Source: Candidatus Pacebacteria bacterium CG_4_9_14_0_2_um_filter_40_15 (GTDB taxonomy: Bacteria > Patescibacteriota > Microgenomatia > UBA1400 > PJMF01). From it: a stretch of DNA of 64,000 nt. The translations under genes and the position numbers were made by a program. Shown here piece by piece: positions 1-64,000 of this stretch (position 1 is its first letter; every line of letters begins with the position of its first letter). The notes under the pieces were generated by a model. That model was not told the origin of the DNA, searched no databases, and was given only the letters and a program-made list of their open reading frames with translations. The stretch spans positions 199,767 through 263,766 of the forward strand of contig PFRS01000005.1 of the NCBI GenBank assembly GCA_002788675.1. The letters are read 5' to 3'.

Positions 1-1006
1 GCATTAACGCTGCTACTAATAAGAAAAATGTTGCTACTGTAGTACCCAACTGAGCAGAAATTATAGCTGATTCTCCATATAAGAAACTAAGTCCTGATGC
101 TACTTCAGTACCATAGACTGTGGCACGTGCTAACACCGACATAATAATTATTGTTACTAATCCTAAAACCCAAAATACCAGAAAATGCTCTATTGAGACT
201 AATCGCCACCAGGCATTCCATCTCTGAGTATTCTGAGGGGTATCACTGAAATCATGCCCATCAATAGCTACCGGCTTACTCTCATTTGAGAATAAGGTGC
301 CAACCTTAGCAGCATACTTACCCATTCCAAAGCCTTTTTCTTTAATGTAATACGATTGAGCTAAATTCAAATTCCCACCTGCACCTGCGTAAGCAAAAGC
401 CCCAAGAAAACTAGCTATAGAAACTCCAGTTGGGAAAAACCACCAACCGTCACCTTTACCAACTAACCCCAATGCCATTTCTTGCCAATGTATGCCTTGA
501 GCCATAAAAAAGGCAATACCAAACAGCAATGGCAGACCAGCTAAGATGACAATCTTTTGGAATCGTTCCATAGTTTTATACAAGGACGACCCTGTAGACA
601 AAATTATTCCAGTAAAAAGTAATAAACCTACAGCCACAATTTTTTCAGGTAGAATTGGAAAAACGGTTGTAAGCACTTCAGAAGCAGCCGATGAAAAGCC
701 TGGTATAGACCAAGGAATAAACGTTGAAAAAATATACCAAATGGTAATAAATACACTCATGCGCCGAAACCCGAGAAAAATGCTTTCTCCTTTTGCCAGC
801 GTGTAGCGCATCACTTCAGTATTTAATACATACTGCAGTGAAACACCCAAGAGTGCACCCCACAATAACCCCAGACCATAATTAGCTGCTAAATAAGGCC
901 ATAGGATAAGTTCACCACTACCCAGTGCTAATCCGAGCAATATGAACGAAGGACCAATGGTCTTGGCGAGTGAAGGAGGTTTTTCAAGAGAATATTTTTT
1001 TAACAT
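1..1006 (-). CDS. Polytopic membrane transporter, 3' end beyond the window start; tentatively NRAMP-like divalent-metal transporter
   Basis: I translated the minus strand by hand from ATG (rc of 1004-1006): MLKKYSLEKPPSLAKTIGPSFILLGLALGSGELILWPYLAANYGLGLLWGALLGVSLQYVLNTEVMRYTLAKGESIFLGFRRMSV. There are no stops down to at least nt 750 and the hydrophobic helices are continuous. It is missing from the ORF track because it runs off the window edge. The GP-x-F...GSGE block resembles the NRAMP TM1 'GPGF...DPGN' region, but the family call is weak. Confidence 0.55.
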   Translation of the reverse strand, partial: MLKKYSLEKPPSLAKTIGPSFILLGLALGSGELILWPYLAANYGLGLLWGALLGVSLQYVLNTEVMRYTLAKGESIFLGFRRMSVFITIWYIFSTFIPWSIPGFSSAASEVLTTVFPILPEKIVAVGLLLFTGIILSTGSSLYKTMERFQKIVILAGLPLLFGIAFFMAQGIHWQEMALGLVGKGDGWWFFPTGVSIASFLGAFAYAGAGGNLNLAQSYYIKEKGFGMGKYAAKVGTLFSNESKPVAIDGHDFSDTPQNTQRWNAWWRLVSIEHFLVFWVLGLVTIIIMSVLARATVYGTEVASGLSFLYGESAIISAQLGTTVATFFLLVAALM

Positions 1007-1072
1007 TATGGCAGGTTATCTAGTAATTATTCTAGACTAGAATCAGACCCTCAGCAATAAGAACAGCTTTTG

Positions 1073-1891
1073 TTATGAACCATAACCTGAAAGCGTACAC
1101 ACGTTTGAGTCGTTATACACATTCTGCCAGGCATTTGTGTTCGCAGTTGCAGATTCAGTAGACGAGTAGCTAAATCCAAGACTACCTTCTTCTTGATTTT
1201 CTGAATACGAATCCATCTCTTCTAGAAGTGATGACGTTAATTCAGTAAGTTGCTGATCACTGAAGTAGCACTCAAATTTTCCACCGTTAGGTAATGTCTC
1301 AGTATAAAAACATCCTTTATCTTTCTGACCAATAATTTCTTTTGACTGGGTTGTGCCATCAAAAAAATGCGTGAAGGAAATTTTTCTTGGTGAACAGCTC
1401 GGTAAATCTGCTGCTAATGCCTCTACCATTTTTGCGTAATCTGTACCCACAATCATGGTTTGAGCCGAATGGGTTGACTCTTCCATAAATTCTCGTCCAT
1501 CCATTGTGCCGTACATGTCCTGCTCGGATACCATTTCAGATATTGACTCAGGCATTTCTTCCATAACTGGTACTTCAGTAGATGGAGCAAGCTGTACGGA
1601 GATTGATGTTGAGTTTGAATATCGCTGGAAAGCAAAGACTCCACCTCCCACAAGCGCTAAAAGAATTAAAAAGACACCTATATAGAGTCCGATCTTTGAA
1701 GGCTGACCTGGTACAACTGTTGGACCTTTAAGTGCAGCCAAAGCATCAAGAACAGCAGTGTCTTTCCAGCCACTTTTTTTTAAAGCTGCCTTAATTTTTT
1801 CGGTTGGTACACCTGCATTTATTTGCTCTGATATATATGATGAAAGTTGTTCTGACATGGCATTAGTATGCCACAATTTGTGGGCCGTCAC
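1073..1891 (-). CDS. Hypothetical membrane-anchored protein (cytoplasmic N-terminus, one TM, Cys-containing extracytoplasmic domain)
   Basis: 272-aa ORF. TM segment LYIGVFLILLALVGGGVFAF. The C-terminal domain has several Cys. No recognisable catalytic motif. The start may be the second Met (nt 1858). Confidence 0.5.
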   Translation of the reverse strand: MTAHKLWHTNAMSEQLSSYISEQINAGVPTEKIKAALKKSGWKDTAVLDALAALKGPTVVPGQPSKIGLYIGVFLILLALVGGGVFAFQRYSNSTSISVQLAPSTEVPVMEEMPESISEMVSEQDMYGTMDGREFMEESTHSAQTMIVGTDYAKMVEALAADLPSCSPRKISFTHFFDGTTQSKEIIGQKDKGCFYTETLPNGGKFECYFSDQQLTELTSSLLEEMDSYSENQEEGSLGFSYSSTESATANTNAWQNVYNDSNVCTLSGYGS

Positions 1892-1925
1892 GATAGTTAA
1901 AATAGAGCCTAAAATATAATCTGAG

Positions 1926-2432
1926 CTACTTCAAGAATTTTTCAGCAGCTTCCAAAAACAGAGTATCTCTCGGAACAATGTATGATCCTCCTTCTTGGTT
2001 TTGTGCAACATTAGTTGAGATTAAAGAAAGTGCCTGCTCAAACGGAAGCCAAAGTAACTCAAAGCCATCATCTCTTTCTTCCTGCGTGAATTCCGCCTCT
2101 TTCTTCTCGCCTTTTACTCTAGATAAGTAACAGTATGAAATCTGTTTCATATTCCACATTTTTCTCTGTTCTATAATCATACCAATTTCATCAATCACTT
2201 CGATCTCACATCCAATCTCTTCAATACATTCTCGTTTCAAAGCCATTATCTTCGATTCTGAATCCTCAATGCCTCCACCAGGAAGTTTGTAGTAATTCTC
2301 AGTTGTAACGTGCAAAATGGCTATATTTTTTTCAACATCAAAAACGACAGTTCTGGCTGCTTCGCGTAAAATATAACTACTGATCTCCATAATTGTTGCG
2401 TGTTGGGGATTAAGGGTGGCGAGAAGTTTCAT
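1926..2432 (-). CDS. NUDIX hydrolase
   Basis: Nudix box GGGIEDSESKIMALKRECIEEIGCEI (GX5EX7REUXEEXGU). Confidence 0.8.
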   Translation of the reverse strand: MKLLATLNPQHATIMEISSYILREAARTVVFDVEKNIAILHVTTENYYKLPGGGIEDSESKIMALKRECIEEIGCEIEVIDEIGMIIEQRKMWNMKQISYCYLSRVKGEKKEAEFTQEERDDGFELLWLPFEQALSLISTNVAQNQEGGSYIVPRDTLFLEAAEKFLK

Positions 2433-2457
2433 AATTTCTTAATGTAACTAAAAAAAA

Positions 2458-2886
2458 TTATTCTGTAGTAATAGGTGGCCTCGATGAATAATTCGTATGT
2501 CTCCACCAATCAGGGATGAACTTTAAAAAAAGTGTTGTGTCACTCTCATACACTTTTGATTGAGGAAATTTTGCATAATGAAGCTCTTTAATCTTATCTC
2601 TTTCATTCTTTTTTTGCACAAGATAGAGCGTTCCACTCAATTGCAGTGTTTGCTTCAGTTCCTCAGTTGTTCCAATAACCAGCGAAGCATGACAATGTGC
2701 GGTTTCTGTAAGCTTTTCAACTTTTTTTGTACCACTTTCTGTAAAAAAATATATTTCAAGTGGATCTGGATTACAGGAATACAACATTGCAGCAGCATGG
2801 ACTTTTTCGAGAGGTAGTGCTGTAGCCAGAACACTTGCTCGTTGACCTAACAAAAAACTCAATACTTCTTTTGGCAATGTTTTCAT
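2458..2886 (-). CDS. Pyridoxamine 5'-phosphate oxidase-like FMN-binding split-barrel protein (putative)
   Basis: 142 aa. The pattern ...RASVLATA....NP.....FFT....KK... is typical of the PNPOx-like / general stress protein 26 fold. Moderate support. Confidence 0.4.
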   Translation of the reverse strand: MKTLPKEVLSFLLGQRASVLATALPLEKVHAAAMLYSCNPDPLEIYFFTESGTKKVEKLTETAHCHASLVIGTTEELKQTLQLSGTLYLVQKKNERDKIKELHYAKFPQSKVYESDTTLFLKFIPDWWRHTNYSSRPPITTE

Positions 2887-2889
2887 ATT

Positions 2890-3279
2890 TTAAATCACTT
2901 CCACAACTTTTGCATTACTCATCTTTTCATCTGCATACTCAAAGAGCACACCGTGTTTGGATGTAGAATTATTTCTTATAGCATGTGGTAAGTTTGATGG
3001 AATTTCAAAAAGTAAGACAGTATCTTTTGACTGCATGGTAACTTCATGTGTACGATCTTCTACATCTACCCAAAATAAAGACAGGTCATCCATTGTCACA
3101 AACCACTCGGTTCGAGGATGAGAATGATTGCCAGCATAACTTCCTGGGTCAAAAAGAACAATCTGTTGATCCTTTATACGTTTTTTCTCAATTGGAAGAT
3201 CATCTGTATTTAATACCCAAACCTTTGGTTCCTGTCTTTGGTATGAATAATTGATTTTTGTTATCTTTGGTTCTGTCAT
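2890..3279 (-). CDS. Cupin-domain protein
   Basis: Two cupin motifs: GNHSHPRTEWFV (G-x5-HxH-x3-E) and IPSNLPHAIRN (P-x-G/x-xx-H-xxx-N). Confidence 0.5.
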   Translation of the reverse strand: MTEPKITKINYSYQRQEPKVWVLNTDDLPIEKKRIKDQQIVLFDPGSYAGNHSHPRTEWFVTMDDLSLFWVDVEDRTHEVTMQSKDTVLLFEIPSNLPHAIRNNSTSKHGVLFEYADEKMSNAKVVEVI

Positions 3280-3387
3280 AACGCTATCATATCAGATCAT
3301 GAGTTTTTTCAGATAGTTCATTTAGCATTGGCGTAAACGTTGTACCAAATTAAAATCTATGTAACTAACTCAAGGAAATTCCTTGTA

Positions 3388-3852
3388 TTATCTACCAGTG
3401 AAAATGCGATGCATTGCAGGGCATACACTTATAATTATTCCCACTATGAAAAAAAGTATATACAGATTGAACATTAGTTTCTTTTCAAGTTTTGAATTTG
3501 AATCTAGATGTATTAATTTTGCTAATGAAATGTGAATTACAATAAGTGAAATTAATCCAATAGTTATGCCAAAAAGTGGTAATGTTGCATTAGCTACTAT
3601 TATTGAAATTGTAAGTAAGATTAAGAGCAAGATAACGGGATTGATTTTTTTGTATGGTTTAAACCAATTGGGTGTTTGATTATCTTTTTTTAGAAAAATA
3701 ACAAGTGGAAAACCAATTGATAGCTGAACAACCATTGAAACAATCCAGCCCCCAATTACTAGATTGAATAATGAATTTTCTCCAAAAAATAAATTATAAA
3801 ATCCAATTGTGATACTGAGTATTACTAATACTAAAATTTCTTTATATTTCAT
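3388..3852 (-). CDS. Hypothetical integral membrane protein (4-5 TM)
   Basis: 154 aa, hydrophobic throughout. Confidence 0.5.
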   Translation of the reverse strand: MKYKEILVLVILSITIGFYNLFFGENSLFNLVIGGWIVSMVVQLSIGFPLVIFLKKDNQTPNWFKPYKKINPVILLLILLTISIIVANATLPLFGITIGLISLIVIHISLAKLIHLDSNSKLEKKLMFNLYILFFIVGIIISVCPAMHRIFTGR

Positions 3853-3993
3853 TATAATTGTGTGACTTTTTTCATATCAAAAATAAGTATAACAAAAAAA
3901 TTAGGTTCTAGTTTCCTGAGTCCTATGTAATCAAAGCAAAGTAGTGTCGACAACACTGCACCCAAAATCTGAACCTATTTTTGCAATTGATTG

Positions 3994-5097
3994 TTATTTA
4001 ATAACAATATTTTCAGTCATAGTCAGAAAGTCTTGTAGAAACTCAGGTGCTAGTATTGAATCATCAGCCGTGAGAGTTTTAAGGGTAAACACTATTGCTT
4101 TTTTATTAGTGATGACGTAAGCAATTGCTTCTGATTTATCAGGATTTTCATACACTTTTACTTGGTATGCTTTATTGTTATCGTAATATTTTGTTGATTG
4201 TTGTGAGTATTGGTTAAGATCTATTTTCGGTAAGTCTTCAGTTCTCATCTCTTGCCAAGTAATTATCCCATCTTGATACGATAAGTTGTTATCTTGATAG
4301 TTAAAGTTCCAATTCTTTGGAATATCTAACGCGATCCAGTTAAGTTGAAGTGGATTGGCGAACTTGAAAAATGCATCCTCAAAATTTCGTTGTGTTGTGT
4401 TTTCAGGACAATTTAATATATTTGTATAATATGGACATGTAAGTATCTTTTCAGTTCCATCTAGGTCATCCACAACTCTTGCAGTATACGAGTCTTGGTT
4501 CCAAGTTACATCAGAAAATTTCATTAACCCACTTATTTTTTCTTTTTCAATGTTAATAAATTCAAGTAAACCATTTCCTTGATTAGAATTATAATGTGCA
4601 ACCAATAAATGTTCTTCTGTCTGAGGTTGTAAAATTAATGGATAGATACGACTTTCACCATCACCTTGGTAAAATAACTCCGATGTTTTTTTTGTTGCAC
4701 GATTGTATGTATATGTTGTAAGAACTTCATTCTCTCGTAAAGTATAGATAATGTATTTACTCCCTATTGCTGCAGCTTTTAGAGGACTATATGTTTCATT
4801 TGGATATTCTTTGTAAGTGCCAATTACAATTTCATTTGTTATTGGTGAAGTTGGTGTGCTTGAAATTACGCTTGGAGCTATAGTTGACATTTGACTGAGT
4901 GGAGGTACGTGTATCCATGCACATCCACCTTCCCAGCAAATACGTTCTTCTCCTGACTGAAACGTGACAAATGTTAATTTTTTATTTCTTAAGAAAGAAA
5001 AATATAGAAGAGTAGTACTTAATGAAATAGCAATTAAAGCGAACCCAAATAATTTTAGCAAGAAGAGTTTACGCTTCATTGATTTTTTTTGTTTCAT
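3994..5097 (-). CDS. Hypothetical secreted/membrane-anchored protein
   Basis: The ORF is open to 5187, but the first 30 codons are antisense to a repeat element. The likely start is M31 (MKQKKSMKRKLFLLKLFGFALIAISL, a signal/anchor). The large extracytoplasmic domain has no recognisable motifs. Confidence 0.5.
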   Translation of the reverse strand: MKQKKSMKRKLFLLKLFGFALIAISLSTTLLYFSFLRNKKLTFVTFQSGEERICWEGGCAWIHVPPLSQMSTIAPSVISSTPTSPITNEIVIGTYKEYPNETYSPLKAAAIGSKYIIYTLRENEVLTTYTYNRATKKTSELFYQGDGESRIYPLILQPQTEEHLLVAHYNSNQGNGLLEFINIEKEKISGLMKFSDVTWNQDSYTARVVDDLDGTEKILTCPYYTNILNCPENTTQRNFEDAFFKFANPLQLNWIALDIPKNWNFNYQDNNLSYQDGIITWQEMRTEDLPKIDLNQYSQQSTKYYDNNKAYQVKVYENPDKSEAIAYVITNKKAIVFTLKTLTADDSILAPEFLQDFLTMTENIVIK

Positions 5098-5185
5098 TGT
5101 ATTTAGTTTAACACTAATCTTTTTGATTTGTCGGGTGTTTGGGACGATGTTGGAACTAATTTGAAAAGAAGCTATACTTACATAC

Positions 5186-5404
5186 ATGAAAAGTAAAAAG
5201 CCAACCTCACTGTTAAAAATATTCTTATTGTTGCTTTGTTTATTCTTCTTAGTTTTTTTTATTTTTATCTTTATGCTTTATCTTGGTTATGAACCGTTCT
5301 ACAGATGCTGGGCTGTTGCAAGACCAATATATGATGGAATGACAAACCCTCCAGCAAGATGTGAATTTTATTTTGGTATTAACGGCTCTTCATTTTTTCA
5401 ATAA
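5186..5404 (+). CDS. Small hydrophobic protein (72 aa), possible; flanked by 21-nt direct repeats
   Basis: ORF with a strongly hydrophobic N-terminal half. A TATACT -10-like hexamer lies ~15 nt upstream. There is no clear SD. It is flanked by near-identical repeats at 5137-5157 and 5421-5441. Confidence 0.3.
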   Translation: MKSKKPTSLLKIFLLLLCLFFLVFFIFIFMLYLGYEPFYRCWAVARPIYDGMTNPPARCEFYFGINGSSFFQ

Positions 5405-5583
5405 AAAGTCAGTGTCAACAGTTTGGGACGATGTTGAAACTTTTTTTGTTCAAGACCAGTTAATTTAGAGTGCTGTTTCTAGTCCGCATATTTTATCTTC
5501 AAATCTGAGATACATGGATTCGATTTTGAACTGATGTTATACTTAGTTAAGTCCTAAGTATGTAAATATAAAAACAAAAAATT

Positions 5584-6492
5584 ATGACAAGTATAGATCA
5601 AAGAGATGGTAGAAATAGGGGCATGTTAGACGCATATGATTTGCCAGAAAAAGTAGCAGCTGGCAATAAAATTTCTCAACCTGAGCTTGCTGCCACAAAA
5701 TATCAACCACAAATTTTAAAGCTTGCTGAAATGGCTTTGTCAATTTCAGATTCAAAGGGTGAGCATTATATTAGTGAGGCAGGAAATAGTCGTTATGGAT
5801 TGCAAGAAATATTTGTTGTAGAGCAAACAACAGATGGGGAAAAGATCGTATTAATCGAAGGCAAACGAGTTCAAAAATCCTTCCCTACTTGGGAACTGAC
5901 AGATAGAGATCTTGTTAAATTAGGGAATTTTTTGGGATATGTTCCAGTAACCGTTTTTTTTGCCAATTGGGAACCTGGTCTCTATAATGATCGAGATTTT
6001 GTTTGGGAGTTTAGTCAAAAAGAAGCAGATGTAAAAAGAAGGCTATCTTATATTGAAGTCTTAGTCAGAGCTGTTGGGGCAACTGTTCATCCCCAAGATT
6101 TTGATCAAGCAGTATGGGCACTAACTGCCCAACCAGACAAAAGGCAGTACTTACCTGAAGATTTACTTGAATCATACACTGAAGTTTTATTGAGCAAAAT
6201 AGGATCTGATAAGGAAGATACTCATAAATTAGTAGAGAAAATAAGAGAAAGTGTAAAACGTTTAGCACTTTTTACTAAAAATGAAGAAGAGTTTATTGTT
6301 CAGTTTTATTATGTATACGCAGATCTGAAAAAGGTAGATTTTCAAGATATTGAGCAAATAGTTGATTCACTCAGATATTTCCCATTTGTTGAAACTCTTT
6401 TGAAAAAATTTCAACATCAACCAGATGCAAATTTTAGTGATAATTTGTTAGGGGCATTAAGTAGGTTCTCAATAGAATTTTACGAAAATTAG
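5584..6492 (+). CDS. Hypothetical cytoplasmic protein (302 aa), no recognisable domain
   Basis: Long clean ORF with A-rich SD-poor upstream. It is acidic and has no TM. Confidence 0.55.
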   Translation: MTSIDQRDGRNRGMLDAYDLPEKVAAGNKISQPELAATKYQPQILKLAEMALSISDSKGEHYISEAGNSRYGLQEIFVVEQTTDGEKIVLIEGKRVQKSFPTWELTDRDLVKLGNFLGYVPVTVFFANWEPGLYNDRDFVWEFSQKEADVKRRLSYIEVLVRAVGATVHPQDFDQAVWALTAQPDKRQYLPEDLLESYTEVLLSKIGSDKEDTHKLVEKIRESVKRLALFTKNEEEFIVQFYYVYADLKKVDFQDIEQIVDSLRYFPFVETLLKKFQHQPDANFSDNLLGALSRFSIEFYEN

Positions 6493-6587
6493 TTTTGGAT
6501 TTTATAAGTTTCATGCTGTTAGCAGAGAGAAGTGCAAGCAATTTACTTACAATAGTTGGTGCATTTCAGGAAAGCTGATAAAATATT

Positions 6588-6607
6588 TACATTGATATTT
6601 CAATGTA
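6588..6607 (-). terminator. Hairpin (TACATTGA-tatt-TCAATGTA) plus U-rich tract immediately 3' of tRNA-Pro
   Basis: Perfect 8-bp inverted repeat. It is followed on the minus strand by AAUAUUUUAUC. Confidence 0.5.
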
Positions 6608-6620
6608 TTTTTACTAAATG

Positions 6621-6694
6621 TCGGGTTGACTGGACTCGAACCAGCGACCTCACGCACCCCATGCGCGCACTCTAGCCATCTGAGCTACAACCCG
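6621..6694 (-). tRNA. tRNA-Pro (anticodon GGG)
   Basis: The reverse complement folds as a cloverleaf. Acceptor CGGGUUG/CAACCCG with C1:G72 and discriminator A, which are proline identity elements. D arm GCUC/GAGU. Anticodon stem CGCGC/GCGUG with loop AUGGGGU (U33, G37). T arm GCUGG-UUCGAGU-CCAGU. No encoded CCA. Confidence 0.85.
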
Positions 6695-6722
6695 TCGTAA
6701 ATGTAGGTATTCTGACGTTACT

Positions 6723-6764
6723 ACTGTCACAGATTATGTCAGAATCTGACTGTATTATACAGTT
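6723..6764 (+). promoter_or_regulatory. Two CTGT...ACAG palindromes (ACTGTCACAG; ACTGTATTATACAGT) in the tRNA-Pro / recA divergent intergenic region; candidate operator and/or -10 elements
   Basis: There is a near-perfect 15-nt palindrome ~100 nt upstream of the recA ATG. It contains TATAAT on the minus strand, which is a possible tRNA promoter -10. Confidence 0.3.
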
Positions 6765-6867
6765 ACTCAGCTAAAGAAAATATCCAATTTCTCTATAGCA
6801 AAACATTCTAAAGTATGCTTTAGTAGTACTACAAAAAGAAATAAACCCAAAACAGCAAGGAGCATGT

Positions 6868-7917
6868 ATGGCAAAGAAAAAGGCTGACACAACAAGCACT
6901 GAACTTTCAAGTGAGCAAAATGCAAAGCAACAAGCAGTAAATATTGCAATGCAACAAATTGAAAAAGAGTTCGGAAAAGGTTCCGTCATGAAAATGGGTG
7001 AATCACTCAAAAACATGGCAACTATGCCTACCATATCGACAGGATCACTTTCACTTAACTTAGCACTCGGTGTCGGCGGATTTCCAAAAGGTCGTATCAT
7101 AGAAATCTACGGTCCTGAGGCATCAGGAAAAACTACTATTTGTTTACATGCTATTGCAGCTACCCAAAAAACTGGAGGCATTGCGGCATTTATAGACGTT
7201 GAACATGCCCTGGACCCAGTAAGAGCTCAAAAAATTGGTGTCAATTTAGATGATATGCTCATTTCTCAGCCAGATTATGGTGAACAAGCACTTGAAATTG
7301 CCGAAACACTTATTCGCTCCGGTGGAGTTGACATTATTGTAATCGACTCAGTCGCTGCACTCGTGCCAAAATCTGAAATTGAGGGAGATATGGGAGACCA
7401 TCAGATGGGTACACAAGCCCGATTGATGTCACAAGCCATGAGAAAACTCACTGCTGCAATATCTAAGACTAAAACACTTGTAATCTTCACTAACCAAATT
7501 CGTCATAAAATTGGCGTTATGTTTGGTAGTCCAGAAACAACCACTGGTGGAAATGCACTCAAATTCTATGCAACCCAGCGACTTGATATTCGAAAAATTG
7601 GTAACATCCAAGAAGGTGACCAAATTGTGGGTAGCCGACATAGAGTTAAAGTCAAAAAGAATAAAGTGGCTCCACCATTCCAGATTGCAGAGTTCGACAT
7701 GGATGACAAAGGCATCTCTATGACCGGAGACGTCATTGATATTGGTGTACAAGAGGGAATCATTGAAAAAGCTGGTAGTTTCTACAAATATGATGGCACT
7801 GTGCTCGCACAAGGCCGTGAAGCAACAAAAAAACATTTTGATGAAAATCCTGACTTTATGAAAAAAATACAAAAAGAAATTTGGGCAAAAATAAAAGAAG
7901 AAATAGCTCAAAAATAG
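6868..7917 (+). CDS. recA: Recombinase RecA
   Basis: Walker [13 protein letters not shown], the motif [11 protein letters not shown], and a conserved L2 region. SD AAGGAG lies 7 nt upstream. Confidence 0.97.
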
Positions 7918-8007
7918 TACTATCATTGAAGTAAAAATATGACTGTGCGTCGCTTTTTTTAAGCGACGCACATCTGGTATGCACACATCTAAGTACAAGC
8001 ATAGGCA

Positions 8008-8036
8008 TTGACTAACATGTGTTTAAAGAGTACAAT
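8008..8036 (+). promoter_or_regulatory. Sigma70-like promoter (TTGACT-17-TACAAT), ~285 nt upstream of rny
   Basis: Hexamers with 17-nt spacing. It implies a long 5' leader. Confidence 0.4.
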
Positions 8037-8321
8037 AAAAGCAACTGATAGTGGAGAACACTAAAGAACTAACAAGATTTTATAGAAAACCAGACAATAG
8101 AGTAAACACAAACTATGAAAAGAAACAAAGGACTAGCAGATCACTCTCAACAAGCAGGTTAATTCCTCGCTTTTGATTGTAGTGCCCTAGTTCCTATTGC
8201 CAGATTTCAATCTTCAAGTTTTTTAGCAAATATCTCCTCTTCAGCGGTGCTCTGTGCACCACGTTAAGAACGTAACTAGTGTTTTAGTGTGTGTTTTCAC
8301 ACAGTAAAACAAAGGAGAATT

Positions 8322-9920
8322 ATGTCATTATTTAGCAACTTATCGACACTGTTCGGTACTGAAGTACCAAACAGAGAAACAAGAGCAAAAAATTCCAGCA
8401 ATGTATCACCTAAATCAGATGCAACAGGTAAAGAAAAAGTAAGAAACCGACCTAAACGAAGAAGACGCAAAAATCCAAATCGTAAACCAATAAGTGCTGT
8501 AGCGGTCACAAATCAAGAGGTTGTACGCGAAGCCACTGCCCGAGCTAGAGAGATTTTAGTAGAAGCAAAAGCTGAGGCACTCTCTATCCGAAGCAAAGCA
8601 GAAAAAGATGCTCAAGAAGACCTCAAAAAGGTTGAGCAGCAGCAACGTAGTTTAGATGACAAACTTAATAGAGTTGAACAAAAACTTACCATACTCGAAC
8701 AAAAAGAAGAAAATCTTTCAAACGAAAAGCAAAAACTAACTCAACGACAGCAAGACATCGAGGAACAGAAGAAAAAAGTCATTGCAGAACTTGAAGAAGT
8801 CTCAGGTCTTACCACTGAAGAAGCAAAAGATGTGCTCTTCTCACGACTAGAAGAGACTATGTCTCGTCAACTTTCTGTCTTTATACGCGAAAAAGAAGAA
8901 CAAGCTCATGCTGAAGCAGAAGAAAAAGTTCGTGACATCCTTGTAGACGCAATGAAACATGGTGCAACCGACGAGGTACCAGAATACACTGTTTCTGTTG
9001 TTGAATTACCAAATGAAGAAACAAAAGGAAAAATCATTGGTAAAGCAGGCAGAAATATTAATGCGTTTGAACGAAGAACTGGCGTTGACCTCGACTTAGA
9101 CATGTCACCAACTGAAGTTCGTTTGTCATGTTTTGACCCAGTCCGCAGAGAAGTCGCTCGCCGATCACTCGAAAAACTCATCAAAGATGGCCGAATTCAA
9201 CCAACTCGCATTGAAGAAGTCGTTGATAAAGTTGAAAAAGACCTAGATAAAGTGCTTCTCGAAGCTGGTAAAAAACTCTGTCAAGATGTTGGCGTGTATA
9301 ATCTCCCAGTAGAACTTATGAGACTCATCGGTAGATTTAAATATCGCTTCTCATACGGACAAAATTTAATTTCCCACACTTTAGAAGAGACAAAAATTGG
9401 TATTAAAATTGCTCATGAACTTGGTGTAGATGTAAACATTGTTAAAATGGGTTGTTTACTCCACGACATTGGAAAAGTTTCTGATGAAGTCGAAGGAAGT
9501 CACGTTGAACTTGGTATTACAATTGCCAAGAGATTCAACTTACCTAAACCTGTTATCGACTGTATCGCACAACACCATGAAGATGAGCCATTCTCTGGTC
9601 CAGAACAAATGGTTGTCTATATTGCTGATGCAATTTCGGGAGCTCGTCCTGGCGCACGCTACGAAAACTATGAAGGATACGTCAAACGTCTTCAACAGCT
9701 TGAAGAAATCGCTATGCAGTATCCTGAAGTACGCCAAGCATATGCTATTCAAGCTGGTCGCGAAGTACGTGTTCTGCTTGAACCTGAAAAAAGCAAAGAT
9801 AATGATGTTACCGTTTTAAGTGTCAAAATCCGCGATGAAATCAAAGAAAAAATGACGTATCCAGGAACTGTTACTGTGACTGTTATCCGCGAGCTTCGTG
9901 GGCAAAAGATAGCTAAATAA
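8322..9920 (+). CDS. rny: Ribonuclease Y (coiled-coil, KH and HD domains)
   Basis: KH signature KGKIIGKAGRNINAFERRTG. HD domain HTLEETKIGIKIAHELG...CLLHDIGK. Start chosen at ATG 8322 (SD AAAGGAGA 6 nt upstream) rather than the in-frame 8289. There is no N-terminal TM helix, unlike Firmicute RNase Y. Confidence 0.9.
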   Translation: MSLFSNLSTLFGTEVPNRETRAKNSSNVSPKSDATGKEKVRNRPKRRRRKNPNRKPISAVAVTNQEVVREATARAREILVEAKAEALSIRSKAEKDAQEDLKKVEQQQRSLDDKLNRVEQKLTILEQKEENLSNEKQKLTQRQQDIEEQKKKVIAELEEVSGLTTEEAKDVLFSRLEETMSRQLSVFIREKEEQAHAEAEEKVRDILVDAMKHGATDEVPEYTVSVVELPNEETKGKIIGKAGRNINAFERRTGVDLDLDMSPTEVRLSCFDPVRREVARRSLEKLIKDGRIQPTRIEEVVDKVEKDLDKVLLEAGKKLCQDVGVYNLPVELMRLIGRFKYRFSYGQNLISHTLEETKIGIKIAHELGVDVNIVKMGCLLHDIGKVSDEVEGSHVELGITIAKRFNLPKPVIDCIAQHHEDEPFSGPEQMVVYIADAISGARPGARYENYEGYVKRLQQLEEIAMQYPEVRQAYAIQAGREVRVLLEPEKSKDNDVTVLSVKIRDEIKEKMTYPGTVTVTVIRELRGQKIAK

Positions 9921-9944
9921 TGGTATCATTACGATAAGGAAACT

Positions 9945-10160
9945 ATGCAAACAGGACTTCTCATCTTACAAATAGTCTTTTCGATTGGTATCGTCATAGC
10001 AGTGCTCCTTCAGCCTGAAGGAACTGGTCTCGGTTCTACTTGGGGTGGCGGTGGCGATAGCTATCACACTAAACGTGGCGTCGAAAAAGTACTGTTTTAT
10101 GCAACGATACTTATGATTGTTCTGTTCACACTAACAAGCATTCTACAGTTACTGGCATAA
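9945..10160 (+). CDS. secG: Preprotein translocase subunit SecG
   Basis: 71 aa with two TM segments and the Gly-rich loop LLQPEGTGLGSTWGGGGDS that is typical of SecG. Confidence 0.7.
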   Translation: MQTGLLILQIVFSIGIVIAVLLQPEGTGLGSTWGGGGDSYHTKRGVEKVLFYATILMIVLFTLTSILQLLA

Positions 10161-10170
10161 AAACAGCACT

Positions 10171-11583
10171 ATGCGAAAGTTCTATTGGTATTTAACTGCC
10201 TATATCAGAAAACATGGCCTTGTTGTTATTGGTTCTGTTGTTGCTGCGATACTCGTCTTTTCATTCACCATTCCAACAGTCGTAACTAAACTCGAAAAAA
10301 GCTCCTACAAATACGTAGGCGTAATTGGTGAGTATTCACTTACCACCTTACCACCATCAATAACATCAAAACTGAGTGCAGGTCTGACTCAGATTTCTGA
10401 AGATGGTACCACCGAGCCCGCTCTGGCTAAACGTTGGACCGTTGAGAACGACGGAATTACCTATCGCTTTGTCATTAAAGAAGGTATCTTCTGGCAAGAT
10501 GGAAAAGAACTTACCCCCGAAGATATCACCTACAATCTCCCCAATGTTGAGACCATAGTCACCCCAAACGATATTGTTTTCAAACTACCTGACCCCTACG
10601 CTCCATTCCCAACTGTGGTAACAGCGCCTCTGTTTAAAATTGAAAATGAAAAATACCATTTTTTCTTCACACGACCAAAACTTGTTGGCATTGGAAAATA
10701 CCACGTTGCTGACTACACCACTACGGGAAATCCCACAGCCTCACTCACGGAACTCGTTATTGATAGCCCTGATGAACGATTAGTGTATAGATTCTACCCA
10801 ACTGAAGACGCAGCTATAACTGCCTTTAAACACGGTAAGATTGATAAGATTGAAGACCTAAGTAAGCCATATGATATTTTTGACTGGGACACGTTGTCAG
10901 TCGACACAAACCTTGATCAAAATAACTATCTGGCAATCTTCTTTAATATTAGGGAGCCAATTTTTGACAAAAATGTCCGCCAAGCACTTTCATATGCACT
11001 AGCAAAACCTGATCCTGCAGTCAGAGCAATTGGACCGATTAGCGCAAACTCATGGGCGCATTTTTCTGGCGGTAAAACATACGAGAAGGATATTGATCGT
11101 GCGACCGAACGACTCCTTGATGCAATCCCTCCATTTCCACTTGAAATGAACCTCACAACAACAGCCCTCTATCAAGATGAGGCTGAGCAAATTAAAAAAG
11201 AATGGGAAGAATTTGGAGCTCATGCTTATGAGTCATGCAGAGCATTAGATGCTATAACTGACAAAGCAGAATGTGAAAAAGTGAAGATAGTTGTTACCAT
11301 AACTATTACAAACTTTCCTGACCTTTCAAATTTTCAACTCCTCCTTATTGGCCAAGAAAATCCTCCTGATCCAGACCAATATGCACTTTGGCACTCAGAT
11401 GAGGATACCAACTTTACTGGATACACCAATACTCGTATCGACAGCCTCTTAGAAAAGGGTCGTCAAACATTTGATATCAAGGAACGAACTGAAATTTATC
11501 AAGAGTTTCAACAGTTCTTTATTGAAGATGCTCCGGCAATTTTTCTGCGCTACCTCACACGGTATTCAGTCACAAGAAAATAA
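10171..11583 (+). CDS. Extracellular solute-binding protein, family 5 (Opp/Dpp-like), orphan with N-terminal membrane anchor
   Basis: ALAKRWTVENDGITYRFVIKEGIFWQDGKELTPEDITYNL matches the SBP_bac_5 N-lobe signature. No cognate permease or ATPase is adjacent. Confidence 0.55.
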   Translation: MRKFYWYLTAYIRKHGLVVIGSVVAAILVFSFTIPTVVTKLEKSSYKYVGVIGEYSLTTLPPSITSKLSAGLTQISEDGTTEPALAKRWTVENDGITYRFVIKEGIFWQDGKELTPEDITYNLPNVETIVTPNDIVFKLPDPYAPFPTVVTAPLFKIENEKYHFFFTRPKLVGIGKYHVADYTTTGNPTASLTELVIDSPDERLVYRFYPTEDAAITAFKHGKIDKIEDLSKPYDIFDWDTLSVDTNLDQNNYLAIFFNIREPIFDKNVRQALSYALAKPDPAVRAIGPISANSWAHFSGGKTYEKDIDRATERLLDAIPPFPLEMNLTTTALYQDEAEQIKKEWEEFGAHAYESCRALDAITDKAECEKVKIVVTITITNFPDLSNFQLLLIGQENPPDPDQYALWHSDEDTNFTGYTNTRIDSLLEKGRQTFDIKERTEIYQEFQQFFIEDAPAIFLRYLTRYSVTRK

Positions 11584-11606
11584 ATGTATCAAGCCAGAGA
11601 CTAAAA

Positions 11607-12632
11607 CTACAGTCTTCGGTATTTTTTACGGAGTAATTCAAATAGATAGGTTGCCCAATACTTCCAAGAAAGCGGAATATCCTGAGCAACTAAATAGGGT
11701 ACTTCGTCTCCACCAAAGCCTCGCTTGAACAGTGAAACCCCTGCAAAACGGTGTTCTGTTTCCTCTTTTGGGGCAATCCCCCAGAAGTTGTAACGACTAC
11801 ATCCACGTGCCTTTGCTTCAGCAATTGCTCTCCACTGACAAGCATAACTCCCGGGTAATTTTGCATTTCCCTCAGTTGAAACACCATAGTGGTACACTGC
11901 TTCACCGTTATAAAAAATGATAAATGCAGATGCTAATAATTCGTGTTGGTCAGAATAAGAATGCACGAGGGCAACTTGATCCGCAGCAACAAATACGTCA
12001 AACTGTGCTTCTAGAAATTCGTAGGAAAAGGGAATAAAGCCTTGTCTCTCTGCAACTTTTTTCTCCTCCTCATAAAACGCAAGTATATCTTTGGAATCTG
12101 TCGAAATTGTTGTTGTGATACCAAGTTTCTCAGACTTTCTAATTGAGGAACGGGTGTTCTTACGCATAGCAGCAAGAAGTTCTTCATCGGAAAGTGACAA
12201 ATCGAGCTGTAACGTGAGATCAGCTGTTACATGCATTGGTGCAACTAATGCTTTAATCGAAGTCAGCAGTTTTGGTGAAACTTTTTCACCAATAACTTGT
12301 GGTCTAAATCTAATAAAGACACAACCTTGATTAGTCGCTGTTTTGTAGATCTCAGCAAATAGACGTTCAACGAGCGAACTACTTTTCCAATCAACCAAAG
12401 GACCACCTGCAATAGCCATGTAGGTTCCTCTCTTCGCCGTTTCTATGATCATGCTTACTTGAGCAATAACAACGTTTTGGGAAATCGCTTGAAGACGTAA
12501 AACTTTTTTACCTATCCGTTCATTAAAAACACCCCAGTTATATGACTGAAGGAAATTAGCTTCAGGAAATTGTGCGATGCCAGATTCCCATTCTGTTTGG
12601 GTCGGCGCCCAATTAAAATCTATGCTCGTCAT
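11607..12632 (-). CDS. FemAB-family aminoacyl-tRNA-dependent peptidoglycan peptide-bridge transferase (FemX-like)
   Basis: 341 aa. The N-terminus FPEANFLQSYNWGVFNERIGKKV and the overall length/composition are typical of the FemABX (GNAT-like tandem) family. Moderate support. Confidence 0.55.
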   Translation of the reverse strand: MTSIDFNWAPTQTEWESGIAQFPEANFLQSYNWGVFNERIGKKVLRLQAISQNVVIAQVSMIIETAKRGTYMAIAGGPLVDWKSSSLVERLFAEIYKTATNQGCVFIRFRPQVIGEKVSPKLLTSIKALVAPMHVTADLTLQLDLSLSDEELLAAMRKNTRSSIRKSEKLGITTTISTDSKDILAFYEEEKKVAERQGFIPFSYEFLEAQFDVFVAADQVALVHSYSDQHELLASAFIIFYNGEAVYHYGVSTEGNAKLPGSYACQWRAIAEAKARGCSRYNFWGIAPKEETEHRFAGVSLFKRGFGGDEVPYLVAQDIPLSWKYWATYLFELLRKKYRRL

Positions 12633-13882
12633 ACATGTGCTGCCTTAATACTTGCAATAATTCTCTCGGCATCTCCACTTTCGATATTTAAATGCGTTGG
12701 TAAAGTAATAATGTGCGCTGCAAGTTTTTCCGCATTTGCTGCTGAACCGTGTGTGTACATTGAATTACACTTAAGCGTGCTGCAATCAACTGCTTTTCTA
12801 TACCATCGATCTGAAATAAATATGTTTTTGCGTTTAAGCATTTTAGCAATTGTATCTGGATTACGTACGAGTATTGGATAGCGGAGTAATGATCCACTCA
12901 TTAGTTCATCTTCTGACAGAGTAGCTGCTGAGCCGCCAAAAGCTTTGTGATATATCTGAGCAATCTCTTCCCGGTGAGCTAACTGAGTATCCACATGTTC
13001 AAGTCGATATACAATTAATGGTACAAAAGAATGTGGTAAAAGTGATGCTTTTGTTGTAGCAACAAACAATGGAGACTGGATTAAGCCTATTTTTTTTCCA
13101 ACAAAAGCCAAAAATTTTCCCAGTGTTAGCACGCTAAATCCCCAACTAAATGTAGTGCGAATAATCCAAGTCAATACAGGATACAAATGCTCTCTAATAA
13201 TTGCGCTTTGTCCAGCAGAGACTTGTAACGTAGCGTACCACTGTGCAACGTGTTTTTTTTGCTCGTGCGTGTAGGTCCTAACACAACAAGCACCTCCAGT
13301 CACGGCATCGAGAATTTTATCTCTACCAAACGAAAAGATCGTTGCATCACCAATGGTACCAACGGGATCTCCTTTTTCGGTAACAGCCCCATATCCTTGA
13401 GCTAGATCTTCGATTAAAACCAGCTTTTGTTTCTTACACCATAGAGCAATTTTTTGTATGTCAGGAACTGAACCTAATGAATACTGAACGAGTACTGCTT
13501 TGACGGGAACAGCACTTGTCTTAAATGCAACTTGCACAGTTTCTAGACTAAGATTAGCAGAAGAGTCTGCAATATCTGCATACACAGGTGTAGCTCCAGT
13601 ACGCGAAATTCCTTCTTCGACAGCAAAACAACTAAATGCTTGGGTGATCACACCATCACCTCGACCAATTGAAAATGCTTTTAGCGCACACTCGATTGCA
13701 TCACGTCCTTTATAAAAAAAGTAAGTATCTCCTTTGAACGTACTGTCAAAATACACTTTTAGTTGCGAAAATTGCTGTGAGAGATAACTCTGACTCAGAC
13801 GTGCCTGAACAAGGCCTTGAAAACTAATCAGACTATCTGTAAAAGTGTAGTTTGATCCAAGACTACTAAAAATTGGCTTCAT
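12629..13882 (-). CDS. DegT/DnrJ/EryC1/StrS-family PLP-dependent aminotransferase (sugar aminotransferase-like)
   Basis: DGVITQAFSCFAVEEGISRTGATPVYADI; KAVLVQYSLGSVPDIQKIALWCKKQKLVLIEDLAQGYGA; GDATIFSFGRDKIL (lysine of the SF..K motif). Confidence 0.6.
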   Translation of the reverse strand: MKPIFSSLGSNYTFTDSLISFQGLVQARLSQSYLSQQFSQLKVYFDSTFKGDTYFFYKGRDAIECALKAFSIGRGDGVITQAFSCFAVEEGISRTGATPVYADIADSSANLSLETVQVAFKTSAVPVKAVLVQYSLGSVPDIQKIALWCKKQKLVLIEDLAQGYGAVTEKGDPVGTIGDATIFSFGRDKILDAVTGGACCVRTYTHEQKKHVAQWYATLQVSAGQSAIIREHLYPVLTWIIRTTFSWGFSVLTLGKFLAFVGKKIGLIQSPLFVATTKASLLPHSFVPLIVYRLEHVDTQLAHREEIAQIYHKAFGGSAATLSEDELMSGSLLRYPILVRNPDTIAKMLKRKNIFISDRWYRKAVDCSTLKCNSMYTHGSAANAEKLAAHIITLPTHLNIESGDAERIIASIKAAHV

Positions 13883-13912
13883 ATTGATTTCATGTTTCAG
13901 TGATGTACTACG

Positions 13913-15385
13913 TTATTCTTTTGTTTCTTGCAAAGAATTTTGTATCCACGCTGGCATACGACCCTCTACAAGAACTATACCACTCTGGTTTTTGCTCTGC
14001 AGGAGTGAAAGTATCTCAGCTTGATCTGTCTTCATTTTAGTTCCAAGAATTGATTGCATAGTTGTTTTACCAGTTTCACCTACATACCACACCTGATCCG
14101 CTACTGTATTTAGGCGTTCTGCCAAACGTTGATGTATTTCATCTGAAGAAGTTCCTAAATCCACAATTCCTGGTGTAATAACGACCTTTTGTTTTGCAGG
14201 TAGTGTTGCCAAAAGTTCAAGCGCTTCTGTAAATCCTTTTGGATTACTACTTCCTCCATCATCAAAAATAATTCTACCAGAGCTATGTGCGTTGGAGGTA
14301 ATAAAGCTTTCAGTGGGTTGAAATGATCTAACTGCCTGTACAAGCTCGCTTTCATCAAGATACAGAGCAGCCACAGTCCAAGCCAAAGCAATATTTTGTA
14401 TGTATTGTTTACCAATAATGCGCGTGTTGATGACTTGTGTTTTATACTTAAATGACAAGTGCCCAGCTTCTGTGATATGCACATCTGAAAAAAGATCATG
14501 CCAGTTGATGACAGTATGCATAACACTTTGTGAGCTCTGTCCCCTACGAGCAATTTCTTGTGTTTCTTCACTTGAACCATTACTAAAAACTTTTTCTCCA
14601 GGTTGCAGAGCTGCTACCAATTCTGCTTTTGCAGAAATAATGTTATCTTCAGATCCAAAGAGACCTAAATGTTGTGGTGCAAACCCAGTAATTATCGCCA
14701 AGTTAGGGTGAATATATTTTGTTATCCGAGCAATTTCTCCAGGTACATAGGCAGCATACTCTATAACGGCAAATTTTTGGTTTGTGTACCCTCTTAAAAT
14801 ACTTTTTACAATTGAAAATAGAGTGTTGTATGATTTTGGCGTAGCAAATACCGTACTGTTTTGTGAAAGTAGATGACTTAATAGTGCCTTAGTACTGGAT
14901 TTCCCATAACTGCCAGTGATCCCAATCACAATAGGTTTGTGTAACATCATAAGTCGTTGTGCTTTTAGAGCCGTAATTCTAACTACGATACTTGAAATTA
15001 CTGACGTTGGTGCTGAAGCGATCAGGATAATTGCTGGAGCGCCAATGTACAAGATGAGTATCGCACTCAAAACAGCAGAAATACTTGCTGGATTTTGAAA
15101 ATCTACAATCCTTAGAGCACCTAGTAAAATTGAGAGAATTAGTAAAAAAGCTAATACCATAACCACGATTATTCGACTGGTAAGTTTAGGCCGCTTACAC
15201 CCTGCTCGAGTTAGATCGGATCGTTGTGGGATCAATCGCAAAAGTTCTTGTCTTCCTTCTGAAGAGCGTAGAAAGAGGTGCAACCGATCTAATCGGTATT
15301 CTTTCTGTTGTAAAAAAGCAAACCAACGAAGATACCGCACACAAATCCCACTTGTTAACAGTATGAGTAAGAGAAGTGTCTTCAT
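13913..15385 (-). CDS. Mur ligase family protein (MurF-like) with atypical N-terminal ~150-aa multi-TM region
   Basis: P-loop IVIGITGSYGKSSTKALLSHLL. C-terminal IFDDGGSSNP resembles the MurF DDSYNANP motif. The N-terminus carries 3-4 hydrophobic helices instead of the usual soluble domain 1. Confidence 0.6.
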   Translation of the reverse strand: MKTLLLLILLTSGICVRYLRWFAFLQQKEYRLDRLHLFLRSSEGRQELLRLIPQRSDLTRAGCKRPKLTSRIIVVMVLAFLLILSILLGALRIVDFQNPASISAVLSAILILYIGAPAIILIASAPTSVISSIVVRITALKAQRLMMLHKPIVIGITGSYGKSSTKALLSHLLSQNSTVFATPKSYNTLFSIVKSILRGYTNQKFAVIEYAAYVPGEIARITKYIHPNLAIITGFAPQHLGLFGSEDNIISAKAELVAALQPGEKVFSNGSSEETQEIARRGQSSQSVMHTVINWHDLFSDVHITEAGHLSFKYKTQVINTRIIGKQYIQNIALAWTVAALYLDESELVQAVRSFQPTESFITSNAHSSGRIIFDDGGSSNPKGFTEALELLATLPAKQKVVITPGIVDLGTSSDEIHQRLAERLNTVADQVWYVGETGKTTMQSILGTKMKTDQAEILSLLQSKNQSGIVLVEGRMPAWIQNSLQETKE

Positions 15386-15394
15386 GAAAGATGG

Positions 15395-16102
15395 TTACTT
15401 TCCAGTAATAAATTCTGCAACACAATCTGCCGTTTGTTCCGGATGAGTAAACTGTGGAGCATGTCGAGCCGAGTTGATAGTACACACCTCTGCTGTTGGT
15501 AGCGCTGCTAAAAATACCTCTACATTTGCATATGGCGTGCTTGTATCAAGCACTCCCCAAACCAACTGCACCGGACAGGTAATGTTTGAAATATCATCTC
15601 TAATTTCATCTGCAGTTATTAACTGCATCGTTTTCTTCATAACTGGACTTGCTTGTTCATAGTCATGTTCTCGAGCAATCTTATATAAAAATGTGCGCAT
15701 TGCAGGTTGTGTAGAAAGTCGCTTACCAACTTTTGCTAGTACGAAGAATACATTTCGCTTTAGTGCAGCTTTAAATGAATGATCGCGTATCCCAGCACTG
15801 GCAATAAGCACCAATTTCGCAATTTTTTGTGGATGAAGCGCCGAGTACCTAACTGCTAATTGTCCACCAAATGAATGTCCAATAAGGATGCATGACTTCT
15901 TTTGGGATAACTCTTGGTCAAGCCATGTAACATAGTCAGAAAGTGACCAAGGCTTAGTAAGCTCAGAATCCATACCAGGAATAGATAAAAATGTAGATGA
16001 AATCCCCATATTTGCTAATAAGTCCATAAAAGGTTGCCATTTAGCCTTATTTTGCCCACTTATTGCCCAGCCATGCAATATAACTACTTCGAGTTTCTTC
16101 AT
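15395..16102 (-). CDS. Alpha/beta-hydrolase fold protein
   Basis: Nucleophile elbow GHSFGG and the HGW N-terminal strand. The start is probably MKKLEVVILHGW. Confidence 0.6.
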   Translation of the reverse strand: MKKLEVVILHGWAISGQNKAKWQPFMDLLANMGISSTFLSIPGMDSELTKPWSLSDYVTWLDQELSQKKSCILIGHSFGGQLAVRYSALHPQKIAKLVLIASAGIRDHSFKAALKRNVFFVLAKVGKRLSTQPAMRTFLYKIAREHDYEQASPVMKKTMQLITADEIRDDISNITCPVQLVWGVLDTSTPYANVEVFLAALPTAEVCTINSARHAPQFTHPEQTADCVAEFITGK

Positions 16103-16243
16103 ATATAGTGTATTGTAACAGGTGCTAATTAAAGATTGCCAATTCAAACTAGATCATTATACTAAGGAGAAGGCTTCTGTTGTGCCAGCGTTCATTTGCA
16201 AAACAACGATATACACTTTATTTGATTACACAGAAAGTACTGT

Positions 16244-16978
16244 ATGAACTCAAAAACACTCGCTCTACTAGGATTAGTAATTGCTACTGTTGGACTTGTT
16301 GGTTGCACGGGACCAGCTCCGAAAGATAGCGAGGTCCTTCAATTAGAAAAAAAATCAGCTGAAACCACTACACAAGATGAAATGAACGGTGTAGAGACAA
16401 CTCTTTCAGATATTGAAGTTAATCTAGATGGTAAACCATCTGATAGTACAAATAAACAAACAACAGGAGAATCACCTATGATGGGCGAAACTGAAAAAAC
16501 ATTGGCCGATTTTAAAAAAATTGAAGCCAAGCAAGTAACAATACATACTTCAAAGGGTGATATCACTTTCGATATCTTTACCGACAAGGTCCCACTCACT
16601 GCACAAAACTTCTTAAACCTTGCTACCGATGGTTTCTATGATGGCATGGTCTTCCACCGAGTCATTGAAAATTTCATGGCCCAGGTTGGTGATCCGCTTA
16701 GTAAGGATCCAAGTAAAAAAGCCATGTGGGGAACAGGTGGTCCAGGATACGTTATTGCTGACGAATTTGTTCCAGAGCTAAAACATGATACTGCCGGCAC
16801 TGTTTCAATGGCAAATAAAGGAACACCTACCACAGGTGGCAGTCAATTCTTTATTACCTTTGAACCAACTCCTTGGCTTGACGGTCAACATACAGTGTTT
16901 GGTAAAGTCACAGAAGGACTTGATGTCCTCATGACTATCACACAAGGAGATACCATCTCCTCCGTTTCAATGAAGTAA
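16244..16978 (+). CDS. Cyclophilin-type peptidyl-prolyl cis-trans isomerase, lipoprotein
   Basis: Lipobox LVGC. Cyclophilin core [15 protein letters not shown]...GTGGPGY...GTVSMAN..GSQFFIT. Confidence 0.85.
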
Positions 16979-17021
16979 GAACGATAGTTCACATCTGAAT
17001 CATACTTTAGTAGAAAGTAAC

Positions 17022-18728
17022 ATGAAGAAAAAACGAGGATCGCATTCCAAACTTATTTTGGGAATTGTGTTAGTCCTTGTCTGCACCTTTGCTTGGATAC
17101 TTTTTAGTGCTTACTCAGCAAAACAGCTTATTGCTGCACTACGTGCACAAGATAGTGCGGCTGTGGCAAGCCACAGCCGCACCCTCAAACTTTCATCACA
17201 CACTCTTTCCATTCTGTCATTTCACAAACTCCCAACAATAGAAACTATTGATGGCATTTTGAGTATTGCCTCTAAAGCTCAACAAGCCACAGATGCAATC
17301 AAAGCAGTACAACAGTCTGCCAGTACCGAGTCGATTGACCTTACTGAGCTGTTATCGCTTGCTGTTTCTGTAGAAGACGACAGTATTCAAATTGAAAAAA
17401 ACCTACCAAACTGTAAGCTCTGTGCTCGAATTATTCCAGAAAATACTCAGAATGATGTCACGAGAGTTCTGCATACTACGCAACTCGCAGGAAATGTTGC
17501 GTCAAGTTTACAACATGGCACACATCGTTTTCTCATTCTCTTTCAAAATTCTGACGAACTACGAGCAACAGGGGGGTTCACCGGTTCTTATGCGGTCATT
17601 ACACTCATAGATGGTGTGATCCAACCTATTTCAATTGCAGATATTTATGATGCAGACGGTCAGTTTACGGGTGAGATTCCAGCCCCAAGCGGAGTGAAAG
17701 AATACTTAAGTTCAGACAGGGGACTGAGACTACCTGATGCTAACTGGGCCCCTAACTTCCCTACCAGCGCCAAACAAATCTTACAGTTTTTTGCATTAGG
17801 TGATCAAAATACATTTGATGGTGTGGTGGCAATAACAGATAGTTACTTTGAAGACCTATTAACTGTACTTGGACCAATTTGGCTACCTGATTATCAACTT
17901 ACCGTAACACCTGAAAACTTAACCTCGGTCCTAAGAAGTAATCGAGAAGACTTTTTTGCTGGTAGCATTCAGAAAAAACATCTCTTGGGACAGTTTCAGA
18001 ACCAAGTGCTCATAGCTGCTACCGATCCAGATGTTGATCCAACTGCAATACTCGCTTTGACGATCCAAAATATGCAAGCTAAAAATATTCAAGCATACTC
18101 ATCACTGGAACCACTCCAAGAGATTTTTTCAGCATTAGAGATCGATGGAAAAATGTTTACTCAGGAAGCAACCTCTTCGCTTGCCTTTGTTGAGTCCAAT
18201 GTCGGCATAAATAAAGCAAATAAACATATTGCTCGAGCCATTTCTTTGCAGAACTCAGGATCAACACTGACAGCACGTTACTTTATCGAGAACACAAACG
18301 AACCTCCGGGCAAAACACAACTACAAAACTTAGTTGATATGCCAGAAAAAGTCAGAACTGCCAGCGATGAAGCACAGCATCTTGCCTATGTTAACTACCA
18401 GCGTGTGGTATATCCAAGTTCATGGAAAATATCAAACATCGATATTCCAGGATCTGGCACACCCCAGCTACACTCAAACAATCAGTCACTTTCACCTAGT
18501 ATTGAAGTAACAGAAACTGGATTTCTTGTAGTCGTTCCAGAAAAAAACTCAACTATTGTCACCATTACATTTGATACCCGTACACCTCTCACAAACAGTA
18601 CACTTGAACTCTATAAACAGCCAGGAACAGAGCCTGTCCCTGTATGGATTGAACCACTCGGGACGACCCCCTTCAGCACCAAACCGACTCTGATACTCGA
18701 GAAAAATCATGTTACAATCATGCCATGA
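17022..18728 (+). CDS. Hypothetical protein with N-terminal TM anchor and large extracytoplasmic domain
   Basis: 568 aa with a single N-terminal helix. It resembles the anchored secreted proteins common in Patescibacteria. No catalytic motif was recognised. Confidence 0.55.
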
Positions 18729-19819
18729 AGCAAGAAACACGCGACACCATTGCCACGCTCATCGAAAAGTGGAATTCACTAAAACAAAATGTCGATGTCC
18801 TTGCACTTACTCAGCAACATTTAGATATTGAGGCCCAGACTTTTTCTGCTGATTTCTGGAACCGCAGCGATGCCCAAGCTGTGATGCGAGCCGCTTCAGT
18901 ACTTAAAGAACAGATCGAGGCCTACACGATCCTAGATACTCAGGCAGAAGAAATTACTACCTATCAGGACCTTGTCTCTGAAGATCCAGACTCTTACGAA
19001 TCAGTTGCAAAGGATCTTGATCGAGTGCTTGGAATCTTTGAAAAAAACCTTAAAAAGTTTGAACTTGCTCAATATCTTCAGGGTAAATATGATGCCAATG
19101 GCGCCATAGTTTCAATTCATTCTGGCCAAGGTGGCACCGAAGCAATGGACTGGGCAGACATGCTTAGGCGCATGTATCAGCGATACTTTGAAAAAAAAGG
19201 CTGGACTGCTCGCCTCATTTCAGAATCTCGTGGTGATGAAGCAGGTATAAAATCTGCGGAGTTCGAAGTTACTGCCAACTATGCCTATGGCTATCTAAAA
19301 GGTGAACATGGCACCCATCGATTAGTGCGTCAAAGTCCCTTCAATGCGGATAACCTCAGGCAAACCTCTTTTGCTTTGGTTGAAGTCCTCCCCATTGTTG
19401 ACGAAACCGATACTTCAATTGAATTACAAGATAGTGATCTTGAATGGAATTTTACCCGAGCTGGTGGAGCTGGTGGTCAAAATGTAAATAAAGTAAACAC
19501 TGCCGTTGAACTCACACACACACCAACAGGAATTGTAGTGAAATGCAGAGAAGAGCGATCACAAGTTCAAAATAAAGAACGAGCCCTACAAAAACTTCGC
19601 TCACAGCTAGCCTTAATTGAAGAAGAAAAACAACGCGCTGAAATCTCTAAAGAAAAAGGTGTGCATACAAATGCCAGCTGGGGCAGTCAAATTCGCAACT
19701 ATGTTCTCCATCCTTACCACTTAGTTAAAGATACACGCACCAAAGTTGAGACGAGTGATACTACGGCTGTTCTTGACGGTGATATTGACGAATTTATTCA
19801 AGCTGAAATTCAACTGTAA
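18725..19819 (+). CDS. prfB: Peptide chain release factor 2
   Basis: SPF tripeptide ([10 protein letters not shown]) and GGQ motif ([15 protein letters not shown]). It is a full-length single ORF with no +1 frameshift site. The ATGA start overlaps the stop of the upstream gene. Confidence 0.9.
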
Positions 19820-19842
19820 TCTAGTTTATACTTACAAGTACT

Positions 19843-22800
19843 GTGACCGAACGTACTACCGATACCACTGTTCAGACACCTGTTCAACTCTCAGAAACAT
19901 TTGAATCTGCAGAATCTCTTTCGCCGCTTGAATTGTATGAACAAAAACGCTTTGCTGACTTGTTTTCTGTGTTCCCAACACTTCCAGAGGCTGCAAAACA
20001 AACCACATTACAACTACTTGCTCAAAAAGAGACTGTTCGACTGCTTGCCACCTACTTTGACCTCCTTGAACTCGATGCTGCAAATCTGGAATATTTGTTT
20101 GGGAACTGTGTAACTTTTGAAACCTGTACGTATTTTTTTGAAAATCTTACCCAAACCACCTTCACCTATGATGAAATCATTGCAACGCTCTTAAAAGTTA
20201 ATACTCAATTAGTAATTCTTGCTTTTCATAACCCTACTGCATTAAGTGCAAAAACCATTGAACTTCTCTCACAAGAAGGACATGACTACTCACATACTTT
20301 TGATCGCCTCATTGATTCCTGTACTAATGATGGAAAAATCGCAATACTTACACATTGGTTAGCTACGTACGAGTACGATACATTAGAGTCATGTATTGAG
20401 AAAACAGTGCACATTCCTCGCCCCTTAGTTGACAAACTGCAATCAATTCTACCCATAGAAGATTTTTTGTTTCATGTTAGTCGTTACGAAAGTTTTGACC
20501 ATGCGTCAGTTTTTGCAAAACTTTCTAAAGCTAATAAACTCTATGAACTGTATTCGTGTGCTCGCTATTTCCCAGAATGTAGCGAGACATTTTATTCTGA
20601 ACAACTGACTGAACACCCTGAGCATGAGATACTTTTAGTTACAAACTTTTCAAATTTCAGACATGATTCAGTCTTAGCTGATATTGAGCAAAGTATCTCA
20701 GCAAACAATTCTAAACATTTTGATGCAGATCGAAAATTAAGAATTCTATTGAATGATCAAATCCCACCTTTTACTTCTGTTACAGATCAGGAAGAGCTCT
20801 TTACCCTTTTAGCAACCCCAAAAACTGTGAGTAGGTGCCTAGCAATTGCCCTATCTACAAAACATTTTAATCTGATTCCACAAAGTGAACTTTTGGTAAG
20901 AATTGCAGGAATTCAAAATGGATACAGTGCACTCTACGATCATATAACAAATCCTTCATATGAATCAGGTATTCATTCAATACCTAATTCACTCTTTCAG
21001 AAATTGTTACTATTCGGTGGCCAAGACAGCTATACTCTCTTTAACAAAACAATTTTAAGTAAAATCGATAATTGGGATCAAAAAATGACTGCACAATTTT
21101 TTGAAGCTCAAAATCTAACTGAATATATATCTTACAAGATGTACTATTTTACAGAGGTAGAGAGCGATTTCTTTATTCGTAATTTTCCAGAAACTGAATT
21201 AGCTTCTGCAGTATATCGACATATACTTTGGGCAAAAAAAGTCTTCACAAAGGACGAGGTCTTCTTTTATCTAAAAAAACACGAAGATTACTCATTTCAT
21301 CAAATGTTGACCTTTGGAAATGAATCCCTCAAAACGTACATAGGAGAGACTGCAACCGATACAGAGTTGAGAGATGCTTTTGATGTAACCACAAAAGAAG
21401 GAGAACACGCTTTTCTCTACTTCAAAAGTAAGTATGTAGTACAGTCAGAACAACTGACTGTTAGTGATCGCATTGAAATTATTTTGGCAGAAGTTCAAAA
21501 CAAAGGCACCCTGCTTTTTGAAATACTCTATAATCAACCAGATCAACTAACCTATACAGACTTACAAGATGTTCTTAAAGTTTATCCAAACCTGTTTACA
21601 TTCAACCAATTTAGTAGATTTATTCATTGCCTTAAATGGGAAACATTCCCAACATCTTTTTTTCAAAAGGTACTAGCTCAAGCAAGTAGTGATAAAAAAT
21701 TTGAAGAAATCATTAGTTGTTTGCCCTGGATTCTCACCCATCTTTCTCCAGTTGTTCGAGAGTCTTTAACAACTGAAATATCAGAAAGCATTGCTGCATG
21801 CGAGCAAAAAGATATTTTTAATATGGTGGAATACTATCTCTCAATATCACGAATTGATGTGGCAGTTTTTATTGTTTCAGAGTTTGCGAAAATACAAGAG
21901 AGCCAAGATTTTTTTCAGCTACTCAGACTCCAAGTGGGAACTGAAAAAATTTCTAAAATAATGCAAAAGCTACTTGAAGAAGAAAATTTTGAGCAAGCAC
22001 ATATACTGCAAAAAAAGAGTAATATCTTCACTCTTGATGATTCGCATCTTTCACTCCCTTCAGAAACCCCTACTGAAAATTCAAAAGATACACTTTCCAC
22101 AATTAAGCGAGATGTAGAAACTATCGATCTTTTTAAAGATTTTGGCCTCTTTTATGCACATAAGTTTTTAGAGTATGAATTAGCACAATTGCATAACCAA
22201 CTTACTTTTCCAAGAACAATTGATCATAATTTTTTGGTTACTCAGCCACAAGAATACAGCTCAACAATACATAGGGCGAGTCTCGATCATATCGAAAAAT
22301 TTTTGGAAAATCAGGCAGAAGCACATACTCAAAAAGTATTACATACCCTGACACAACAACTTGTTGTAGCAACTGATTTTCATACATTCTCACAAGATAA
22401 CTTGCGCAATACAAAAGATGCCTACCTCATGGTGCCTCAACTACCCCAACTCTTACATACTAAATCTGATCTAGTACTAGCATTACAAAAACACATTAAA
22501 GTCTATGAAAAAATTGACAGAAAAGATTGGATGATGATTGCGATGGCTGCATATAGACTCGTCCTCCCAAATGCAAAAGAAAATGCTTCATTTTTACTTG
22601 ACCTTATTACAGATCTTGAACATGGGTCTGGATTTATTTTTTCTAGAGGGTACTACGAAAAATTCACTCTCAGTGACAACGAATACTCTCATAACCAATA
22701 TCGTGCCTTTCTGAGCTTCAAATCATCATGTACTTCCTTTACTGATTGGATTTCACACCTAAGATCTCACAACTATGTCCCGGAACCCCAACTAAAAGAC

Positions 22801-22869
22801 CTAGAAAGTATTTATAAAGCAATCCAACATCTTAAAACCGCCCCAACGCGCGCAAAAGGCTATGAATAA
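19843..22869 (+). CDS. Large hypothetical cytoplasmic protein (1008 aa), no recognisable domains
   Basis: Uninterrupted 3-kb ORF, aromatic/Leu-rich, with no TM. The only N-terminal start is GTG at 19843, with no SD and TATACT 11 nt upstream. The start is uncertain. Confidence 0.55.
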   Translation: MTERTTDTTVQTPVQLSETFESAESLSPLELYEQKRFADLFSVFPTLPEAAKQTTLQLLAQKETVRLLATYFDLLELDAANLEYLFGNCVTFETCTYFFENLTQTTFTYDEIIATLLKVNTQLVILAFHNPTALSAKTIELLSQEGHDYSHTFDRLIDSCTNDGKIAILTHWLATYEYDTLESCIEKTVHIPRPLVDKLQSILPIEDFLFHVSRYESFDHASVFAKLSKANKLYELYSCARYFPECSETFYSEQLTEHPEHEILLVTNFSNFRHDSVLADIEQSISANNSKHFDADRKLRILLNDQIPPFTSVTDQEELFTLLATPKTVSRCLAIALSTKHFNLIPQSELLVRIAGIQNGYSALYDHITNPSYESGIHSIPNSLFQKLLLFGGQDSYTLFNKTILSKIDNWDQKMTAQFFEAQNLTEYISYKMYYFTEVESDFFIRNFPETELASAVYRHILWAKKVFTKDEVFFYLKKHEDYSFHQMLTFGNESLKTYIGETATDTELRDAFDVTTKEGEHAFLYFKSKYVVQSEQLTVSDRIEIILAEVQNKGTLLFEILYNQPDQLTYTDLQDVLKVYPNLFTFNQFSRFIHCLKWETFPTSFFQKVLAQASSDKKFEEIISCLPWILTHLSPVVRESLTTEISESIAACEQKDIFNMVEYYLSISRIDVAVFIVSEFAKIQESQDFFQLLRLQVGTEKISKIMQKLLEEENFEQAHILQKKSNIFTLDDSHLSLPSETPTENSKDTLSTIKRDVETIDLFKDFGLFYAHKFLEYELAQLHNQLTFPRTIDHNFLVTQPQEYSSTIHRASLDHIEKFLENQAEAHTQKVLHTLTQQLVVATDFHTFSQDNLRNTKDAYLMVPQLPQLLHTKSDLVLALQKHIKVYEKIDRKDWMMIAMAAYRLVLPNAKENASFLLDLITDLEHGSGFIFSRGYYEKFTLSDNEYSHNQYRAFLSFKSSCTSFTDWISHLRSHNYVPEPQLKDLESIYKAIQHLKTAPTRAKGYE

Positions 22870-22929
22870 CTAGCTCACTCCTAAATCCAACTGTACACAA
22901 AACCTGTTCTTTTCTGGTATACTGGACGT

Positions 22930-23520
22930 ATGCAAAAACTAAATCTCTCTGGGACCGATACACTCGAGAAAGAAACGTCGGTTGACTCTGCTGTAATTGT
23001 GGCTGATAATAGTGAATCGGAAAGCGATGGCAGTGATTATGCAGTAGAAATACCTTCTCTACGGAAAAAAGAAGCACCCATGAAAAAATCTCAAAAAACA
23101 TTCCTAACTTTTGCCTTTGTAGCAGTTCTCCTTGGTGTTGTAACTGGATTCAGTGGGTATCGTCTTTATGCAAAATCCGGAGCAATGAGTGGCAGCAAAG
23201 AAGATCTTACAATGGTTGTTGATGGCGCAATCAAAAAAGGTGCTACTTTTGGTAGTAATGACGAATCATTTAAAGATACCGCGAAGGGATATCTCGAAAT
23301 TGGAGGATTTGAAGGTGAAGGTTCACATAAACTCCTTCGTCCGGGCGGAGATAACCAAACAGTCTACCTAACCTCTTCAGTCACTGATCTCAGTGAGTTT
23401 GAAGGTATGGAAATTGAAGTTTGGGGTGAAACATTCCAAGGACAATCAGTTGGTTGGCTTATGGATGTAGGTCGAGTAAAAGTACTTGAAACCAAAGCAC
23501 AACCACCTTCAGAAGAGTAA
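22930..23520 (+). CDS. Hypothetical membrane-anchored protein (acidic N-terminus, one TM, extracytoplasmic domain)
   Basis: 196 aa. TATACT ends 7 nt before the ATG, so it is probably leaderless. Confidence 0.5.
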   Translation: MQKLNLSGTDTLEKETSVDSAVIVADNSESESDGSDYAVEIPSLRKKEAPMKKSQKTFLTFAFVAVLLGVVTGFSGYRLYAKSGAMSGSKEDLTMVVDGAIKKGATFGSNDESFKDTAKGYLEIGGFEGEGSHKLLRPGGDNQTVYLTSSVTDLSEFEGMEIEVWGETFQGQSVGWLMDVGRVKVLETKAQPPSEE

Positions 23521-23599
23521 CCTTTTTCACTCCTTTTTTATACTTTTGAAATGCACTGTATATTGTGTATTCACCTCGAGAATGTACTAGATCTTAGTA

Positions 23600-23628
23600 T
23601 TGATTGCCGACACAGAACACGCTATAGT
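23600..23628 (+). promoter_or_regulatory. Sigma70-like promoter TTGATT-17-TATAGT for ftsEX-M23
   Basis: Hexamers with exact 17-nt spacing, 12 nt upstream of the ftsE ATG. Confidence 0.45.
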
Positions 23629-23639
23629 GAGGATGTTCT

Positions 23640-24809
23640 ATGATAGTTTTTAATTCTGTATACCGCACCTTCGATCCAGATGACTCTGGTTTAAAGGATA
23701 TTTCATTTACCATTGACCCTGGTGAACTTGTTATGATCACAGGCCACTCTGGTAGTGGAAAAACTACCATCATGCGCCTGCTTACTAAAGAGTACACTCC
23801 AAATAAAGGTGAGATTAGTTTTGATGAACAAAATCTTTCCAAGATTAAAAAAAGCAAACTCCATGAACACAGACGAAAAATTGGCGTCGTCTTCCAGGAT
23901 TATCGCCTAATTCCAGAAATGAATGTCTGGGAAAATATTGCACTGCCTTTAGCCATTACCGGTAAAAAAGATACTGAAATTGCCGAGCGCGTAACAGATT
24001 TACTTAATCTGATTCAACTTCCGGAGAAAGCTCATCTCTTCCCAAGTCAGCTTTCAGGTGGAGAAGCACAACGTATTAGTATCGCTCGAGCACTTGCAAA
24101 TGCTCCTAGAGTTATTTTTGCTGATGAACCAACGGGAAATCTCGATCAAGATACCTCACAATCCATTGCTCATTTACTCAAGCAAATAAATGAATTGGGA
24201 ACAACATTGATATTTGCTACCCATGACCCCAAAGTTCTCTCGATATTTTCTGATAAACGTCATATTAACTTAAAAAATGGCACCGTCGAGTTTGATACCG
24301 GTGAAAAGAAACCAAATTCAGCTAAAAAAGACTCAAAAAATGAAGATAAAGATACTGATAAGAAAGCTTCAGAAAAAGAAGGATCCACTAATAAAAAATC
24401 AGCAAATATCACAAAAAGCTCATCTAAAGAAAGTTCTGTGAAGAGTGAAACTACTACTGGCACTTCAGAACCTGAATCAAAGGATACATCAGAAAAAGAT
24501 ACAAAAGAAGAAAAATCAGAGAAACCAGCAAAAAAATCTGGTGGCTTGTTATCTCGCTGGTTTGGCTCAAAAGAATCAAAAACTGCAACTGAAAAAACTA
24601 ATGCAGATGGAAATGATCTCGATATCGAGATGAGATTAGTCGAGACAGATTCAAAAACTGAAGACACTAAAAATGATGACAAGACATCTGTCACAATGAA
24701 GGATGAGAAAACTTCCAAAAAGATAAATACTGCAAATAAATCTGATATTGATGCAGAAAAATCTTCAAATGATACATCAAAACACAAATCATCCAAGAGC
24801 AAAAAGTAA
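23640..24809 (+). CDS. ftsE: Cell-division ABC ATPase FtsE with ~165-aa low-complexity C-terminal extension
   Basis: Walker A GHSGSGKTT, signature LSGGEAQRISIARAL and Walker B IFADEPTGNLD lie within the first ~220 aa. The remainder is a K/S/E/D/T-rich disordered tail. Confidence 0.85.
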   Translation: MIVFNSVYRTFDPDDSGLKDISFTIDPGELVMITGHSGSGKTTIMRLLTKEYTPNKGEISFDEQNLSKIKKSKLHEHRRKIGVVFQDYRLIPEMNVWENIALPLAITGKKDTEIAERVTDLLNLIQLPEKAHLFPSQLSGGEAQRISIARALANAPRVIFADEPTGNLDQDTSQSIAHLLKQINELGTTLIFATHDPKVLSIFSDKRHINLKNGTVEFDTGEKKPNSAKKDSKNEDKDTDKKASEKEGSTNKKSANITKSSSKESSVKSETTTGTSEPESKDTSEKDTKEEKSEKPAKKSGGLLSRWFGSKESKTATEKTNADGNDLDIEMRLVETDSKTEDTKNDDKTSVTMKDEKTSKKINTANKSDIDAEKSSNDTSKHKSSKSKK

Positions 24810-24812
24810 CCT

Positions 24813-25682
24813 ATGAACTCACTCACCGCCGCCCTCACCACAATCCGCAGATCTCCCTACCAGGCTTTGGTCTCGATTCTTATGGTCAGTGTTACCTTTT
24901 TTGTTGCTTATATCTTTAGTTTTTTCATTGCTGGCGCTAACGAAGTACTGAGTTACTTCGAGACGCAGCCACAAATTATTGCCTTTTTCGAACTTGAAAC
25001 CCCGAGTAGCAGCATTGATTCGCTCAAAAAAAAGATGGAGAGTCAGTGGTATGTCGATTCAGTCAAAATTGTTACCCAAGATGAAGCTCTGAAAATTTAT
25101 CAAGAAGACAATAAAACTGATCCACTCCTTCTGGAGTTAGTCACAGCTGACATTCTGCCAGCTAGTATCGAAGTAGCAGCTAAAGATCTGAATTCCCTTG
25201 TTCTTGTAAAAGATGAACTCGAAAAAGCTCCAGATATTGAAGATGTCGTTTATCAAGAAGATATTGTAAAAACACTTGGTTCTTGGACACAATCTGTCCG
25301 TATGATTGGCGCTGGTGCCATTCTCACGTTAGCAACCATTTCATTCTTAATAATCATGATTGTGGTTGCCATGAAGGCAGCACATAAACGAGGTACCATT
25401 AAAATAATGCGCTATATAGGCGCAACGTCTTGGTATATTAAGCTTCCATTTCTCCTTGAAGGCGTGCTCTATGGCATGATTGGTTCACTTCTTGGTTTTG
25501 GCGCCACTATGGCCGCTCTTATGTATGCTTCCCCTTGGGTTTCTGAATTTTTAGGTGAAGTTCACATATTCCCTATACCGCCCGAATTCTTAGCTGCCCA
25601 AGTAGGAGCTGGCACAGTAGCTGGAATGCTTCTTGGCGGCTTTGCTGGTCTCTTGGCAGTACAAAGATTAATAAAGCAGTAG
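24813..25682 (+). CDS. ftsX: Cell-division permease FtsX
   Basis: 4-TM FtsX topology with a periplasmic loop. It follows ftsE by 3 nt. Confidence 0.8.
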   Translation: MNSLTAALTTIRRSPYQALVSILMVSVTFFVAYIFSFFIAGANEVLSYFETQPQIIAFFELETPSSSIDSLKKKMESQWYVDSVKIVTQDEALKIYQEDNKTDPLLLELVTADILPASIEVAAKDLNSLVLVKDELEKAPDIEDVVYQEDIVKTLGSWTQSVRMIGAGAILTLATISFLIIMIVVAMKAAHKRGTIKIMRYIGATSWYIKLPFLLEGVLYGMIGSLLGFGATMAALMYASPWVSEFLGEVHIFPIPPEFLAAQVGAGTVAGMLLGGFAGLLAVQRLIKQ

Positions 25683-25684
25683 CT

Positions 25685-26971
25685 ATGCGAACTCACTCCA
25701 CTGGCTTTTTCCACACTTGGCCGTCACTTTTGCGGAAGTTTTCTATTGGAATTTTTGCGGCACTCTGTATTTTTTCCACACTGAGTATTACTCCAACTTC
25801 TGTTTCTGCAGAGGCATGTGACGAAAACTGTAACAAAGATGCAGATGATAGCGAATACCTCCAATGTATTTCTCGTAAGAAGGAATGTCTAGAAAAAGAA
25901 CTTTCAGTCATTTCAGATCAAAAGAACACCCTCAACAACACTATTAGCCTGATTAGTGGCAACATTAGAGTTCAAGAGATACAAATTTCTCAGACAACGG
26001 CAGAAATCCGTGCACTCGAAAAAGAAATCACCGAACTCGACCAACGCATCGGTGGCCTCAACATTTCCCTTGATCGCCTCACCTCACTGTTAGTCAATAG
26101 AATTCGCAGCCAATATAAGCGCAATCGCGTCTCACCACTAGCACTCTTTACCAAGGCAGATACTTTCAACTCATTCCTTACACAGTATAAATACATTGGT
26201 CATGCTGGTGAACAAACCGCCAAGGCCATGAGCCTCGCCGAGTCCCAACGACTACTCTATGACGATCAAAAAACACTCAAAGAGGAAAAACAAACCGAGT
26301 TCCAGGCAAAAACTAACCAATTGCAAAGTCAGAAAACCGAACTCGACCGACAAAAATCAGAACAGACCGCTATCTTGGGAGTTACCAAAAATAATGAGGC
26401 AAAGTATCAAGAACTCCTGGCTGAGGCCCAAAAAGAACTCCAACAAATTGCCGACGCTGCCAACGTAGTTATCCGTGAAGGCAATGGAGTGCCCGTTAAA
26501 AAGGGTGAAACCATTGGTACTATGGGAAATTCAGGATTCTCGACCGGAGCCCACCTGCACTTTGGCGTGTATCGTTACAGTGCAGATCAGTTTGGTCAAA
26601 CCTCAAGTTGGGGGTGGTACTATAGTAACTACGTAAATCCAATTGAAAAACTCGGACCTACATCTGTTACTTGGGATACAGGCTGTGGCCATGATCCCAG
26701 TGGCAATCAGACATCAGGAAACGGCAGCTGGCAGTGGCCAATGACATCATCACGCATTACCCAAAACTATGGTTCAAATACCTGTTACAACTGGATGTAC
26801 GGCAATAAGCCACATCCTGCAATCGATATTGTTGGCATGGGTTCTAAATCTGTCACCGCCGTTGAGGATGGCGAAGCCTACTTCTGCAGGAACTGCCTCA
26901 ATGATGGAGGTAATGGTGTTTTCGTTTTTCATAGTGACAACTACATGACTTTGTACTGGCATCTTCAGTAA
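25685..26971 (+). CDS. Peptidase M23 family murein hydrolase/activator (EnvC-like) with coiled coil and Cys-rich C-terminal domain
   Basis: Signal peptide and a long coiled coil. M23 motif GTMGNSGFSTGAHLHFGVY (HxH). There is an extra ~130-aa C-terminal domain with 6 Cys. Confidence 0.8.
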   Translation: MRTHSTGFFHTWPSLLRKFSIGIFAALCIFSTLSITPTSVSAEACDENCNKDADDSEYLQCISRKKECLEKELSVISDQKNTLNNTISLISGNIRVQEIQISQTTAEIRALEKEITELDQRIGGLNISLDRLTSLLVNRIRSQYKRNRVSPLALFTKADTFNSFLTQYKYIGHAGEQTAKAMSLAESQRLLYDDQKTLKEEKQTEFQAKTNQLQSQKTELDRQKSEQTAILGVTKNNEAKYQELLAEAQKELQQIADAANVVIREGNGVPVKKGETIGTMGNSGFSTGAHLHFGVYRYSADQFGQTSSWGWYYSNYVNPIEKLGPTSVTWDTGCGHDPSGNQTSGNGSWQWPMTSSRITQNYGSNTCYNWMYGNKPHPAIDIVGMGSKSVTAVEDGEAYFCRNCLNDGGNGVFVFHSDNYMTLYWHLQ

Positions 26972-27059
26972 CTACTTGATCAATTCAACTCCCGATTCCC
27001 CATTGATATCTTTATATTTTTTACTATCTTCACTCAGAAATAGTGCAATCCTATAACTA

Positions 27060-27088
27060 TTGACAAAGCGACTTAGTGGTGATATAGT
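27060..27088 (+). promoter_or_regulatory. Sigma70 promoter TTGACA-17-TATAGT preceded by conserved AATCCTATAAC element
   Basis: Hexamers plus an upstream element shared with three other promoters in this region. Confidence 0.5.
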
Positions 27089-27169
27089 ATGCAATAGTAA
27101 TAACAGCAGACAAGCTGATTGGAGCCTACAACCACTCCAACTAGTAGATTCTGCACAAAAGGGAAACAT

Positions 27170-27505
27170 ATGAAAGCATTAAAACTCACCTTAGCTGGTG
27201 TTCTTGCTACAGCAACAATGCTCAGCTTCTCAACTGTGGTTTCTGCAGATACAGCTGAACAGTCACAATCTGCTGACCAAAAAGTAACAGTTAAATGTAC
27301 AACTGGTTCTTATGGACAAGACTCAACTTGTGAAGCTTCTGGAGAGCAATCTCTCGAGCAATCACAAAAGATTGTCTATACCAACGTTCTTGGTAAAACC
27401 CATGAGCCTGTTGATACAGCTCTCGACTTTGGTACTGCATCTGCAGCTGCCATGAGTTTAGTAACTGGTGCTGGTGCACTCGTACTTAAACGTAAGATTG
27501 CTTAA
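27170..27505 (+). CDS. Small secreted protein with C-terminal hydrophobic segment + KRK (sorting-signal-like)
   Basis: Signal peptide MKALKLTLAGVLATATMLSFSTVVSA. C-terminus ...GTASAAAMSLVTGAGALVLKRKIA. The start is set at the second Met; the ORF track starts at 27119. Confidence 0.55.
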   Translation: MKALKLTLAGVLATATMLSFSTVVSADTAEQSQSADQKVTVKCTTGSYGQDSTCEASGEQSLEQSQKIVYTNVLGKTHEPVDTALDFGTASAAAMSLVTGAGALVLKRKIA

Positions 27506-27529
27506 TTTCAACATTTGAAGCTAATTAGA

Positions 27530-27555
27530 AAGACCCCTTAACAGGGGTCTTTTTA
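27530..27555 (+). terminator. Rho-independent terminator (AGACCCC-ttaaca-GGGGTCT + T5)
   Basis: 7-bp GC-rich stem with a U-run. Confidence 0.75.
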
Positions 27556-27601
27556 GTTGTAGATGCTATGAGCAGTTTACTCAAGAATTAGTCCCATAGT
27601 A

Positions 27602-27630
27602 TTGACATATGTTAATGATCGTGTTATAAT
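27602..27630 (+). promoter_or_regulatory. Consensus sigma70 promoter TTGACA-17-TATAAT (with upstream CCCATAGTA element)
   Basis: Both hexamers are perfect and the spacing is 17. Confidence 0.6.
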
Positions 27631-27636
27631 ACTCTT

Positions 27637-27991
27637 ATTAGTGATGCACAAGCGTCACTCGCATACAACCAACATTAAACATTTCACTCTTGGTTGTAGA
27701 ACCGCTCATACATAAAATAGACACCTGTTGACAGCTGTCAGGCATTTACGAATGCTCTTCACCTGTCAACATACCGCATCTTGGCATTAGTGCCAAATCC
27801 TGCGGGCGAGACAGAAGCTGTTTTCAGATTTATCTGGAAACTGCACCTTAACAGGTATACAGAAAAAAGAAATTTCATTTCCTCTTGTAATTGGGAAAGA
27901 CAGAATTTGGTCGTTGTGCAACCCACAATGGGCGCGTTTATTGGTTGTAGCGTGCTCATTGTGGGTTGCAGACCCAGATTTTTGTTTTTTT
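27637..27991 (+). ncRNA. Candidate ~350-nt structured non-coding RNA or regulatory 5' leader of the 28072 gene
   Basis: It is bounded by a consensus promoter and a 14-bp hairpin plus U-run. It contains multiple internal inverted repeats: CAACCAA/TTGGTTG, TGTTGACAG/CTGTCAACA, TTGGCA/TGCCAA. The only ORFs are two short overlapping ones on opposite strands with no SD. Confidence 0.3.
27917..27991 (+). terminator. Long hairpin (TGCAACCCACAATG...CATTGTGGGTTGCA, 14 bp) + U-rich tract
   Basis: Perfect 14-bp inverted repeat with a 26-nt loop, followed by GACCCAGATTTTTGTTTTTTT. Confidence 0.55.
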
Positions 27992-28071
27992 AAATTTAAG
28001 GCGGGGTCTTCCCGCCGACCTGGATCTGCATCCCGCGGACCAGGAAATATACCCTATTTACGGAGGCTCAA

Positions 28072-29223
28072 ATGAAGAAAGTACTATCTTTCATGTTCTT
28101 AGCAGTTTTATTGTCCGCGTGCCGGATCCCCGGCACTGATTTCGTTATTTTCGAAAGCATTGCTGAAGAAAGTAGCGTAATTGTAGTTGTCGAACCCACC
28201 CCAACCCCTAGCCCAACTCCTGTTGTGGCTATTGAAGACGCTGCTTTTCAATGGGTTCCCGGCGTAGATGCTCGTATTGACAATCTGTTCACTGATCCCA
28301 ACCATGCTTATGGTACCGATACCAATGTTGCATGTGGGACCCCCAACAATGCTGATGGGGTTATTATTCCAGGAGATGCTGTGTATTCAGCCGAAGATCT
28401 CCGCTACATGGAAGAAGGTGATCATGATTATCCCAATGATATCTATGTCGATTGCAAAAATTTTATCGGATGGCAACTACGCATTCTTGATCCCGAAATG
28501 CCCAAAAGCGAAACTGCCGAAGCAACTGCAACCCCGGCCGCTGAAGTTGAAAACACCGATCCAATTGGTGAAGAAGTTTTAACCGCTGATGGTACCTGGC
28601 GCGTCAAGCTGTGGCAAGATTTGTCATATGGCCCTGAACTGGGTCACAGCCGTCCTGGCTTCGGAACTTCAATTAATGAGATTGGCATCGCCGTTGGCGT
28701 TGACCTGTCCGTTATCATTGATGGTAAAGAAGTAATGCTCGGTGGTGGATGTAACCAAATCGCCGTTATGCCAGAAAGTTACGCCCGCGACGCGGGTGGG
28801 AACGACTGGGGCTACCGCTCATACCAGTTCAATCCTGAGGTCACGCAGGCCTTGGATGAACTCGTGGTGCTGAACCACGAATGGGCACGTGCGCAGATTA
28901 ACGACGAAGATTGTCCCGAACTGTCCGACGAAGAACTGCTGATTCACACCTTTGTGTTTTGGCAAGATTCTGAAGGCGTAGATCACCTCCAACCATGGCA
29001 AGAGTTCCGTCGGGCAACCGGCGAGGACAATGTCATCATGGTTCACCCGTCTGACGGGGCCATGATCGGTTGGCATTGTGGCGAAGGCGACAGCCAAGAC
29101 AACCTGGCCGACAACGGCCAGTGTTTTGTCGAGGATGTTAACTTCTGGGGTTACCTTGGTGGTGGCGTTGTCCACCCCTGGGAAGGTGAAGTCCCGGCTA
29201 ATACCGTAGACGTCACCAAATAA
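28072..29223 (+). CDS. Lipoprotein of unknown function, markedly GC-rich (putative horizontally acquired)
   Basis: Lipobox LLSAC and SD GGAGG. Codon usage is rich in GCC/GGC/CCC, with local GC visibly ~50-55% against ~38% around it. It has a Pro/Thr linker and an acidic domain. Confidence 0.65.
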   Translation: MKKVLSFMFLAVLLSACRIPGTDFVIFESIAEESSVIVVVEPTPTPSPTPVVAIEDAAFQWVPGVDARIDNLFTDPNHAYGTDTNVACGTPNNADGVIIPGDAVYSAEDLRYMEEGDHDYPNDIYVDCKNFIGWQLRILDPEMPKSETAEATATPAAEVENTDPIGEEVLTADGTWRVKLWQDLSYGPELGHSRPGFGTSINEIGIAVGVDLSVIIDGKEVMLGGGCNQIAVMPESYARDAGGNDWGYRSYQFNPEVTQALDELVVLNHEWARAQINDEDCPELSDEELLIHTFVFWQDSEGVDHLQPWQEFRRATGEDNVIMVHPSDGAMIGWHCGEGDSQDNLADNGQCFVEDVNFWGYLGGGVVHPWEGEVPANTVDVTK

Positions 29224-29370
29224 CCCTTTTCAATTCTGTATACCTATCGCCGCCAGACCACAAGTCTGGCGGCATAGCCAAAGTCAATAATTTTCACAAA
29301 GAATTGTTGCTTTTGACTATGCTCGTACAAATAAATAGTAAAAATTAAGCGCTTTGCGCGGAAAAGTACT

Positions 29371-29598
29371 ATGACAAAAATTTTAACAACACTGTTACTT
29401 TTTCTTTCACTCGTTTCGATGTCAGCATTTGGATACTTCTTTATGCTTACAAAACAAGCTGAAGTAAGAAACCAAGCTATTGCCGATTGTGCAGCAGCAT
29501 ATCGCTACAGCTTTAGTGAAAGTTCAGGAGCTACCATAACTGTTCCTGTTAGTGACAAATTTGATGAATGTTTACAACTTAAACACATCGAAAAATAA
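29371..29598 (+). CDS. Small secreted protein (75 aa)
   Basis: Signal peptide and 2 Cys, with a terminator downstream. Confidence 0.4.
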   Translation: MTKILTTLLLFLSLVSMSAFGYFFMLTKQAEVRNQAIADCAAAYRYSFSESSGATITVPVSDKFDECLQLKHIEK

Positions 29599-29614
29599 AC
29601 ATTAAAAATAAGTT

Positions 29615-29640
29615 AAAAGCCGGGTAAAACCGGCTTTTTT
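29615..29640. terminator. Bidirectional rho-independent terminator (AAAAGCCGG-gtaaaa-CCGGCTTTTTT) between convergent genes
   Basis: A GC stem flanked by an A-run and a T-run. Confidence 0.7.
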
Positions 29641-29667
29641 CGTGTTTTAAACACATTTTCATGGGGA

Positions 29668-31530
29668 TTATTCCCTTACTACCCAATTGTCTTGATTTAT
29701 GACCCATCCAGGAGCTTCTAGCTGTATATCTGGGTTCTCCCAAAAGATCTTAAAACTTACCCAATCAGAAACATCTATTGGGCCTGCTACAAAGCCACGT
29801 TCTGCACCAATACTCTTCCATTCAGGTGAAAATAAAACTGAAGAATCCATCCCAGGAATGCCCCCGACTTCAAGTTGTGTGTCCTTTTCTAGATTCCAGA
29901 GTTCTAACCAGAGCGTATTTTCGGTTCCTTTTATAACAAATTCGGGTTCAATTACTCTGAAAACCGTAAAGATGTCGCCTTCATAGACTACAGGATACCT
30001 TGACCAGAAGTGATCTATGTATGGATCTATATCACACATACGTCCCGGATAGTTTCTGCTATCGACTAAGATGTAGTCTTTAGGCTCAAATTTTTGATAA
30101 TCAGAAATTCTGAGACTAAATGATTGCCAAGATGGACAACTTTCAAAAAAGCGAAACCCCAATACATTTCCATCTCTTTCTAGAGTATTTAGGACAAAGG
30201 GTGAATACTCTTCAAGAATGGTCAGTACTTTAGCATCCTTCTCAATCATTGATTGAATACCGGTATACTCAGATTGCATGGACTCGTTCCAAAGTTCATA
30301 TGAACCAAACGAAGCATAGGCTTGAATGTACTTCCACCAACTTATCGGACCAAACCAAGTTCCCATAAGTATATCTAGAACTAACAGCAACATACCAAAA
30401 AATTGAGCAACACCGCTCTGTTTATATAACGTTCTAACCAAATCAAAGAAACTAGATGCGCCCACACCAAATAATAAAGCAGCTGGTAAAACCCAGGGTA
30501 ATGCATAGTAATCGTGCGTTCGTGTTCCCCAAGAAAGCAACGCTGTCAACAAAATACAGCTTAATACCCATGTTACTAAGACTGTTGAAGAAAATCGTGA
30601 GTTTTTTTTAACTGAAACAAACAGACCCACCGATGCAAAGAAACCGCCAAGTGGAGTGAGTAACTCACCAAATAATCTTTCAGTTCCAAAGGTAATTGGC
30701 CACTGTGTCTCCTTCCAAAATGGAAAATACCCCTTATGACCATGCATAAGCGTAAGAAAATCGGGATCTGAGCGAACCGAATCTGGAAAGGTGGCTATCC
30801 ACAGACGCCAGAGCAATAACAAAAGTAAAGGTATACCCAGTGCAAGTACTGCTTGAACCAAGAATGTAGCGACTTGTTTGTTTTTTCTGGTCCCAATAAG
30901 TACTTTTACTAACTGTTGCAGATGTTCTCCAAAAAGAGCTACAAATAAAAGTAGTCCAAAAAGTACGTAACTTGGTTTTGAAAGTATTGCCAACCCAAAT
31001 CCAAGACTCATCACGAGTAACCACTTACTATTAGTTTTAGCCTTCACCGCAGCATAGACAGATAAGGAAAATCCAAAAAGTGACAGAATATCAGGAGTAA
31101 CCGCTCTTCCCCAGAATGAAAACCCCGGAAAAAACTGCATAGCAACTGCACCAACTGCACCAGGCAAATCTGACTTAAATAACAGTCTGCCAGTTAAAAA
31201 AACAATAACTCCAATGCCACATGCAAGCAAAATGTTTACAAATCTGACTGCAACTAGACCAGTAGACACAGTCGAGACAAAACCAATGATAGCTTCATAA
31301 AAAGGCACTTCTGCTAAAAAATATCTCCCAGTGTTGGCTGGATCTGGGGCATGATAAAAGGTTGGAGCAAAAAAACTAGCTTCACCAGAGGCCAACTTTT
31401 GGCTAATTACCCAAGTATCTGTCTGCCTGAAATTGTGCCTGTCAACAAGTGGTCGCTCTATATTGTAGAGGCGCGAGAGAATACCAGCTACAAAAATACA
31501 CAAAAATACCACCCAGAATCTCTTTTTCAT
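29668..31530 (-). CDS. GT-C fold membrane glycosyltransferase, GT39/GT83 (PMT/ArnT)-like, with C-terminal soluble domain
   Basis: ~11 TM helices over 430 aa. The N-terminal region RLYNIERPLVDRHNFRQTDTW...FYHAPDP resembles the first loop of PMT_2/ArnT-like enzymes. There is a ~200-aa C-terminal extracytoplasmic domain. The start is probably MKKRFWVV. Confidence 0.45.
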   Translation of the reverse strand: MKKRFWVVFLCIFVAGILSRLYNIERPLVDRHNFRQTDTWVISQKLASGEASFFAPTFYHAPDPANTGRYFLAEVPFYEAIIGFVSTVSTGLVAVRFVNILLACGIGVIVFLTGRLLFKSDLPGAVGAVAMQFFPGFSFWGRAVTPDILSLFGFSLSVYAAVKAKTNSKWLLVMSLGFGLAILSKPSYVLFGLLLFVALFGEHLQQLVKVLIGTRKNKQVATFLVQAVLALGIPLLLLLLWRLWIATFPDSVRSDPDFLTLMHGHKGYFPFWKETQWPITFGTERLFGELLTPLGGFFASVGLFVSVKKNSRFSSTVLVTWVLSCILLTALLSWGTRTHDYYALPWVLPAALLFGVGASSFFDLVRTLYKQSGVAQFFGMLLLVLDILMGTWFGPISWWKYIQAYASFGSYELWNESMQSEYTGIQSMIEKDAKVLTILEEYSPFVLNTLERDGNVLGFRFFESCPSWQSFSLRISDYQKFEPKDYILVDSRNYPGRMCDIDPYIDHFWSRYPVVYEGDIFTVFRVIEPEFVIKGTENTLWLELWNLEKDTQLEVGGIPGMDSSVLFSPEWKSIGAERGFVAGPIDVSDWVSFKIFWENPDIQLEAPGWVINQDNWVVRE

Positions 31531-31588
31531 ATATCTATAATAGCAGTTTTTAGCCAAGTTGTCTCATATTTAATATAATCCTATAATA

Positions 31589-31617
31589 TTGACGTATTAC
31601 TGTTTCCGTGTTATAAT
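31589..31617 (+). promoter_or_regulatory. Sigma70 promoter TTGACG-17-TATAAT preceded by ATAATCCTATAATA element
   Basis: The 19-nt block ATAATCCTATAATATTGAC is identical to the one at 32468-32487. Confidence 0.55.
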
Positions 31618-31722
31618 TACCTCAAGTTAAGTAATTTTGCTTGACTGTATATCCTGAAATACTAGCGCATGCAGACGCTGCGTAATGTATTTTAGGACTG
31701 CACATTCACATAGGAGAAAAAA

Positions 31723-32412
31723 GTGAAAAGAATCTTATTGATCCTAGGGACATTCGTTCCTACAATTCTTATTCTGTTCGTCTCATCTGTGGTTTTTGCT
31801 AAACCAGCAGATCTGACAGCCACTGTGTTTGGTAGCGGTGAAACCTTTACCATTACGGTAGAAGGCGGCACAGGCCTCGAGCAAATCGAAGCCTATACAC
31901 CAAACCAATTGGTCTTTACACCGGAATGGACTTTGATCACCACTAATACATACCAGGCCGTGATCACAAGCACTACTGGCTGGGACAGCTTCACGCTGTT
32001 CTGGAAAGACCAAACCTGGGTAGATCAACATGACACCTGGGAAAATAACGGTGACGGTTTTATGGTCCGCGCTCAAACACCGCCGGCACCACAACCAAAT
32101 CCAATTACTGCAACCGTTACTGGTCAAGGTGAAAGCTTTACCATAACGGTAGAAGGCGGGACAGGAACCGAGCAATTAGAAGTGTACCGACCTGATCAGT
32201 ATGTCTTTACGCCGGATTGGACGCTAGTTACAACTGGCACCTATCAGGCGATCATAACAGACACAACGGGTTGGGACAGCTTCACGCTGTTCTGGTTAGA
32301 TCAAACCTGGGTTGATCAACATTCTACCTGGGAAGATAACGGTGACGGCTTTATGATTCGTTCACCTAAACAGGTATTTTGGTCCTTCCTTCCGTTCATT
32401 CGGAAGGACTAG
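31723..32412 (+). CDS. Secreted protein built from two tandem ~84-aa repeat domains; GC-elevated
   Basis: GTG start with SD AGGAG and a signal peptide. Repeat units share TITVEGGTG.EQ.E.Y.P.Q.VFTP.WTL.TT.TYQA.IT.TTGWDSFTLFW.DQTWVDQH.TWE.NGDGFM.R. Confidence 0.7.
   Translation: MKRILLILGTFVPTILILFVSSVVFAKPADLTATVFGSGETFTITVEGGTGLEQIEAYTPNQLVFTPEWTLITTNTYQAVITSTTGWDSFTLFWKDQTWVDQHDTWENNGDGFMVRAQTPPAPQPNPITATVTGQGESFTITVEGGTGTEQLEVYRPDQYVFTPDWTLVTTGTYQAIITDTTGWDSFTLFWLDQTWVDQHSTWEDNGDGFMIRSPKQVFWSFLPFIRKD
31819..32361 (+). repeat. Tandem direct coding repeat, 2 x ~252 nt (~80% nt identity) separated by a 39-nt Pro-rich linker
   Basis: Repeats 31819-32070 and 32110-32361 share an identical 25-mer CTGGGACAGCTTCACGCTGTTCTGG. 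Confidence 0.8.
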
Positions 32413-32426
32413 TTCTCCTCTGTGTT

Positions 32427-32468
32427 AGCCCCCGGCCTCTGAAAAGAGATCCCGGGGGCTTTCTATTT
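32427..32468 (+). terminator. Rho-independent terminator (AGCCCCCGG...CCGGGGGCT + TTTCTATTT)
   Basis: 9-bp GC-rich stem. Confidence 0.65.
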
Positions 32469-32482
32469 ATAATCCTATAATA

Positions 32483-32511
32483 TTGACAAATCACCATTTA
32501 AATGCTATACT
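32483..32511 (+). promoter_or_regulatory. Sigma70 promoter TTGACA-17-TATACT preceded by ATAATCCTATAATA element; near-leaderless transcript for GT2 gene
   Basis: The -10 ends 10 nt before ATG 32522. The track ORF start at 32483 is the TTG of the -35 itself. Confidence 0.55.
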
Positions 32512-32521
32512 TGTATCTAGT

Positions 32522-33382
32522 ATGAAACAAAAAGACACACATACACCAATAATCAGTGTCGTTATGCCTGTGCACAATGCAGCGGCGTACGTTTCCCAAG
32601 CAATTGAGAGTATTCTCAATCAAACTTTCACTGATTTTGAGTTTATTATTCTCGATGACTATTCTACCGACGATTCTCTTACGATTATTAAAAAATGGTC
32701 TAAAACAGATTCTCGCATTAAAGTCATCTCTAACACCAAAAAACCTGGTGTAAGTTCTGCGGCCAATCAGCTACATGCTGCGGCACAAGGAATGTATATA
32801 GCCCGTATGGATGCTGATGACATTTCAGAACCTACTCGACTAGAAGTGCAGCTTTTAGTTTTCAAAAAGTATCCTAAAACAGTTGCCGTTGGTAGCCAGT
32901 GTACCGTTATTGATGAAAATAACGCTACTATTGGTGAAAAAACTTTTCCTACAAAGCCTTCAGACATTAAAAAGATGTCTGGATATCTCTATCCTGTGCA
33001 ACAGCCTTCTGTGATGTTTGCTACCAAACGTATTCCATCAGATTTTGTCTGGTATGACGAATCACTTTCATCTGCTGAAGAACATGAACTCCTCTTTAAG
33101 CTTATGCAGTTTGGTGACATTCGAAACACAAAAGAATCACTTTTACAGTATCGATTACATGCAACTAATACTTCAAAAGTACATCCTAAAAAGGATTACT
33201 CAGCCATCCTGAGAGCCCGAATCACTGGATTCACTACCTATGGCGTACCACTTACAGCTAAAGCTGTAGTACTTAACATTGTTCAATTCATCTTTGTAAG
33301 CCTCTTACCTGAGAAGGCACTCTTTAGCATATTCAGCCTCCTTAGAGGCATGAACAGAAAGGAGACCGCATATGAAAAATAA
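32522..33382 (+). CDS. Family 2 glycosyltransferase
   Basis: N-terminus ISVVMPVHNAAAYVSQAIESILNQTFTDFEFIILDDYSTDDS (GT-A fold, DxD region). Confidence 0.8.
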   Translation: MKQKDTHTPIISVVMPVHNAAAYVSQAIESILNQTFTDFEFIILDDYSTDDSLTIIKKWSKTDSRIKVISNTKKPGVSSAANQLHAAAQGMYIARMDADDISEPTRLEVQLLVFKKYPKTVAVGSQCTVIDENNATIGEKTFPTKPSDIKKMSGYLYPVQQPSVMFATKRIPSDFVWYDESLSSAEEHELLFKLMQFGDIRNTKESLLQYRLHATNTSKVHPKKDYSAILRARITGFTTYGVPLTAKAVVLNIVQFIFVSLLPEKALFSIFSLLRGMNRKETAYEK

Positions 33383-34127
33383 ACAACTATTACCATCACT
33401 CTCTCTCTTTTATCCTGCATATAATGAGGCAGGAAATATTGAGGAAGCAGTAAAACAAGCACTCCAAGTGCTTCCAACTGTTGCTAAAAAATTTGAGATC
33501 ATTGTTATTAATGATGGAAGTAAAGATGCAACCTTAACTATTTCGAAGCGTTTAGCTAAGCGATATGCACCGGTTCGTGTAATTACACAAAAGAACCGAG
33601 GATATGGTGGTGCACTTAAACGTGGCTTTAAAACTGCCAAGTATGAGTGGATCTTCTTTACAGACTCAGACTTACAGTTTGACTTATCTGAACTCCAACG
33701 GTTCATACCACATACTAGAAATAATAAAATTGTCATTGGCTACCGTAAGCAGCGTGCAGAAGGTAAAAATCGACAGATGCTTGCTACTATGTTAAAAATC
33801 TGGAGTAAAGTTATCCTGGGATTCCCTTCAGGTGTAAAAGATATTGACTGTGCTTTTAAGTTAATTCATAAGTCTGTGCTCAACACAGTCGGTGAATTAA
33901 AATCAGATGGTGCTATGGTATCTACTGAGTTCTTACTAAAAACACATTTAGCAGGGTTTACCATTAAACAGCTTGGTGTAACTCATCAGCTCAGAATGCA
34001 TGGTACTCAAACGGGTAATAATCCTATGGTTATCGCTAAAGCCATTAAAGACACATTCGTACTTAAACAATCACTTGTTCAAGAGTATGTCATGCAAAAG
34101 CAAGCACAGCTTGCATCACTAGCATAA
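33372..34127 (+). CDS. Polyprenyl-phosphate glycosyltransferase (GtrB/DPM1/ArnC-like GT2)
   Basis: LSLFYPAYNEAGNIEEAV...FEIIVINDGSKDAT...QKNRGYGGALKRGF...FFTDSDLQFD matches the DPM1/GtrB polyprenol-P-sugar synthase pattern. It overlaps the upstream GT2 by 11 nt. Confidence 0.7.
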   Translation: MKNKQLLPSLSLFYPAYNEAGNIEEAVKQALQVLPTVAKKFEIIVINDGSKDATLTISKRLAKRYAPVRVITQKNRGYGGALKRGFKTAKYEWIFFTDSDLQFDLSELQRFIPHTRNNKIVIGYRKQRAEGKNRQMLATMLKIWSKVILGFPSGVKDIDCAFKLIHKSVLNTVGELKSDGAMVSTEFLLKTHLAGFTIKQLGVTHQLRMHGTQTGNNPMVIAKAIKDTFVLKQSLVQEYVMQKQAQLASLA

Positions 34128-34149
34128 TCCAGACTACAATGGGTGTGCA

Positions 34150-37100
34150 ATGATACAGCGTATTACCCAACACTTTCGACGTTTTTTTACACCTCATATT
34201 ATGCTGTTAGCCTTGTGCTGGCTTGCTATTGTGTTTACGAATTTCAATCCGGGCACTTGGCTCATTGGTTGGGATAATCTCATTCCTGAAGTAAATATTT
34301 TCCTAAACCTGTACAAAACAATCTTTTCTGCTTGGCAAAGTTGGCAAGGTCTGGGTATAGTTGGTGGCATTGCTCATGCTTCAGAACTGAGCCGAGAACT
34401 CATACTTCTCCCCTTTGCACTTATTCTTCCTGGTGAACTCATTAGATACATCTGGACTTTTGCAATGCTGTTAGTTGGAATGCTTGGTACCTACCACTTA
34501 GCACTTTGGCTACTAAAAGAGTCTAAGCATTCAACATGGATAGCCTTAGTAGTAGCTGTAGCCTATACTTTTAATTTAGCAACTATTCAAAACTTTTTTG
34601 TACCATTAGAAGCCTTCTCAACTTTTTGGGGCTTTTTTCCTCTATTTTTATTGACTGCTTTTAAGCTGGTCAAAAATCCTAGCAAAAAAAGTATCTTTTT
34701 CTTTGCGCTGATACAGTTTCTTGGAGCTTCTGCCTTTCACGTCCAAACTATGTTTATCGTGTATTCACTTGTGTTAGGTATTTTCACGCTAGCAAGTCTA
34801 ATCAGCTCTCGTGGACAAAACATTAAGGCACTTTGTGTACTTTGGATAACACTCATTCTTGTGCATTTTTATTGGCTCGCACCAGTTGGCTACTTTACCC
34901 TTACAAATGCACAGCAAACTGTGGATTCGAAACAAAATAGTATTTCCACACAAGAAGTTTTTGAATCTAATAAAGCCGCAGGATCACTTACCAATATACT
35001 CAGACTAAAGGGATATTGGTTTAACTATACAGATAGCAACCCAAATGGGACCCAGTATCTTATGGATGCATGGGAAAAACATACCAACTCACTGCCGGTT
35101 GCTGTGGGAAGTATCTTGATAAGTCTTGTTGGTATTGGGGGATATATTCTCTATCTTAGATCCTTGGATGCAGATACACATGTTCGCACAGAATATATCG
35201 TGTTCTTCCTCACAGCAACACTGCTAGCAATTTCAATGCTCACAACAGGTAAAGGCATAGTTGGGCTAGGCTATACAGTCATTACAAAATTACCGCTCCT
35301 TGGACAAGTCTTTAGAGTTCCATTCACCAAGTGGTCTGTGGTACTTTCACTCTTCATTTCAATTGGAATTGGCTATTTTCTCAGCTATGTTACTGCACAA
35401 AAAAAACTATTGGTTATGGGTGCGACAGCACTCTTTATTGCATTGGCTAGCATTTTTAGCGCAGCGCCTCTCTTTAGTGGCGGACTCTTTTATAGTAACG
35501 TACAACTTTCACTGCCCAGTGCCTATTCTCACTTATTCGAAGAACTCTCAACACAACCAACCACTAATCGGATTCTCTACCTTCCTTTTGATGACTTTTG
35601 GGGATGGATGAATCATGATTGGGGCTACCGAGGAAGTGGTTTTATTTGGTACGGAATAAAGCAACCAATCATTGACAGAAATTTTGATGTGTGGAGTGTA
35701 AGAAATGAGACACTCTACACACAACTTCAACAAACACTCCAAACCAAAAACACAGCCGAGACAGAGATTTTACTTGATAAATATGACATTTCTCTACTTT
35801 TAATCGACACCAGCATACAAGCCAATCAAAAAAGAAAACAAGAAACTGCCGATACTATTCAAGCATTAGAAAAAACTGGGTACATATCTAAAATTTGGGA
35901 AGACGACTTTCTCAGTCTCTATAAAACAACAATTGAATCAGGTGAATTACAGGTAACTCATTCAGAAGGTATCCAACCACTTGAAAAAAGACTCATTACT
36001 GATACTGTGGCATATGCTGGTAGCTACTACTTTGACTCAAATAGTCAGCTGCATCTGCCCCTACAGAATCTACTCACTGAATCAATTTCAAGTCAGCGAA
36101 TGCAAGTTCAAAATGATCAGATTGTAGTACCACTTCTGAACCAAGCATCAAAAATCACCATCCCCTCATTAGAAGGAATGAAACAAATGTATGGTATTCA
36201 GCTGATTGGAAATAAGCTCACTATTGAACCAATCGCACCTCTTCACTTGCTAGATACAAAAACAAATACAACCCGAGACATCTACTCTTTGACAAAAATG
36301 GAGTACACTTTCGATACCTTAGGAAAGAAAATTTATCTAGATATCAACGACACTCTTTTCACATTGAATGAAACTGAGTATCGACAAATTATTCTTCCAG
36401 AAATAATTTCTCAACCAGTTACCATGAAAATATCTAGTGCTGAAGATATTTCCACAGTTGATGAAAATACGTTACAAAGCACTCGATACCAAGAATTACA
36501 TGTCCCCTCAACGCTTTGGCAGGACTTGCTGAGCGAGAAAATACTTGAATCCGGACCAGATGAGCAATTGTTACTAGCAACTCTGAGTGAGCTCTTACCC
36601 TTTGACGCATCAGATACTGTTGCAAATAATTGTGATGCACTTTCTCGGGGAACTACAGCTAAACAAATAACTGACCAACATACCAGTGTGTATACTTCTA
36701 ATGATTTTGGCATCTTCTGTGATGGAAGTTCTACTCAAAAAATGCAAGCAAACCAAGACCATTTCCTAAAGATAACCGCCACTAATACAACTGGCTTGCC
36801 ACTCAGATTTTATATTAAAAATAATGCTACAGAAACTATTTTGCTAGAACAGGTACTCACTGATTCAGCTAACTACTTCTTCGTTCCTCAAGACATTTCT
36901 AACGGTAACCTATCAGTGAATATCCAAAATAAATCCACCGGAACTCTGAGTAAAAATACTCTTATAGACGTCAGTCTCCATGAACTCCCTATTCATTTAG
37001 CACTACTGGGGAAAATTAAAGTCAGTCCAGTCTCTTCAAATGCTGTTGAGACACAGTCAACAGAAGAATCGCCATCAGATCTTTCAGTATCAAAATTTAG

Positions 37101-37482
37101 TACATTCAAAATCGGTAATTTTTTATACTTCATTTCATTCGCATCTCAATCTGAACAAGAAAAAGACGCAACCCTATTGACTGTATCTCAGAGCTATGAC
37201 GCCGGATGGATCGCATTCTCTTATTCAGCATTCCCAACCCCGCTACGACATGTGGAAGTAGATGGTTGGAAAAATGGATGGGAGATTCAAAATGGAAAAA
37301 ATGCACTCTTCATACTCTATTGGCCACAATTAGGTGTCTTTTTGGGATACATTTTGCTATTTATAGTGTTAAAACACGTTTACTTAGGTGTGAAATTAGA
37401 AAAAAGTGAAAATACTCAAAAAAAACGACGGGCACGACAACTGTACCGGGTGCCTAAAAAAATTCTGGGTGGCAAAAAATAA
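34150..37482 (+). CDS. 1110-aa polytopic membrane protein: N-terminal ~13-TM domain + ~650-aa extracytoplasmic domain + C-terminal TM; putative GT-C type (YfhO/ArnT-like) glycosyltransferase
   Basis: The topology is inferred from hydrophobic helices in aa 1-440 and one near the C-terminus. It is adjacent to the GtrB-like gene. Motif-level identity is not established. Confidence 0.4.
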   Translation: MIQRITQHFRRFFTPHIMLLALCWLAIVFTNFNPGTWLIGWDNLIPEVNIFLNLYKTIFSAWQSWQGLGIVGGIAHASELSRELILLPFALILPGELIRYIWTFAMLLVGMLGTYHLALWLLKESKHSTWIALVVAVAYTFNLATIQNFFVPLEAFSTFWGFFPLFLLTAFKLVKNPSKKSIFFFALIQFLGASAFHVQTMFIVYSLVLGIFTLASLISSRGQNIKALCVLWITLILVHFYWLAPVGYFTLTNAQQTVDSKQNSISTQEVFESNKAAGSLTNILRLKGYWFNYTDSNPNGTQYLMDAWEKHTNSLPVAVGSILISLVGIGGYILYLRSLDADTHVRTEYIVFFLTATLLAISMLTTGKGIVGLGYTVITKLPLLGQVFRVPFTKWSVVLSLFISIGIGYFLSYVTAQKKLLVMGATALFIALASIFSAAPLFSGGLFYSNVQLSLPSAYSHLFEELSTQPTTNRILYLPFDDFWGWMNHDWGYRGSGFIWYGIKQPIIDRNFDVWSVRNETLYTQLQQTLQTKNTAETEILLDKYDISLLLIDTSIQANQKRKQETADTIQALEKTGYISKIWEDDFLSLYKTTIESGELQVTHSEGIQPLEKRLITDTVAYAGSYYFDSNSQLHLPLQNLLTESISSQRMQVQNDQIVVPLLNQASKITIPSLEGMKQMYGIQLIGNKLTIEPIAPLHLLDTKTNTTRDIYSLTKMEYTFDTLGKKIYLDINDTLFTLNETEYRQIILPEIISQPVTMKISSAEDISTVDENTLQSTRYQELHVPSTLWQDLLSEKILESGPDEQLLLATLSELLPFDASDTVANNCDALSRGTTAKQITDQHTSVYTSNDFGIFCDGSSTQKMQANQDHFLKITATNTTGLPLRFYIKNNATETILLEQVLTDSANYFFVPQDISNGNLSVNIQNKSTGTLSKNTLIDVSLHELPIHLALLGKIKVSPVSSNAVETQSTEESPSDLSVSKFSTFKIGNFLYFISFASQSEQEKDATLLTVSQSYDAGWIAFSYSAFPTPLRHVEVDGWKNGWEIQNGKNALFILYWPQLGVFLGYILLFIVLKHVYLGVKLEKSENTQKKRRARQLYRVPKKILGGKK

Positions 37483-37544
37483 AACAACGGGCTAGTCCAT
37501 TTCACGCTACACTTCCTGTCACTTTCACCCCCTAAACTATACAT

Positions 37545-38411
37545 ATGTTCACACAGCTTAGGGAATCCTTTGCACACCTCATGAACCGCATGGGCTCAGG
37601 CGCCGCACTCTCGCTTATTTTTTTGTTCAGCGCTCCACTGTGGGTTCAGTCAACAGCCCGGGCTGAAGTGATCGTTACGGAGATAATGTCCAATCCATCA
37701 ACGGGCACTGAATGGATTGAGCTAACTACGAAAGGAGAAGAAACAGCTGATATTAGCAACTTTAAACTGTACGATGCTGTTTCTTCTCCTTCGCTCCTAG
37801 TTACGTTTCCAGAAAATACTATTCTGCACTCAAACACTGCCTCAGTAATTGAAATTGACTCAGCCAAACTCAACAATTCTGGTGATGCCGTGGTTCTCTA
37901 TACCCCAGAGGGTACCGAAGTATTCAACATTATCTTTGAAGCCAGTGAAAAAGGCCTGAGTTGGCAAAGAACCTTAAATGTACCTGCATACTTTCAAACA
38001 GAACCAAATCCTGGCGAATTTTCTGCTGAAATTGTATCTGCTGTTCCATCACCTTCAGCAGGACCATCTCCTGTACCTTCACAACAACCTGTCTCAGAGA
38101 ATCTGCCCCAAGAAGAAAACTCCAGTTCACAAACAACTCACGAGTTGACGGAAGAACTTATAGCTCAACAAACTGCTCTAGAATCAACACTCACCACGCT
38201 CCTAGGAAGAGACACATCATTTACTTATGAGCCTTTAGAAACTAAGCAGGACGTACAATCCAACAACGCAGAACCTCAGACGTTTACTCGTAAACAACTG
38301 TTTGAACCGCCAAGATCTAGTGCTGTTTCACTTATAGGAGGTGGTATACTTATCTCAAGTGTAAGTTATATAGTCCTGTATGTTTTGGAACAAAAAGAAA
38401 TCTTTCCTTAG
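37545..38411 (+). CDS. Lamin-tail-domain (LTD) containing secreted protein with Pro/Ser linker and C-terminal TM anchor
   Basis: AEVIVTEIMSNPSTGTEWIELTTKGEETADISNFKLYD...NSGDAVVLYTPEGTEV fits the LTD pattern (I.E..NP..GD.EWIEL.N......L.G..L.D). There is a signal peptide and a C-terminal helix ISSVSYIVLYVL. Confidence 0.5.
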   Translation: MFTQLRESFAHLMNRMGSGAALSLIFLFSAPLWVQSTARAEVIVTEIMSNPSTGTEWIELTTKGEETADISNFKLYDAVSSPSLLVTFPENTILHSNTASVIEIDSAKLNNSGDAVVLYTPEGTEVFNIIFEASEKGLSWQRTLNVPAYFQTEPNPGEFSAEIVSAVPSPSAGPSPVPSQQPVSENLPQEENSSSQTTHELTEELIAQQTALESTLTTLLGRDTSFTYEPLETKQDVQSNNAEPQTFTRKQLFEPPRSSAVSLIGGGILISSVSYIVLYVLEQKEIFP

Positions 38412-38802
38412 CTCAATAAAAATTGCTGGTAAGCCGCTGTCTGTCTGGATTAATGCATTCCTACCACCTCTCCTTTGGGCAGGTGTTATTTTCTTTTTCT
38501 CATCAAGAAGTGAGCTGCCTTCAGCGTCATACTCATCCTTAGACTTTATCTTTAAAAAAATGGCTCACATCACTGTTTTTTCGGTATTGTTCATCTTTAT
38601 GGACAGAGGATTCAGAGTATATTCAAGAAATTATTCACTCAGAAAACATTGGTATTTACCGGTATTCATTTGTTTTGCCTATGCAATGAGTGATGAAATG
38701 CACCAATACTTCGTACCAAATCGGCACCAAACATTCAGAGATGTGGGGTATGATATGCTGGGTGTATTCACCATGTACCTCTATAAAACTGACCGCATCT
38801 AA
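38380..38802 (+). CDS. VanZ-like family membrane protein
   Basis: 4 TM. The conserved block AMSDEMHQYFVPNRHQTFRDVGYDMLG resembles the VanZ DE.HQ.F.P.R....D...D..G signature. Confidence 0.55.
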   Translation: MFWNKKKSFLSSIKIAGKPLSVWINAFLPPLLWAGVIFFFSSRSELPSASYSSLDFIFKKMAHITVFSVLFIFMDRGFRVYSRNYSLRKHWYLPVFICFAYAMSDEMHQYFVPNRHQTFRDVGYDMLGVFTMYLYKTDRI

Positions 38803-38910
38803 TGTTGATAAAACATGAACAACAAACACTTCCTAGACAATACTAATTCAAATAGACTACAATAGAAATACTTATATTGTCTATAATTTGCCCGTAGATC
38901 CAAGTAAAAT

Positions 38911-38959
38911 AGAGACTGAATCTTGACAACTATTTTTAGTAGATTACACTACAGTCTCT
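38911..38959 (+). promoter_or_regulatory. hup promoter (TTGACA-16-TACACT) embedded in an 8-bp inverted repeat AGAGACTG...CAGTCTCT
   Basis: The inverted-repeat arms bracket the -35/-10 region. It is a possible operator. Confidence 0.4.
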
Positions 38960-39010
38960 AACTTAAGTTTTTGAAACAAAAATAAATATAAATGGTTTAG
39001 AAAGGTCTTT

Positions 39011-39286
39011 ATGACTAAATCACAATTGGTAGACGTTATCGCAAAAAAAGCGCATCTTACAAAAAAAGCTTCCACTGAGGCAATCGAGGCTCTCTTTGAA
39101 GAGGTTACTCGTTCACTTGCAAAAGGTGACAAAGTTGTTATTTCAGGATTTGGAACTTTTTACGTGAGCCAAGTTCGCGATAAACAAGTTGTTCCATTCG
39201 GTGATGAATCAAAAAGACAAACAATCCGAGGTCACAGAGTTATTAACTTCCGTGTAGGAAAACCTCTTAAAAAAGCTGTGTGGTAA
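39011..39286 (+). CDS. hup: DNA-binding protein HU
   Basis: MTKSQLVDVIAKKAHLTKKASTEAIEALFEEVTRSLAKGDKVVISGFGTF...; matches the HU/IHF fold. Confidence 0.85.
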   Translation: MTKSQLVDVIAKKAHLTKKASTEAIEALFEEVTRSLAKGDKVVISGFGTFYVSQVRDKQVVPFGDESKRQTIRGHRVINFRVGKPLKKAVW

Positions 39287-39310
39287 ACGCTACGTTACTT
39301 TAAAAATGTA

Positions 39311-39340
39311 AGAGCCCTTCCACACGAAGGGCTCTTTTTG
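39311..39340 (+). terminator. Rho-independent terminator (AGAGCCCTTC-cacac-GAAGGGCTCT + T5)
   Basis: 10-bp stem with a U-run. Confidence 0.8.
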
Positions 39341-39394
39341 TGATCAAGATTGCTCTGAGTTAGTGCTACACTACTTGATGTATATAAAAAAAAT

Positions 39395-40195
39395 GTGTTA
39401 AAAAAATACCTTGCAATCTATCGCTACATGTTTATTCGCTCACTCCAATTTAGAACTGAGTTAGTCATTTACGTGCTCCTCGATATTCTGCCATTTTTTG
39501 TGCTCTTCTTTGTGTGGCAGGCAGCATTTTCTGGTAAAACTGAGATTAATTCATTTACGCTTCCCCAAATCACACAGTACTACTTCTTAGTAATGATTAT
39601 TGAGCGCGTCACTTCTACCTACTTTGAGAACTGGCGTGCAACAGAAATTAGAGAAGGAAAAATTGATTACTTTCTTACTCGTCCATTCTCCTACATCAAC
39701 GACGTCTTTTCAAAAGATGTAGGTGGCAAACTGGTTAGTCTTGCTATTAGTTTGCCTGGTCTGGCCGTTGCGTTTTTTTTAATTAGTTTGGTGCTCCCTG
39801 TGGCGCCACTTTCAGTGGCGCCACACCAAATCTTTATCTTCATTTTCTTTATGATTACGGGATACCTCATCCAGTTCATGATTGCGTTGTGGATTGTATT
39901 GCTTACTTTTTGGTTTGAAGGCTCATCCGGGCTTGAGCATTTTAAATGGATTTCAGTTTCACTTTTCAGTGGAGCTATGATTCCCACAACATTCATGCCA
40001 ACTTGGATTCAATCGGTGTACCAATTTTTACCACTCAAATATATTTTTGCTGTTCCGATTACCTATCTTCAAGGGACGCTTTCACTTACTCCAGGTATGT
40101 TCCTTGAATTAGCAATAGCACTACTCTGTATGTTTGGTATAACCAGAGTGTTCTGGCACTACGCGCTCTATCAATATAGTTCTGCAGGTGGATGA
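39395..40195 (+). CDS. ABC-2 type transporter permease, paralog 1 (COG4587/COG3694-like)
   Basis: 6 TM. The C-terminal YQYSSAGG motif is shared with the other paralogs. Confidence 0.6.
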   Translation: MLKKYLAIYRYMFIRSLQFRTELVIYVLLDILPFFVLFFVWQAAFSGKTEINSFTLPQITQYYFLVMIIERVTSTYFENWRATEIREGKIDYFLTRPFSYINDVFSKDVGGKLVSLAISLPGLAVAFFLISLVLPVAPLSVAPHQIFIFIFFMITGYLIQFMIALWIVLLTFWFEGSSGLEHFKWISVSLFSGAMIPTTFMPTWIQSVYQFLPLKYIFAVPITYLQGTLSLTPGMFLELAIALLCMFGITRVFWHYALYQYSSAGG

Positions 40196-40995
40196 GGTTT
40201 ACTATGAAAAAATACTGGCACCTTTTTTGGCATTTTAGAAAAGTCGACTTCATGCGCATGATGGAGTATCGAACAGACTTCGTCTTTTGGCTCATTGTCT
40301 CACTTATGTGGACTGCATTTAACTACTTCTTCTTCTTTCTTATTTTTGGAACAACTGAAAGTGTGGCTGGATGGTCACACCAGGAATTAGTAATTGTACT
40401 TTCGTTCTTTACCATGATAGACGCACTAACCTGGTCCGTGTTTTACGCCAACATGACACAATACACTCAATCTGTTTTTTCTGGTGAACTCAGCAAATAC
40501 TTACTTCAACCGGTAAGTACAATTTTTCTACTCACAACACAACGAATGAGTTACAACAACATTCCACGATTCCTCATTGGACTCATTGTATTAGTCATTA
40601 CGGCTGTAAAGATGGATATTTCCGTCTCTATGATGGAACTAGCGCTCATTGTAGTTCTTTTTATATGCGGGGCGGTTTTCATCTATTCTGGTTGGTTCAT
40701 TCTTGCCACACTCTCGCTTTGGGTAGACAAGCTGCAAAATATCAATGATATTATGCCCGGCTTCCGTCGTGTATACCAAATCCCTAGACAAGTATTCACT
40801 GGGGTAACTGCTCTCACCTTCACCTTTATTTTCCCCTTAGGCCTGATTACATCACTTCCAAGCGAAATACTCACTGGTAAAAATCCACCAGTGTTGCTTA
40901 TTCTTTATTTTATCGTAGCTACAACTTGTCTGGCTTTAACAGCACGTGCATTTTTTAAGTATTCAATTAAACAGTATTCAAGTGTCGGCGGATAA
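40192..40995 (+). CDS. ABC-2 type transporter permease, paralog 2
   Basis: 6 TM with N-terminal KKYWHLF and C-terminal KQYSSVGG. It overlaps the upstream gene by 4 nt. Confidence 0.6.
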   Translation: MRFTMKKYWHLFWHFRKVDFMRMMEYRTDFVFWLIVSLMWTAFNYFFFFLIFGTTESVAGWSHQELVIVLSFFTMIDALTWSVFYANMTQYTQSVFSGELSKYLLQPVSTIFLLTTQRMSYNNIPRFLIGLIVLVITAVKMDISVSMMELALIVVLFICGAVFIYSGWFILATLSLWVDKLQNINDIMPGFRRVYQIPRQVFTGVTALTFTFIFPLGLITSLPSEILTGKNPPVLLILYFIVATTCLALTARAFFKYSIKQYSSVGG

Positions 40996-41025
40996 CCGCT
41001 ATACTACTAAGGTAACAAAGGATCA

Positions 41026-42027
41026 ATGTCAAAACCACCAATAATCTCTATCACAAACTTAAAGAAACATTTTAAGGTCTATAAAAAGAAACCCGGACTT
41101 TGGGGTTCTATTCAATCGCTCTGGCATCGCGAGTACGAAGTTGTTAAAGCTGTTGACGGCATTTCTTTTGATATTGCTGAAGGTGAGATTGTTGGCTTTA
41201 TTGGTATGAACGGAGCTGGTAAAACTACAACGCTTAAAATGCTATCTGGGCTCTTATACCCAACCGAGGGTCAACCAAGTGTGCTAGGCTACAACCCTTG
41301 GGAACGAAAAGCATCGTTCCAAAAACAATTTGCACTGGTCATGGGACAAAAAAATCAGTTGTGGTGGGATCTTCCAGCAGTTGAAACATTTTATCTTAAT
41401 AAAGCCATCTATGAAATTCCCGACGAACAGTTCGAAAAGACACTCAAAAAATTGGTAAAACTTTTGGATGTGGAAGATATTATTCGCATTCAAGTCCGTA
41501 AACTTTCACTTGGTCAACGTATGAAGTGTGAGCTCATTGCAGCACTCCTTCACAATCCAAAGGTCCTCTTCCTAGATGAGCCAACCATAGGGCTCGATGT
41601 GGTCATGCAAAAAACACTTCGAGACTTTATTAAAGCTTACAACAAAGAATTTGGCGCAACAATTATCTTAACCAGTCACTACATGGATGATGTCAAAGAA
41701 CTCTGTGAACGTGCAATCATTATTGATCATGGTAAAAAGATCTTCGACGGAAAACTGCAAGATATTATTGATAAGTATGCTCGGAATAAAAAACTCTCAC
41801 TCGTCTTCTCAGAACCTGTTACCAAAAAAGACCTGCAAGCATTTGGTGATCTTAAAGAGTTTAGTGACGACGGTTCTCACTACACAGCTACCCTACTGGT
41901 GGCAAGAAAAAAGGCTACAGCAGTCGCAGCACAAGTCCTTTCTAAATTTCCTGTCGTAGACGTCACAATCGAAGAACCACCAATTGAGGCAATTATTAGA
42001 GAAGTTTTTTCAAAAGAAGGTTCATGA
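41026..42027 (+). CDS. ABC transporter ATP-binding protein (uncharacterised exporter family, COG4586-like)
   Basis: Walker A GMNGAGKTTTLKM, signature LSLGQRMKCELIAAL and Walker B LFLDEPTIGLD, with a C-terminal extension domain. Confidence 0.85.
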   Translation: MSKPPIISITNLKKHFKVYKKKPGLWGSIQSLWHREYEVVKAVDGISFDIAEGEIVGFIGMNGAGKTTTLKMLSGLLYPTEGQPSVLGYNPWERKASFQKQFALVMGQKNQLWWDLPAVETFYLNKAIYEIPDEQFEKTLKKLVKLLDVEDIIRIQVRKLSLGQRMKCELIAALLHNPKVLFLDEPTIGLDVVMQKTLRDFIKAYNKEFGATIILTSHYMDDVKELCERAIIIDHGKKIFDGKLQDIIDKYARNKKLSLVFSEPVTKKDLQAFGDLKEFSDDGSHYTATLLVARKKATAVAAQVLSKFPVVDVTIEEPPIEAIIREVFSKEGS

Positions 42028-42839
42028 AAACCACAACAATTAAGAAGTACTGGGCACTCCTCACAATCTCCTGGGAAAATGGGTTGGTGTATCGCATGTC
42101 AGTTTTTATGTGGCGCCTGCGGCGCTTCTTGGCCGCTGTTATGGCATTAACTATTTGGTCGACAATCTATACCAGTGCTGCTCCCGAAGCCACCACCTTT
42201 GGGTATGCCCAGTCAGACATGATCAGCTATATTTTTCTTATTTCAATTCTCCAAAGTTTGGTACTGGCAACGGCACTCAATGGCCTGGCCCAGGATGTGT
42301 ATAGCGGTGCAATCAGCAACCAACTTCTTAAACCACTAAGCCTTACAGTTTACTTAATCATGCAAGACCTTGCAGATAAACTTAAAAATGCGTCAGCGTT
42401 GCTCTTTGAAATTATTGCATTATTTCTCATCTTTAAGCCTGTAGTTCACTTGCCAGATCTTCCCACTCTTGGTATTTTTATTGTTTGGACACTGGCAGCA
42501 ATTGTCCTTAATTTCTGTATTTCACTACTCTTTGGAAGTCTTGGCTTCTGGAGTCCTGAAACTTGGGCTCCACGATTTTTGTTTTATACGTTACTCCAAT
42601 TTACTGCTGGGCAGCTTTTTCCACTTGATGTTTTACCCACAATTTTTCAAAAAGTTATGTACGCAACACCATTTCCTTATCTATCGTTTGTACAAACACA
42701 ATTATTTTTACAAAAACTCACACTATCAGAAATTCAACTTCATTCGATGGTACTCCTCGGCTGGGTTGCAGTATTAGCCTTTCTTGCACAAGGTATTTGG
42801 AAAAGGGGACTGCGTGACTATGACGCAGCAGGCAGATAA
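42024..42839 (+). CDS. ABC-2 type transporter permease, paralog 3
   Basis: KKYWALL N-terminus, 6 TM and C-terminal RDYDAAGR. Confidence 0.6.
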   Translation: MKTTTIKKYWALLTISWENGLVYRMSVFMWRLRRFLAAVMALTIWSTIYTSAAPEATTFGYAQSDMISYIFLISILQSLVLATALNGLAQDVYSGAISNQLLKPLSLTVYLIMQDLADKLKNASALLFEIIALFLIFKPVVHLPDLPTLGIFIVWTLAAIVLNFCISLLFGSLGFWSPETWAPRFLFYTLLQFTAGQLFPLDVLPTIFQKVMYATPFPYLSFVQTQLFLQKLTLSEIQLHSMVLLGWVAVLAFLAQGIWKRGLRDYDAAGR

Positions 42840-43633
42840 TGCACAGCTACACAAAATATTGGCATGTATGGAAAACTATTGCCATTAATGCACTGCAAAC
42901 AACTTTTGTAAATCGAGGATCAAACGTATTCTTTTTTATTGGGAAGGCACTACGACTTGCTTTCATGCTTCTCTTTCTTTGGATGCTTAGAAACACTGTC
43001 AAAACAATTGGCGGCTATACCAGCGATGAAATGGTTGTATTTTTTTTGGTTTATCAATTTATTGATACCGTCCCACAAATACTCTATCGTGGTGTCTACC
43101 TCTTTAGTAACCTGGTACGCACCGGTGAATTTGACTTTATGCTCCTACGACCAATCAATCCCTTATTTGGGGCTTTAACAGGCAAACCAGACATCAATGA
43201 TGCACTCTTTCTCATTCCCTCCACTGCCTTAAGCTTATGGATCATCTCACAATTATCACTAACCATAACAACTGCATCGGTAGCGCTCTTTTCGATATTG
43301 ATGCTTAATAGTATTATTCTTGCCACAGCGCTCCATATTTTAGTCCTAGTTGTCGGCATTTTAACCACTGAGGTTGATGGCGTTATATGGATGTATCGAG
43401 ATGTATCTCGAATGGCACAATTCCCTGTTTCAATCTACTTCGAGCCGCTGAGATCCCTACTCTACTTTATCGTCCCAGTAGGAATTATGGTAACTATCCC
43501 TGCTGAAGTACTTTTGGGTAAACACTCTCTGTATGTGGTTCTGTTTAGTTGTCTATTTAGTGGTGGATTCATGTTCCTTTCACTTAAACTATGGAATTGG
43601 AGTTTAACCAAGTATCAGAGTGCGAGTAGTTAA
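42839..43633 (+). CDS. ABC-2 type transporter permease, paralog 4
   Basis: TKYWHVW N-terminus, 6 TM and C-terminal TKYQSASS. Confidence 0.6.
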   Translation: MHSYTKYWHVWKTIAINALQTTFVNRGSNVFFFIGKALRLAFMLLFLWMLRNTVKTIGGYTSDEMVVFFLVYQFIDTVPQILYRGVYLFSNLVRTGEFDFMLLRPINPLFGALTGKPDINDALFLIPSTALSLWIISQLSLTITTASVALFSILMLNSIILATALHILVLVVGILTTEVDGVIWMYRDVSRMAQFPVSIYFEPLRSLLYFIVPVGIMVTIPAEVLLGKHSLYVVLFSCLFSGGFMFLSLKLWNWSLTKYQSASS

Positions 43634-43676
43634 TCACAGTGAGGCATTTGCCAATTTTTTGAATGATATAACAAAA

Positions 43677-43704
43677 CAGGCCCCGAGTTTTCTCGAGGCC
43701 TGTT
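43677..43704. terminator. Hairpin CAGGCCCCGAG-tttt-CTCGAGGCCTG between convergent ABC locus and rpsI
   Basis: 10/11-bp inverted repeat with TTTT in the loop. There is no trailing U-run. Confidence 0.4.
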
Positions 43705-43738
43705 CCAATATGCTTTGAATTGAAAATCCAAGACGCTG

Positions 43739-44263
43739 TTAACGCTTTGGAGATTGTCGTTTGCTACGAGCACTACCACCCATACCAATTTTTCGAGTTT
43801 CTTTCATTCTGTCATCTCTAGTGAGAAGTCCAGAAGGTTTCAAAAGGTTCTTGAATGTAGGATCGTATGCTACTAATGCGCGAGCAATTCCATGAATCAT
43901 TGCACCCATTTGTGCAGATGGACCAGAACCACTTACTAATACACTTACTCCAAACTTACCTTTAGTACCAGTAAGTTCAAATGGAACGTTGTATTTGCTA
44001 TGTGCATTAACAATAGTAATAAAGTATTTACCAACGACTTTACCGTTAACAACAAAATCACCACCGTCTTCGTAGATACGAACACGGGCAGTTGCTACTT
44101 TCCGACGACCAACTGCTTCAATGTACTTACCTGTAGGTAATGTAACTGATGGATCAACGGTCATTGATGTACTACTCACTACTCGAGCACGAGTAGATTT
44201 CTTACGTTTAGACTTAACGATTTTTTGTACTTTGTTGTTCTTTTTGCTTAACTTAAGTGCCAT
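43739..44263 (-). CDS. rpsI: 30S ribosomal protein S9 with ~40-aa Lys-rich N-terminal extension
   Basis: GRRKVATARVRI...; C-terminal ...RSKRQSPKR. Confidence 0.9.
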   Translation of the reverse strand: MALKLSKKNNKVQKIVKSKRKKSTRARVVSSTSMTVDPSVTLPTGKYIEAVGRRKVATARVRIYEDGGDFVVNGKVVGKYFITIVNAHSKYNVPFELTGTKGKFGVSVLVSGSGPSAQMGAMIHGIARALVAYDPTFKNLLKPSGLLTRDDRMKETRKIGMGGSARSKRQSPKR

Positions 44264-44275
44264 AGTGTTTCTCTC

Positions 44276-44695
44276 TTACTTTTTAAAGTGAGTTGCGTGT
44301 GGGTGTTCAGCTCCTGCAAAAACTTTCATACGAGTCATACGTGGACTCTGTAATTTGTTTTTAGGAAGCATGTTCTTCACAGCTTTTTCAATAATTCTCT
44401 CTGGGAAAGTTTCTCTCAGTTCACCTAAAGTGCGAACTTTCAAGCCACCAGGAAATCCAGAGTGTCTGTAGTACTTTTTATCATCCTCTTTATTGCCAGT
44501 TACAGCTATTTCAGCAGCATTGATAACTACTACGAAGTCACCTGCATCAATATGAGGAGTGTAGTCTTTTTTTTGTTTTCCGATTAATAACTCAGCAATT
44601 TCTGAAGCAAGTCGACCTAAAACTTTGTCCTTGGCATCGATAAGATGCCATTCTCGCTTCACATCACTGGTTTTTTGCATGAATGTCTTTTGCAT
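44276..44695 (-). CDS. rplM: 50S ribosomal protein L13
   Basis: WHLIDAKDKVLGRLASEIA. Confidence 0.9.
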   Translation of the reverse strand: MQKTFMQKTSDVKREWHLIDAKDKVLGRLASEIAELLIGKQKKDYTPHIDAGDFVVVINAAEIAVTGNKEDDKKYYRHSGFPGGLKVRTLGELRETFPERIIEKAVKNMLPKNKLQSPRMTRMKVFAGAEHPHATHFKK

Positions 44696-44706
44696 GATGT
44701 GTTTCT

Positions 44707-45222
44707 TTATTTAGATTCTTTCTTACTTGTCTTCTTTGCTGCAGTTGTTGCTTTTGCCTTTGCTGGCTTTTTCTCAACTACTTTTTTAGCTGGAGCTTTT
44801 TTCTCAGCAACTGCTGATGAAGCCTCAACTGTCTTGGTTGTGTTCTTAAGTGTTCCAAGAACTTCTGGCTTCTCAACGAGTGAGAGAGTCATAAGTTTGG
44901 TGTTGTCACCTCTGCGAGTACCACTTGCTTTTAATGTTGTGAAACCTGAGATTCTTTCTTTAAACACTGGAGCGATTCTATCAACGAGTGTATTTACAAC
45001 GTCACGCTTACCAAAAAAGGTGTGTAAAAGTCTTCGGTTTGCATTTGATTCAACACGAGCCTTACCAATTAATTTATCAGCAATCCGTTTCGTTTCTTTA
45101 GCTTTAGCTTCAGTTGTTGTTATTTCGCCAACTTCAATTAAAGAACGCACTAAGTTACGAAGTAACATTTTACGGTGATTAGTATCACGATTTAAGTGTT
45201 TGCCTTTTACTCTATGTCTCAT
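44707..45222 (-). CDS. rplQ: 50S ribosomal protein L17 with Lys/Ala-rich C-terminal tail
   Basis: MRHRVKGKHLNRDTNHRKMLLRNLV. Confidence 0.9.
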   Translation of the reverse strand: MRHRVKGKHLNRDTNHRKMLLRNLVRSLIEVGEITTTEAKAKETKRIADKLIGKARVESNANRRLLHTFFGKRDVVNTLVDRIAPVFKERISGFTTLKASGTRRGDNTKLMTLSLVEKPEVLGTLKNTTKTVEASSAVAEKKAPAKKVVEKKPAKAKATTAAKKTSKKESK

Positions 45223-45264
45223 AATTTCCTAGTCAGTCAGATATTCTATCAACCATTGGATAGA

Positions 45265-46209
45265 TTACTCTCCTAAACTGACTCCCTTCTTTTGCAATGC
45301 TTCATTAATCACACCAACACTCTTGCCACCGAGGTTTTTAACCTTTGAAATGGTAATTTGAGGGACACCAACGAGATCGCCCACTGTTTCAAATCCACCT
45401 TTTCTAAGCGCATTAGCAATGCGAGTTGGTAAATCGAGCTCTTCAACAGTAAGTCTTAAGACTTCTTTTTCTTCTGGTGAAAGAGCTTCAACTGGTGCTT
45501 CCACTTTAACAACCACTGGTTCGAAAACTTGTGTGAATTGTTGAGCTAAAATACGAGCAGATTGCTGCAACGCATCTAGTGGAGAAAGTGTACCATCAGT
45601 TTCAATATCTAAAACGAGTTTATCAAAGTCAGTACGTCGACCAACACGAGTTTGTTCAACCTTGTAAGATACTTTGATTACAGGACTATAAAGAGCATCA
45701 AGCATAATATCACCAATAGCTTCAGCTTTCTTTTCATCAGCAACAACGTACCCCATGCCTGTTTCAACAGTCATTTCGATTTCAAGAGTATGTTTATCTG
45801 CAACTGTAGCAATAACTTGATCAGTATTAATAACTTCAAGTCCTGCCTCAGCTTGAATATCAGCTGCCGTTACAGTAGCTGGTCCAGCAACAGAAAGACG
45901 CATTTTTGTTGCACCCTCTACACTTGAATGAACTCTAATTTGTTTAACGTTTAATGAAATTTGTAGTACATCTTCAGAAACGCCTTCAACAGTACTGTAG
46001 AGATGCTCTGCACCTTCTACACGCATACTTGAAATTGCTGAACCAGGAAGAGATGTTAAGAGTACTCTGCGAAGAGCATTTCCTAAGGTATGTCCGTATC
46101 CTTGTTCAAGTGGATTCAAGGTGATAACAGCGTGTGTATTTGATGATTCACTTTCAGAAATCTGAAAAGTAGGGCTCATAGCTGGATTTGCTTGTAAATC
46201 TGTGCTCAT
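45265..46209 (-). CDS. rpoA: DNA-directed RNA polymerase subunit alpha
   Basis: N-terminal dimerisation and C-terminal (aCTD) domains; it sits in the conserved position. Confidence 0.9.
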   Translation of the reverse strand: MSTDLQANPAMSPTFQISESESSNTHAVITLNPLEQGYGHTLGNALRRVLLTSLPGSAISSMRVEGAEHLYSTVEGVSEDVLQISLNVKQIRVHSSVEGATKMRLSVAGPATVTAADIQAEAGLEVINTDQVIATVADKHTLEIEMTVETGMGYVVADEKKAEAIGDIMLDALYSPVIKVSYKVEQTRVGRRTDFDKLVLDIETDGTLSPLDALQQSARILAQQFTQVFEPVVVKVEAPVEALSPEEKEVLRLTVEELDLPTRIANALRKGGFETVGDLVGVPQITISKVKNLGGKSVGVINEALQKKGVSLGE

Positions 46210-46296
46210 AGTTTTTTTCCTTTGTTTCTCCTCCCTCGTTTGAGGAATCTGTATACTAGGTTTATATTACTTTATATTACGTATATTTTTATTTCT

Positions 46297-46905
46297 TTAT
46301 CTTGAGTAGTACTCAACAATTAATTGTTCTTGAATTGTTTCAGCAACGTCTGATCGTTCTGGTAAACGAGCAATTTTTGCAACACCACTCTTATTTGATA
46401 ACCAATTTGGTGAAGTAACTGCCTCTGATTTAATAGCTTCAGAAACTGCTGGTATCTTCATACCTTTATTAGTTAGCGAGATAACATCGTGCACTTGCAC
46501 TCGGTATGATGGAATGTCCATTTTCTTACCGTTAACTTGAATGTGTGCATGAGAAACAATTTGACGTGCAGCAGCTCGGGTGTTAGCCCAGCCAAGTCGG
46601 TATACTACATTATCTAGTCTTCTTTCAAGTAAACTAAGCAATGCAGCACCTGTTGCTGTTGGGTTCTTAGAAGCATCTGTGTATAACTTACGAAGTTGCT
46701 TTTCAAGAATTCCATAAATGAATTTAAGTTTTTGTTTTTCTTGTAACTGAGTACCAAAATCAGATGTTTTTCGTCGAGATTTAGCTCCATGCTGTCCTGG
46801 TCGGATAGTGAGTCTTCGAGCTACTTTAAGTGGATTAGACTTCAATCCGAGGTCTTCACCAATTTTTCGAGCAAGTTTGTTACGTGGTCCTGTATATCGT
46901 GCCAT
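46297..46905 (-). CDS. rpsD: 30S ribosomal protein S4
   Basis: MARYTGPRNKLARKIGEDL. Confidence 0.95.
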   Translation of the reverse strand: MARYTGPRNKLARKIGEDLGLKSNPLKVARRLTIRPGQHGAKSRRKTSDFGTQLQEKQKLKFIYGILEKQLRKLYTDASKNPTATGAALLSLLERRLDNVVYRLGWANTRAAARQIVSHAHIQVNGKKMDIPSYRVQVHDVISLTNKGMKIPAVSEAIKSEAVTSPNWLSNKSGVAKIARLPERSDVAETIQEQLIVEYYSR

Positions 46906-46916
46906 AATGTGTATTC

Positions 46917-47321
46917 CTATTTATTGTGCTTAGCCTTACGTGGACGAGTACCATTGTGTGGATCAGGAGTCATGTCGACAATCATTCCCACACGCATACC
47001 CTGAGCCTTGAGCACTCTGAGTGCCACATCTCTTCCTGGGCCAGGTCCTTTAATGAAAACATCCATATTGCTCATGTTAAATCCACGAGCTTTATTGATC
47101 GCATTTTCAACAGTGATGGTTGCTGCGTAAGGAGTAGATTTTCTTGAACCAGAAAATCCTGCTTCTCCAGCAGTTGACCAACAAAGTACGTTACCCTGTT
47201 CGTCAGTAACACTTACTAATGTAGTGTTAAAGGTTGCAGTTACGTATAATCGTCCCTTTTGAACAGAACGAATGTTCTTCTTTACTACTTTTTTATTTTT
47301 TGTAATTCTTGTTTTAGGCAT
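46917..47321 (-). CDS. rpsK: 30S ribosomal protein S11
   Basis: Conserved S11 core and position. Confidence 0.9.
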   Translation of the reverse strand: MPKTRITKNKKVVKKNIRSVQKGRLYVTATFNTTLVSVTDEQGNVLCWSTAGEAGFSGSRKSTPYAATITVENAINKARGFNMSNMDVFIKGPGPGRDVALRVLKAQGMRVGMIVDMTPDPHNGTRPRKAKHNK

Positions 47322-47328
47322 GGGTTAT

Positions 47329-47736
47329 TTACTTCTTCTTTGCTGCTTCTAACTTAGCTGCCATTTCTTTACTCATAGAACCGACAGTGCGTCTCTTAGA
47401 ACCACCACGTGCATTACGTGAATTTGTACGTGTTCTCTGACCACGTGCTGGTAACTTCATAATATGACGTAAACCACGATAACAGCGGATACGCTTTAAA
47501 CGGTCAACGTTATCATTTACATCACGACGAAGATCACCTTCAAGCATGCGACCATCAAGAGCTCTCTGAATACGGTTAACCTCATCAGCGGTAAGATCTC
47601 TAGCTCGCTTATCTGGATCTATGTTAGCAAGTTCCAAAATGTCTGAAGCTGCCTTTTGACCTACTCCATATACAGATTGTAATGAGTAGAAAATCTTTTT
47701 ATGTTCTGGTATATCAACACCAACAATACGTGGCAT
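47329..47736 (-). CDS. rpsM: 30S ribosomal protein S13
   Basis: MPRIVGVDIPEHKKI. Confidence 0.95.
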   Translation of the reverse strand: MPRIVGVDIPEHKKIFYSLQSVYGVGQKAASDILELANIDPDKRARDLTADEVNRIQRALDGRMLEGDLRRDVNDNVDRLKRIRCYRGLRHIMKLPARGQRTRTNSRNARGGSKRRTVGSMSKEMAAKLEAAKKK

Positions 47737-47753
47737 AACGAAAATCCTTTTAA

Positions 47754-47867
47754 TTAACCTTGTCTTACTTTGTGATTTGGATCACTGCATATTACTCGCA
47801 CAACTCCCTTGCGCTTAATAATTTTGCAATGCAAACAGCGTTTCTTGACTGATGATTTAACTTTCAT
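47754..47867 (-). CDS. rpmJ: 50S ribosomal protein L36 (37 aa; below the ORF-track cutoff)
   Basis: Hand translation of the minus strand gives [37 protein letters not shown], with the C-x2-C-x12-C-x4-H zinc ribbon. Confidence 0.9.
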
Positions 47868-47931
47868 ACTAGTTTCTCTCTTTTTTTTGCCAGGCTTGAA
47901 TTCTACCTCAAATACCCGTTTTCTAAAAGTA

Positions 47932-48297
47932 CTAATTTGACTGCGAAGGCTTTTTTACCGATCTATAGGTGATTTTACACTTTTTGAGGTCATATTTTGA
48001 CACATAACCCTTGATATAATCACCAGGTAAAACCCTGATTCTAAACAATCGCATCTTTCCAACTAATGTTCCGAGCAAAGTTAACCCAATCATAGGGGTA
48101 ACTTCTGACTCAGTCACCTTCACTCTAAACATTGTATTTGGCAAACATTCTTCGACAACTCCCTCAACTTCAAATCTATCTCGATCTGCTGATTTAGTTG
48201 TTGTGGTATCTACCTGACGTTTAGCCTTTGCTGAACGCTTATGGTCTTGTACTTTTCCCATAGTTTTTTTATTTCCTTTGTCTTGGTTTGAGTCCAA
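47932..48297 (-). CDS. infA: Translation initiation factor IF-1 with basic N-terminal extension and internal insertion
   Basis: [11 protein letters not shown]...[16 protein letters not shown]...[11 protein letters not shown] matches the IF-1 S1 fold, with an extra ~10-aa hydrophobic insert ([13 protein letters not shown]) and ~45 extra N-terminal aa. Confidence 0.75.
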
Positions 48298-48384
48298 ACC
48301 GTATTCTACCTCGACTTACCATGCAAAATCAATCCACACATGCGGGGGAGGTATGTATTATAGCAAATTTTATTAAAAAAGTCA

Positions 48385-49128
48385 TTATGCTGATTGAGTC
48401 AGCACTTCAGGTCCGTTTTTTGTGATTAAAACCGTCTCTTCAAACATTCCAGAAAGAGAACCATCATCTGTTTTATATGTCCAACCATCGGAATCTTCAA
48501 CTACGTAGGCAGAACCTTCCGCATACATAACTTCAATCGCCACAGTTTGACCAACAGATAATTTCTTTTTTTTATCAGCTCGATAAGCTACACAAGGAAT
48601 TGCTGGATCCATGTGCAGTTCTTTACCAATACCATGGCCAGTTAATTGCGTAACCGCACCATAATTGTACTTTTTTAGACCTTTTTCCATCGCATAACTT
48701 ATGTCATATACTGAATTTCCAGGCTTTGCTTTTGCAATAGCAGCATCGACTATCTCACGACCTCGCTCTAAAAAAAGAGTCACTTCTTCTCGAACTGCCC
48801 CTACTGCAAAGGTTATTGTGGTATCTAGATGATAGCCATGACTAATCAGACCAACATCAATAGTAATAACATCACCGTCATCAACATACTTATGTTTAGG
48901 AATACCATGACAAAGCTCATCATTTTTCATAACACAGGTTGCCCAATCGTACCCAGGAACTGTTGAAAAACTTGGTGTATATCCGGCTGCACGGATAAGT
49001 CTTTGAGCTTCTGCTTCAATCTCTTCAAACGAAGTTCCCACTTTAGTGAAATCTTTTAAAGCAGTTTTAACTTTTCCTAGTGCTTTTCCACCAGCTCTCA
49101 TTGCTTCAATTTTTTTTGTGTCAGTCAT
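48385..49128 (-). CDS. map: Methionine aminopeptidase type I
   Basis: Conserved metal ligands are present in context (D..D..H..E..E pattern). Start taken at MTDTKKIEAMRAGG. Confidence 0.85.
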   Translation of the reverse strand: MTDTKKIEAMRAGGKALGKVKTALKDFTKVGTSFEEIEAEAQRLIRAAGYTPSFSTVPGYDWATCVMKNDELCHGIPKHKYVDDGDVITIDVGLISHGYHLDTTITFAVGAVREEVTLFLERGREIVDAAIAKAKPGNSVYDISYAMEKGLKKYNYGAVTQLTGHGIGKELHMDPAIPCVAYRADKKKKLSVGQTVAIEVMYAEGSAYVVEDSDGWTYKTDDGSLSGMFEETVLITKNGPEVLTQSA

Positions 49129-49197
49129 GTGTACTTTCAAAAACAGGCCTAGAAAACACACTGTGTTCTTCTAAGCCTGTTGCTGTAGCAGTTTAGA

Positions 49198-49743
49198 TTA
49201 TTTTGTGTTTTTCTCTATTCCAGCAACAATATCCTTAAATACTTGATCAATATCATTTTCACCATTAATTGAAACCAATTTTTTCTGTTGTCGATAAAAT
49301 TCTATCACAGGTTCAGTCATTTCATGGAATAGCTCAATACGTTTGCGGATTGCATGTACTGTTTCATCATCTCTATCACCAACTCGTCCAGCAATTCTCC
49401 ATAATGCTTCTTTATCTGATACATCAAGGAACACAACTTGGTCAACTCCACCGTTAAAGGCCTCTGCTTGCACCTCAGTTCTTGGAAAACCGTCTAGGAT
49501 GTAGCCACTGGCATATTCTGGCTTCTCAAGATAAGTGAGCATGATTTCGAGCGTCTTTTCGTCTGGAACAAGTGCTCCTGAATTGATAGTTTCTTTTAAC
49601 CATCTACCTAATGTTGACTTCTCCTTAGCCATTGATCGAAAAATGTGCCCAGATGACAAATAGGGAATATTATATTTTTCTGATAAAAAATTACCTTGTG
49701 TAGATTTTCCAGCACCCTGGATTCCGATAAGAACGATTTTCAT
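49198..49743 (-). CDS. adk: Adenylate kinase (short form)
   Basis: P-loop MKIVLIGIQGAGKSTQG. Start taken at MKIVLIG. Confidence 0.85.
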   Translation of the reverse strand: MKIVLIGIQGAGKSTQGNFLSEKYNIPYLSSGHIFRSMAKEKSTLGRWLKETINSGALVPDEKTLEIMLTYLEKPEYASGYILDGFPRTEVQAEAFNGGVDQVVFLDVSDKEALWRIAGRVGDRDDETVHAIRKRIELFHEMTEPVIEFYRQQKKLVSINGENDIDQVFKDIVAGIEKNTK

Positions 49744-49794
49744 ATGTTTCCCCACTATTATAATTCTGGACCCCACTCCAGAATTGCTGTTTAT

Positions 49795-51078
49795 TTATAG
49801 GTACTTGTCGTAGTTTTGTTCAACAAGCATACTTTCTGCCTGTTTGGACGTCTCTAAAATAACAGAGACTACGATGAGTAAACTCGTACCACTCACTGCT
49901 AAAGAACCCACATCTGTAAAGATCTGAGCAACAATCGGCAGTATTGCAATACCGCTTAAGAAGACGGCACCAATAAAAGTAATACGAATAACTACATATT
50001 CAAGGAATTTTTTGGTGGCAGCACCAGGTCGAATTCCGGCCACAAAAGCACCTGATTTTTTGAGTTCATCGGAAATATCTTCAGCGTTAAAGAACAAGAG
50101 TGCAGAGACAAATGAAAAGATAAAGACAATAGCAAAATAGGTAACAATATACAATGGAGCAGTTTGAGTGAACTGAATAGCCAAAAATTGTCCAATTGAT
50201 ACTAATTGTTGATTAGTTGATGCTAAGAAAAGTCGAGATAAGAAGGATGGAACTAACATTATGGATACAGCAAAAATAATTGGCATAACACCAGCAACGT
50301 TTACTCTAATAGGCAAATGACTTTTTTGTCCACCATATACTTTGCTTCCACGAACACGCTTTGCATACTGTATTGGAACTTTTCGAACTGCTTCGTTCAT
50401 AAACACAGTTAATGCAATCACTGCAATAAATACCGTAGCAAACGAAATAAGGGTAAAAAATTGTGACCCACCTCCACCATAGGCAATTTGTGCAAAACTT
50501 TGAGGCACTTGGCTTAAAATGCCACCCAAGAGAATCATTGAAATACCGTTACCAATACCATACACAGAAATGAGCTCGCCCAACCAGGTAATGATCATGG
50601 CACCTGCAACCAGGGTAAGTATCATGGCAACAATTGATAAAGGATCGGCGGTTTCGAGTAGCCCTTGTGATCTAAGAAGTGCAAGCACAGATAAGCCTTG
50701 AGCAACAGCCAATGGGACTGACAGAAATCGGGTATACTGATTGAGTTTTTCTCTTCCGGCCTCACCATCCTTTTGAAGCTCTTTAATTTGAGGAACAACC
50801 ATACCAGCAAGCTGCATAATAATAGATGCAGTAATATAGGGACTAATTCCCACGGCCATAACTGAAAAGTTAGATAGTGTTCCACCTGAAAAAATGTTTA
50901 GTAAACTTAAAAATTGATTTGTAGCAAATAGAGAAGTTAATTTAGCCACATCAACACCAGGAACTGGAACATGTGCTAACAATCTAAAAACGAAGAAAAT
51001 GCTTGCAGTAAAGAAGAGTTTCCTTTTCAACTCTGGATTTTTGATTATTTTGCCCAAAAAAGTTGTTATTTTGTTCAT
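49795..51078 (-). CDS. secY: Preprotein translocase SecY
   Basis: 10 TM with conserved SecY blocks. It sits between rplO and adk. Confidence 0.95.
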   Translation of the reverse strand: MNKITTFLGKIIKNPELKRKLFFTASIFFVFRLLAHVPVPGVDVAKLTSLFATNQFLSLLNIFSGGTLSNFSVMAVGISPYITASIIMQLAGMVVPQIKELQKDGEAGREKLNQYTRFLSVPLAVAQGLSVLALLRSQGLLETADPLSIVAMILTLVAGAMIITWLGELISVYGIGNGISMILLGGILSQVPQSFAQIAYGGGGSQFFTLISFATVFIAVIALTVFMNEAVRKVPIQYAKRVRGSKVYGGQKSHLPIRVNVAGVMPIIFAVSIMLVPSFLSRLFLASTNQQLVSIGQFLAIQFTQTAPLYIVTYFAIVFIFSFVSALLFFNAEDISDELKKSGAFVAGIRPGAATKKFLEYVVIRITFIGAVFLSGIAILPIVAQIFTDVGSLAVSGTSLLIVVSVILETSKQAESMLVEQNYDKYL

Positions 51079-51137
51079 TTATTACAGAACTCTCTTTAAT
51101 TGCCTTGATTGCCAGAGCACTACTGTACTATAAAAGC

Positions 51138-51575
51138 TTAAGCAATACTACCGTCGTTTTTTTCGATTATACTCTTCGCAGCTTTAGAAACAGGTACACC
51201 TTGTACAGTAACTTTTCTTGTTAACTCACCTGAAGCAATAATCTTTGCTTTTTTAAATCGTGAATCGATAACTTTTTCAAGTTTAAGAGCATCAAGAGTA
51301 ATAACATCAGCTGTCATGTTTTGAATTGCTGAAAGGGTGACTTCTGCAGTTGGGCGAACAACATTAAGTTTACCTTTACCACGAAGCATTGGTAATCTCT
51401 TAATAAGAGGTAACTGTCCACCTTCAAACCAGAGTGGCACTTTACTTCCCTGACGAGATTTATATCCCTTTGTACCTCGAGTAGAGTTATGACCACCTTT
51501 TCCAGAGCCATAGCCACGACCGATGCGCTTTTGAGATTTTGTTGTTGTTTTGTTTAGTGTTCCAAGTAATGACAT
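51138..51575 (-). CDS. rplO: 50S ribosomal protein L15
   Basis: KRIGRGYGSGKGGHNSTRGTKG. Confidence 0.9.
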   Translation of the reverse strand: MSLLGTLNKTTTKSQKRIGRGYGSGKGGHNSTRGTKGYKSRQGSKVPLWFEGGQLPLIKRLPMLRGKGKLNVVRPTAEVTLSAIQNMTADVITLDALKLEKVIDSRFKKAKIIASGELTRKVTVQGVPVSKAAKSIIEKNDGSIA

Positions 51576-51587
51576 GCTATCAAACCT

Positions 51588-52295
51588 TTATTTTTTTTCT
51601 TCAGCTACTTTTTTTTCAGCCTTTTGTGCAACTTTTGGTTTTGCTACAGTCTTTGCTTCTGCTTTTGCAGCTGCTTTTTTAACAGGCTTCTTAGCCACTT
51701 TATTAGCTGGTGATTTCTTATCTGAACTTTCTTCAGATGATTCAGCACGCTTCGCATGCTTTTCTTGTAATTCTTTTTGCTTAGATGCTTCTTCAGCTTC
51801 AACGTCTGCAATTGATTTAAGCTTAATACCCTTTAATTCAACAATTTTTTGAATTTGAGTAAGAGCTTCAAAAGTTGCATATACGCTAGATGCTTGATTT
51901 TCAGATCCTAAAATTTTGCTTGAGATATCTCGAACGCCGGCTGCTTCAACAACTGCGCGAACTGGACCACCTGCAATAACACCTGAACCCTGAGGAGCAG
52001 GCTTGAGCATAACTCGACCAGCACCTTTTTTCACCGTGATAGCAAAAGGAATAGTTGTACCATTTAAAGGAACAGTAATTAACTTCTTTTTAGCCTTTTT
52101 TATGCCTTTGCGAATTGCAGAGACAACGTCTTTAGCTTTTCCAAGTCCTACTCCAACGCGACCTTTTCTGTCGCCAACAACCATCAATACAGAAAATCCA
52201 ACATTATTTCCACCCTTTGTCTTTTTTGAGACGCGTGAAATCTGGATTACTTTCTCTTCAAATTCTTTTGGTTCTTGCTGTTTATTAGTTCTCAT
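51588..52295 (-). CDS. rpsE: 30S ribosomal protein S5 with ~70-aa Lys/Ala/Glu-rich C-terminal extension; no rpmD (L30) between it and rplO
   Basis: S5 core VIQISRVSKKTKGGNNVGFSVLMVVGD. The tail is ...KKSPANKVAKKPVKKAAAKAEAKTVAKPK... Confidence 0.9.
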   Translation of the reverse strand: MRTNKQQEPKEFEEKVIQISRVSKKTKGGNNVGFSVLMVVGDRKGRVGVGLGKAKDVVSAIRKGIKKAKKKLITVPLNGTTIPFAITVKKGAGRVMLKPAPQGSGVIAGGPVRAVVEAAGVRDISSKILGSENQASSVYATFEALTQIQKIVELKGIKLKSIADVEAEEASKQKELQEKHAKRAESSEESSDKKSPANKVAKKPVKKAAAKAEAKTVAKPKVAQKAEKKVAEEKK

Positions 52296-52298
52296 TGG

Positions 52299-52664
52299 TT
52301 ATACCTCAATACCTTTTTCTCGTAGAATTTCTGCAACTTTACTTACTCGACCGTGGTATTTATATTGTCCTCGATCAAATACGACTGTAGAAATTTTTTG
52401 TTTCTTTAATGCTGCAGCAAGTTCTGAAGCAGCGATTGCTGCTGTCTCAGTCTTTGTACCAGCATCTTTTCCACTCTTACGAAGTGCTGCATCACTTGCA
52501 GAAGCAAGAGTGAGTCCAGCATCGTCGTTTATTGCTTGGATGTAAATGTATTTGTTAGTTCTTTCAACACTAACTCGAGGTCTTGCTGCTGTACCATGCA
52601 ATTTTGTACGGACGCGCATCTTTCTCTTTTGTTGTGTTGATTTGTTATGTTTAATTGTTGGCAT
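52299..52664 (-). CDS. rplR: 50S ribosomal protein L18
   Basis: Conserved position and composition. Confidence 0.85.
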   Translation of the reverse strand: MPTIKHNKSTQQKRKMRVRTKLHGTAARPRVSVERTNKYIYIQAINDDAGLTLASASDAALRKSGKDAGTKTETAAIAASELAAALKKQKISTVVFDRGQYKYHGRVSKVAEILREKGIEV

Positions 52665-52685
52665 ATCTTATTTCCTCAGTCGATC

Positions 52686-53222
52686 TTACGCTGCTGCTTT
52701 ACCTTGTTTTCTTCGAACAACCTCATCTTCGTAGCGAATTCCTTTACCTTTGTAAGGTTCTGGAGGTCGAACTTTACGAATAATAGCTGCAACTTGACCT
52801 ACTTTTTGCTTATCAAATCCCATGATATGCACAGTGTCTTGACCCTCAACTTTAATTTCCACTCCATCAATTGGAGTGATAACTACTGGATGTGAGTAGC
52901 CCACTGAAAGTTCAACTGCTTTACCTTGTGCTTTAGCGCGATACCCAGTACCGACAAGCTTAAGCGTCTTCTTAAACCCTTCAGCAACACCAGTAATACT
53001 GTTATTTATCAAGCTTCGAACTAAACCATGAAGTGATTTAGTATGCTTTTCTTCATTTTTGCGAGTTACTTGCACGCTGTCACCTTCAACAGAAACTGCG
53101 ATCTTAGCTGGAATTTCGACGATCAATTCGCCTTTCGTTCCTTTAACCACGACAGACTTACCAGTAACAGTTACTGTAACTCCTTGTGGGATTGTGATTG
53201 GTGTTCTTCCGATTCTTGACAT
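52686..53222 (-). CDS. rplF: 50S ribosomal protein L6
   Basis: MSRIGRTPITIPQGVTVTV. Confidence 0.9.
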   Translation of the reverse strand: MSRIGRTPITIPQGVTVTVTGKSVVVKGTKGELIVEIPAKIAVSVEGDSVQVTRKNEEKHTKSLHGLVRSLINNSITGVAEGFKKTLKLVGTGYRAKAQGKAVELSVGYSHPVVITPIDGVEIKVEGQDTVHIMGFDKQKVGQVAAIIRKVRPPEPYKGKGIRYEDEVVRRKQGKAAA

Positions 53223-53243
53223 ACGTATTATTTTCTTTTGCTT

Positions 53244-53633
53244 TTACCAGATCTGACAGAGTAGTTCGCCGCCTACGTTGGCTTTGCGAGCTGCTACATC
53301 AGTCATAACGCCTTTACTTGTTGAAACAATGGTAATTCCATATCCACCCAAAGCTTTAGGGACTGCATCAGAAGGTGAGTACACCCTTCGTCCTGGCTTT
53401 GAAAGACGTTTCACGTCATTGATAGCAGGTTGTCTACCAATATATTTAAGCGTTACTACTAACATACTAAATGGCTTTTCTTCACGTACTTCTACGGAAG
53501 AGAGATAGCCCTCATTTACTAAAATATCAGCGATAGATTTTTTAACCTTTGAGAACGGTGCTTCAACGACAGTTTTACGTGCCATGTGAGCGTTCTTGAT
53601 TCGGATGATGAAATCTGCAATTGGATCAGTCAT
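53244..53633 (-). CDS. rpsH: 30S ribosomal protein S8
   Basis: MTDPIADFIIRIKNA. Confidence 0.9.
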   Translation of the reverse strand: MTDPIADFIIRIKNAHMARKTVVEAPFSKVKKSIADILVNEGYLSSVEVREEKPFSMLVVTLKYIGRQPAINDVKRLSKPGRRVYSPSDAVPKALGGYGITIVSTSKGVMTDVAARKANVGGELLCQIW

Positions 53634-53641
53634 AACTCACT

Positions 53642-53872
53642 TTACTTACTGGATTTTACTACTCCAGGTAATTCCCCTTTTAATGCTAATTCTCGGAAAG
53701 TGAGACGGCTTAGACCAAAGAATCGCATGTATCCTCTTGGACGTCCGGTCACTTTGCAACGGTTCACACCACGTGTTGAGAATTTATTCTCTTTCTTAAC
53801 ACCTGCTGCTTCGTAAGCGTTGCGTTTTGCTAGTAATTTCTTAGATTTTGCAATCTTAGACTTTTTTGCCAT
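53642..53872 (-). CDS. rpsN: 30S ribosomal protein S14 (short, non-zinc form)
   Basis: C-terminal [16 protein letters not shown]. Confidence 0.85.
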
Positions 53873-53884
53873 GTAGCAATTCCT

Positions 53885-54445
53885 TTATTTACTTTCTTCT
53901 TTTTCAAACGGCATTCCTAATAACTCTAGGAGTCTGAATGCCTGCTCGTCAGTTTCTGCTGTAGTCACAAAATTAATTTGTAAACTTCTGACGTTTTCGA
54001 TACTATCATAATTGATTTCTGGGAAAATTATCTGTTCTTCGATACCCAGACTGTAGTTGCCTTGTCCATCAAATGCAACTCTTGAAACTCCGCGGAAGTC
54101 TTTTACACGTGGAAGTGCGATTGAAATCAACTTAGTAACAAAATCCCACATTCTTTGACCTCTAAGAGTAACCATAACACCCATTGGATCACCTTCACGA
54201 AGTTTAAATCCTGCGATTGACTTCTTTGCCAGCGTAATCTGAGGCTTTTGACCAGTGATTGTCTCGAACTGTGTAACAATATTTTCCAATATTGGTTTGC
54301 GAGCACGTGGATCAACTGGGTTAGTAACTCCAATATTGAGTACTACCTTTTGTAGATGTGGCACTGCAAAAACATTGTCTATACCGAACTCTTTTTCAAG
54401 TTGTGGTACTAATTCTTGCTGGTAGGTTGTTTTCAAATCTGACAT
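53885..54445 (-). CDS. rplE: 50S ribosomal protein L5
   Basis: Conserved L5 blocks and position. Confidence 0.9.
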   Translation of the reverse strand: MSDLKTTYQQELVPQLEKEFGIDNVFAVPHLQKVVLNIGVTNPVDPRARKPILENIVTQFETITGQKPQITLAKKSIAGFKLREGDPMGVMVTLRGQRMWDFVTKLISIALPRVKDFRGVSRVAFDGQGNYSLGIEEQIIFPEINYDSIENVRSLQINFVTTAETDEQAFRLLELLGMPFEKEESK

Positions 54446-54456
54446 ATCGAGTATCT

Positions 54457-54786
54457 TTATTTCTTAGCTTCTGTTTTTGGCTCTGGTACAGCTGCACCAG
54501 TTTTCTTAAAGACACGAGTCTTTGAACCATCTTTAGCTACTTTGTAACCAATTCTGTCTACTTCACCTTTATCGTTAACAAGTGCAATCTTTGCAGTTGA
54601 TAATGCTCTTTCGACTGAAAGCTTATCACCACTTCGACCACCCATAGGCTTAACATGTTTAACATACATGTTTGCACCTTCAACAACCACGGTATTCTTC
54701 TTAGGAATAACTTTAACAATACTGCTAAGTTTACCCTTATCTTTACCGCTCGTTACTTTAACTTTGTCTCCGACTTTAAATTTCAT
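54457..54786 (-). CDS. rplX: 50S ribosomal protein L24
   Basis: MKFKVGDKVKVTSGKDKGK (KOW). Confidence 0.9.
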   Translation of the reverse strand: MKFKVGDKVKVTSGKDKGKLSSIVKVIPKKNTVVVEGANMYVKHVKPMGGRSGDKLSVERALSTAKIALVNDKGEVDRIGYKVAKDGSKTRVFKKTGAAVPEPKTEAKK

Positions 54787-54800
54787 ATATTAGTTTCCGT

Positions 54801-55175
54801 TTATAGAACTTCAGGTGCTAAACTAGCAATCTTACTATATCCTTTGTCCTTAACTTCTCGAGCAATTGGACCAAAGACACGAGTTCCTATTGGAGCATTG
54901 TTCTTTCGAGATTCAATAATAACTGCTGCGTTATCATCAAAACGTACATACTCTCCATTTGCACGGCGAGTTTCTTTGCGTGTACGAACAATTACTGCTT
55001 TAACTTTTTCACCTTTTTTAATCGTTCCATTTGCATCAGCTTGAATAACTGAAGCAGCGACGATGTCACCTACATACCCGAATCGTCTTTTTGATCCACC
55101 GTGTACTTGAATGACGCGAATTTTCTTGGCACCACTATTATCAGCAATTTGTAATACAGATCTTAATTGAATCAT
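54801..55175 (-). CDS. rplN: 50S ribosomal protein L14
   Basis: [17 protein letters not shown]. Confidence 0.95.
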
Positions 55176-55184
55176 GATGGCCTC

Positions 55185-55418
55185 TTATTTCTCAACCTTG
55201 TTAACAACTCTAAATCGCTTGGTTTTACTCACTGGAGCGCAACCTACGATGGCAACAATATCGCCTTCTTTAAGTTCCATGCCTTCGTAGTGACAAGCAT
55301 ATCCCTTGTTTCGTTTAACAGACTTACCGTAGAGTGGGTGTGCCCACATACGTTCAACACTCACCTTAGCGGTGTTGGCTGTCTTAAGCGATGTGACTAT
55401 TCCTTGTATACTTTTCAT
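55185..55418 (-). CDS. rpsQ: 30S ribosomal protein S17
   Basis: OB-fold S17 and position. Confidence 0.85.
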   Translation of the reverse strand: MKSIQGIVTSLKTANTAKVSVERMWAHPLYGKSVKRNKGYACHYEGMELKEGDIVAIVGCAPVSKTKRFRVVNKVEK

Positions 55419-55437
55419 GCATCAACCTCTCTTACGC

Positions 55438-55641
55438 TTACGCGGTTTCGAGTTCCTTTTTTCTAATAACAGTTTTCACTCGAGCTACATCATCTGCAAT
55501 CATAGCAATATGAGTGTTCTGACGACGACCAGCTTTCATTTCAAGACGTGCGCGGGCGAGTTCTTTTGATAACTCTGCGACCTGAGCTTGAAGTTCTGCT
55601 ACTGTCTTTTCTTGTAGTGCTCGAATATCATTTTGTTTCAT
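55438..55641 (-). CDS. rpmC: 50S ribosomal protein L29
   Basis: Coiled 67-aa protein in position. Confidence 0.8.
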   Translation of the reverse strand: MKQNDIRALQEKTVAELQAQVAELSKELARARLEMKAGRRQNTHIAMIADDVARVKTVIRKKELETA

Positions 55642-55644
55642 ACG

Positions 55645-56049
55645 TTATTTCTTCACAATCGTTGTTTGTACAGAAAGCTTGTGTGCTGCTTTTCTGAATG
55701 CTTCTTTTGCAATTTCTTCTGTAACACCAGCGAGTTCAAACATTACCATGCCTGGTCTCACAACTGCAACGTGTGTATCAATAGCACCTTTTCCAGATCC
55801 CATTTTTACACCAACTGGTTTACTCGTAATTGGCTTATGTGGAAACACTCTAATCCAATACTTACCAGCTCTTTTAGTCATAAAAGTAATTTTTTTACGA
55901 GCTGCTTCAATCTGACGAGAATTAACCCATCCTGAAGTGGTAGCTTGTAATCCGTAGTCACCAAAAGCTACTGTTGTACCTCTTGCGGCAACACCACGGC
56001 GTTTACCTCTAAACTCTTTTCTAAATTTGCTTTTCTTAGGCTGTAACAT
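55645..56049 (-). CDS. rplP: 50S ribosomal protein L16
   Basis: [19 protein letters not shown]. Confidence 0.95.
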
Positions 56050-56076
56050 ATCTTCGTTTCCGTGTCGGTAAAATCG

Positions 56077-56727
56077 TTAAACGATTTCTCCCTTGTTAAT
56101 CCATACCTTGATGCCTACATATCCAGAGCGAGTTGCTGCTGGAACTTGGAAGTAGTCGATGTTTGCTCGAATAGTTTGAGTAGGGACACTACCTTCAAAA
56201 TATTTTTCAGTTCGACCAATTTCTGCTCCGCCAATTCTTCCTGACAAAGCAATCTTTACTCCCTTTGCACCTGCTTGCATTACCTTTTCGAGTGCTTGAT
56301 TAATAGCACGGCGATGTGGATAACGCTTTATAAGCTGATTTTGAATGCGTTCTGCAACTAACTTTGCACTAAGGTCAGGTTTTTTGACTTCTTCAACACG
56401 CAAATCTATTTTAACTTTATCTTTTTTCACTTTTGAAACATTAAGAATTCTTTCGATTTCTTTCTTAACGAGTTCAAGATTTGATCCACCTTTTCCGATC
56501 ACAACACCTGGGCGTGAAACGTAAAGAATAACCTTGATAGCTGTGAGTGATCGTTCAATATCAACTTGTACTAAACCAGCGCTCTCAAGTTTGTTATTAA
56601 GGTATTTTCTCAGTTTGTGGTCTTCAATGACTCTATCTGAATAGTCAGCTTGGCCTGCAAACCAACGAGATTTCCAGGTAAAGGTGCTGCCCAATCTAAA
56701 GCCGGTTGGATTTACTTTTTGTCCCAT
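56077..56727 (-). CDS. rpsC: 30S ribosomal protein S3
   Basis: MGQKVNPTGFRLG and a KH domain. Confidence 0.95.
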   Translation of the reverse strand: MGQKVNPTGFRLGSTFTWKSRWFAGQADYSDRVIEDHKLRKYLNNKLESAGLVQVDIERSLTAIKVILYVSRPGVVIGKGGSNLELVKKEIERILNVSKVKKDKVKIDLRVEEVKKPDLSAKLVAERIQNQLIKRYPHRRAINQALEKVMQAGAKGVKIALSGRIGGAEIGRTEKYFEGSVPTQTIRANIDYFQVPAATRSGYVGIKVWINKGEIV

Positions 56728-56804
56728 ATCTGATTTCTTCTTCCGTTCTTTTTACTTCGGAAACTTGTATTTTACTACATGTTGCCGCTTTTTGCCTGTG
56801 CAAT

Positions 56805-57278
56805 TTATTTTTTCTTACTTACTTTTTTTGTAGCGACAGGTTTCTTTGCTGTCTTTGTTGCTACTTTCTTTTCTTCGACTGTTTCAGTCTTTTCAACTTT
56901 TGCAGCATTCTTAGCCTTCTTAACAGGTGCTGCTTCTTTTGGAACAACTCCTGATTCGAGCTCTACTGATACATGGCAAGTTCGTTTGATAATGCTATGT
57001 GCACGACCTCGACTTACAGCACGAAAACGCTTGTAACTTGGACCACCAGTAACTACTATATTTTTTAAGGTTAGATCATCAAATGTTAATCCATGATTGT
57101 TCATGGCATTTGCAATTGCCTGACGAATAACTTTCAAGACAACTATTGATGACTTGCGTTCAATAACACCAAGTTGCTTAATTGCATCTTCAAGCTTCAT
57201 GCCTTTAACAGCATTAGCAACTAAACGCACTTTAAGTGCTGTTTGTCTAGTATTTTTCTGTGTTGCTTTAATAATCAT
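56805..57278 (-). CDS. rplV: 50S ribosomal protein L22 with Lys-rich C-terminal tail
   Basis: L22 core; tail ...KKAKNAAKVEKTETVEEKKVATKTAKKPVATKKVSKKK. Confidence 0.85.
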   Translation of the reverse strand: MIIKATQKNTRQTALKVRLVANAVKGMKLEDAIKQLGVIERKSSIVVLKVIRQAIANAMNNHGLTFDDLTLKNIVVTGGPSYKRFRAVSRGRAHSIIKRTCHVSVELESGVVPKEAAPVKKAKNAAKVEKTETVEEKKVATKTAKKPVATKKVSKKK

Positions 57279-57308
57279 ACTCTGTACCTCTTATTATCCA
57301 TTCATTCT

Positions 57309-57593
57309 TTACGTCTTTGTCAGGACACGTTTCACAATCTTACCATGACCTCTGAAGTTACGTGTTGGTGCAAACTCACCGAGCTTGTGGCCAACCATGG
57401 CTTCTGAGACAAATACTTCAACAAATATTTTTCCTTGATGAACCATAAATGTATGGCCCACAAAGTCAGGAGAAATTGTACACTCACGACTCCATGTTTT
57501 AATTGCAGTCTTATCGCCAGATGCCTTCTGAAGCATAACCTTCTTCAGCATTTTTGGATCGATAAATGGTCCTTTTTTACTTGATCTTGACAT
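57309..57593 (-). CDS. rpsS: 30S ribosomal protein S19
   Basis: [19 protein letters not shown]. Confidence 0.95.
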
Positions 57594-57646
57594 ATTTTTC
57601 TCTTGTTGATTCTATCGAAGAATCGATATATTTTAACAACCTTTTT

Positions 57647-58480
57647 TTACTTAACTCTTCTATCTCTGACAATAAACTTATCAGTTCTGTGATTCTTCTT
57701 ACGTGTTTTCTTACCAAGTGCGTGCTTACCCCATGGTGTCTTAGGATACTTCATACCAACACCTGAGCGACCTTCACCACCACCATGTGGATGAGATCCT
57801 GGATGTTGAGCTGTACCTCTTACTGCAGGTCTGATACCCATAAGGCGTTTGCGACCAGCTTTTCCAATTTTTCTATTTTTCCATTCAGCGTTACCAACTT
57901 CACCAATAGTAGCTAAACAATCTGCATTTACAAGACGCATCTCTTTTGAAGGAAGTTGCAACGTTACGAACTTACCTTCTTTTGAAGCAACAACTGCTGA
58001 AGTACCTGCTCCACGAACAATCTGAGCACCTTTTCCAGGGCGTAGTTCAACATTATGCACGAACATACCAACTGGAATGTTCTTGAGTGGTAATGCGTTA
58101 CCTACTTTAGCATCAGCTGTTTCGCCAGATGTAAGTACATCTCCAACAGCTACTCCCTTAGGAGCAATAATGTAAGCCTTTTCACCGTCTGCATAATACA
58201 TTAATGCTAGGTGAGCACTTCTCATTGGATCGTATTCAAGACGCTGTACAGTAGCTGGAACACCAAATTTATTTCGTTTCCAATTAATGATACGCATTTT
58301 CTTCTTAACACCACCGCCACGATGTCGAACAGTGATTCTTCCTTGGAATCCTCGTCCTTGTCGTTTCTTGTGTCCTGAAGCTAACAGTGATTTTTCTGGA
58401 GCACCTGAATGAAGTTCAGCTCTGTCGATGACAACTTGATGTCTTCTTCCGGCGCTTGTTGGTTTTCGTGTAATTAACAT
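57647..58480 (-). CDS. rplB: 50S ribosomal protein L2
   Basis: ...[10 protein letters not shown]... Confidence 0.95.
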
Positions 58481-58493
58481 GTCTCTTCAATCC

Positions 58494-58799
58494 TTACTCT
58501 CGGATACTTTCTGAAATATCAAATAAGTTGATTTCATCACCAGCTTTGAGAGTGACGAGAGCCTTCTTTACTTTTCCGCCTGTAACTTGCATACGACGTT
58601 TACCTGTACGTTTAACAACTGGTTGATTAGTAACTGTGCGAACATTCACCACTTTAACAGGAAAAAGTTCTTCAATAGCCTCACTAATTTGATGCTTATT
58701 AGCACTTCGACTTACCTGAAAAGTATAGGTGTTCTTTTCGTTTGCCAAAGTAAGTGCTTTTTCTGTAATGATCGGTTTAACAATTGTATATGCGTTCAT
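58494..58799 (-). CDS. rplW: 50S ribosomal protein L23
   Basis: Position and size. Confidence 0.85.
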   Translation of the reverse strand: MNAYTIVKPIITEKALTLANEKNTYTFQVSRSANKHQISEAIEELFPVKVVNVRTVTNQPVVKRTGKRRMQVTGGKVKKALVTLKAGDEINLFDISESIRE

Positions 58800-58802
58800 A
58801 TC

Positions 58803-59570
58803 TTACTCGCTTTTCTTTACTGATTTTGTTTTCTTAGGGGCAGCTTTTTTTGCAACTGTTTTCTCTGGAGTTGCTTTTTTCTCAGCTGCTTTCTTTGGTG
58901 CTGCCTTTACAACAGGAGCGACCTTATCTGATTTTGAAACCATTTTTTCTTCTCTAGTAAGACGAGTTTCAAGTGCTGTAATCGCATCTGTTGTCATCAC
59001 AATTTTATTTGCTGCTGCAATATCAAATGCATTGACCAATGATGCTGTTAGTGTTGTTACGTTTGGAATATTTGAAATGGCTCTTTCAGTAACAGGGTTA
59101 CGTTTTGCTAACACAATGAGTACTCTTTTAGCTGAAGAAATAACTGGTGCCAGAAGCTCTGAAACTTCTTTGGTTTTCCCAGAAAGTTCTGTAATACCGT
59201 TAGCAACTACAATGTTTTCTGATTGTGCACTCAAAGCTGAGATAAGAGCTTTAGCTTTCATCTTTCGTGAAAGATTTAAACTCCAGTTCTCAAGTCCAGT
59301 AGGACCATGAGCTACACCTCCACCAACAAAAATTGGAGCACTTTTTGCAGCATGACGTGCATTACCAGTGCCTTTTTGTTTGTAGACTTTACGCTTTGTT
59401 AAATTAACTTCAGATCTATTTAAAACTTTACTGGTGCCCTGTCGCAGATTAGCTCTGTACACACGAATAGCTTGAGCCAAAAGTGTTGCGTTCACCTTTG
59501 CGCCAAAGATACTGTCAGATGCTGTTACTGATCCAGTTTTTCCAGTAGAGGTCAGACTAACTAATTTCAT
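58803..59570 (-). CDS. rplD: 50S ribosomal protein L4 with Lys/Ala-rich C-terminal tail
   Basis: L4 core; tail KVAPVVKAAPKKAAEKKATPEKTVAKKAAPKKTKSVKK. Confidence 0.9.
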   Translation of the reverse strand: MKLVSLTSTGKTGSVTASDSIFGAKVNATLLAQAIRVYRANLRQGTSKVLNRSEVNLTKRKVYKQKGTGNARHAAKSAPIFVGGGVAHGPTGLENWSLNLSRKMKAKALISALSAQSENIVVANGITELSGKTKEVSELLAPVISSAKRVLIVLAKRNPVTERAISNIPNVTTLTASLVNAFDIAAANKIVMTTDAITALETRLTREEKMVSKSDKVAPVVKAAPKKAAEKKATPEKTVAKKAAPKKTKSVKKSE

Positions 59571-59572
59571 AC

Positions 59573-60334
59573 TTAGGCTTCGCTTTCTGTGTTTTCAGTT
59601 GCGACTTCTTCTGCTACTTCAACTTTAGGAAGTGAAGATGCAACTCTATCAATTTCAATAGCTTTGTTTCGGCCAGTCTTACTAATCTTAAGATCAGTCA
59701 TGATAGAACCAGGAACTGGTCCACTAAGCCAAACTTCACCAGAATCTGCATCAATGTGAATGACAACGAGACCTGTGACAGTTTTAGCAACGTTACCATA
59801 GTGACCAGGCATCTTCTTTCCAGACCAAACACGACCTGGAGTTGTACCTGCACCAATTGAACCAACAGCACGATGTCTGTCAGATTGACCATGAGTCTTA
59901 GGACCGCCATGGAATCCCCAGCGTTTAACACCACCAGCAAATCCACGACCTTTTGTAATACCTTGAACTTTAACTACATCACCAATTTCGAGAACTTTAT
60001 CAACAGTAATAGTGTCACCAATAGTGACATCAGCAGCACCTTCGTACATACGAACACCACGAATTTTAGCTACACCATTAGAAAAGCCACTCTTTTCTAA
60101 TCTAGTTCTAAGTGGCTTAGTCATATTCTTCAATTTTTTTGTACCATATCCTACTTCGAGGATTGTACATGGAAGAGTATCGCGCTTTGTTGAATTCTTA
60201 TCGAGTACTGAAATTTCAGTTTTTGAAATAACATTATTATGCCCAACCTTGACTCGAGTTACAGCTAATCGCTTGCCGCTCTTGGTCCAGGCTTGAGTCA
60301 TTCCGAGTTTTGTCACAAAAATATCTGTTAGCAT
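59573..60334 (-). CDS. rplC: 50S ribosomal protein L3
   Basis: KLGMTQAW....VTRVKV. Confidence 0.9.
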   Translation of the reverse strand: MLTDIFVTKLGMTQAWTKSGKRLAVTRVKVGHNNVISKTEISVLDKNSTKRDTLPCTILEVGYGTKKLKNMTKPLRTRLEKSGFSNGVAKIRGVRMYEGAADVTIGDTITVDKVLEIGDVVKVQGITKGRGFAGGVKRWGFHGGPKTHGQSDRHRAVGSIGAGTTPGRVWSGKKMPGHYGNVAKTVTGLVVIHIDADSGEVWLSGPVPGSIMTDLKISKTGRNKAIEIDRVASSLPKVEVAEEVATENTESEA

Positions 60335-60452
60335 AGCAATAATTTTCTAATAATGTCTTTATTCTTTTGGTGTTACAGCTCTCTAGTTGATTAAACAGAG
60401 CGGTCCTTTTTCTTGTTCTCGTTACCTACGAAAACGATTTTTCCTACCCACA

Positions 60453-60779
60453 CTACATCTTGATCTGGATTGAAACTCCAGCTGGTAATTCAAGATGCAT
60501 AAGCGAATCGATTGTTTTACTTGTTGGGTTAACAATATCGATCAAGCGCTTGTGTGTTTTAATATGATAGTGTTCTTGAGCATTCTTATCAGTATGTGGT
60601 GAAACCAATATCGTAAAATCACGTTTGTGAGTTGGAAGTGGCACTGGGCCAACAACTTTTGCACCAGTTGAAAGAGCTGTTTCTAAAATCTTTCTACTTG
60701 CGGTGTCAATAACTCGATGGTCGTAAGACTTGAGTCTAACTCTAATTTTGTACGTGGTTTGTGCGGTTGTTTTTACCAT
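60453..60779 (-). CDS. rpsJ: 30S ribosomal protein S10
   Basis: [39 protein letters not shown]. Confidence 0.95.
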
Positions 60780-60870
60780 ACTGTTAAAGAATTTTTCTAC
60801 CTACTATTTTCTGTGTTTTCATGGCTTTTAACCATAGGGCGAAATTATACAATACTCTCCCCTAGAAGTA

Positions 60871-60931
60871 AACCCCGCTTTTTGAACCAAAAAGCGGGGT
60901 TTACCCTCCATCTTCGGTTCCGAAGATGGAG
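60871..60931 (-). terminator. Two adjacent perfect palindromic hairpins (AACCCCGCTTTTT-gaacc-AAAAAGCGGGGTT; CTCCATCTTCGG-tt-CCGAAGATGGAG) in the tuf-rpsJ intergenic region
   Basis: 13-bp and 12-bp perfect inverted repeats. They are likely the tuf terminator and/or an attenuator, and they are symmetrical. Confidence 0.55.
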
Positions 60932-60944
60932 AGATTACCATTCT

Positions 60945-62141
60945 CTATTTTATAACTTTACTGATTGCACCTGCACCGATGGTGTGACCACCTTCTCGGA
61001 TAGCAAAACGGAGACCCTCATGGAGAGCAACCGGTACAATAAGTTTTACACTCATCTCAGCGTTGTCGCCTGGCATAACCATTTCGACACCATCCTCGAG
61101 TTGAATTTCACCAGTTACGTCGGTAGTACCGATGTAAAATTGTGGGCGATATCCAGGGAAAAATGGCTTGTGACGACCACCTTCTTCTTTTGTAAGGATA
61201 TACACTTTAGCTGAAAACTCTGTGTGTGGAGTAGCTGAACCTGGCTTAGCCAAAACTTGACCGCGCTCAACATCATCTTTTCCAACACCGCGAAGAAGAA
61301 TACCAACGTTGTCTCCTGCTTCACCTTGGTCAAGCATTTTTCGGAACATCTCAACACCAGTAACTGTTGTCTTTGATGTTGGACGAATTCCAACTATTTC
61401 TACTTCTTCACCAACTTTTACAACACCTTGTGTAATACGACCAGTAACAACTGTTCCACGACCCTTAATTGAGAAAACGTCCTCAATTGGCATCATGAAT
61501 GGTTTGTCGAGTTCTCGAACTGGATCTGGAATGTAAGCATCTACAGTGTTCATGAGTTCCATGACTTGAGCTTGAGCATCCTTATCACCTTCAAGTGCTT
61601 TAAGTGCACTCACACGGATAACAGGTGTTGCATCACCATCAAAACCGTATTTACTGAGAAGTTCACGGACTTCCATCTCAACGAGGTCGAGAAGTTCATC
61701 GTCATCAACCATGTCACATTTGTTCAGTGCAACAACTAATTGTGGAACGTTAACCTGTTTAGCCAAGAGAATATGTTCTCGAGTCTGTGGCATTGGACCA
61801 TCAGTAGCTGCTACAACTAAGATTGCACCATCCATTTGAGCTGCACCAGTGATCATGTTTTTGATGTAGTCAGCATGACCTGGAGCGTCGATGTGAGCGT
61901 AATGTCTTTTTTCTGTCTCATACTCTAAGTGTGAGATATTAATGGTCACACCACGTGCTGCTTCTTCTGGAGCATTATCAATATCACCGTAACCCATAGC
62001 TTTGTTAATGTCTGATTTAACATTAGCTGCGAGAGTGGTGGTAATAGCTGCAGAAAGAGTTGTCTTTCCGTGGTCAACGTGACCAATGGTTCCGATGTTA
62101 ACGTGCTGCTTATTGCGCACGAATTTTTTTGCATCTGCCAT
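60945..62141 (-). CDS. tuf: Elongation factor Tu
   Basis: [18 protein letters not shown] and NKCDMVDD GTPase motifs. Confidence 0.98.
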
Positions 62142-62221
62142 ATGTTCCTCCTATAATTTGTTTTGTAACTCTTACTAACGAGTTATTATTCTACTACTTT
62201 TTACTAATAACTTCCACTGGA

Positions 62222-64000
62222 CTATGCTGATTTCTGGTCTGAAATGATCTTTTCAGTGATATTTGAAGGCACTGGTTCGTAGTGACTTGGCAACATGACT
62301 GAAGATGCACGACCTTTGGTCATACTTCGAAGTATTGTTACATACCCTTGCATCTCTGCAAGTGGAGCTAAAGCTTTAATGATAACTACATTATTACGTG
62401 TAGTTGATCCTTGAATTTGAGCACGTCGTGAACCTAAGTCACCAATAACGTCTCCCATATATTCTTCTGGTGTAGTTACTTCCATCTGCATCACTGGTTC
62501 AAGAAGGATCATACCTGCCTTTGCAGTTGCATCTTTCATACCAAGGGAACCAGCCATCTTAAAGGCGAGCTCATTTGAGTCAACTTCGTGGTATGAACCA
62601 TCATACAGAGTAACTTTAACGTCTACCATTGGGTATCCAGCTAAGAAACCGCGTTCAAGTGCTTCTTTTACACCTTGATCTGTTGGTTTAATATATTCGC
62701 GAGGAACTGAACCACCTGTGATAGCATTCTCAAACTCATATCCAACGCCTCTCTCTTGAGGTTCGATTTTGAGTAAGACGTGACCATACTGTCCACGACC
62801 ACCACTTTGTTTGATGTATTTACCTTCACCATCTGCAGCTTTTGTGATTGTTTCACGATAAGCAACTTGTGGAGCACCAACATTGGCTTCAACTCTAAAT
62901 TCACGCTTCATACGATCAATAAGAATTTCAAGATGCAACTCACCCATTCCACCAATAATGGTTTGACCAGTATCAGGATTAGATTTGATGCTATACGTTG
63001 GATCTTCATCTAAGAACTTTGCAAGCGCCATACCCATTTTTTCTTGGTCTGACTTTGTCTTAGGTTCAATAGCTAAAGAAATAACTGGATCTGCAAAAGT
63101 AATACCTTCAAGCATGATTGGATTGTCTTGATCACAGAGTGTTTGACCAGTCTTAGTTGCTTTGAGTCCAACTAAGGCAACGATCTCACCTGCACGTGCT
63201 TCAGAGATTTCTTCGCGCTCGTTAGCATGCATAAGAAGAATACGACCAACACGTTCTTTTTCACCACTGATAGAGTTATAAATATAACTTCCAGCCTTGA
63301 TGATACCTGAATAAACACGAGTGTAGGTTAATTTACCAACATGTGGGTCAGTTTGAATTTTAAATGCTAAAGCACTCATCTTTTCTGAAGGAACTAATTG
63401 GCGAGTTTCTTCTTCATGTGTTTTTGGGTTTTCACCAGTAATGTGATCAACGTCTACAGGAGAAGGTAAATACTCAACCACGGCATCCAACATTGGCTGA
63501 ACACCAGTGTTTTTGAGTGAAGAACCAGCAAACATTGGAACTAACTTGTAACCAATAACTGCTTTTCGGAGTGCAACTTTTAATGCATTTAACTCTAACT
63601 CTTCTGCATTGAAGAATTTTTCAAGTAATGCGTCATCAGTTTCAGCAATCGCTTCAACTAATTCTGCACGTAATTCTTCTGCACGAGCTTTGTATTCTTC
63701 TGGAATTGCACGAACTTCTGGTTCTGTGTCTGCTGCATTATCTTTCCAATAGAGTGCTTTTCTCTCGAGAAGTTGAATAACTCCACGGAAATCATTTTCA
63801 GCACCCATTGGCAAAACCATAACTGCAGGTTTTACACCGAATTTATCAATAACATCTTGAACAACTGCAAAGAAATCTGCACCCAATTTGTCCATTTTGT
63901 TAACAAAAACGATACGAGGAACATTATATTTATCAGCTTGACGCCAGACAGTTTCAGATTGTGACTGAACACCTTCTGAAGCATCAAGAACAGTTACACC
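62222..64000 (-). CDS. fusA: Elongation factor G, N-terminal ~100 aa beyond the window end
   Basis: The ORF continues in frame to the window edge: ...GVTVLDASEGVQSQSETVWRQADKYNVPRIVFVNKMDKLGADF... The track lists it only from an internal Met. Confidence 0.95.
   Translation of the reverse strand, partial: GVTVLDASEGVQSQSETVWRQADKYNVPRIVFVNKMDKLGADFFAVVQDVIDKFGVKPAVMVLPMGAENDFRGVIQLLERKALYWKDNAADTEPEVRAIPEEYKARAEELRAELVEAIAETDDALLEKFFNAEELELNALKVALRKAVIGYKLVPMFAGSSLKNTGVQPMLDAVVEYLPSPVDVDHITGENPKTHEEETRQLVPSEKMSALAFKIQTDPHVGKLTYTRVYSGIIKAGSYIYNSISGEKERVGRILLMHANEREEISEARAGEIVALVGLKATKTGQTLCDQDNPIMLEGITFADPVISLAIEPKTKSDQEKMGMALAKFLDEDPTYSIKSNPDTGQTIIGGMGELHLEILIDRMKREFRVEANVGAPQVAYRETITKAADGEGKYIKQSGGRGQYGHVLLKIEPQERGVGYEFENAITGGSVPREYIKPTDQGVKEALERGFLAGYPMVDVKVTLYDGSYHEVDSNELAFKMAGSLGMKDATAKAGMILLEPVMQMEVTTPEEYMGDVIGDLGSRRAQIQGSTTRNNVVIIKALAPLAEMQGYVTILRSMTKGRASSVMLPSHYEPVPSNITEKIISDQKSA

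What the first reader, a model, noticed from the sequence alone, without database searches (positions are those of the whole stretch)
27602..28071. Promoter-to-terminator 350-nt structured non-coding region (novel sRNA or riboswitch-like leader) upstream of a GC-rich lipoprotein gene
A perfect TTGACA-17-TATAAT promoter fires into ~350 nt that contain no credible ORF. The region has many stable inverted repeats (CAACCAA/TTGGTTG; TGTTGACAG/CTGTCAACA with a nested GCATT/AATGC; TTGGCA/TGCCAA). It ends in a 14-bp perfect hairpin plus U7 (27917-27991). The downstream gene (28072, SD GGAGG) has no promoter of its own in the 80 nt after the hairpin. So either this is an independent sRNA, or it is a long cis-regulatory leader whose terminator hairpin is conditionally bypassed (attenuation or riboswitch architecture). 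I could not recognise RNase P (no GGAAAGUCCGG), tmRNA, SRP or common riboswitch cores (TPP, FMN, SAM, cobalamin, fluoride), so it may be an undescribed RNA family.
Basis: seen in the sequence. Interest (0 to 1): 0.7.

Follow-up and report, generated by a model that had tools for sequence, protein, structure and literature searches.

The report
Conserved structured leader RNA of lipoprotein gene
A strong promoter in this tiny-celled groundwater bacterium drives a roughly 340-base, hairpin-rich RNA that is conserved with compensatory base changes in about ten related species, always ahead of a fast-evolving surface lipoprotein gene; it matches no catalogued RNA family and most likely acts as that gene's regulatory leader rather than as a free small RNA.

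Summary
A 12/12 TTGACA-17-TATAAT promoter with an extended TG (27602-27630) fires into a chain of stable hairpins with no conserved ORF (z = -7.6 to -9.8).

Homologues occur in 8 further distinct sequences from related Patescibacteria (Pacebacteria-like) species. Each has the same promoter and lies directly upstream of a GC-rich lipoprotein gene. Covariation is strong:
- H3-H6: 94.8% of cells paired, 20 of 41 pairs with compensatory changes.
- H7: 99.3% paired, 7 of 20 compensatory.

Rfam 15 has no match, and neither do the phage, plasmid or viral collections.

The "terminator" is not conserved. A U-tract follows the small hairpin T, which overlaps the 3' arm of H7, only in the window and weakly in two relatives. 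Elsewhere the conserved structure continues to the Shine-Dalgarno sequence with no second promoter. When the upstream genes change, the RNA stays with the lipoprotein gene.

Best reading: a new, lineage-restricted structured 5' leader acting in cis on mRNA stability, attenuation or translation. H7 and T are mutually exclusive helices. A free sRNA remains possible, because in one distant relative the RNA is separated from the gene. No ligand or protein partner can be named. Interest is moderate.

The parts
27590..27630 (+). Promoter: lineage-typical upstream motif AGTCCCATAGTA, then -35 TTGACA (27602-27607), 17-nt spacer with TG, then -10 TATAAT (27625-27630). Predicted transcript start is about 27637.
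   Evidence: 12/12, TG. The same extended motif sits at other promoters in the window (family D3; 27046-27088). It precedes the RNA in all relatives. The start site is inferred, not measured.
27640..27659 (+). H1: 8-bp hairpin with an ACAA loop, beginning about 4 nt from the predicted 5' end.
   Evidence: It is kept in all 9 sequences, with G-C/G-U/A-U exchanges and 2 pairs with compensatory changes.
27664..27698 (+). H2: UACAACCAA (27664-27672) paired with UUGGUUGUA (27690-27698).
   Evidence: The sequence is nearly invariant, so there is no covariation. The 5' strand is also complementary to the H7 loop.
27726..27771 (+). H3: long hairpin with three stem segments and a UACG loop. The basal stem TGTTGAYAG/CTGTCAACA is almost invariant.
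   Evidence: helices 1-2: 100% and 87.5% of cells paired; 7 pairs with compensatory changes.
27774..27805 (+). H4: two-segment hairpin.
   Evidence: helices 3-4: 7 of 11 pairs with compensatory changes.
27810..27817 (+). Conserved unpaired motif GACAGAAG.
   Evidence: The first seven bases, GACAGAA, are invariant in all 8 rows of A4; the eighth is G in 7 of 8. It is unpaired in every fold.
27820..27841 (+). H5: 9-bp hairpin capped by a tetraloop (UUUA here; GCAA, GUAA or CUUG in relatives).
   Evidence: helix 5: 5 of 9 pairs with compensatory changes.
27845..27865 (+). H6 mini-hairpin ACCU-UAAC-AGGU followed by unpaired AUACAGAAA. This is the most widely conserved element.
   Evidence: The motif CUUUAACA(A)GGCAUACAGG is the only clearly recognisable sequence shared with the distant relatives L018, L053 and L055; L016 has a weaker version.
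27866..27916 (+). Variable, weakly structured linker with a pyrimidine tract (UUUCCUCUU).
   Evidence: Length is 48-93 nt across species. Complementarity to the SD is not above chance.
27917..27970 (+). H7: 20-bp hairpin (about -39 kcal/mol) with a 14-nt loop carrying UUGGUUGUA (27941-27949), which is complementary to 27664-27672.
   Evidence: (99.3% paired, 7 of 20 compensatory). Invariant G-U pairs fix the + strand as the functional one.
27962..27991 (+). T: small hairpin UGGGU-UGCAG-ACCCA (27962-27976) that re-uses the 3' arm of H7, then a U-rich tail (27979-27991). Terminator-like in this species.
   Evidence: The T pairing is kept in all 9 sequences (UGGGC/GCCCA, GGGCUGU/ACAGCCC, GUGGGUU/GGCCUAC). 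A U-rich tail occurs only in the window, L051 and L048.
28000..28016 (+). Hairpin GGCGGG-GUCUU-CCCGCC, specific to this species.
   Evidence: It is absent in L051. Relatives carry a pseudoknot module at this position.
28019..28044 (+). Conserved distal leader hairpin CCUGG-AU-CUGC-AUCCC-GCGG-A-CCAGG.
   Evidence: It is alignable in the window, L051, L011, L042, L044 and L046.
28062..28074 (+). Shine-Dalgarno GGAGG (28062-28066) and start codon ATG (28072-28074).
28072..29223 (+). Gene for a 383-aa acidic lipoprotein (lipobox LLSAC), GC 0.50. This is the gene served by the leader.
   Evidence: (no Pfam match).

Best explanation
The region is the 5' leader, about 435 nt long, of the lipoprotein mRNA. 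Its first 340 nt or so form a conserved structured RNA domain that represents a new, lineage-restricted RNA family in a Pacebacteria-like clade of Patescibacteria.

Shown:
- One consensus promoter.
- Hairpins H1 and H3-H7 kept by compensatory substitutions. H2 is conserved in sequence but has no covariation.
- Invariant unpaired motifs (GACAGAA, UAAC loop, AUACAG).
- No conserved ORF.
- No second promoter and, in most species, no terminator before the SD.
- Linkage to the lipoprotein gene even when the upstream neighbours change.

Inferred mechanism: the RNA acts in cis.
1. The 5'-proximal hairpin H1 and the chain of very stable hairpins protect the mRNA of what is probably an abundant surface protein.
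2. The very stable H7 and the small hairpin T share a strand and exclude each other. In this species T plus its U-tract is a weak intrinsic terminator, which H7 pre-empts by folding first. The default is therefore read-through.
3. A trans factor could shift the balance toward premature termination. It might bind the conserved single-stranded ACAGAA/UAAC motifs, or alter the competition in which UACAACCAA pairs with either the H2 arm or the H7 loop. In relatives the shift would instead change the downstream leader fold near the SD.

The factor is unknown. A protein or an RNA seems more likely than a small molecule.
For: Promoter and anatomy.

Homologues: nhmmer E-values from 1e-19 to 1e-77 in L011, L012, L042, L044/L045, L046, L048 and L051; CM scores of 116-159 bits.

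Covariation:
- H3-H6: 94.8% of cells paired against 33-47% for slid controls, 20 of 41 pairs compensatory, 0/500 shuffles as high.
- H7: 99.3% paired, 7 of 20 compensatory.
- H1.
- Downstream leader modules in relatives also covary, including both stems of an H-type pseudoknot.

Leader rather than sRNA:
- The scans of six relatives (L011, L012, L044, L046, L048, L051) found a single 11-12/12 promoter and no second + strand promoter before the gene; L042 and L045 show the same promoter by sequence.
- There is no U-tract after the core in L012, L042, L044 and L046, although neighbouring genes in these genomes end in canonical hairpin-U terminators.
- The distal hairpin 28019-28044 is conserved beyond the supposed terminator.
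- In L053 the upstream context is different (a TraG-like gene), yet a promoter plus a 349-nt structured leader (z = -10.3) still precedes the lipoprotein homologue. L016 is similar.

Other points:
- G-U pairs and the z-scores favour the + strand.
- No conserved ORF.
- Other promoters of the same type in the window have leaders of about 100 nt or less.
Against: - There is no expression data. The start site, read-through and termination are all inferred.
- In the distant relative L055, an RNA of about 300 nt carrying the conserved motif ends in a hairpin plus U6. Two convergent small membrane-protein genes then separate it from the lipoprotein gene. The 5' domain can therefore exist without being a simple leader.
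- The strong sequence conservation of loops and unpaired motifs exceeds what a mere stabiliser needs.
- The alternative pairings (H7 versus T; UACAACCAA with the H2 arm or the H7 loop; the long-range helix in relatives) have little or no covariation, because the sequences are invariant.
- Complementarity of the leader to the SD is not above chance.
- Only about 9 close and 4 distant sequences are known, and they are phylogenetically related.
Confidence: 0.55

Rival explanations
1. An independent small RNA of about 350 nt, running from the promoter at 27602 to the U-tract at 27991. It would act in trans, on other RNAs or by binding a protein. The lipoprotein gene would be only a neighbour, or be expressed by occasional read-through.
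For: - A strong promoter plus a terminator-like hairpin with U5GU7 in the window.
- Weaker versions of that tail in L051 and L048.
- In L055 the RNA is followed by a hairpin plus U6 and by convergent genes, so there it must be a separate unit.
- Repeated unpaired CAGAA motifs and conserved loops resemble protein- or RNA-binding sites.
- The core is conserved about as well as the neighbouring M23 peptidase gene, while the downstream protein is barely alignable.
Against: - No U-tract follows the core in L012, L042, L044 and L046, although canonical terminators are the rule in these genomes.
- No promoter for the lipoprotein gene lies downstream of the core in any species.
- Conserved structure continues to the SD.
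- The terminator-like stem T is only 5 bp, and a -39 kcal/mol hairpin that forms first pre-empts it.
- The RNA follows the lipoprotein gene when the upstream context changes.
Confidence: 0.2
2. A true riboswitch. The H3-H6 core (or H3-H7) would be an aptamer for a small molecule, and the H7/T choice (terminator here, leader refolding elsewhere) would be the expression platform.
For: - Covarying helices flank invariant unpaired nucleotides.
- The mutually exclusive H7/T pairing is kept in all 9 sequences, with a U-C/A-G exchange.
- UACAACCAA has two alternative partners.
- The arrangement is in cis, upstream of one gene family by position.
Against: - The predicted fold is a string of hairpins. 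No multi-helix junction or pseudoknot has been shown in the core.
- The expression platform is not conserved: a U-tract occurs in 3 of 9 sequences.
- The controlled proteins are mosaic and of unknown function, with no Pfam match, so nothing suggests a ligand.
- The taxonomic range is very narrow.
- No Rfam riboswitch model scores.
Confidence: 0.15
3. The conservation is at the DNA level. The promoter and leader would form the fixed 5' flank of a hot spot where divergent lipoprotein genes are exchanged by recombination, as at an expression site for variable surface lipoproteins. The RNA structure would be incidental.
For: - Lipoproteins behind the same leader are mosaic. One C-terminal domain family occurs in the window, L051 and L053; another in L012, L044 and L046. 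L042 and L046 share an N-terminal part.
- All of these genes are compositionally atypical, with GC3 0.48-0.62.
- Both flanks (leader; 75-aa gene and PMT gene) are conserved.
Against: - Compensatory double substitutions and strand-specific G-U pairs show selection on RNA pairing, not merely on DNA sequence.
- No silent cassettes or extra copies of the leader occur in the 64-kb window.
- This idea could coexist with a leader function but cannot replace it.
Confidence: 0.05
4. The region encodes a small protein, for example the 70-aa or 53-aa ORFs at 27781-27993 and 27914-28075, or a leader peptide.
For: A reading frame across H7 is open in several species.
Against: - No SD is present.
- Starts and stops differ between species.
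- A 2-nt indel in L011 shifts the frame inside H7.
- The substitutions are pairwise compensatory, not biased to third codon positions.
Confidence: 0.02

Closest known systems
Long structured 5' UTRs that stabilise mRNAs of abundant envelope proteins (E. coli ompA leader; S-layer gene leaders such as Lactobacillus slpA). Comparison from general knowledge.
   Same: A strong promoter, a hairpin very close to the 5' end, a long untranslated leader, and a downstream exported surface protein.
   Different: This leader is three to four times longer. It has invariant loops and unpaired motifs and a conserved alternative pairing, which is more than a stabiliser needs. No half-life data exist.
Transcription-attenuating riboswitches and leaders (terminator/antiterminator designs, e.g. 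T-box, purine or lysine leaders). General knowledge; the models are in Rfam.
   Same: Position in cis, covarying helices, and a strand shared between a large helix (H7) and a small hairpin followed by Us (T) in the window.
   Different: No Rfam model matches. The U-tract is not conserved. No junction-type aptamer and no ligand clue are present. By folding order, the default state is read-through.
Large, hairpin-rich bacterial non-coding RNAs of unknown or recently assigned function (OLE, ROOL, GOLLD, raiA). All are Rfam families.
   Same: Size class (over 300 nt), extensive covariation-supported structure, and often co-transcription with neighbouring genes.
   Different: No sequence or structure match. 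The distribution is far narrower, roughly one family-level clade. The predicted architecture is simpler (serial hairpins). The linkage to one gene is strict.
Expression sites for variable surface lipoproteins (Borrelia vmp/vlsE, Mycoplasma vlp/vsp). General knowledge.
   Same: A conserved promoter, 5' UTR and signal peptide in front of highly divergent, mosaic lipoprotein coding sequences.
   Different: The variation here is between species. It is not known within a genome, and no silent cassettes were seen in the window. The RNA structure itself is under selection.

Membership tests
Any Rfam 15 family (including RNase P, tmRNA, SRP, 6S, T-box, known riboswitches, OLE/ROOL/GOLLD/raiA) | Score at or above the family's gathering threshold with its covariance model | tested here: not met
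   (window; only tRNA-Pro at 6621-6694). (E-value mode over 27450-28150; only sub-threshold chance hits to miRNA, Phe-leader and Listeria sRNA models). (six relatives; none). ARAGORN finds no tmRNA.
Riboswitch (generic) | Conserved aptamer: covarying helices around conserved unpaired nucleotides, organised by a junction or pseudoknot | tested here: inconclusive
   Helices covary and unpaired motifs are invariant. The predicted folds are serial hairpins, and the only candidate long-range contact (27664-27672 with 27941-27949) shows no covariation.
Riboswitch (generic) | Conserved expression platform (terminator/antiterminator or SD sequestration) | tested here: inconclusive
   The H7/T exclusivity is conserved. 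A U-tract occurs in only 3 of 9 sequences. SD complementarity is not above chance.
Riboswitch (generic) | Specific binding of a small-molecule ligand | not testable with these tools
   This needs in-line probing, ITC or a similar assay. The downstream protein gives no clue: no Pfam match and a poor AF2 model.
Independent sRNA gene | Own promoter | tested here: met
   A 12/12 promoter with TG, conserved in all relatives.
Independent sRNA gene | Own conserved terminator, and a separate promoter for the downstream gene | tested here: not met
   The terminator-like site occurs only in the window, L051 (weaker) and L048 (weak). No downstream promoter was found in any species. The exception is the distant L055.
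mRNA-stabilising 5' UTR (ompA/slpA type) | Stable hairpin within a few nucleotides of the 5' end of a long leader | tested here: inconclusive
   H1 begins about 4 nt after the predicted start and is conserved. The start site is predicted from the -10 box only.
mRNA-stabilising 5' UTR (ompA/slpA type) | The leader prolongs mRNA half-life | not testable with these tools
   This needs decay measurements with and without the leader.

The most novel reading that the evidence does not exclude
The roughly 340-nt core is a new class of large sensor RNA in Patescibacteria. A chain of mutually exclusive helices would relay binding of a so far unknown ligand or protein, possibly a host-derived signal, to termination or translation of a rapidly diversifying host-interaction lipoprotein. 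The chain runs from UACAACCAA with the H2 arm or the H7 loop, through H7 versus T, to the downstream leader fold.
Probability: 0.25. Interest if true: 0.7.

Novelty: new member of a known kind. Interest (0 to 1): 0.45.

Why it matters
Patescibacteria are uncultivated or barely tractable, and almost nothing is known about how they regulate genes. The full-text searches run here found no description of native regulatory RNAs in the group.

This element is a covariation-supported RNA domain of more than 300 nt. It is tied to a strongly transcribed, compositionally odd surface lipoprotein with shuffled domains, which is a plausible host-contact protein. That makes it a concrete and testable entry point into post-transcriptional control in these epibionts, and a candidate for Rfam.

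Its narrow distribution, the serial-hairpin architecture and the missing functional clue keep the interest moderate.

Tried and rejected
- **Known RNA families.** Rfam at gathering and E-value thresholds on the window and six relatives gave nothing. ARAGORN found no tmRNA.
- **DGR or repeat-template idea.** No copy of the region or of the lipoprotein gene occurs elsewhere in the 64-kb window.
- **Phage or plasmid origin.** blastn found no match. Two motif scans of viral contigs found no match.
- **Metagenome pattern scan.** It returned only a contig identical to L011.
- **More distant loci around the M23 peptidase gene (62% identity or less).** nhmmer found no homologue. The CM gave only weak hits in L016 and L018. 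L013 is rearranged by an IS30 insertion.
- **Coding potential.** No conserved ORF.
- **Anti-SD hypothesis.** The pyrimidine tract at 27873-27896 is the best partner of the SD region in 4-5 of 10 leaders, but the energies are not better than for shuffled leaders.
- **Variable linker 27866-27916.** It has no conserved stable hairpin.
- **Function of the lipoprotein.**
  - No Pfam match.
  - Only 4 other clusters among 5.8 billion proteins, and 46 remote relatives among 1.84 billion representatives.
  - The AlphaFold model is too poor for a fold search (pLDDT 51).
- **Pairwise identity table.** Its gap penalties were too permissive to be discriminating, so it is used only qualitatively.
- **Literature.** The full-text searches found no description of such an RNA in Patescibacteria.

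Full report
**Source and context**

The window comes from a Patescibacteria MAG. One source names it Candidatus Pacebacteria bacterium CG_4_9_14_3_um_filter, and the assembly is GCA_009995335.1. The same strain occurs on at least 23 contigs, and the region is 99.8-100% identical in all ten that were fetched.

The local gene order is:
1. ftsE-like ABC ATPase
2. ftsX
3. M23 peptidase
4. a 111-aa secreted protein
5. the region under study
6. a 383-aa lipoprotein
7. a 75-aa protein
8. a PMT-type glycosyltransferase on the other strand

**Checking the observation**

- The promoter is a perfect TTGACA-17-TATAAT with TG before the -10 box (27602-27630).
- It carries the same upstream extension (AATCCYATAGTA) as three other promoters in the window (family D3; 27046). 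It is therefore a bona fide promoter type for this organism.
- Those other promoters have leaders of about 100 nt or less. This one is followed by about 435 nt before the SD GGAGG and the ATG at 28072.
- Folding energy is far beyond shuffled controls: z = -7.6 for 27637-27992, -9.8 for the whole leader and -4.8 for the opposite strand.
- One correction is needed. The U-run (27979-27991) does not follow the 20-bp hairpin H7 (27917-27970). It follows a 5-bp hairpin T (27962-27976) that re-uses the 3' arm of H7.

**Homologues**

- nhmmer found the RNA in two of 30 loci fetched around M23-peptidase homologues (L011 and L012).
- A protein search followed by context look-ups gave L042, L044/L045, L046 and L048.
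- L051 came in through the closest lipoprotein homologue.
- All of these belong to the clade whose M23 peptidase is at least 73% identical to the window's.
- Every copy has an 11-12/12 promoter with the same upstream motif, the structured core, and then a lipoprotein gene on the same strand.
- A covariance model of H3-H6 scores these copies at 116-159 bits. It gives weak hits in more distant genomes: L018 at 26.8 bits, L016 at 17.4 and L053 at 16.3.
- The distant leaders (L053, 349 nt, z = -10.3; L016, 398 nt, z = -7.75) are again hairpin-rich. They share with the close clade mainly a hairpin followed by CUCUUUAACA(A)GGCAUACAGG.
- Nothing similar exists in Rfam 15, in the phage, plasmid or viral collections, or in the papers searched.

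**Structure and covariation**

- On an 8-sequence alignment of H3-H6, 94.8% of cells form standard pairs and 20 of 41 pairs show compensatory double changes. No shuffle out of 500 reaches these values, and versions with the partner slid by 1-3 columns pair at only 33-47%.
- H7 is 99.3% paired, with 7 of 20 pairs compensatory.
- H1 is kept, with exchanges.
- H2 is conserved in sequence, so nothing can be said from covariation.
- Invariant G-U pairs in H7 and the z-scores identify the + strand as the functional one.
- Several hairpins end in stable tetraloops (UACG, GCAA, GUAA, CUUG).
- The unpaired GACAGAA, the UAAC loop of H6 and AUACAG are invariant or nearly so.
- No ORF is conserved. Starts, stops and frames differ between species, and L011 has a 2-nt indel inside the H7 loop.

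**Leader or free sRNA?**

For the leader:
- No + strand promoter lies between the core and the gene in any scanned species.
- A U-rich tail after T exists only in the window, in a weaker form in L051 (GUUUACUGUUGUUUUGUUUU) and weakly in L048. L012, L042, L044 and L046 have none. Yet the neighbouring 111-aa gene ends in a canonical hairpin-U terminator in these genomes.
- Conserved structure continues beyond T. The hairpin 28019-28044 is alignable in six species.
- L011, L042, L044 and L046 also carry an H-type pseudoknot and a further hairpin whose stems covary: 7 of 25 pairs are compensatory and 96.7% of cells are paired.
- In L053 the upstream neighbour is a TraG-like gene instead of the M23 and 111-aa genes. 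The promoter plus long structured leader still precedes the lipoprotein homologue. The RNA therefore travels with the lipoprotein gene.

For an independent unit:
- In the distant relative L055, the RNA of about 300 nt ends in a hairpin plus U6. Two convergent small membrane-protein genes separate it from the lipoprotein gene.
- The window itself has the best terminator-like site of all copies.

**Possible switch elements**

- The 3' arm of H7 can pair with the 5' arm (20 bp, -34 to -41 kcal/mol) or with the downstream GGCCC(A)/ACCCA to form T.
- This alternative is present in all nine sequences, with a U-A/C-G exchange and with different extensions in L012 and L048.
- UACAACCAA (27664-27672) is complementary to both the 3' arm of H2 and the H7 loop UUGGUUGUA (27941-27949).
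- L048 has lost the 5' motif, H2 and the loop motif together.
- In four relatives, RNAalifold adds a 9-bp long-range helix between the T region and the distal hairpin. It is invariant and therefore unproven.
- SD complementarity to the core is not above chance.
- These features are compatible with a relay of mutually exclusive helices, but none of them is demonstrated.

**The downstream gene**

- All eight lipoprotein genes are GC-richer than their neighbours: GC3 is 0.48-0.62 against 0.2-0.45, with two neighbouring genes (an M50-like gene and one M23 gene) reaching 0.52-0.54.
- The proteins are acidic (12-19% Asp plus Glu) and mosaic.
  - One C-terminal domain family occurs in the window, L051 and L053, and by sequence inspection in L055.
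  - A second occurs in L012, L044 and L046.
  - L042 and L046 share an N-terminal part.
  - Window against L011 or L012 is unalignable beyond the signal peptide.
- The family is tiny: 5 clusters in 5.8 billion proteins and 46 remote hits in 1.84 billion representatives.
- It has no Pfam match, and the AlphaFold model was too poor to use.

**Verdict**

This is a real, previously uncatalogued, lineage-restricted structured RNA. The best-supported reading (confidence about 0.55) is that it is the cis-acting 5' leader of a strongly transcribed, fast-evolving surface lipoprotein gene. In this species an H7/T choice can act as a weak attenuator.

A free sRNA (0.2) and a genuine ligand-sensing riboswitch (0.15) remain open. 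It is a new member of a known kind, the structured regulatory leaders and orphan RNA motifs. Interest is moderate.

Noticed in passing
window 27046-27088, 27587-27640, 31574-31627, 32468-32521: Strong promoters in this genome share a conserved extension, AATCCYATA(R)YATTGACA, directly upstream of and including the -35 box, followed by a TG-extended -10 box. The same motif precedes the RNA in all relatives. It looks like a lineage-specific promoter architecture (a UP-like or factor-binding element).
   Followed up: partly
window 31816-32069 and 32107-32360: Two 254-nt direct repeats, 76% identical, in a GC-rich stretch (about 0.49) inside the gene for a 229-aa protein of unknown function. That gene sits behind one of the promoters listed above.
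   Followed up: no
window 28072-29223; L011 9313-10434; L012 9200-10027; L042 4518-5855; L044 10434-11687; L046 3618-4901: The lipoproteins behind the leader are mosaic. C-terminal and N-terminal domains are shared in different combinations between species, and all the genes have elevated GC3. This suggests domain shuffling or gene replacement at a fixed expression locus.
   Followed up: partly
L011 9163-9190; L044 10299-10328; L046 3471-3500; L042 4372-4400: The relatives' leaders contain a compact H-type pseudoknot (for example GCGG-AA-GGCCAU-CCGU-CAA-AUGGUC) in which both stems covary. The window lacks it and has the hairpin 28000-28016 at that position.
   Followed up: partly
L055 408-745 (minus strand): Two overlapping small genes for membrane proteins (73 aa and 39 aa, with an ATGA overlap) lie convergently between the conserved RNA and the lipoprotein gene in a distant relative.
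   Followed up: partly
L013 7817-8806: An IS30-type transposase is inserted at the 3' end of the M23 peptidase gene. It truncates the gene and breaks synteny, which explains why no RNA was found in that locus.
   Followed up: no
window 27170-27505: A conserved 111-aa secreted protein with the motif VTVKCTTGSYGQ and a C-terminal hydrophobic segment plus KRKIA tail (sorting-signal-like). It has no Pfam match and is found next to the M23 peptidase gene in relatives.
   Followed up: no
window 27535-27547 and 27846-27855: The loop region of the terminator of the 111-aa gene (CCCTTAACAGGGG) contains the same CCTTAACAGG string as the conserved H6 element of the RNA. This is possibly a coincidence.
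   Followed up: no

What the first reader, a model, noticed from the sequence alone, without database searches (positions are those of the whole stretch)
28000..32412. Two secreted-protein genes with strongly elevated GC content: candidate horizontally acquired surface proteins
The lipoprotein gene 28072-29223 and the tandem-repeat protein gene 31723-32412 are visibly GC-rich (runs of GCC/GGC/CCG/GGG codons). Local GC is about 50-55%, against a ~38-40% background seen for example in ribosomal genes. Both have signal peptides, and both are driven by the shared-motif promoters. Their flanking terminators (32427-32468) and the leader region (27991-28060) are also GC-rich. This is the compositional signature of recent acquisition or of strong selection, and both may be host/partner-interaction surface proteins.
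Basis: seen in the sequence. Interest (0 to 1): 0.55.

Follow-up and report, generated by a model that had tools for sequence, protein, structure and literature searches.

The report
GC-rich envelope genes behind a new leader RNA
Two secreted-protein genes of a Microgenomates (Pacebacteria) genome really are GC-rich, but they were inherited rather than recently acquired: their relatives in the same genomic slot are GC-rich too, and one gene lies behind a conserved structured RNA that is not in Rfam.

Summary
Gene A (28072-29223) has GC 0.504 and GC3 0.48. Gene B (31723-32412) has GC 0.474 and GC3 0.47. The window has GC 0.393, and its genes have mean GC3 0.29.

Recent horizontal acquisition is not supported. 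Gene A has orthologues in at least 8 related genomes, always in the same syntenic slot. Its distance pattern agrees with that of its neighbours. In every genome it is the GC outlier (GC3 0.48-0.72 against 0.27-0.54), although synonymous sites are nearly saturated. Gene B has one distant homologue (25% identity), in the same slot, and that gene is GC-rich too. Neither gene has a relative outside the clade.

The GC-rich zone is confined to the coding sequence. It combines Lys-poor, acidic protein composition with avoidance of A-ending codons.

Gene A has no recognisable promoter of its own. It sits behind a promoter at 27602-27630 and a roughly 435-nt highly structured leader that carries a terminator-like hairpin. 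The leader holds an invariant motif that occurs in 64 Microgenomates contigs. The RNA family around this motif shows strong covariation, has no Rfam match, and usually precedes GC3-rich secreted-protein genes from unrelated families.

Why the composition is maintained remains unresolved.

The parts
27593..27630 (+). Promoter of the leader and gene A transcript. It consists of the locus-specific upstream motif CCCATAGTATTGAC followed by TTGACA, 17 nt and TG-TATAAT.
   Evidence: The motif was found with 2 mismatches and occurs only 3 times in the window. The promoter scan scores 12/12 with an extended -10. The same motif lies 188-313 nt upstream of the conserved junction motif in L004, L007, L010, L027 and L063.
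27636..27990 (+). Structured 5' leader RNA. The approximate 5' end is inferred from the promoter.
   Evidence: The fold of 27636-28074 has MFE -165.6 kcal/mol and z = -8.98 against shuffles. Positions read as four-fold sites of a spurious ORF in the leader are 81% identical between the window and L001, against 26-56% in most real genes of the two loci (62% in the 75-aa gene, 74% in 27170-27505). No Rfam match at E <= 1.
27843..27864 (+). Invariant junction motif GCACC-TTAACAGGTATACAG-AA, the core shared with the Microgenomates RNA family.
   Evidence: This is the only strictly conserved block in the alignment of six gene-A leaders. The exact 22-mer variant occurs in 22 GTDB genomes and 42 metagenome contigs, where about 1 is expected by my own estimate. 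The covariance model R1 hits 27779-27867 with 18.2 bits.
27909..27991 (+). Terminator-like element. It is a long hairpin (arms 27918-27930 and 27957-27969, extended by GGTC/GACC) followed by the U-run TTTTTGTTTTTTT.
   Evidence: Read from the sequence and present in the MFE structure. The scan flags 27962-27976 plus a T-run. It is conserved in L001.
27992..28071 (+). Distal leader with two GC-rich hairpins (GGCGGG..CCGCC and CCTGG..CCAGG) and the Shine-Dalgarno sequence GGAGG at 28062-28066.
   Evidence: Read from the sequence. GC is 0.514. No promoter-like site lies on the + strand between 27630 and the ATG.
28072..29223 (+). Gene A, a 383-aa lipoprotein. Signal peptide and lipobox occupy 28072-28122 (Cys17). 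An N-terminal part specific to the window and L001 runs to about 28581. The conserved roughly 215-aa Cys/Trp/Gly-rich C-terminal domain occupies 28582-29223.
29243..29275 (+). GC-rich hairpin directly after gene A (GCCGCCAGAC-CACAA-GTCTGGCGGC). No U-run follows it.
   Evidence: Read from the sequence. In the A-family loci the first 60 nt after the stop are GC-rich, and GC then drops to 0.29-0.45.
29371..29598 (+). Conserved 75-aa membrane-anchored, Cys-containing partner gene (family F3). It follows the GC-rich slot gene in 12 loci and has background composition.
   Evidence: GC3 is 0.22.
29668..31557 (-). PMT_2-type membrane glycosyltransferase with background composition. It separates the two GC-rich genes.
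   Evidence: Pfam PF13231 and PF02366. GC3 is 0.325.
31580..31617 (+). Promoter of gene B, an exact copy of the motif CCTATAATATTGAC with TTGACG, 17 nt and TG-TATAAT.
31723..32412 (+). Gene B, a 229-aa secreted protein. Its signal peptide occupies 31723-31800. Two roughly 93-aa repeats lie at 31819-32097 and 32104-32382. A short hydrophobic-basic tail closes the protein.
   Evidence: GC is 0.474 and GC3 is 0.474. Its only relatives are P0006 (same strain) and P0016 (25% identity, same slot in L012). It gives weak sub-threshold matches to GGTG-motif Ig-like repeats of the SprB, Y_Y_Y and Big_9 types.
32427..32468 (+). Terminator hairpin of gene B (GCCCCCGG...CCGGGGGC followed by TTTCTATTT).
   Evidence: Read from the sequence. 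GC is 0.571.
32474..32511 (+). Third copy of the promoter motif. It drives the GT2-GT2-1110 aa operon.
   Evidence: The same motif stands in front of the GT2 genes in L001, L004 and L012.

Best explanation
Genes A and B are long-resident, clade-restricted envelope proteins of a Microgenomates cell-surface and glycosylation locus. The locus order is FtsEX - M23 - small anchored protein - [leader RNA] - A - 75-aa protein - PMT - B - GT2 - GT2 - 1110-aa membrane protein - LTD.

Their high GC is an inherited property bound to the coding sequence of the genes in this slot. It is not a footprint of recent transfer. It has two layers. The first is an unusual amino-acid make-up: Lys is 1.8-2.2% against 7.6% in the background, and Asp, Glu, Gly, Pro, Trp and Val (Thr in B) are raised. 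The second is a strong synonymous preference for C/G-ending codons and against A-ending codons, which is the opposite of what the ribosomal and translation-factor genes of this genome use.

The trait persists in every orthologue although synonymous sites are close to saturation, so an ongoing force must keep it. I infer, but have not shown, that this force is selection acting on the mRNA or on its translation.

Expression of gene A is conditional. Transcription starts at a locus-specific promoter about 435 nt upstream. It then runs through a very stable, conserved leader RNA that belongs to an uncatalogued Microgenomates RNA family. It meets a terminator-like hairpin with a U-run about 80 nt before the Shine-Dalgarno sequence, so gene A is made only when this block is read through. 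This attenuation or antitermination step is also inferred. Gene B and the GT2 operon carry the same promoter motif and probably belong to the same regulon.

What is shown: composition, synteny, vertical pattern, RNA conservation and covariation, and the positions of the promoter and terminator motifs. What is inferred: the read-through mechanism, its trigger, the reason for the codon bias, and the surface function.
For: Composition:
- See for the window values.
- Gene A orthologues against their own loci: 0.539 vs 0.425 (L001), 0.617 vs 0.429 (L004), 0.599 vs 0.466 (L007), 0.589 vs 0.395 (L009), 0.577 vs 0.411 (L010), 0.595 vs 0.545 (L005). Their GC3 is 0.59-0.72.
- At four-fold sites of the orthologues, A is 0.06-0.16.

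Synteny and vertical inheritance:
- Synteny.
- Pairwise identities agree with those of the neighbours. Among L004, L007, L009 and L010, gene A is more conserved (0.59-0.70) than GT2 (0.50-0.57), the big membrane protein F6 (0.35-0.38) and M23 (0.50-0.54).
- Between the window and L001, four-fold site identity in gene A is 0.44 (expected 0.32). Most neighbours give 0.26-0.56, so gene A shows no extra synonymous constraint and its GC is not a recent relic.
- The GC-rich zone starts about 60 nt inside the coding sequence and ends within 60 nt after the stop.
- The gene B homologue in the same slot of the distant L012 has GC3 0.555 against 0.39 in its neighbours.

No outside relatives.

Highly expressed genes have GC3 0.20-0.30.

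Leader RNA:
- Promoter and terminator scan.
- Fold z = -8.98.
- The invariant motif occurs in 64 further contigs.
- Loop-anchored covariation of two hairpins: 75.7% paired vs 46.2% and 83.6% vs 47.7%, with 0/500 shuffles reaching the observed value.
- In the covariance-model alignment of 35 RNAs, 93% of cells are paired against 65% in shuffles, and all 35 pairs show double-sided changes.
- No Rfam match.
- The first gene downstream is GC3-richer than the rest of its locus in 19 of 24 loci, with a mean excess of +0.118 and p = 4e-4.
Against: - No expression data were available. The 355-nt RNA could be a free-standing small RNA that ends at the terminator, with gene A transcribed from a promoter the consensus scan does not recognise.
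- The window's leader is a divergent subclass. It lacks the two conserved loops of the main class, and the covariance model scores it only 18.2 bits. Its membership therefore rests on the junction motif plus synteny.
- The cause of the codon bias was not tested. GC-rich secreted genes also occur upstream of the main RNA copy (families F8 and F12), so the composition may belong to a protein class rather than to the leader.
- Gene B is absent from the closest relative, L001. That requires either a loss in L001 or a later gain in the window's lineage.
- The dinucleotide signature of gene A is somewhat atypical: delta* is 0.1225, and only 3% of equal-sized windows reach that value.
Confidence: 0.6

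Rival explanations
1. Recent horizontal transfer from a higher-GC donor, with the composition not yet ameliorated.
For: The composition is atypical. The dinucleotide signature of gene A lies in the top 3% of windows. Gene B is absent from the closest relative L001. Each gene has its own promoter and terminator.
Against: Gene A has syntenic orthologues whose identities agree with their neighbours, in at least 8 genomes, and all of them are GC-rich. Synonymous sites between the window and L001 are near saturation, yet GC3 stays high. No homologue exists outside the clade. No integrase, tRNA or repeats other than promoter copies flank the genes. The gene B homologue in L012 shares the slot and the composition at only 25% identity.
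Confidence: 0.04
2. GC-biased gene conversion. The slot is a recombination hot spot for surface-protein alleles, and repair bias drives G+C upward in the exchanged tract.
For: Both G and C rise at four-fold sites in most orthologues. The slot carries unrelated families between conserved flanks in different lineages, which fits exchange through the flanks. The repeats of gene B are 78% identical, while those of its 25%-identical homologue are much more diverged, which suggests conversion within the gene. An association between recombination and GC3 in bacteria has been published (PMC4450053).
Against: The GC-rich zone stops at the ends of the coding sequence. The leader (0.42-0.44), the downstream spacer (0.395) and the next gene (GC3 0.22-0.47) are at background. 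The gene A tree agrees with its neighbours, and gene A is more conserved than they are. In the window the shift is mostly A to C (C 0.36, G 0.15) rather than symmetric. No recombination data were available.
Confidence: 0.18
3. Ancient transfer into the ancestor of the clade, or repeated replacement of the slot occupant from a GC-rich gene pool, followed by slow amelioration.
For: Different lineages hold unrelated families in the same slot: L004 has the A family, L049 has F187 and L025 has F9, and hhalign gives probability below 1%. All occupants are GC3-rich.
Against: GC3 of gene A does not follow host GC3. It is 0.72 in L009, where neighbouring genes have GC3 0.30-0.39, and 0.48 in the window (window-wide ORF mean 0.29). 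Orthologues at 43-74% identity have had ample time to equilibrate. No member of any such pool was seen outside Microgenomates.
Confidence: 0.1
4. The composition is only a side effect of the amino-acid usage of extracellular proteins (cheap, acidic, Lys-poor residues and Pro/Thr linkers), with no force acting at the nucleotide level.
For: Lys is 1.8-2.2% against 7.6%, and Gly, Pro, Asp, Glu, Trp and Val (Thr in B) are raised. GC1 of gene A is 0.63 against about 0.50.
Against: The largest shift is at synonymous sites. GC at four-fold sites is 0.51-0.58 against 0.23, and the same holds in all orthologues. Other secreted proteins of the window are not GC3-rich: the small anchored protein has 0.25 and the LTD protein 0.34.
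Confidence: 0.05
5. The conserved RNA is an independent non-coding RNA gene (a trans-acting or housekeeping RNA) that merely neighbours the variable slot. Gene A would then be regulated separately, and the RNA would have nothing to do with the composition.
For: In the window the RNA has its own promoter and a terminator-like end. Its distance to the next long ORF varies from 90 to 970 nt. Only one copy of the exact motif was found in each of the 22 GTDB genomes that carry it.
Against: The RNA is on the same strand as the downstream secreted-protein gene in every locus where one was called. In L007 and L027 it runs up to the Shine-Dalgarno sequence, which can pair with an upstream CUCCU (my reading). 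Paralogous second copies precede further GC3-rich secreted genes. No promoter-like site lies between the terminator and gene A.
Confidence: 0.2

Closest known systems
O-antigen and capsule gene clusters of Enterobacteria with the JUMPStart/ops leader and the NusG paralogue RfaH (own knowledge; RfaH as activator of xenogene-like operons, PMC7593976)
   Same: Both are cell-surface loci whose variable genes keep a composition unlike the rest of the genome over long times. Both lie between conserved flanks and hold different gene sets in different lineages. Both are preceded by a long untranslated leader with a short invariant element, and both appear to need help to read through termination signals.
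   Different: The anomaly here is GC-rich in an AT-rich genome, the reverse of the enterobacterial case. The genes encode secreted proteins rather than sugar-pathway enzymes. The invariant element (UUAACAAGGCAUACAGG) is unlike ops (GGCGGTAGNNTG). It is embedded in an RNA with covarying helices, which ops does not require. No NusG paralogue was looked for.
Riboswitch or attenuator leaders, and antitermination RNAs such as EAR of Bacillus eps operons or LoaP-dependent leaders (PMC12691694; EAR from own knowledge)
   Same: The element lies in the 5' untranslated region on the same strand as the gene. It has a conserved multi-helix structure with covariation and invariant loops. The part that could control expression varies between loci: a terminator-like hairpin with U-run in the window and L001, and possible pairing to the Shine-Dalgarno sequence in L007 and L027. 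The associated genes are envelope and glycosyltransferase genes.
   Different: It matches none of the 4227 Rfam 15 families. No ligand or protein partner is known. The leader is much longer (about 350-800 nt) than most riboswitches. Several paralogous copies occur in one locus.
Classical genomic islands (atypical composition arising from recent transfer)
   Same: The genes have atypical G+C and codon usage, each has its own promoter and terminator, and they encode surface-exposed products.
   Different: The slot is syntenic and the inheritance vertical. The orthologues share the anomaly. No integrase, tRNA or att-like repeats are present. No donor-like homologues exist.
Ig-like repeat surface proteins (Y_Y_Y, SprB and Big_9 repeats), compared with gene B
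   Same: Gene B has tandem roughly 90-aa repeats that look beta-rich, with a T-I-T-x-x-G-G-T-G motif. It gives weak phmmer matches to multi-repeat surface proteins.
   Different: No Pfam model reaches its threshold on gene B. There are only two repeats, and the C-terminal half of each repeat (W-D-S-F-T-L-F-W..W-V-D..G-D-G-F-M) is distinctive.

Membership tests
Recently acquired genomic island | Composition deviates from the host genome | tested here: met
   GC is 0.504 and 0.474 against 0.393. GC at four-fold sites is 0.51 and 0.46 against 0.23.
Recently acquired genomic island | Absent from close relatives, or present at a different place (patchy distribution) | tested here: not met
   Gene A occupies the same slot in L001, L004, L005, L007, L009, L010 and L027. 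Gene B is absent from L001 but present in the same slot of the distant L012.
Recently acquired genomic island | Homologues in a plausible donor outside the clade, or on phages or plasmids | tested here: not met
   All relatives come from the same syntenic slot of related Microgenomates contigs. PHROGs gives nothing. The viral structure library gives nothing. The plasmid and phage DNA collections were not searched.
Recently acquired genomic island | Mobility signatures such as an integrase, a flanking tRNA or direct repeats | tested here: not met
   Neighbours are FtsX, M23, PMT_2 and GT2. The only tRNA in the window is at 6620-6694. The only repeats around gene B are the two promoter copies.
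Recently acquired genomic island | The anomaly is specific to the recipient, so orthologues elsewhere match their own genomes | tested here: not met
   Every gene A orthologue, and the gene B homologue, is a GC outlier in its own locus.
Bacterial lipoprotein (gene A) | Signal peptide ending in a lipobox [LVI][ASTVI][GAS]C | tested here: met
   MKKVLSFMFLAVLLSA-C17 was read from the translation. Several orthologues have an uncleaved-looking N-terminal helix or an AxA site instead. No predictor was run.
Cis-regulatory leader RNA (riboswitch or attenuator kind) | Conserved secondary structure supported by covariation | tested here: met
   This was met for the main class. It was not shown for the window's own subclass, which has only 2 close sequences.
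Cis-regulatory leader RNA (riboswitch or attenuator kind) | Lies in the 5' untranslated region on the same strand as the controlled gene, between promoter and start codon | tested here: met
   The promoter is at 27602-27630, the RNA follows, and the ATG is at 28072. The orientation is the same in every locus where a downstream gene was called.
Cis-regulatory leader RNA (riboswitch or attenuator kind) | An expression platform (terminator/antiterminator or sequestering of the Shine-Dalgarno sequence) | tested here: inconclusive
   A terminator-like hairpin with U-run lies at 27909-27991. Possible pairing to the Shine-Dalgarno sequence in L007 and L027 was read by eye. No alternative pairing was demonstrated.
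Cis-regulatory leader RNA (riboswitch or attenuator kind) | Binding of a ligand or factor that switches the structure | not testable with these tools
   This needs in-line probing or genetics.
Any Rfam 15 family | Score at or above the family's gathering threshold | tested here: not met
   No match at gathering threshold in 18 loci. No relevant match at E <= 1 in 12 loci or in window 25000-34000.
ops/JUMPStart-RfaH antitermination | An ops consensus GGCGGTAGNNTG in the leader, and a NusG paralogue in the genome | not tested
   By eye the invariant motif differs from ops. No pattern search for ops was run. No NusG paralogue was searched for, and only 64 kb of the genome is held.
Pfam Ig-like repeats (Y_Y_Y PF07495, Big_9 PF17963, SprB PF13573), for gene B | Pfam gathering score on the protein itself | tested here: not met
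   Gene B matches none of them at E <= 0.01. These families are seen only in its weak phmmer hits.

The most novel reading that the evidence does not exclude
Microgenomates may carry an undescribed, multi-copy family of large structured leader RNAs. The family has an invariant UUAACAAGGCAUACAGG junction and conserved ACGGCAGG and AAUUGC loops. Under this reading these RNAs gate a replaceable set of secreted envelope proteins. The peculiar composition of those genes (A-poor, C/G-ending, Lys-poor, using codons that are non-preferred in this genome) would be functionally tied to this dedicated control. This would be a mirror image of the AT-rich RfaH/ops-dependent surface operons of Enterobacteria. 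For example, the coding sequences might be terminated or left untranslated unless the leader recruits an antitermination or translation factor.
Probability: 0.3. Interest if true: 0.85.

Novelty: new variant of a known kind. Interest (0 to 1): 0.62.

Why it matters
For genome annotation, this is a clear case where atypical G+C does not mean recent transfer. The anomaly is inherited with the gene across species whose synonymous sites are nearly saturated. Some force therefore keeps a few envelope genes GC-rich in AT-rich, streamlined genomes. This makes the old question of why some surface loci never ameliorate testable in a second, independent system.

For Patescibacteria biology, the work defines a conserved envelope locus: a sortase and LPXTG protein or FtsEX-M23 upstream, variable secreted proteins, a small membrane partner, and glycosyltransferases. 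It also points to what may be the first natural candidate regulatory RNA reported for these bacteria. That RNA sits in front of the proteins most likely to meet a host or partner cell. Such an RNA would be both a handle on how these organisms control their surface and a possible tool for inducible expression.

Tried and rejected
- Protein-pattern scans of GTDB genomes and JGI metagenomes with the gene A alignment found nothing. The DNA motif of the leader worked instead.
- The first AF2 model of full-length gene A, built with 5 sequences, was poor (pLDDT 51). The C-domain with 9 sequences gave pLDDT 80.9, but only in one of five models.
- Profile and sequence searches of PDB found nothing useful.
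- RNAalifold on plain MAFFT alignments of the leaders found almost no structure, because helices of variable length were misaligned. I replaced it with loop-anchored gapless mini-alignments (A6, A7) and a hand-annotated covariance model (R1).
- tRNA or tmRNA as the identity of the RNA, or as an island anchor, was rejected.
- RNase P, SRP, 6S and group II intron were considered from sequence motifs. They were dropped because Rfam found nothing and the pairings did not fit.
- An overlapping antisense gene as the cause of the codon bias was rejected. The stop-free stretch in the codon-aligned antisense frame varies from 80 to 275 aa and is the expected by-product of avoiding A-ending codons.
- Extra synonymous constraint, which an RNA structure inside the coding sequence would produce, was not seen.
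- TRF does not detect the 72.5%-identical repeat of gene B.
- Literature searches for a described RNA motif in Microgenomates or Patescibacteria found none.

Full report
**1. Observation**

The window has 39.3% G+C. Among 67 mechanically called ORFs, mean GC is 0.395 +/- 0.032 and mean GC3 is 0.294 +/- 0.069.

Gene A (28072-29223, 383 aa) is the most GC-rich ORF, with GC 0.504 and GC3 0.482. Gene B (31723-32412, 229 aa) is second, with GC 0.474 and GC3 0.474. At four-fold degenerate sites G+C is 0.51 in A (0.58 in its C-terminal domain) and 0.46 in B. The 62 other genes give 0.229 +/- 0.091, with a maximum of 0.426.

The 2.5 kb between the two genes is at background. There are therefore two gene-sized anomalies, not one island.

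**2. What the genes are**

Gene A begins with a signal peptide and a lipobox (LLSA-C17). It has no Pfam, NCBIfam or PHROGs match. Gene B has a signal peptide (VFA|KP) and two roughly 93-aa repeats that are 78% identical. It also has no family match.

The neighbours are envelope genes:
- FtsX and an M23 peptidase
- a small C-terminally anchored protein
- a 75-aa membrane protein
- a PMT_2 glycosyltransferase
- two GT2 glycosyltransferases
- an 1110-aa membrane protein
- an LTD protein

A source names the organism Candidatus Pacebacteria bacterium CG_4_9_14_3_um_filter.

**3. Relatives and their context**

Among 5.8 billion clustered proteins, gene A has only 9 clusters of relatives. Every one whose contig could be read lies in the same slot. 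That slot comes after FtsE-FtsX-M23-small protein and a long non-coding stretch. It comes before a 75-79-aa gene, GT2 genes and a roughly 1100-aa protein.

In each genome the orthologue is the GC outlier:

| Locus | Gene A GC / GC3 | Locus GC |
|---|---|---|
| L001 | 0.539 / 0.588 | 0.425 |
| L004 | 0.617 / 0.703 | 0.429 |
| L007 | 0.599 / 0.710 | 0.466 |
| L009 | 0.589 / 0.719 | 0.395 |
| L010 | 0.577 / 0.655 | 0.411 |
| L005 | 0.595 / 0.648 | 0.545 |

Pairwise identities of gene A group the genomes as the neighbouring genes do. The window pairs with L001 and L007 pairs with L027. In the L004/L007/L009/L010 group, gene A (0.59-0.70) is more conserved than GT2, the big membrane protein or M23.

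Between the window and L001, identity at four-fold sites of conserved codons is 0.44 in gene A (0.32 expected from composition). Most neighbours give 0.26-0.56. Synonymous sites are therefore close to saturation and gene A shows no special synonymous constraint, yet both copies stay GC-rich. The GC-rich zone begins about 60 nt inside the coding sequence and ends within 60 nt after the stop.

An exhaustive phmmer search of 1.8 billion representatives with gene B gave three kinds of hit. The first was a copy from the same strain (L006, 1 mismatch in 11,118 nt). The second was a set of weak repeat-motif hits to giant Ig-like surface proteins. The third was one true full-length homologue, P0016, at 25% identity with the same two-repeat layout.

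P0016 lies directly upstream of GT2-GT2-1123 aa in L012. That genome is only distantly related (GT2 46-56%, HU 75% identity). The gene has GC3 0.555 against 0.39 for its neighbours. Gene B is missing from L001, L004, L007 and L009.

Recent acquisition is therefore not supported for either gene. There are no outside homologues, no mobility genes, and the only tRNA of the window is at 6620-6694.

**4. Nature of the compositional shift**

There are two layers.
- Protein level: Lys falls to 1.8-2.2% from 7.6%, and Asp, Glu, Gly, Pro, Trp and Val (Thr in B) rise.
- Synonymous level: A-ending codons are avoided and C/G-ending ones preferred. In gene A the four-fold sites have A 0.16, C 0.36, G 0.15 and T 0.33. 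The background has A 0.36, C 0.16, G 0.09 and T 0.39. In the orthologues A is 0.06-0.16.

The verified ribosomal proteins S5, L2 and L6, together with RpoA, EF-Tu and EF-G, have GC3 of 0.20-0.30. Genes A and B therefore use codons that highly expressed genes of this genome avoid.

The long stop-free antisense frame is a by-product of A3 avoidance and is not conserved in length. The Karlin dinucleotide signature is mildly atypical for A (top 3% of windows) and ordinary for B.

**5. The leader RNA**

A 567-nt non-coding stretch precedes gene A, and its orthologues have 410-670 nt. It contains the best promoter match of the region at 27602-27630 (12/12 with TG). In front of it is the motif CCTATAAYATTGAC, which occurs only three times in 64 kb: here, in front of gene B, and in front of the GT2 operon. 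No promoter-like site lies between it and the ATG.

The transcript 27636-28074 folds with -165.6 kcal/mol, z = -8.98. It contains a long hairpin followed by a U-run at 27909-27991, about 80 nt before the Shine-Dalgarno sequence.

An alignment of six leaders showed one invariant block, GC.C.UUAAC(A)AGGYAUACAG. An exact scan for GCNCNTTAACAAGGCATACAGG found 22 GTDB genomes and 42 metagenome contigs. The genomes are labelled Gottesmanbacteria, Woesebacteria, Microgenomates and Patescibacteria. Some MAGs carry a doubtful Gammaproteobacteria label. By my estimate about one hit would be expected by chance.

Rfam 15 has no match for the window region or for 30 of these loci. ARAGORN finds no tRNA or tmRNA there.

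Two hairpins were tested on gapless alignments anchored only on their conserved loops:
- The AWWYGC-loop hairpin has 75.7% of cells paired against 46.2% in shuffles, and covariation 0.671 against 0.191 (0/500 shuffles reach it).
- The NNGGCAGG-loop hairpin has 83.6% paired against 47.7%, and covariation 0.901 against 0.271 (0/500).

A hand-annotated covariance model (R1) recovers the RNA in all motif-bearing loci. On the 35 best hits, 93.0% of cells are paired against 65.0% in shuffles. All 35 pairs have double-sided changes. Slid controls score at most 0.127 against 0.583. This alignment is fitted to the model, but the anchored tests agree with it.

The window's own leader is a divergent subclass. 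R1 scores it 18.2 bits, mostly through the junction motif. Its membership rests on that motif, on synteny with L007, L010 and L027 (which carry the exact 22-mer in front of gene A orthologues), and on its very high conservation with L001.

**6. What follows the RNA elsewhere**

The first long ORF downstream is on the same strand. It almost always encodes a protein with a signal peptide, lipobox or N-terminal anchor, often with a Pro/Thr linker and cysteines.

Its GC3 exceeds that of the other ORFs of its locus in 19 of 24 non-redundant loci. The mean excess is +0.118, it ranks top in 16 loci, and Wilcoxon p = 4e-4.

These proteins belong to many families with no BLAST links to one another. Two of the slot families tested, F187 of L049 and F9 of L025, show no profile similarity to gene A, although L049 shares its flanks with L004. 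Over long times the occupant of the slot is therefore replaced, and every occupant is GC3-rich.

Weaker R1 hits 2.2-2.8 kb upstream on the same strand turned out to be paralogous RNAs. They have the same hairpins and a variant junction, GCAC-N-UUAACAGAGAGAGUUGA. Each lies 300-500 nt in front of another GC3-rich secreted gene.

**7. Interpretation**

Shown:
- The anomaly is real and confined to the coding sequence.
- It is shared by all relatives, and it is inherited with the gene.
- Gene A lies behind a conserved structured RNA with promoter and terminator motifs.
- The RNA belongs to a family absent from Rfam and from the literature I could search.

Inferred:
- Gene A is expressed by read-through of the leader's terminator.
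- Gene A, gene B and the GT2 operon form a regulon through the shared promoter motif.
- The codon bias is kept by selection at the mRNA or translation level.

GC-biased gene conversion (PMC4450053) remains a serious rival for the bias, but it fits the sharp gene boundaries poorly. Ancient transfer with slow amelioration fits the saturated synonymous sites poorly. Amino-acid usage alone cannot explain the four-fold sites.

**8. Comparison with known systems**

The closest analogue in logic is the enterobacterial O-antigen or capsule locus. Its variable surface genes have persistently atypical composition, lie between conserved flanks, and sit behind a long leader with an invariant element that recruits RfaH (PMC7593976). 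Here the sign of the anomaly is reversed, the products are proteins, and the leader is a large covarying RNA.

The leader works like a riboswitch, attenuator or antitermination RNA (compare LoaP leaders, PMC12691694). It is not a member of any catalogued family.

The C-terminal domain of gene A has no detectable fold relative. Gene B resembles Ig-like GGTG repeats only below threshold.

**9. Verdict**

The genes are vertically inherited, clade-specific envelope genes. Their GC-richness is a conserved and still unexplained trait. The most valuable by-product is an uncatalogued structured leader RNA family of Microgenomates linked to such genes.

Noticed in passing
L016:380-540(+), L019:4164-4320(-), L025:6215-6376(-), L028:4274-4434(-), L059:3096-3256(-), L029:3126-3280(-): These are second, paralogous copies of the leader RNA. 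They have the same hairpins and a variant junction GCAC-N-UUAACAGAGAGAGUUGA. They lie 2.2-2.8 kb upstream of the main copy on the same strand, and each lies 300-500 nt in front of another GC3-rich Pro/Thr-linker secreted protein gene.
   Followed up: partly
window 27170-27505 (+): This small secreted protein ends in a hydrophobic segment and a basic tail (..VTGAGALVLKRKIA). Its synonymous sites are unusually conserved against L001, with 74% identity at four-fold sites where 43% is expected. Neighbouring genes show about 26-56%.
   Followed up: no
window 25685-26971 (+): The M23 peptidase after FtsX is the third most GC3-rich gene of the window (0.43). Its Pfam matches look out of order: residues 267-298 match the end of the domain, while residues 341-426 match M23 family models again. 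This suggests a split or duplicated M23 domain behind a long coiled-coil.
   Followed up: no
window 31700-31710 (+): The 5' untranslated region of gene B carries GCACATTCACA directly before its Shine-Dalgarno sequence. This resembles the start of the leader junction (GCAC-N-UUAACA). The pattern GCACNTTMACA occurs 4 times in the window against 0.33 expected, but two of the hits lie inside coding regions.
   Followed up: partly
L043 (gene A orthologue, 271 aa): This metagenomic variant of the L027/L073 orthologue carries an internal in-frame duplication of about 21 residues (DCEDLTDTELLDHVWVVSQDPN appears twice). This is strain-level length variation inside the conserved domain.
   Followed up: no
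L006 vs window 30535-41652: A JGI metagenome contig matches 11,118 nt of the window with a single mismatch. Gene B is the only protein known to differ (P0006, 99% identical), so the one difference appears to fall in gene B.
   Followed up: partly
L001:8653-9465 and L007:7644-9591: The space between the small anchored protein and the leader is variable. L001 has an M50 peptidase there (GC3 0.57), L007 has a 413-aa protein and a GT2 (GC3 0.59-0.62), and the window has nothing. These inserted genes are also GC3-rich.
   Followed up: no
L017, L019-L022, L025, L029, L030, L033, L050, L052, L065, L069 (upstream of the RNA): In many main-class loci the RNA lies downstream of a sortase-like gene (family F2, with a QTCWPPG motif) and a roughly 220-aa protein that ends in LPSTG plus a membrane anchor (family F0). 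The whole neighbourhood therefore looks like a surface-protein display locus. This was read from the sequences, and Pfam was not run on these proteins.
   Followed up: partly
window 32390-32412 and the end of P0016 in L012: Gene B and its distant homologue both end in a short tail of the form W-x-(F/I)-(L/P)-P-F-(I/L)-(R/V)-(K/R), namely ..VFWSFLPFIRKD and ..LELWIPFLVR. This could be a C-terminal sorting or anchoring signal of unknown type.
   Followed up: no

What the first reader, a model, noticed from the sequence alone, without database searches (positions are those of the whole stretch)
29668..38802. Surface glycosylation module: GtrB-like polyprenyl-P glycosyltransferase + two GT-C-type membrane proteins + GT2 + LTD and VanZ proteins
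Six co-localised genes point to a polyprenol-phosphate-sugar dependent extracytoplasmic glycosylation pathway. They are a GT39/PMT-like GT-C protein (29668-31530, minus strand), a GT2 (32522-33382), a DPM1/GtrB-like polyprenyl-phosphate glycosyltransferase (33372-34127) translationally coupled to the GT2, an 1110-aa protein with a ~13-TM N-terminal domain and a 650-aa outside domain (34150-37482, YfhO/ArnT-like architecture), a lamin-tail-domain secreted protein (37545-38411) and a VanZ-like protein (38380-38802). The GtrB + GT-C pairing is the logic of Gtr/YfhO-CsbB systems. No GtrA-type flippase is visible, so an unknown flippase or the giant protein itself may take that role. The substrate is unknown; it could be protein O-mannosylation-like, or a cell-wall glycopolymer in an organism thought to have a minimal envelope. 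For a reduced Patescibacteria-like genome this is a large investment and is probably poorly characterised.
Basis: partly seen in the sequence, partly recalled or inferred. Interest (0 to 1): 0.75.

Follow-up and report, generated by a model that had tools for sequence, protein, structure and literature searches.

The report
AftD-like envelope glycosylation operon in Patescibacteria
A tiny-genome Pacebacteria-type bacterium carries an operon that most likely loads sugar onto a membrane lipid carrier inside the cell and lets a large, unannotated membrane enzyme, whose closest solved relative is mycobacterial AftD, attach it to a surface polymer outside; the logic is known, but this enzyme family and its partner set are not described.

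Summary

The 251-aa GT2 has the DPM1/GtrB/ArnC/GacI signature (98-DSDLQ-102) and no transmembrane helix. All five sampled orthologues in other Patescibacteria sit next to a member of the big protein's family.

The 299-aa GT2 is a glycan-extending GT-A, like chondroitin polymerase or SpsA. It or a GT1 lies directly upstream of the GT-C in 54 of 71 species loci. Both are found fused to the DPM1-like enzyme.

PMT_2 and VanZ travel with the cluster only in close relatives; LTD also recurs in one distant locus. No flippase is visible.

Verdict: a new variant of the known multi-component transmembrane glycosylation systems. Substrate, sugar and flippase remain unknown.

The parts
29371..29598 (+). 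75-aa protein with an N-terminal membrane helix and an outside segment of about 45 aa carrying two conserved Cys.
   Evidence: A jackhmmer search finds homologues in 14 of 92 loci. They are usually immediately upstream of the GT genes of the big-protein locus, and overlap or abut the GT2b orthologue in L093 and L090. A role in the pathway is inferred from position only.
29615..29638 (.). Bidirectional terminator-like hairpin that closes the PMT_2 gene (minus strand) and the upstream plus-strand genes.
   Evidence: 9-bp stem with 5 GC pairs and T-runs on both strands.
29668..31530 (-). Second GT-C enzyme, PMT_2 type, with about 10 TM helices and a 230-aa outside C-terminal domain.
   Evidence: Pfam PMT_2 47.2 bits and PMT 33.5 bits, both above their cut-offs. 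The orthologues in L003 and L004 share the loop-1 motif DRHxFRQTDT. Its last ~60 aa are homologous to the repeats of the neighbouring secreted protein. It is adjacent to the cluster only in L003 and L004. Non-orthologous PMT_2/PMT genes lie near the big protein in L024, L029 and L030.
31723..32412 (+). Secreted 229-aa protein made of two tandem repeats of about 97 aa, transcribed divergently from the PMT_2 gene.
   Evidence: Direct DNA repeat of 254 nt at 76% identity. Signal-type N-terminal helix. BLASTP of the PMT_2 C-terminus against both repeats gives E 3e-5 and 2e-4. Homologues are present in L004 and L009. A promoter-like site lies at 31589-31617.
32522..33382 (+). GT2a: cytoplasmic glycan-extending GT-A glycosyltransferase (DxD = D97-A-D99-D100) with three C-terminal membrane-associating helices.
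   Evidence: Pfam GT2 E 4e-32. AlphaFold model pLDDT 92. Foldseek top hits are K4CP chondroitin polymerase, SpsA, WrtF, heparosan synthase and TarP/TarS, with no DPMS, GtrB or ArnC in the top 50. An orthologue lies immediately upstream of the GT-C in 25 of 71 species loci. It is fused to GT2b in L015.
33372..34127 (+). GT2b: DPM1/GtrB/ArnC/GacI-type polyprenyl-phosphate sugar synthase without a TM helix.
   Evidence: PDB sequence hits are PfDPMS 5MLZ (residues 10-192, E 4e-11), ArnC and GtrB sll0501. In the alignment, 98-DSDLQF-103 corresponds to PfDPMS 89-DADLQH-94, E19 to Glu12, D48 to Asp39 and R125 to Arg117 (residue roles from PMC5526996). No hydrophobic helix is found. All 5 sampled orthologues sit next to a member of the big-protein family.
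34150..37482 (+). AftD-like GT-C glycosyltransferase of 1110 aa. Residues 1-440 form the membrane GT-C domain with invariant Asp42 (motif GWDN) in outside loop 1. Residues 440-1057 form the outside domain with an alpha/beta part and CBM-like beta-sandwiches. Residues 1058-1081 form the C-terminal anchor helix.
37545..38411 (+). Surface-anchored LTD protein: signal peptide, lamin-tail domain, Pro/Ser-rich linker and C-terminal TM helix.
   Evidence: Pfam LTD 48.9 bits. Topology. It is conserved downstream of the GT-C in L003, L004, L009, L011, L013 and L015, and an LTD gene also lies two genes downstream in the distant locus L093.
38380..38802 (+). VanZ-family small membrane protein with 4 predicted helices, overlapping the LTD gene by 32 nt.
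   Evidence: Pfam VanZ 47.4 bits and NCBIfam vanZ_1 69.9 bits. It is conserved with the cluster only in L003, L004, L009, L011 and L015, and is absent from the five GT2b-anchored loci.
32483..32511 (+). Promoter-like site in front of the GT2a start codon. No strong terminator follows until after the HU gene (39310-39336).
   Evidence: TTGACA, 17-nt spacer, TATACT, with an extended-10 TG. This is a consensus match only.

Best explanation
The genes from 32522 to 38802 form one operon for extracytoplasmic glycosylation through a polyprenyl-monophosphate carrier.

1. GT2b sits on the inner face of the membrane. It transfers a sugar from a nucleotide sugar to undecaprenyl (polyprenyl) phosphate. 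The enzyme class is shown by homology and motifs; the sugar is unknown.
2. GT2a is held at the membrane by its C-terminal helices. It adds a further sugar to this lipid-linked sugar. This step is inferred from its glycan-extending GT-A fold, from its fusion to GT2b in a relative, and from its interchangeability with a GT1 that is also found fused to GT2b.
3. The lipid-linked mono- or disaccharide is flipped by a protein not identified in the locus.
4. The 1110-aa AftD-like GT-C uses it as donor. Catalysis runs through Asp42 in outside loop 1. The enzyme transfers, or polymerises, the glycan onto an envelope glycopolymer or glycolipid that its CBM-like beta-sandwich modules hold. The fold and the conserved residues are shown; the acceptor is inferred.
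5. The PMT_2 GT-C, which is divergently transcribed and shares a domain with the adjacent secreted repeat protein, is a second outside transferase that could draw on the same lipid-sugar pool. The LTD protein and VanZ are lineage-specific operon members of unknown role.

I put the general statement (polyprenyl-P-sugar synthase plus AftD-like GT-C acting in one outside glycosylation pathway) at about 0.8. The specific version with GT2a elongating the lipid-linked sugar is at 0.45.
For: - GT-C fold, closest to AftD. Weak but concordant sequence links to AftD and YfhO.
- Invariant Asp42 with nearly invariant Glu47 after TM1, and invariant Arg389, Lys394 and Asp513, in homologues down to 19% identity. 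AftD needs K39, D41, E251, K361 and D474 (bioRxiv 10.1101/2019.12.22.885152).
- CBM-like modules in the outside domain.
- GT2b aligns with DPMS, ArnC and GtrB and keeps the DxDxQ motif (PMC5526996).
- Reciprocal synteny: 5 of 5 GT2b orthologues from diverse Patescibacteria abut a protein scoring 770-1008 bits against the big-protein profile.
- In 71 species loci, the gene directly upstream of the GT-C is GT2a (25), GT1 (29) or GT2b (2). The median gap is 4 nt, and 54 of 56 gaps are at most 30 nt.
- Fusions: GT2a-GT2b in L015 and GT1-GT2b in L036.
- GT2a's fold resembles glycan-extending GT-A enzymes, not polyprenyl-P synthases.
- Experimental precedent for this exact order of steps in Lactococcus PSP: TM-less WpsA makes GlcNAc-P-C55, cytoplasmic GTs elongate it, a Wzx flippase moves it, and GT-C enzymes WpsH and WpsJ act outside (PMC10821137).
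- The general scheme is reviewed in PMC8035078.
- Operon signals.
Against: - There is no biochemical evidence of any kind; everything is inferred from sequence, models and gene order.
- No flippase (GtrA or Wzx) is present in the operon or in the scanned parts of the window; 43.7-64 kb was not scanned.
- GT2b has no membrane helix, and no GacJ/WpsB-like activator was identified.
- Of the 71 loci most similar to this GT-C, only 18 have a DPM1-like GT2 within three genes upstream, so in most genomes the donor synthase would have to be encoded elsewhere.
- A fusion shows functional linkage, not the order of reactions. GT2a could instead build the acceptor.
- The window protein itself does not reach any Pfam GT-C model.
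Confidence: 0.45

Rival explanations
1. Plain Gtr / CsbB-YfhO / GacI-GacL logic. GT2b makes a C55-P-monosaccharide, and the AftD-like GT-C adds that single sugar as a side-chain to a polymer. GT2a (or GT1 in relatives) works separately, building the polymer backbone or its lipid-linked primer in the cytoplasm.
For: This is the commonest known use of a DPM1-like GT2 plus GT-C pair (PMC8035078). AftD itself adds single arabinofuranose residues to a complex glycan, and its CBMs hold the acceptor. CBM-like modules are present here too. In the five GT2b-anchored loci, GT2b and the GT-C are adjacent without GT2a in four.
Against: It does not explain why GT2a or GT1 is fused to GT2b. It also does not explain why a cytoplasmic GT is translationally coupled to the GT-C in 56 of 71 loci.
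Confidence: 0.27
2. Protein glycosylation. One or both GT-C enzymes glycosylate Ser/Thr-rich (or Asn) stretches of surface-anchored proteins encoded nearby. Candidates are the LTD protein with its Pro/Ser linker, the tandem-repeat secreted protein, and the small C-terminally anchored proteins. This could occur sugar by sugar (PMT-like) or en bloc (OST/PglB/AglB-like).
For: After AftD, the next-best structural matches are STT3, Pmt4, PglB and AglB. The neighbourhood is rich in secreted or anchored proteins, with sortase genes near the GT-C in 19 of 71 loci and an LPETG protein with a Pro/Thr linker directly downstream in L037. GT2b and GT2a give weak NCBIfam matches to haloarchaeal AglJ, Dol-P-hexose transferase and AglG. 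The second GT-C is of PMT_2 type.
Against: AftD also has OSTs as its next structural neighbours, so that ranking carries little information. No acceptor-peptide motif or WWD-type OST motif was identified. The CBM-like array fits a glycan acceptor better. The downstream protein is not conserved across the family.
Confidence: 0.15
3. True AftD orthologue: an arabinofuranosyltransferase that uses decaprenyl-phospho-arabinose to branch an arabinan.
For: Best structural match by both methods. Some homologues reach the Pfam GT-C_AftD threshold.
Against: Sequence identity to AftD is 11-14%. The window protein does not match PF11847. The ACP-binding TM13-16 bundle, which is essential in AftD, is absent: the protein ends 29 residues after its single C-terminal helix. 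The conserved partner is a nucleotide-sugar-dependent GT2, not a PRPP-dependent DPA pathway.
Confidence: 0.02
4. No shared pathway. The genes are neighbours only because gene order is conserved in this lineage, and each acts in an unrelated process.
For: The HU gene, the ABC-2 transporter genes and the ribosomal protein genes are just as syntenic in L003, L004, L009 and L011. PMT_2 and VanZ are not conserved with the GT-C beyond close relatives; LTD recurs in only one distant locus.
Against: For the core trio this is contradicted by the fusions, by 5 of 5 reciprocal adjacency across distant lineages, and by gaps of about 4 nt.
Confidence: 0.05

Closest known systems
Mycobacterial arabinofuranosyltransferase AftD (PDB 6W98, 6WBX; Pfam GT-C_AftD/DUF3367)
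   Different: Identity is 11-14%. The protein is 1110 aa against about 1400. It lacks the TM13-16 four-helix bundle that binds acyl carrier protein. Its operon partner is a DPM1-type GT2 rather than the decaprenyl-phospho-arabinose pathway. AftD homologues were reported only within Actinobacteria, whereas this family is found in Patescibacteria.
Lactococcus PSP pathway: WpsA/WpsB, WpsC and further GTs, WpsG, and GT-C enzymes WpsH and WpsJ (PMC10821137)
   Same: A TM-less DPM1-like GT2 with a DxDxQ motif primes C55-P. Cytoplasmic GTs elongate on the monophosphate carrier. GT-C enzymes polymerise and transfer outside. There is more than one GT-C per locus.
   Different: No WpsB/GacJ-like three-helix activator and no Wzx flippase are found here. 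The GT-C enzymes here are AftD-like and PMT_2-like. The elongating GT is fused to the primer enzyme in some relatives. No rhamnan genes are seen.
Three- or four-component systems: GtrA/B/X, CsbB-GtcA-YfhO, GacI/J/K/L (PMC8035078)
   Same: The division of labour is the same: a GT-A lipid-sugar synthase inside and a GT-C transferase outside, encoded side by side.
   Different: GtrB and CsbB carry two C-terminal TM helices, while GT2b has none. There is no GtrA-type flippase. The GT-C does not match the YfhO model (only one homologue's C-terminus does). An additional cytoplasmic GT is the most constant partner.
Haloarchaeal Agl N-glycosylation: AglJ, AglG and others on Dol-P, with AglB as the GT-C
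   Same: A DPM1-like enzyme starts a glycan on a polyprenyl monophosphate, soluble GT2 or GT4 enzymes extend it, and a GT-C transfers it. There are weak NCBIfam matches of GT2b to AglJ and Dol-P-hexose transferase, and of GT2a to AglG.
   Different: All matches are far below the family cut-offs. The GT-C here is closer to AftD than to AglB or STT3. No protein acceptor has been shown.
Mycobacterial Ppm1 with GT-C mannosyltransferases of LM/LAM synthesis (PMC3485146)
   Same: A DPM1-like polyprenyl-P-sugar synthase without its own membrane domain feeds GT-C enzymes that build a lipoglycan. GT4 enzymes prime the lipid anchor, which parallels the GT1 variant of the locus.
   Different: The mycobacterial genes are not organised as one operon. 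No evidence for mannose or for a phosphatidylinositol anchor was found here.

Membership tests
Multi-component transmembrane glycosylation system | GT-A (GT2) enzyme that makes a polyprenyl-P-sugar: DPM1-type catalytic domain with a DxDxQ motif | tested here: met
   GT2b aligns with PfDPMS, ArnC and GtrB over residues 9-192. Its 98-DSDLQ-102 matches DADLQ of DPMS.
Multi-component transmembrane glycosylation system | Membrane attachment of the synthase, either by its own TM helices or by a small membrane partner (GacJ/WpsB) | tested here: inconclusive
   GT2b has no TM helix. No DUF2304/GacJ-type protein was found. The candidates (the 75-aa protein, the GT2a C-terminal helices, VanZ) are speculative.
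Multi-component transmembrane glycosylation system | Flippase of GtrA or Wzx type | tested here: not met
   No such Pfam or NCBIfam hit in the region or in the scanned neighbours. The rest of the genome could not be searched.
Multi-component transmembrane glycosylation system | GT-C fold transferase with a conserved acidic residue in outside loop 1 | tested here: met
   Model pLDDT 89. Matches AftD, STT3, PMT, PglB and ArnT. Asp42 is invariant.
Multi-component transmembrane glycosylation system | Synthase and GT-C genetically linked | tested here: met
   22-nt gap in the window. 5 of 5 reciprocal adjacency. 18 of 71 loci have a DPM1-like GT2 within three genes upstream.
Multi-component transmembrane glycosylation system | Demonstrated lipid-sugar intermediate and transfer to a polymer | not testable with these tools
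   Needs enzyme assays and glycan analysis.
AftD (GT-C_AftD, PF11847 / DUF3367) | Match to the Pfam family model | tested here: not met
   The window protein has no hit even at E 10. 8 of 36 homologues hit at E<=0.1; of the three examined individually, only P0010 is above the cut-off (39.9 against 26 bits).
AftD (GT-C_AftD, PF11847 / DUF3367) | Overall architecture: GT-C membrane domain, large outside domain with CBMs, then a re-entrant helix | tested here: met
   The profile hit to AftD residues 1155-1272 includes TM12.
AftD (GT-C_AftD, PF11847 / DUF3367) | C-terminal TM13-16 bundle that binds acyl carrier protein (essential in AftD) | tested here: not met
   Only one C-terminal helix (1058-1081), followed by a 29-residue basic tail. 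The requirement in AftD is described.
AftD (GT-C_AftD, PF11847 / DUF3367) | Essential residues K39, D41, E251, K361, D474 | tested here: inconclusive
   D42 matches D41 by position. R389, K394 and D513 are invariant, but they could not be aligned residue by residue to AftD.
AftD (GT-C_AftD, PF11847 / DUF3367) | Decaprenyl-phospho-arabinose as donor | not tested
   No DPA-pathway gene was seen in the window. The linked synthase is a nucleotide-sugar GT2, which argues against this donor.
YfhO (PF09586) | Match to the family model, and a CsbB-type partner with TM helices | tested here: not met
   No hit for the window protein. Only the C-terminus of homologue P0017 matches YfhO positions 744-832. 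The partner GT2b lacks TM helices.
DPM1/GtrB/ArnC/GacI polyprenyl-phosphate glycosyltransferases (for 33372-34127) | Two or more C-terminal TM helices (GtrB, ArnC, PfDPMS subtype) | tested here: not met
   No TM helix. It resembles the TM-less subtype (GacI, WpsA, human DPM1).
PMT / PMT_2 GT-C (for 29668-31530) | Pfam match above the cut-off, and an acidic motif in loop 1 | tested here: met
   PMT_2 47.2 bits and PMT 33.5 bits. Asp30 and Asp38 are invariant in DRHxFRQTDT. No MIR domains were detected, so it is not a classical protein O-mannosyltransferase of the GT39 type.

The most novel reading that the evidence does not exclude
The AftD-like proteins are a large, unannotated GT-C family: 2264 clusters at 50% identity with E<=1e-30. 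In this reading they are the central outside polymerase or ligase of a major envelope glycopolymer or lipoglycan in Microgenomatia-type Patescibacteria. The polymer would be built on a polyprenyl monophosphate by a DPM1-like primer enzyme physically coupled, and sometimes fused, to a second GT. It would be flipped by a non-GtrA, non-Wzx protein; candidates are the conserved 75-aa membrane protein, VanZ, or the GT-C itself. This would mean that organisms thought to have a minimal Gram-positive-like wall make an actinobacterial or lactococcal-style secondary polymer, by a route that links bacterial and archaeal monophosphate-carrier glycosylation.
Probability: 0.25. Interest if true: 0.7.

Novelty: new variant of a known kind. 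Interest (0 to 1): 0.5.

Why it matters
- Patescibacteria have tiny genomes and are mostly uncultured, and their envelope chemistry is essentially unknown. Yet this lineage spends about 9 kb on glycosylation enzymes.
- The central enzyme belongs to a family of thousands of sequences that databases call 'hypothetical protein' and that no Pfam model captures.
- Recognising it as an AftD-like GT-C, with defined partners and candidate catalytic residues, gives a concrete and testable entry point to the surface glycans of these organisms. Those glycans are likely to matter for host attachment, phage recognition and cell-wall integrity.
- It extends the AftD architecture beyond Actinobacteria.
- The GT-GT fusions offer a natural experiment on how lipid-linked sugars are handed between enzymes.

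Tried and rejected
- Direct Pfam, NCBIfam and PDB sequence searches of the 1110-aa protein and its two halves, at E up to 10, gave nothing.
- The most distant homologue, P0083, searched against PDB sequences as a bridge to AftD, gave nothing. Residue-level mapping of the AftD catalytic residues therefore failed.
- The AFDB50 fold library was not available.
- A tblastn search for orthologues of the PMT_2 gene in 80 species loci found none within 8 kb. A Pfam scan later showed non-orthologous PMT_2, PMT or YfhO-like genes near the GT-C in L024, L029, L030 and L071.
- I considered the downstream ABC-2 transporter (39395-43633, ABC2_membrane_6 plus an ATPase) as the exporter or flippase. I rejected it for lack of evidence: it follows the HU gene and a strong terminator, it is syntenic with the ribosomal genes only in close relatives, and it is absent from distant loci.
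- I considered VanZ as a flippase or a GacJ-like activator. It is not co-conserved outside the closest lineage and is absent from the five GT2b-anchored loci, so it remains speculation only.
- I considered GT2a as the polyprenyl-P synthase and rejected it on fold and sequence neighbours.
- The 1008-aa ORF at 19843-22869 was checked as a possible further membrane GT. It has no hydrophobic helix.
- Literature searches for this family in Patescibacteria/CPR found nothing relevant.

Full report
**1. What is in the sequence**

The ORF list reproduces all six genes of the finding. The identical 1110-aa protein is on record as a 'hypothetical protein' of a Candidatus Pacebacteria MAG.

Pfam confirms the domain calls:
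- a PMT_2/PMT GT-C on the minus strand (47.2 and 33.5 bits, both above cut-off);
- two GT2 enzymes (E 4e-32 and 1.3e-27);
- an LTD protein;
- a VanZ protein.

The 1110-aa protein matches nothing in Pfam, NCBIfam or PDB sequences, even at E 10.

Gene spacing is tight:
- GT2a and GT2b overlap by 11 nt;
- GT2b to the big gene is 22 nt;
- the big gene to LTD is 62 nt;
- LTD and VanZ overlap by 32 nt.

The only strong terminator-like hairpins are at 29615-29638 and after the HU gene at 39310-39336. Base composition is unremarkable.

One is a secreted 229-aa protein of two tandem repeats at 31723-32412. The other is a 75-aa membrane-anchored protein at 29371-29598.

**2. The 1110-aa protein is an AftD-like GT-C**

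A homologue search gave 83 relatives, all unnamed or 'hypothetical' and all from Patescibacteria-type sources. A few carry weak precomputed hits to GT-C_AftD, YfhO or PTPS_related.

With a 36-sequence alignment, AlphaFold2 gave a confident model (pLDDT 89, pTM 0.87).
- Foldseek against the PDB puts mycobacterial AftD first (E 2.4e-19, aligned over the full length), followed by STT3 and PglB.

At sequence level, the family profile reaches AftD only in the last beta-sandwich plus the re-entrant helix (E 0.016). Eight of 36 homologues hit Pfam GT-C_AftD at E<=0.1; of the three examined individually, only P0010 is above the curated threshold.

Conservation is concentrated where GT-C enzymes have their active site. 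G40, D42 and P46 are invariant and W41 and E47 nearly so in the motif GWDNLxPE, directly after TM1. R389 and K394 are invariant in FRxxFTKWS. R510, F512 and D513 are invariant in the first outside domain. These hold down to a 19%-identical relative.

In AftD, K39, D41, E251, K361 and D474 are essential. D42 corresponds to D41 by position. The other residues could not be mapped.

The differences from AftD are clear. Identity is 11-14%. There is one C-terminal helix instead of TM12 plus the ACP-binding TM13-16 bundle. The outside domain is shorter. AftD homologues had been reported only within Actinobacteria.

The family is large. A profile search of 1.84 billion cluster representatives finds 2264 at E<=1e-30 and 5678 at E<=1e-10. 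A motif scan of species-representative genomes finds it in 352 genomes. Among the 80 best loci kept, the informatively named ones are Pace-, Levy-, Woese-, Shapiro-, Gottesman- and Roizmanbacteria. About a third of those records carry proteobacterial labels that I did not verify.

**3. The two GT2 enzymes are different kinds of enzyme**

GT2b (251 aa) aligns over its whole catalytic domain with Pyrococcus dolichyl-phosphate mannose synthase, ArnC and GtrB. The residue-level correspondences are (roles from PMC5526996):
- 98-DSDLQF-103 matches DPMS 89-DADLQH-94, where Asp91 and Gln93 hold the metal and diphosphate and Asp89 contacts the sugar;
- E19 matches Glu12;
- D48 matches Asp39;
- R125 matches Arg117.

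GT2b has no hydrophobic helix. It therefore belongs with the TM-less subtype (GacI, WpsA, human DPM1), which needs a membrane partner or amphipathic helices.

GT2a is different. Its best PDB sequence and structure neighbours are the chondroitin polymerase K4CP, SpsA, WrtF, heparosan synthase and TarP/TarS. No polyprenyl-phosphate synthase appears in the top 50. It has a DADD motif and three extra C-terminal helices, partly hydrophobic. It is therefore a glycan-extending enzyme working at the membrane surface.

**4. Which genes really travel together**

Two relatives whose big protein is about 34% identical keep the whole arrangement: PMT_2 (divergent), GT2a, GT2b, GT-C, LTD, VanZ, HU, the ABC-2 transporter and the ribosomal genes. 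General gene order is also conserved there, so this alone proves little.

In more distant relatives, only a glycosyltransferase directly upstream of the GT-C persists. I examined 71 species loci with enough upstream sequence:

| Feature | Count |
|---|---|
| Gene directly upstream is a GT1 | 29 |
| Gene directly upstream is a GT2a orthologue | 25 |
| Gene directly upstream is GT2b | 2 |
| Median gap to the GT-C | 4 nt |
| Gaps of 30 nt or less | 54 of 56 |
| DPM1-like GT2 within three genes upstream | 18 |
| Sortase gene nearby | 19 |

The reverse test is stronger. I started from five GT2b orthologues (54-64% identity) chosen only for lying on long contigs. Those whose source titles are informative are Chisholmbacteria and WWE3. 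Every one sits beside a protein that scores 770-1008 bits against the big-protein profile.

Two natural fusions tie the cytoplasmic enzymes together. L015 encodes GT2a-GT2b as one 558-aa protein, and L036 encodes GT1-GT2b as one 758-aa protein.

PMT_2 orthologues were not found within 8 kb in the 80 species loci. Other GT-C genes do recur next to the big protein: PMT_2/PMT in L024, L029 and L030; YfhO-like in L071; and a Pfam-less ~695-aa membrane protein with GDGWDN after its first helix in L047, L080 and L082.

LTD and VanZ follow the GT-C only in the closest lineage, although an LTD gene reappears in the distant locus L093.

**5. Most likely mechanism**

[quoted passage not shown] More specifically it resembles the variant shown experimentally for the lactococcal polysaccharide pellicle (PMC10821137). 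In that pathway:
- a TM-less DPM1-like enzyme makes GlcNAc-P-C55;
- cytoplasmic GTs elongate it on the monophosphate carrier;
- a flippase moves it across the membrane;
- GT-C enzymes polymerise and attach it outside.

Mapped onto this locus, the steps are as follows:
- GT2b primes the polyprenyl phosphate (class shown, sugar unknown).
- GT2a extends the lipid-linked sugar (inferred from fold, fusion and coupling).
- An unidentified flippase acts.
- The AftD-like GT-C transfers or polymerises the unit onto a glycopolymer or glycolipid held by its CBM-like modules (fold and conserved residues shown, acceptor inferred).
- The PMT_2 enzyme would be a second outside transferase.

I give the general statement about 0.8 and this specific order 0.45.

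The main rival (0.27) is plain single-sugar decoration, with GT2a acting elsewhere. Protein glycosylation of the neighbouring surface proteins is possible (0.15), but it rests only on neighbourhood and on generic GT-C similarity. A true arabinofuranosyltransferase is very unlikely (0.02).

**6. What remains unexplained**

- No GtrA or Wzx flippase and no GacJ/WpsB-type activator were found.
- A 75-aa, two-cysteine membrane protein is a recurrent neighbour, directly before GT2b in L090 and L093 and before GT2a in several other loci. In the window, the PMT_2 and repeat-protein genes lie between it and GT2a, as if inserted. Its role is unknown.
- The C-terminal ~60 residues of the PMT_2 protein are homologous to both repeats of the adjacent secreted protein (pairwise E 3e-5 and 2e-4). 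This links those two genes, but without a known function.

**7. Verdict**

The system is a new variant of a known kind. The logic is familiar. The central enzyme family is large, unannotated and AftD-like outside Actinobacteria. The synthase has no membrane helix. The partner set, including the fusions, is unusual. There is no recognisable flippase.

Interest is moderate (0.5). It offers a good entry point to the unknown envelope chemistry of Patescibacteria, but nothing here contradicts current understanding.

Noticed in passing
window 29371-29598 (+): 75-aa protein with one N-terminal membrane helix and two conserved Cys outside. Homologues lie immediately upstream of the GT genes in many related loci, overlapping the GT2b start in L093. 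In this window it is separated from GT2a by the PMT_2 and repeat-protein genes.
   Followed up: partly
window 29668-29850 (C-terminus of the PMT_2 protein) and 31723-32412: The last ~60 residues of the PMT_2 GT-C are homologous to each of the two tandem repeats of the divergently transcribed secreted protein. The shared motif is F[ST]PEW...W[DV]SF.[IL]FW...[WF][VM]VR, with pairwise BLASTP E 3e-5 and 2e-4.
   Followed up: partly
L015 6316-7992 and L036 5638-7914: Natural fusion proteins: GT2a-GT2b (558 aa) and GT1-GT2b (758 aa), directly upstream of the AftD-like GT-C.
   Followed up: yes
L047 2229-4316, L080 5848-7935, L082 5042-7144: Family of Pfam-less ~695-aa multi-TM proteins, about 40% identical to one another, with GDGWDN after the first helix. 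In L047 and L080 the gene lies directly between the GT1 and the AftD-like GT-C; in L082 two short ORFs follow it before the GT-C. Probably another unannotated GT-C family.
   Followed up: partly
window 27119-27505 and 28072-29223: Two envelope proteins without Pfam matches. One is a small secreted protein with a C-terminal hydrophobic anchor and a KRK tail. The other is a 383-aa lipoprotein-like protein. Their homologues lie next to sortase genes upstream of the GT-C in relatives (L010, L013, L015, L036). No sortase gene was seen in the scanned part of the window.
   Followed up: partly
window 39395-43633: Five-gene ABC-2 type transporter: four ABC2_membrane_6 permease genes and one ATPase. 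It lies between the HU gene and the ribosomal protein genes and is conserved in close relatives. No evidence links it to the glycosylation genes.
   Followed up: partly
window 19843-22869: 1008-aa ORF with no Pfam match and no hydrophobic helix. It lies downstream of a release-factor gene and upstream of the FtsE/FtsX/M23 genes.
   Followed up: no
window 11607-18728: Cell-wall gene group: FemAB-family transferase, DegT-type sugar aminotransferase, Mur ligase, and a DUF4012 membrane protein. The aminotransferase could supply an amino sugar for envelope glycans.
   Followed up: no
L009-L088 record titles: About a third of the 80 loci that carry this Patescibacteria-type gene cluster come from TPA MAGs labelled 'uncultured Pseudomonadales' or 'Gammaproteobacteria'. 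The labels look unreliable, because gene content and synteny match the CPR loci.
   Followed up: no
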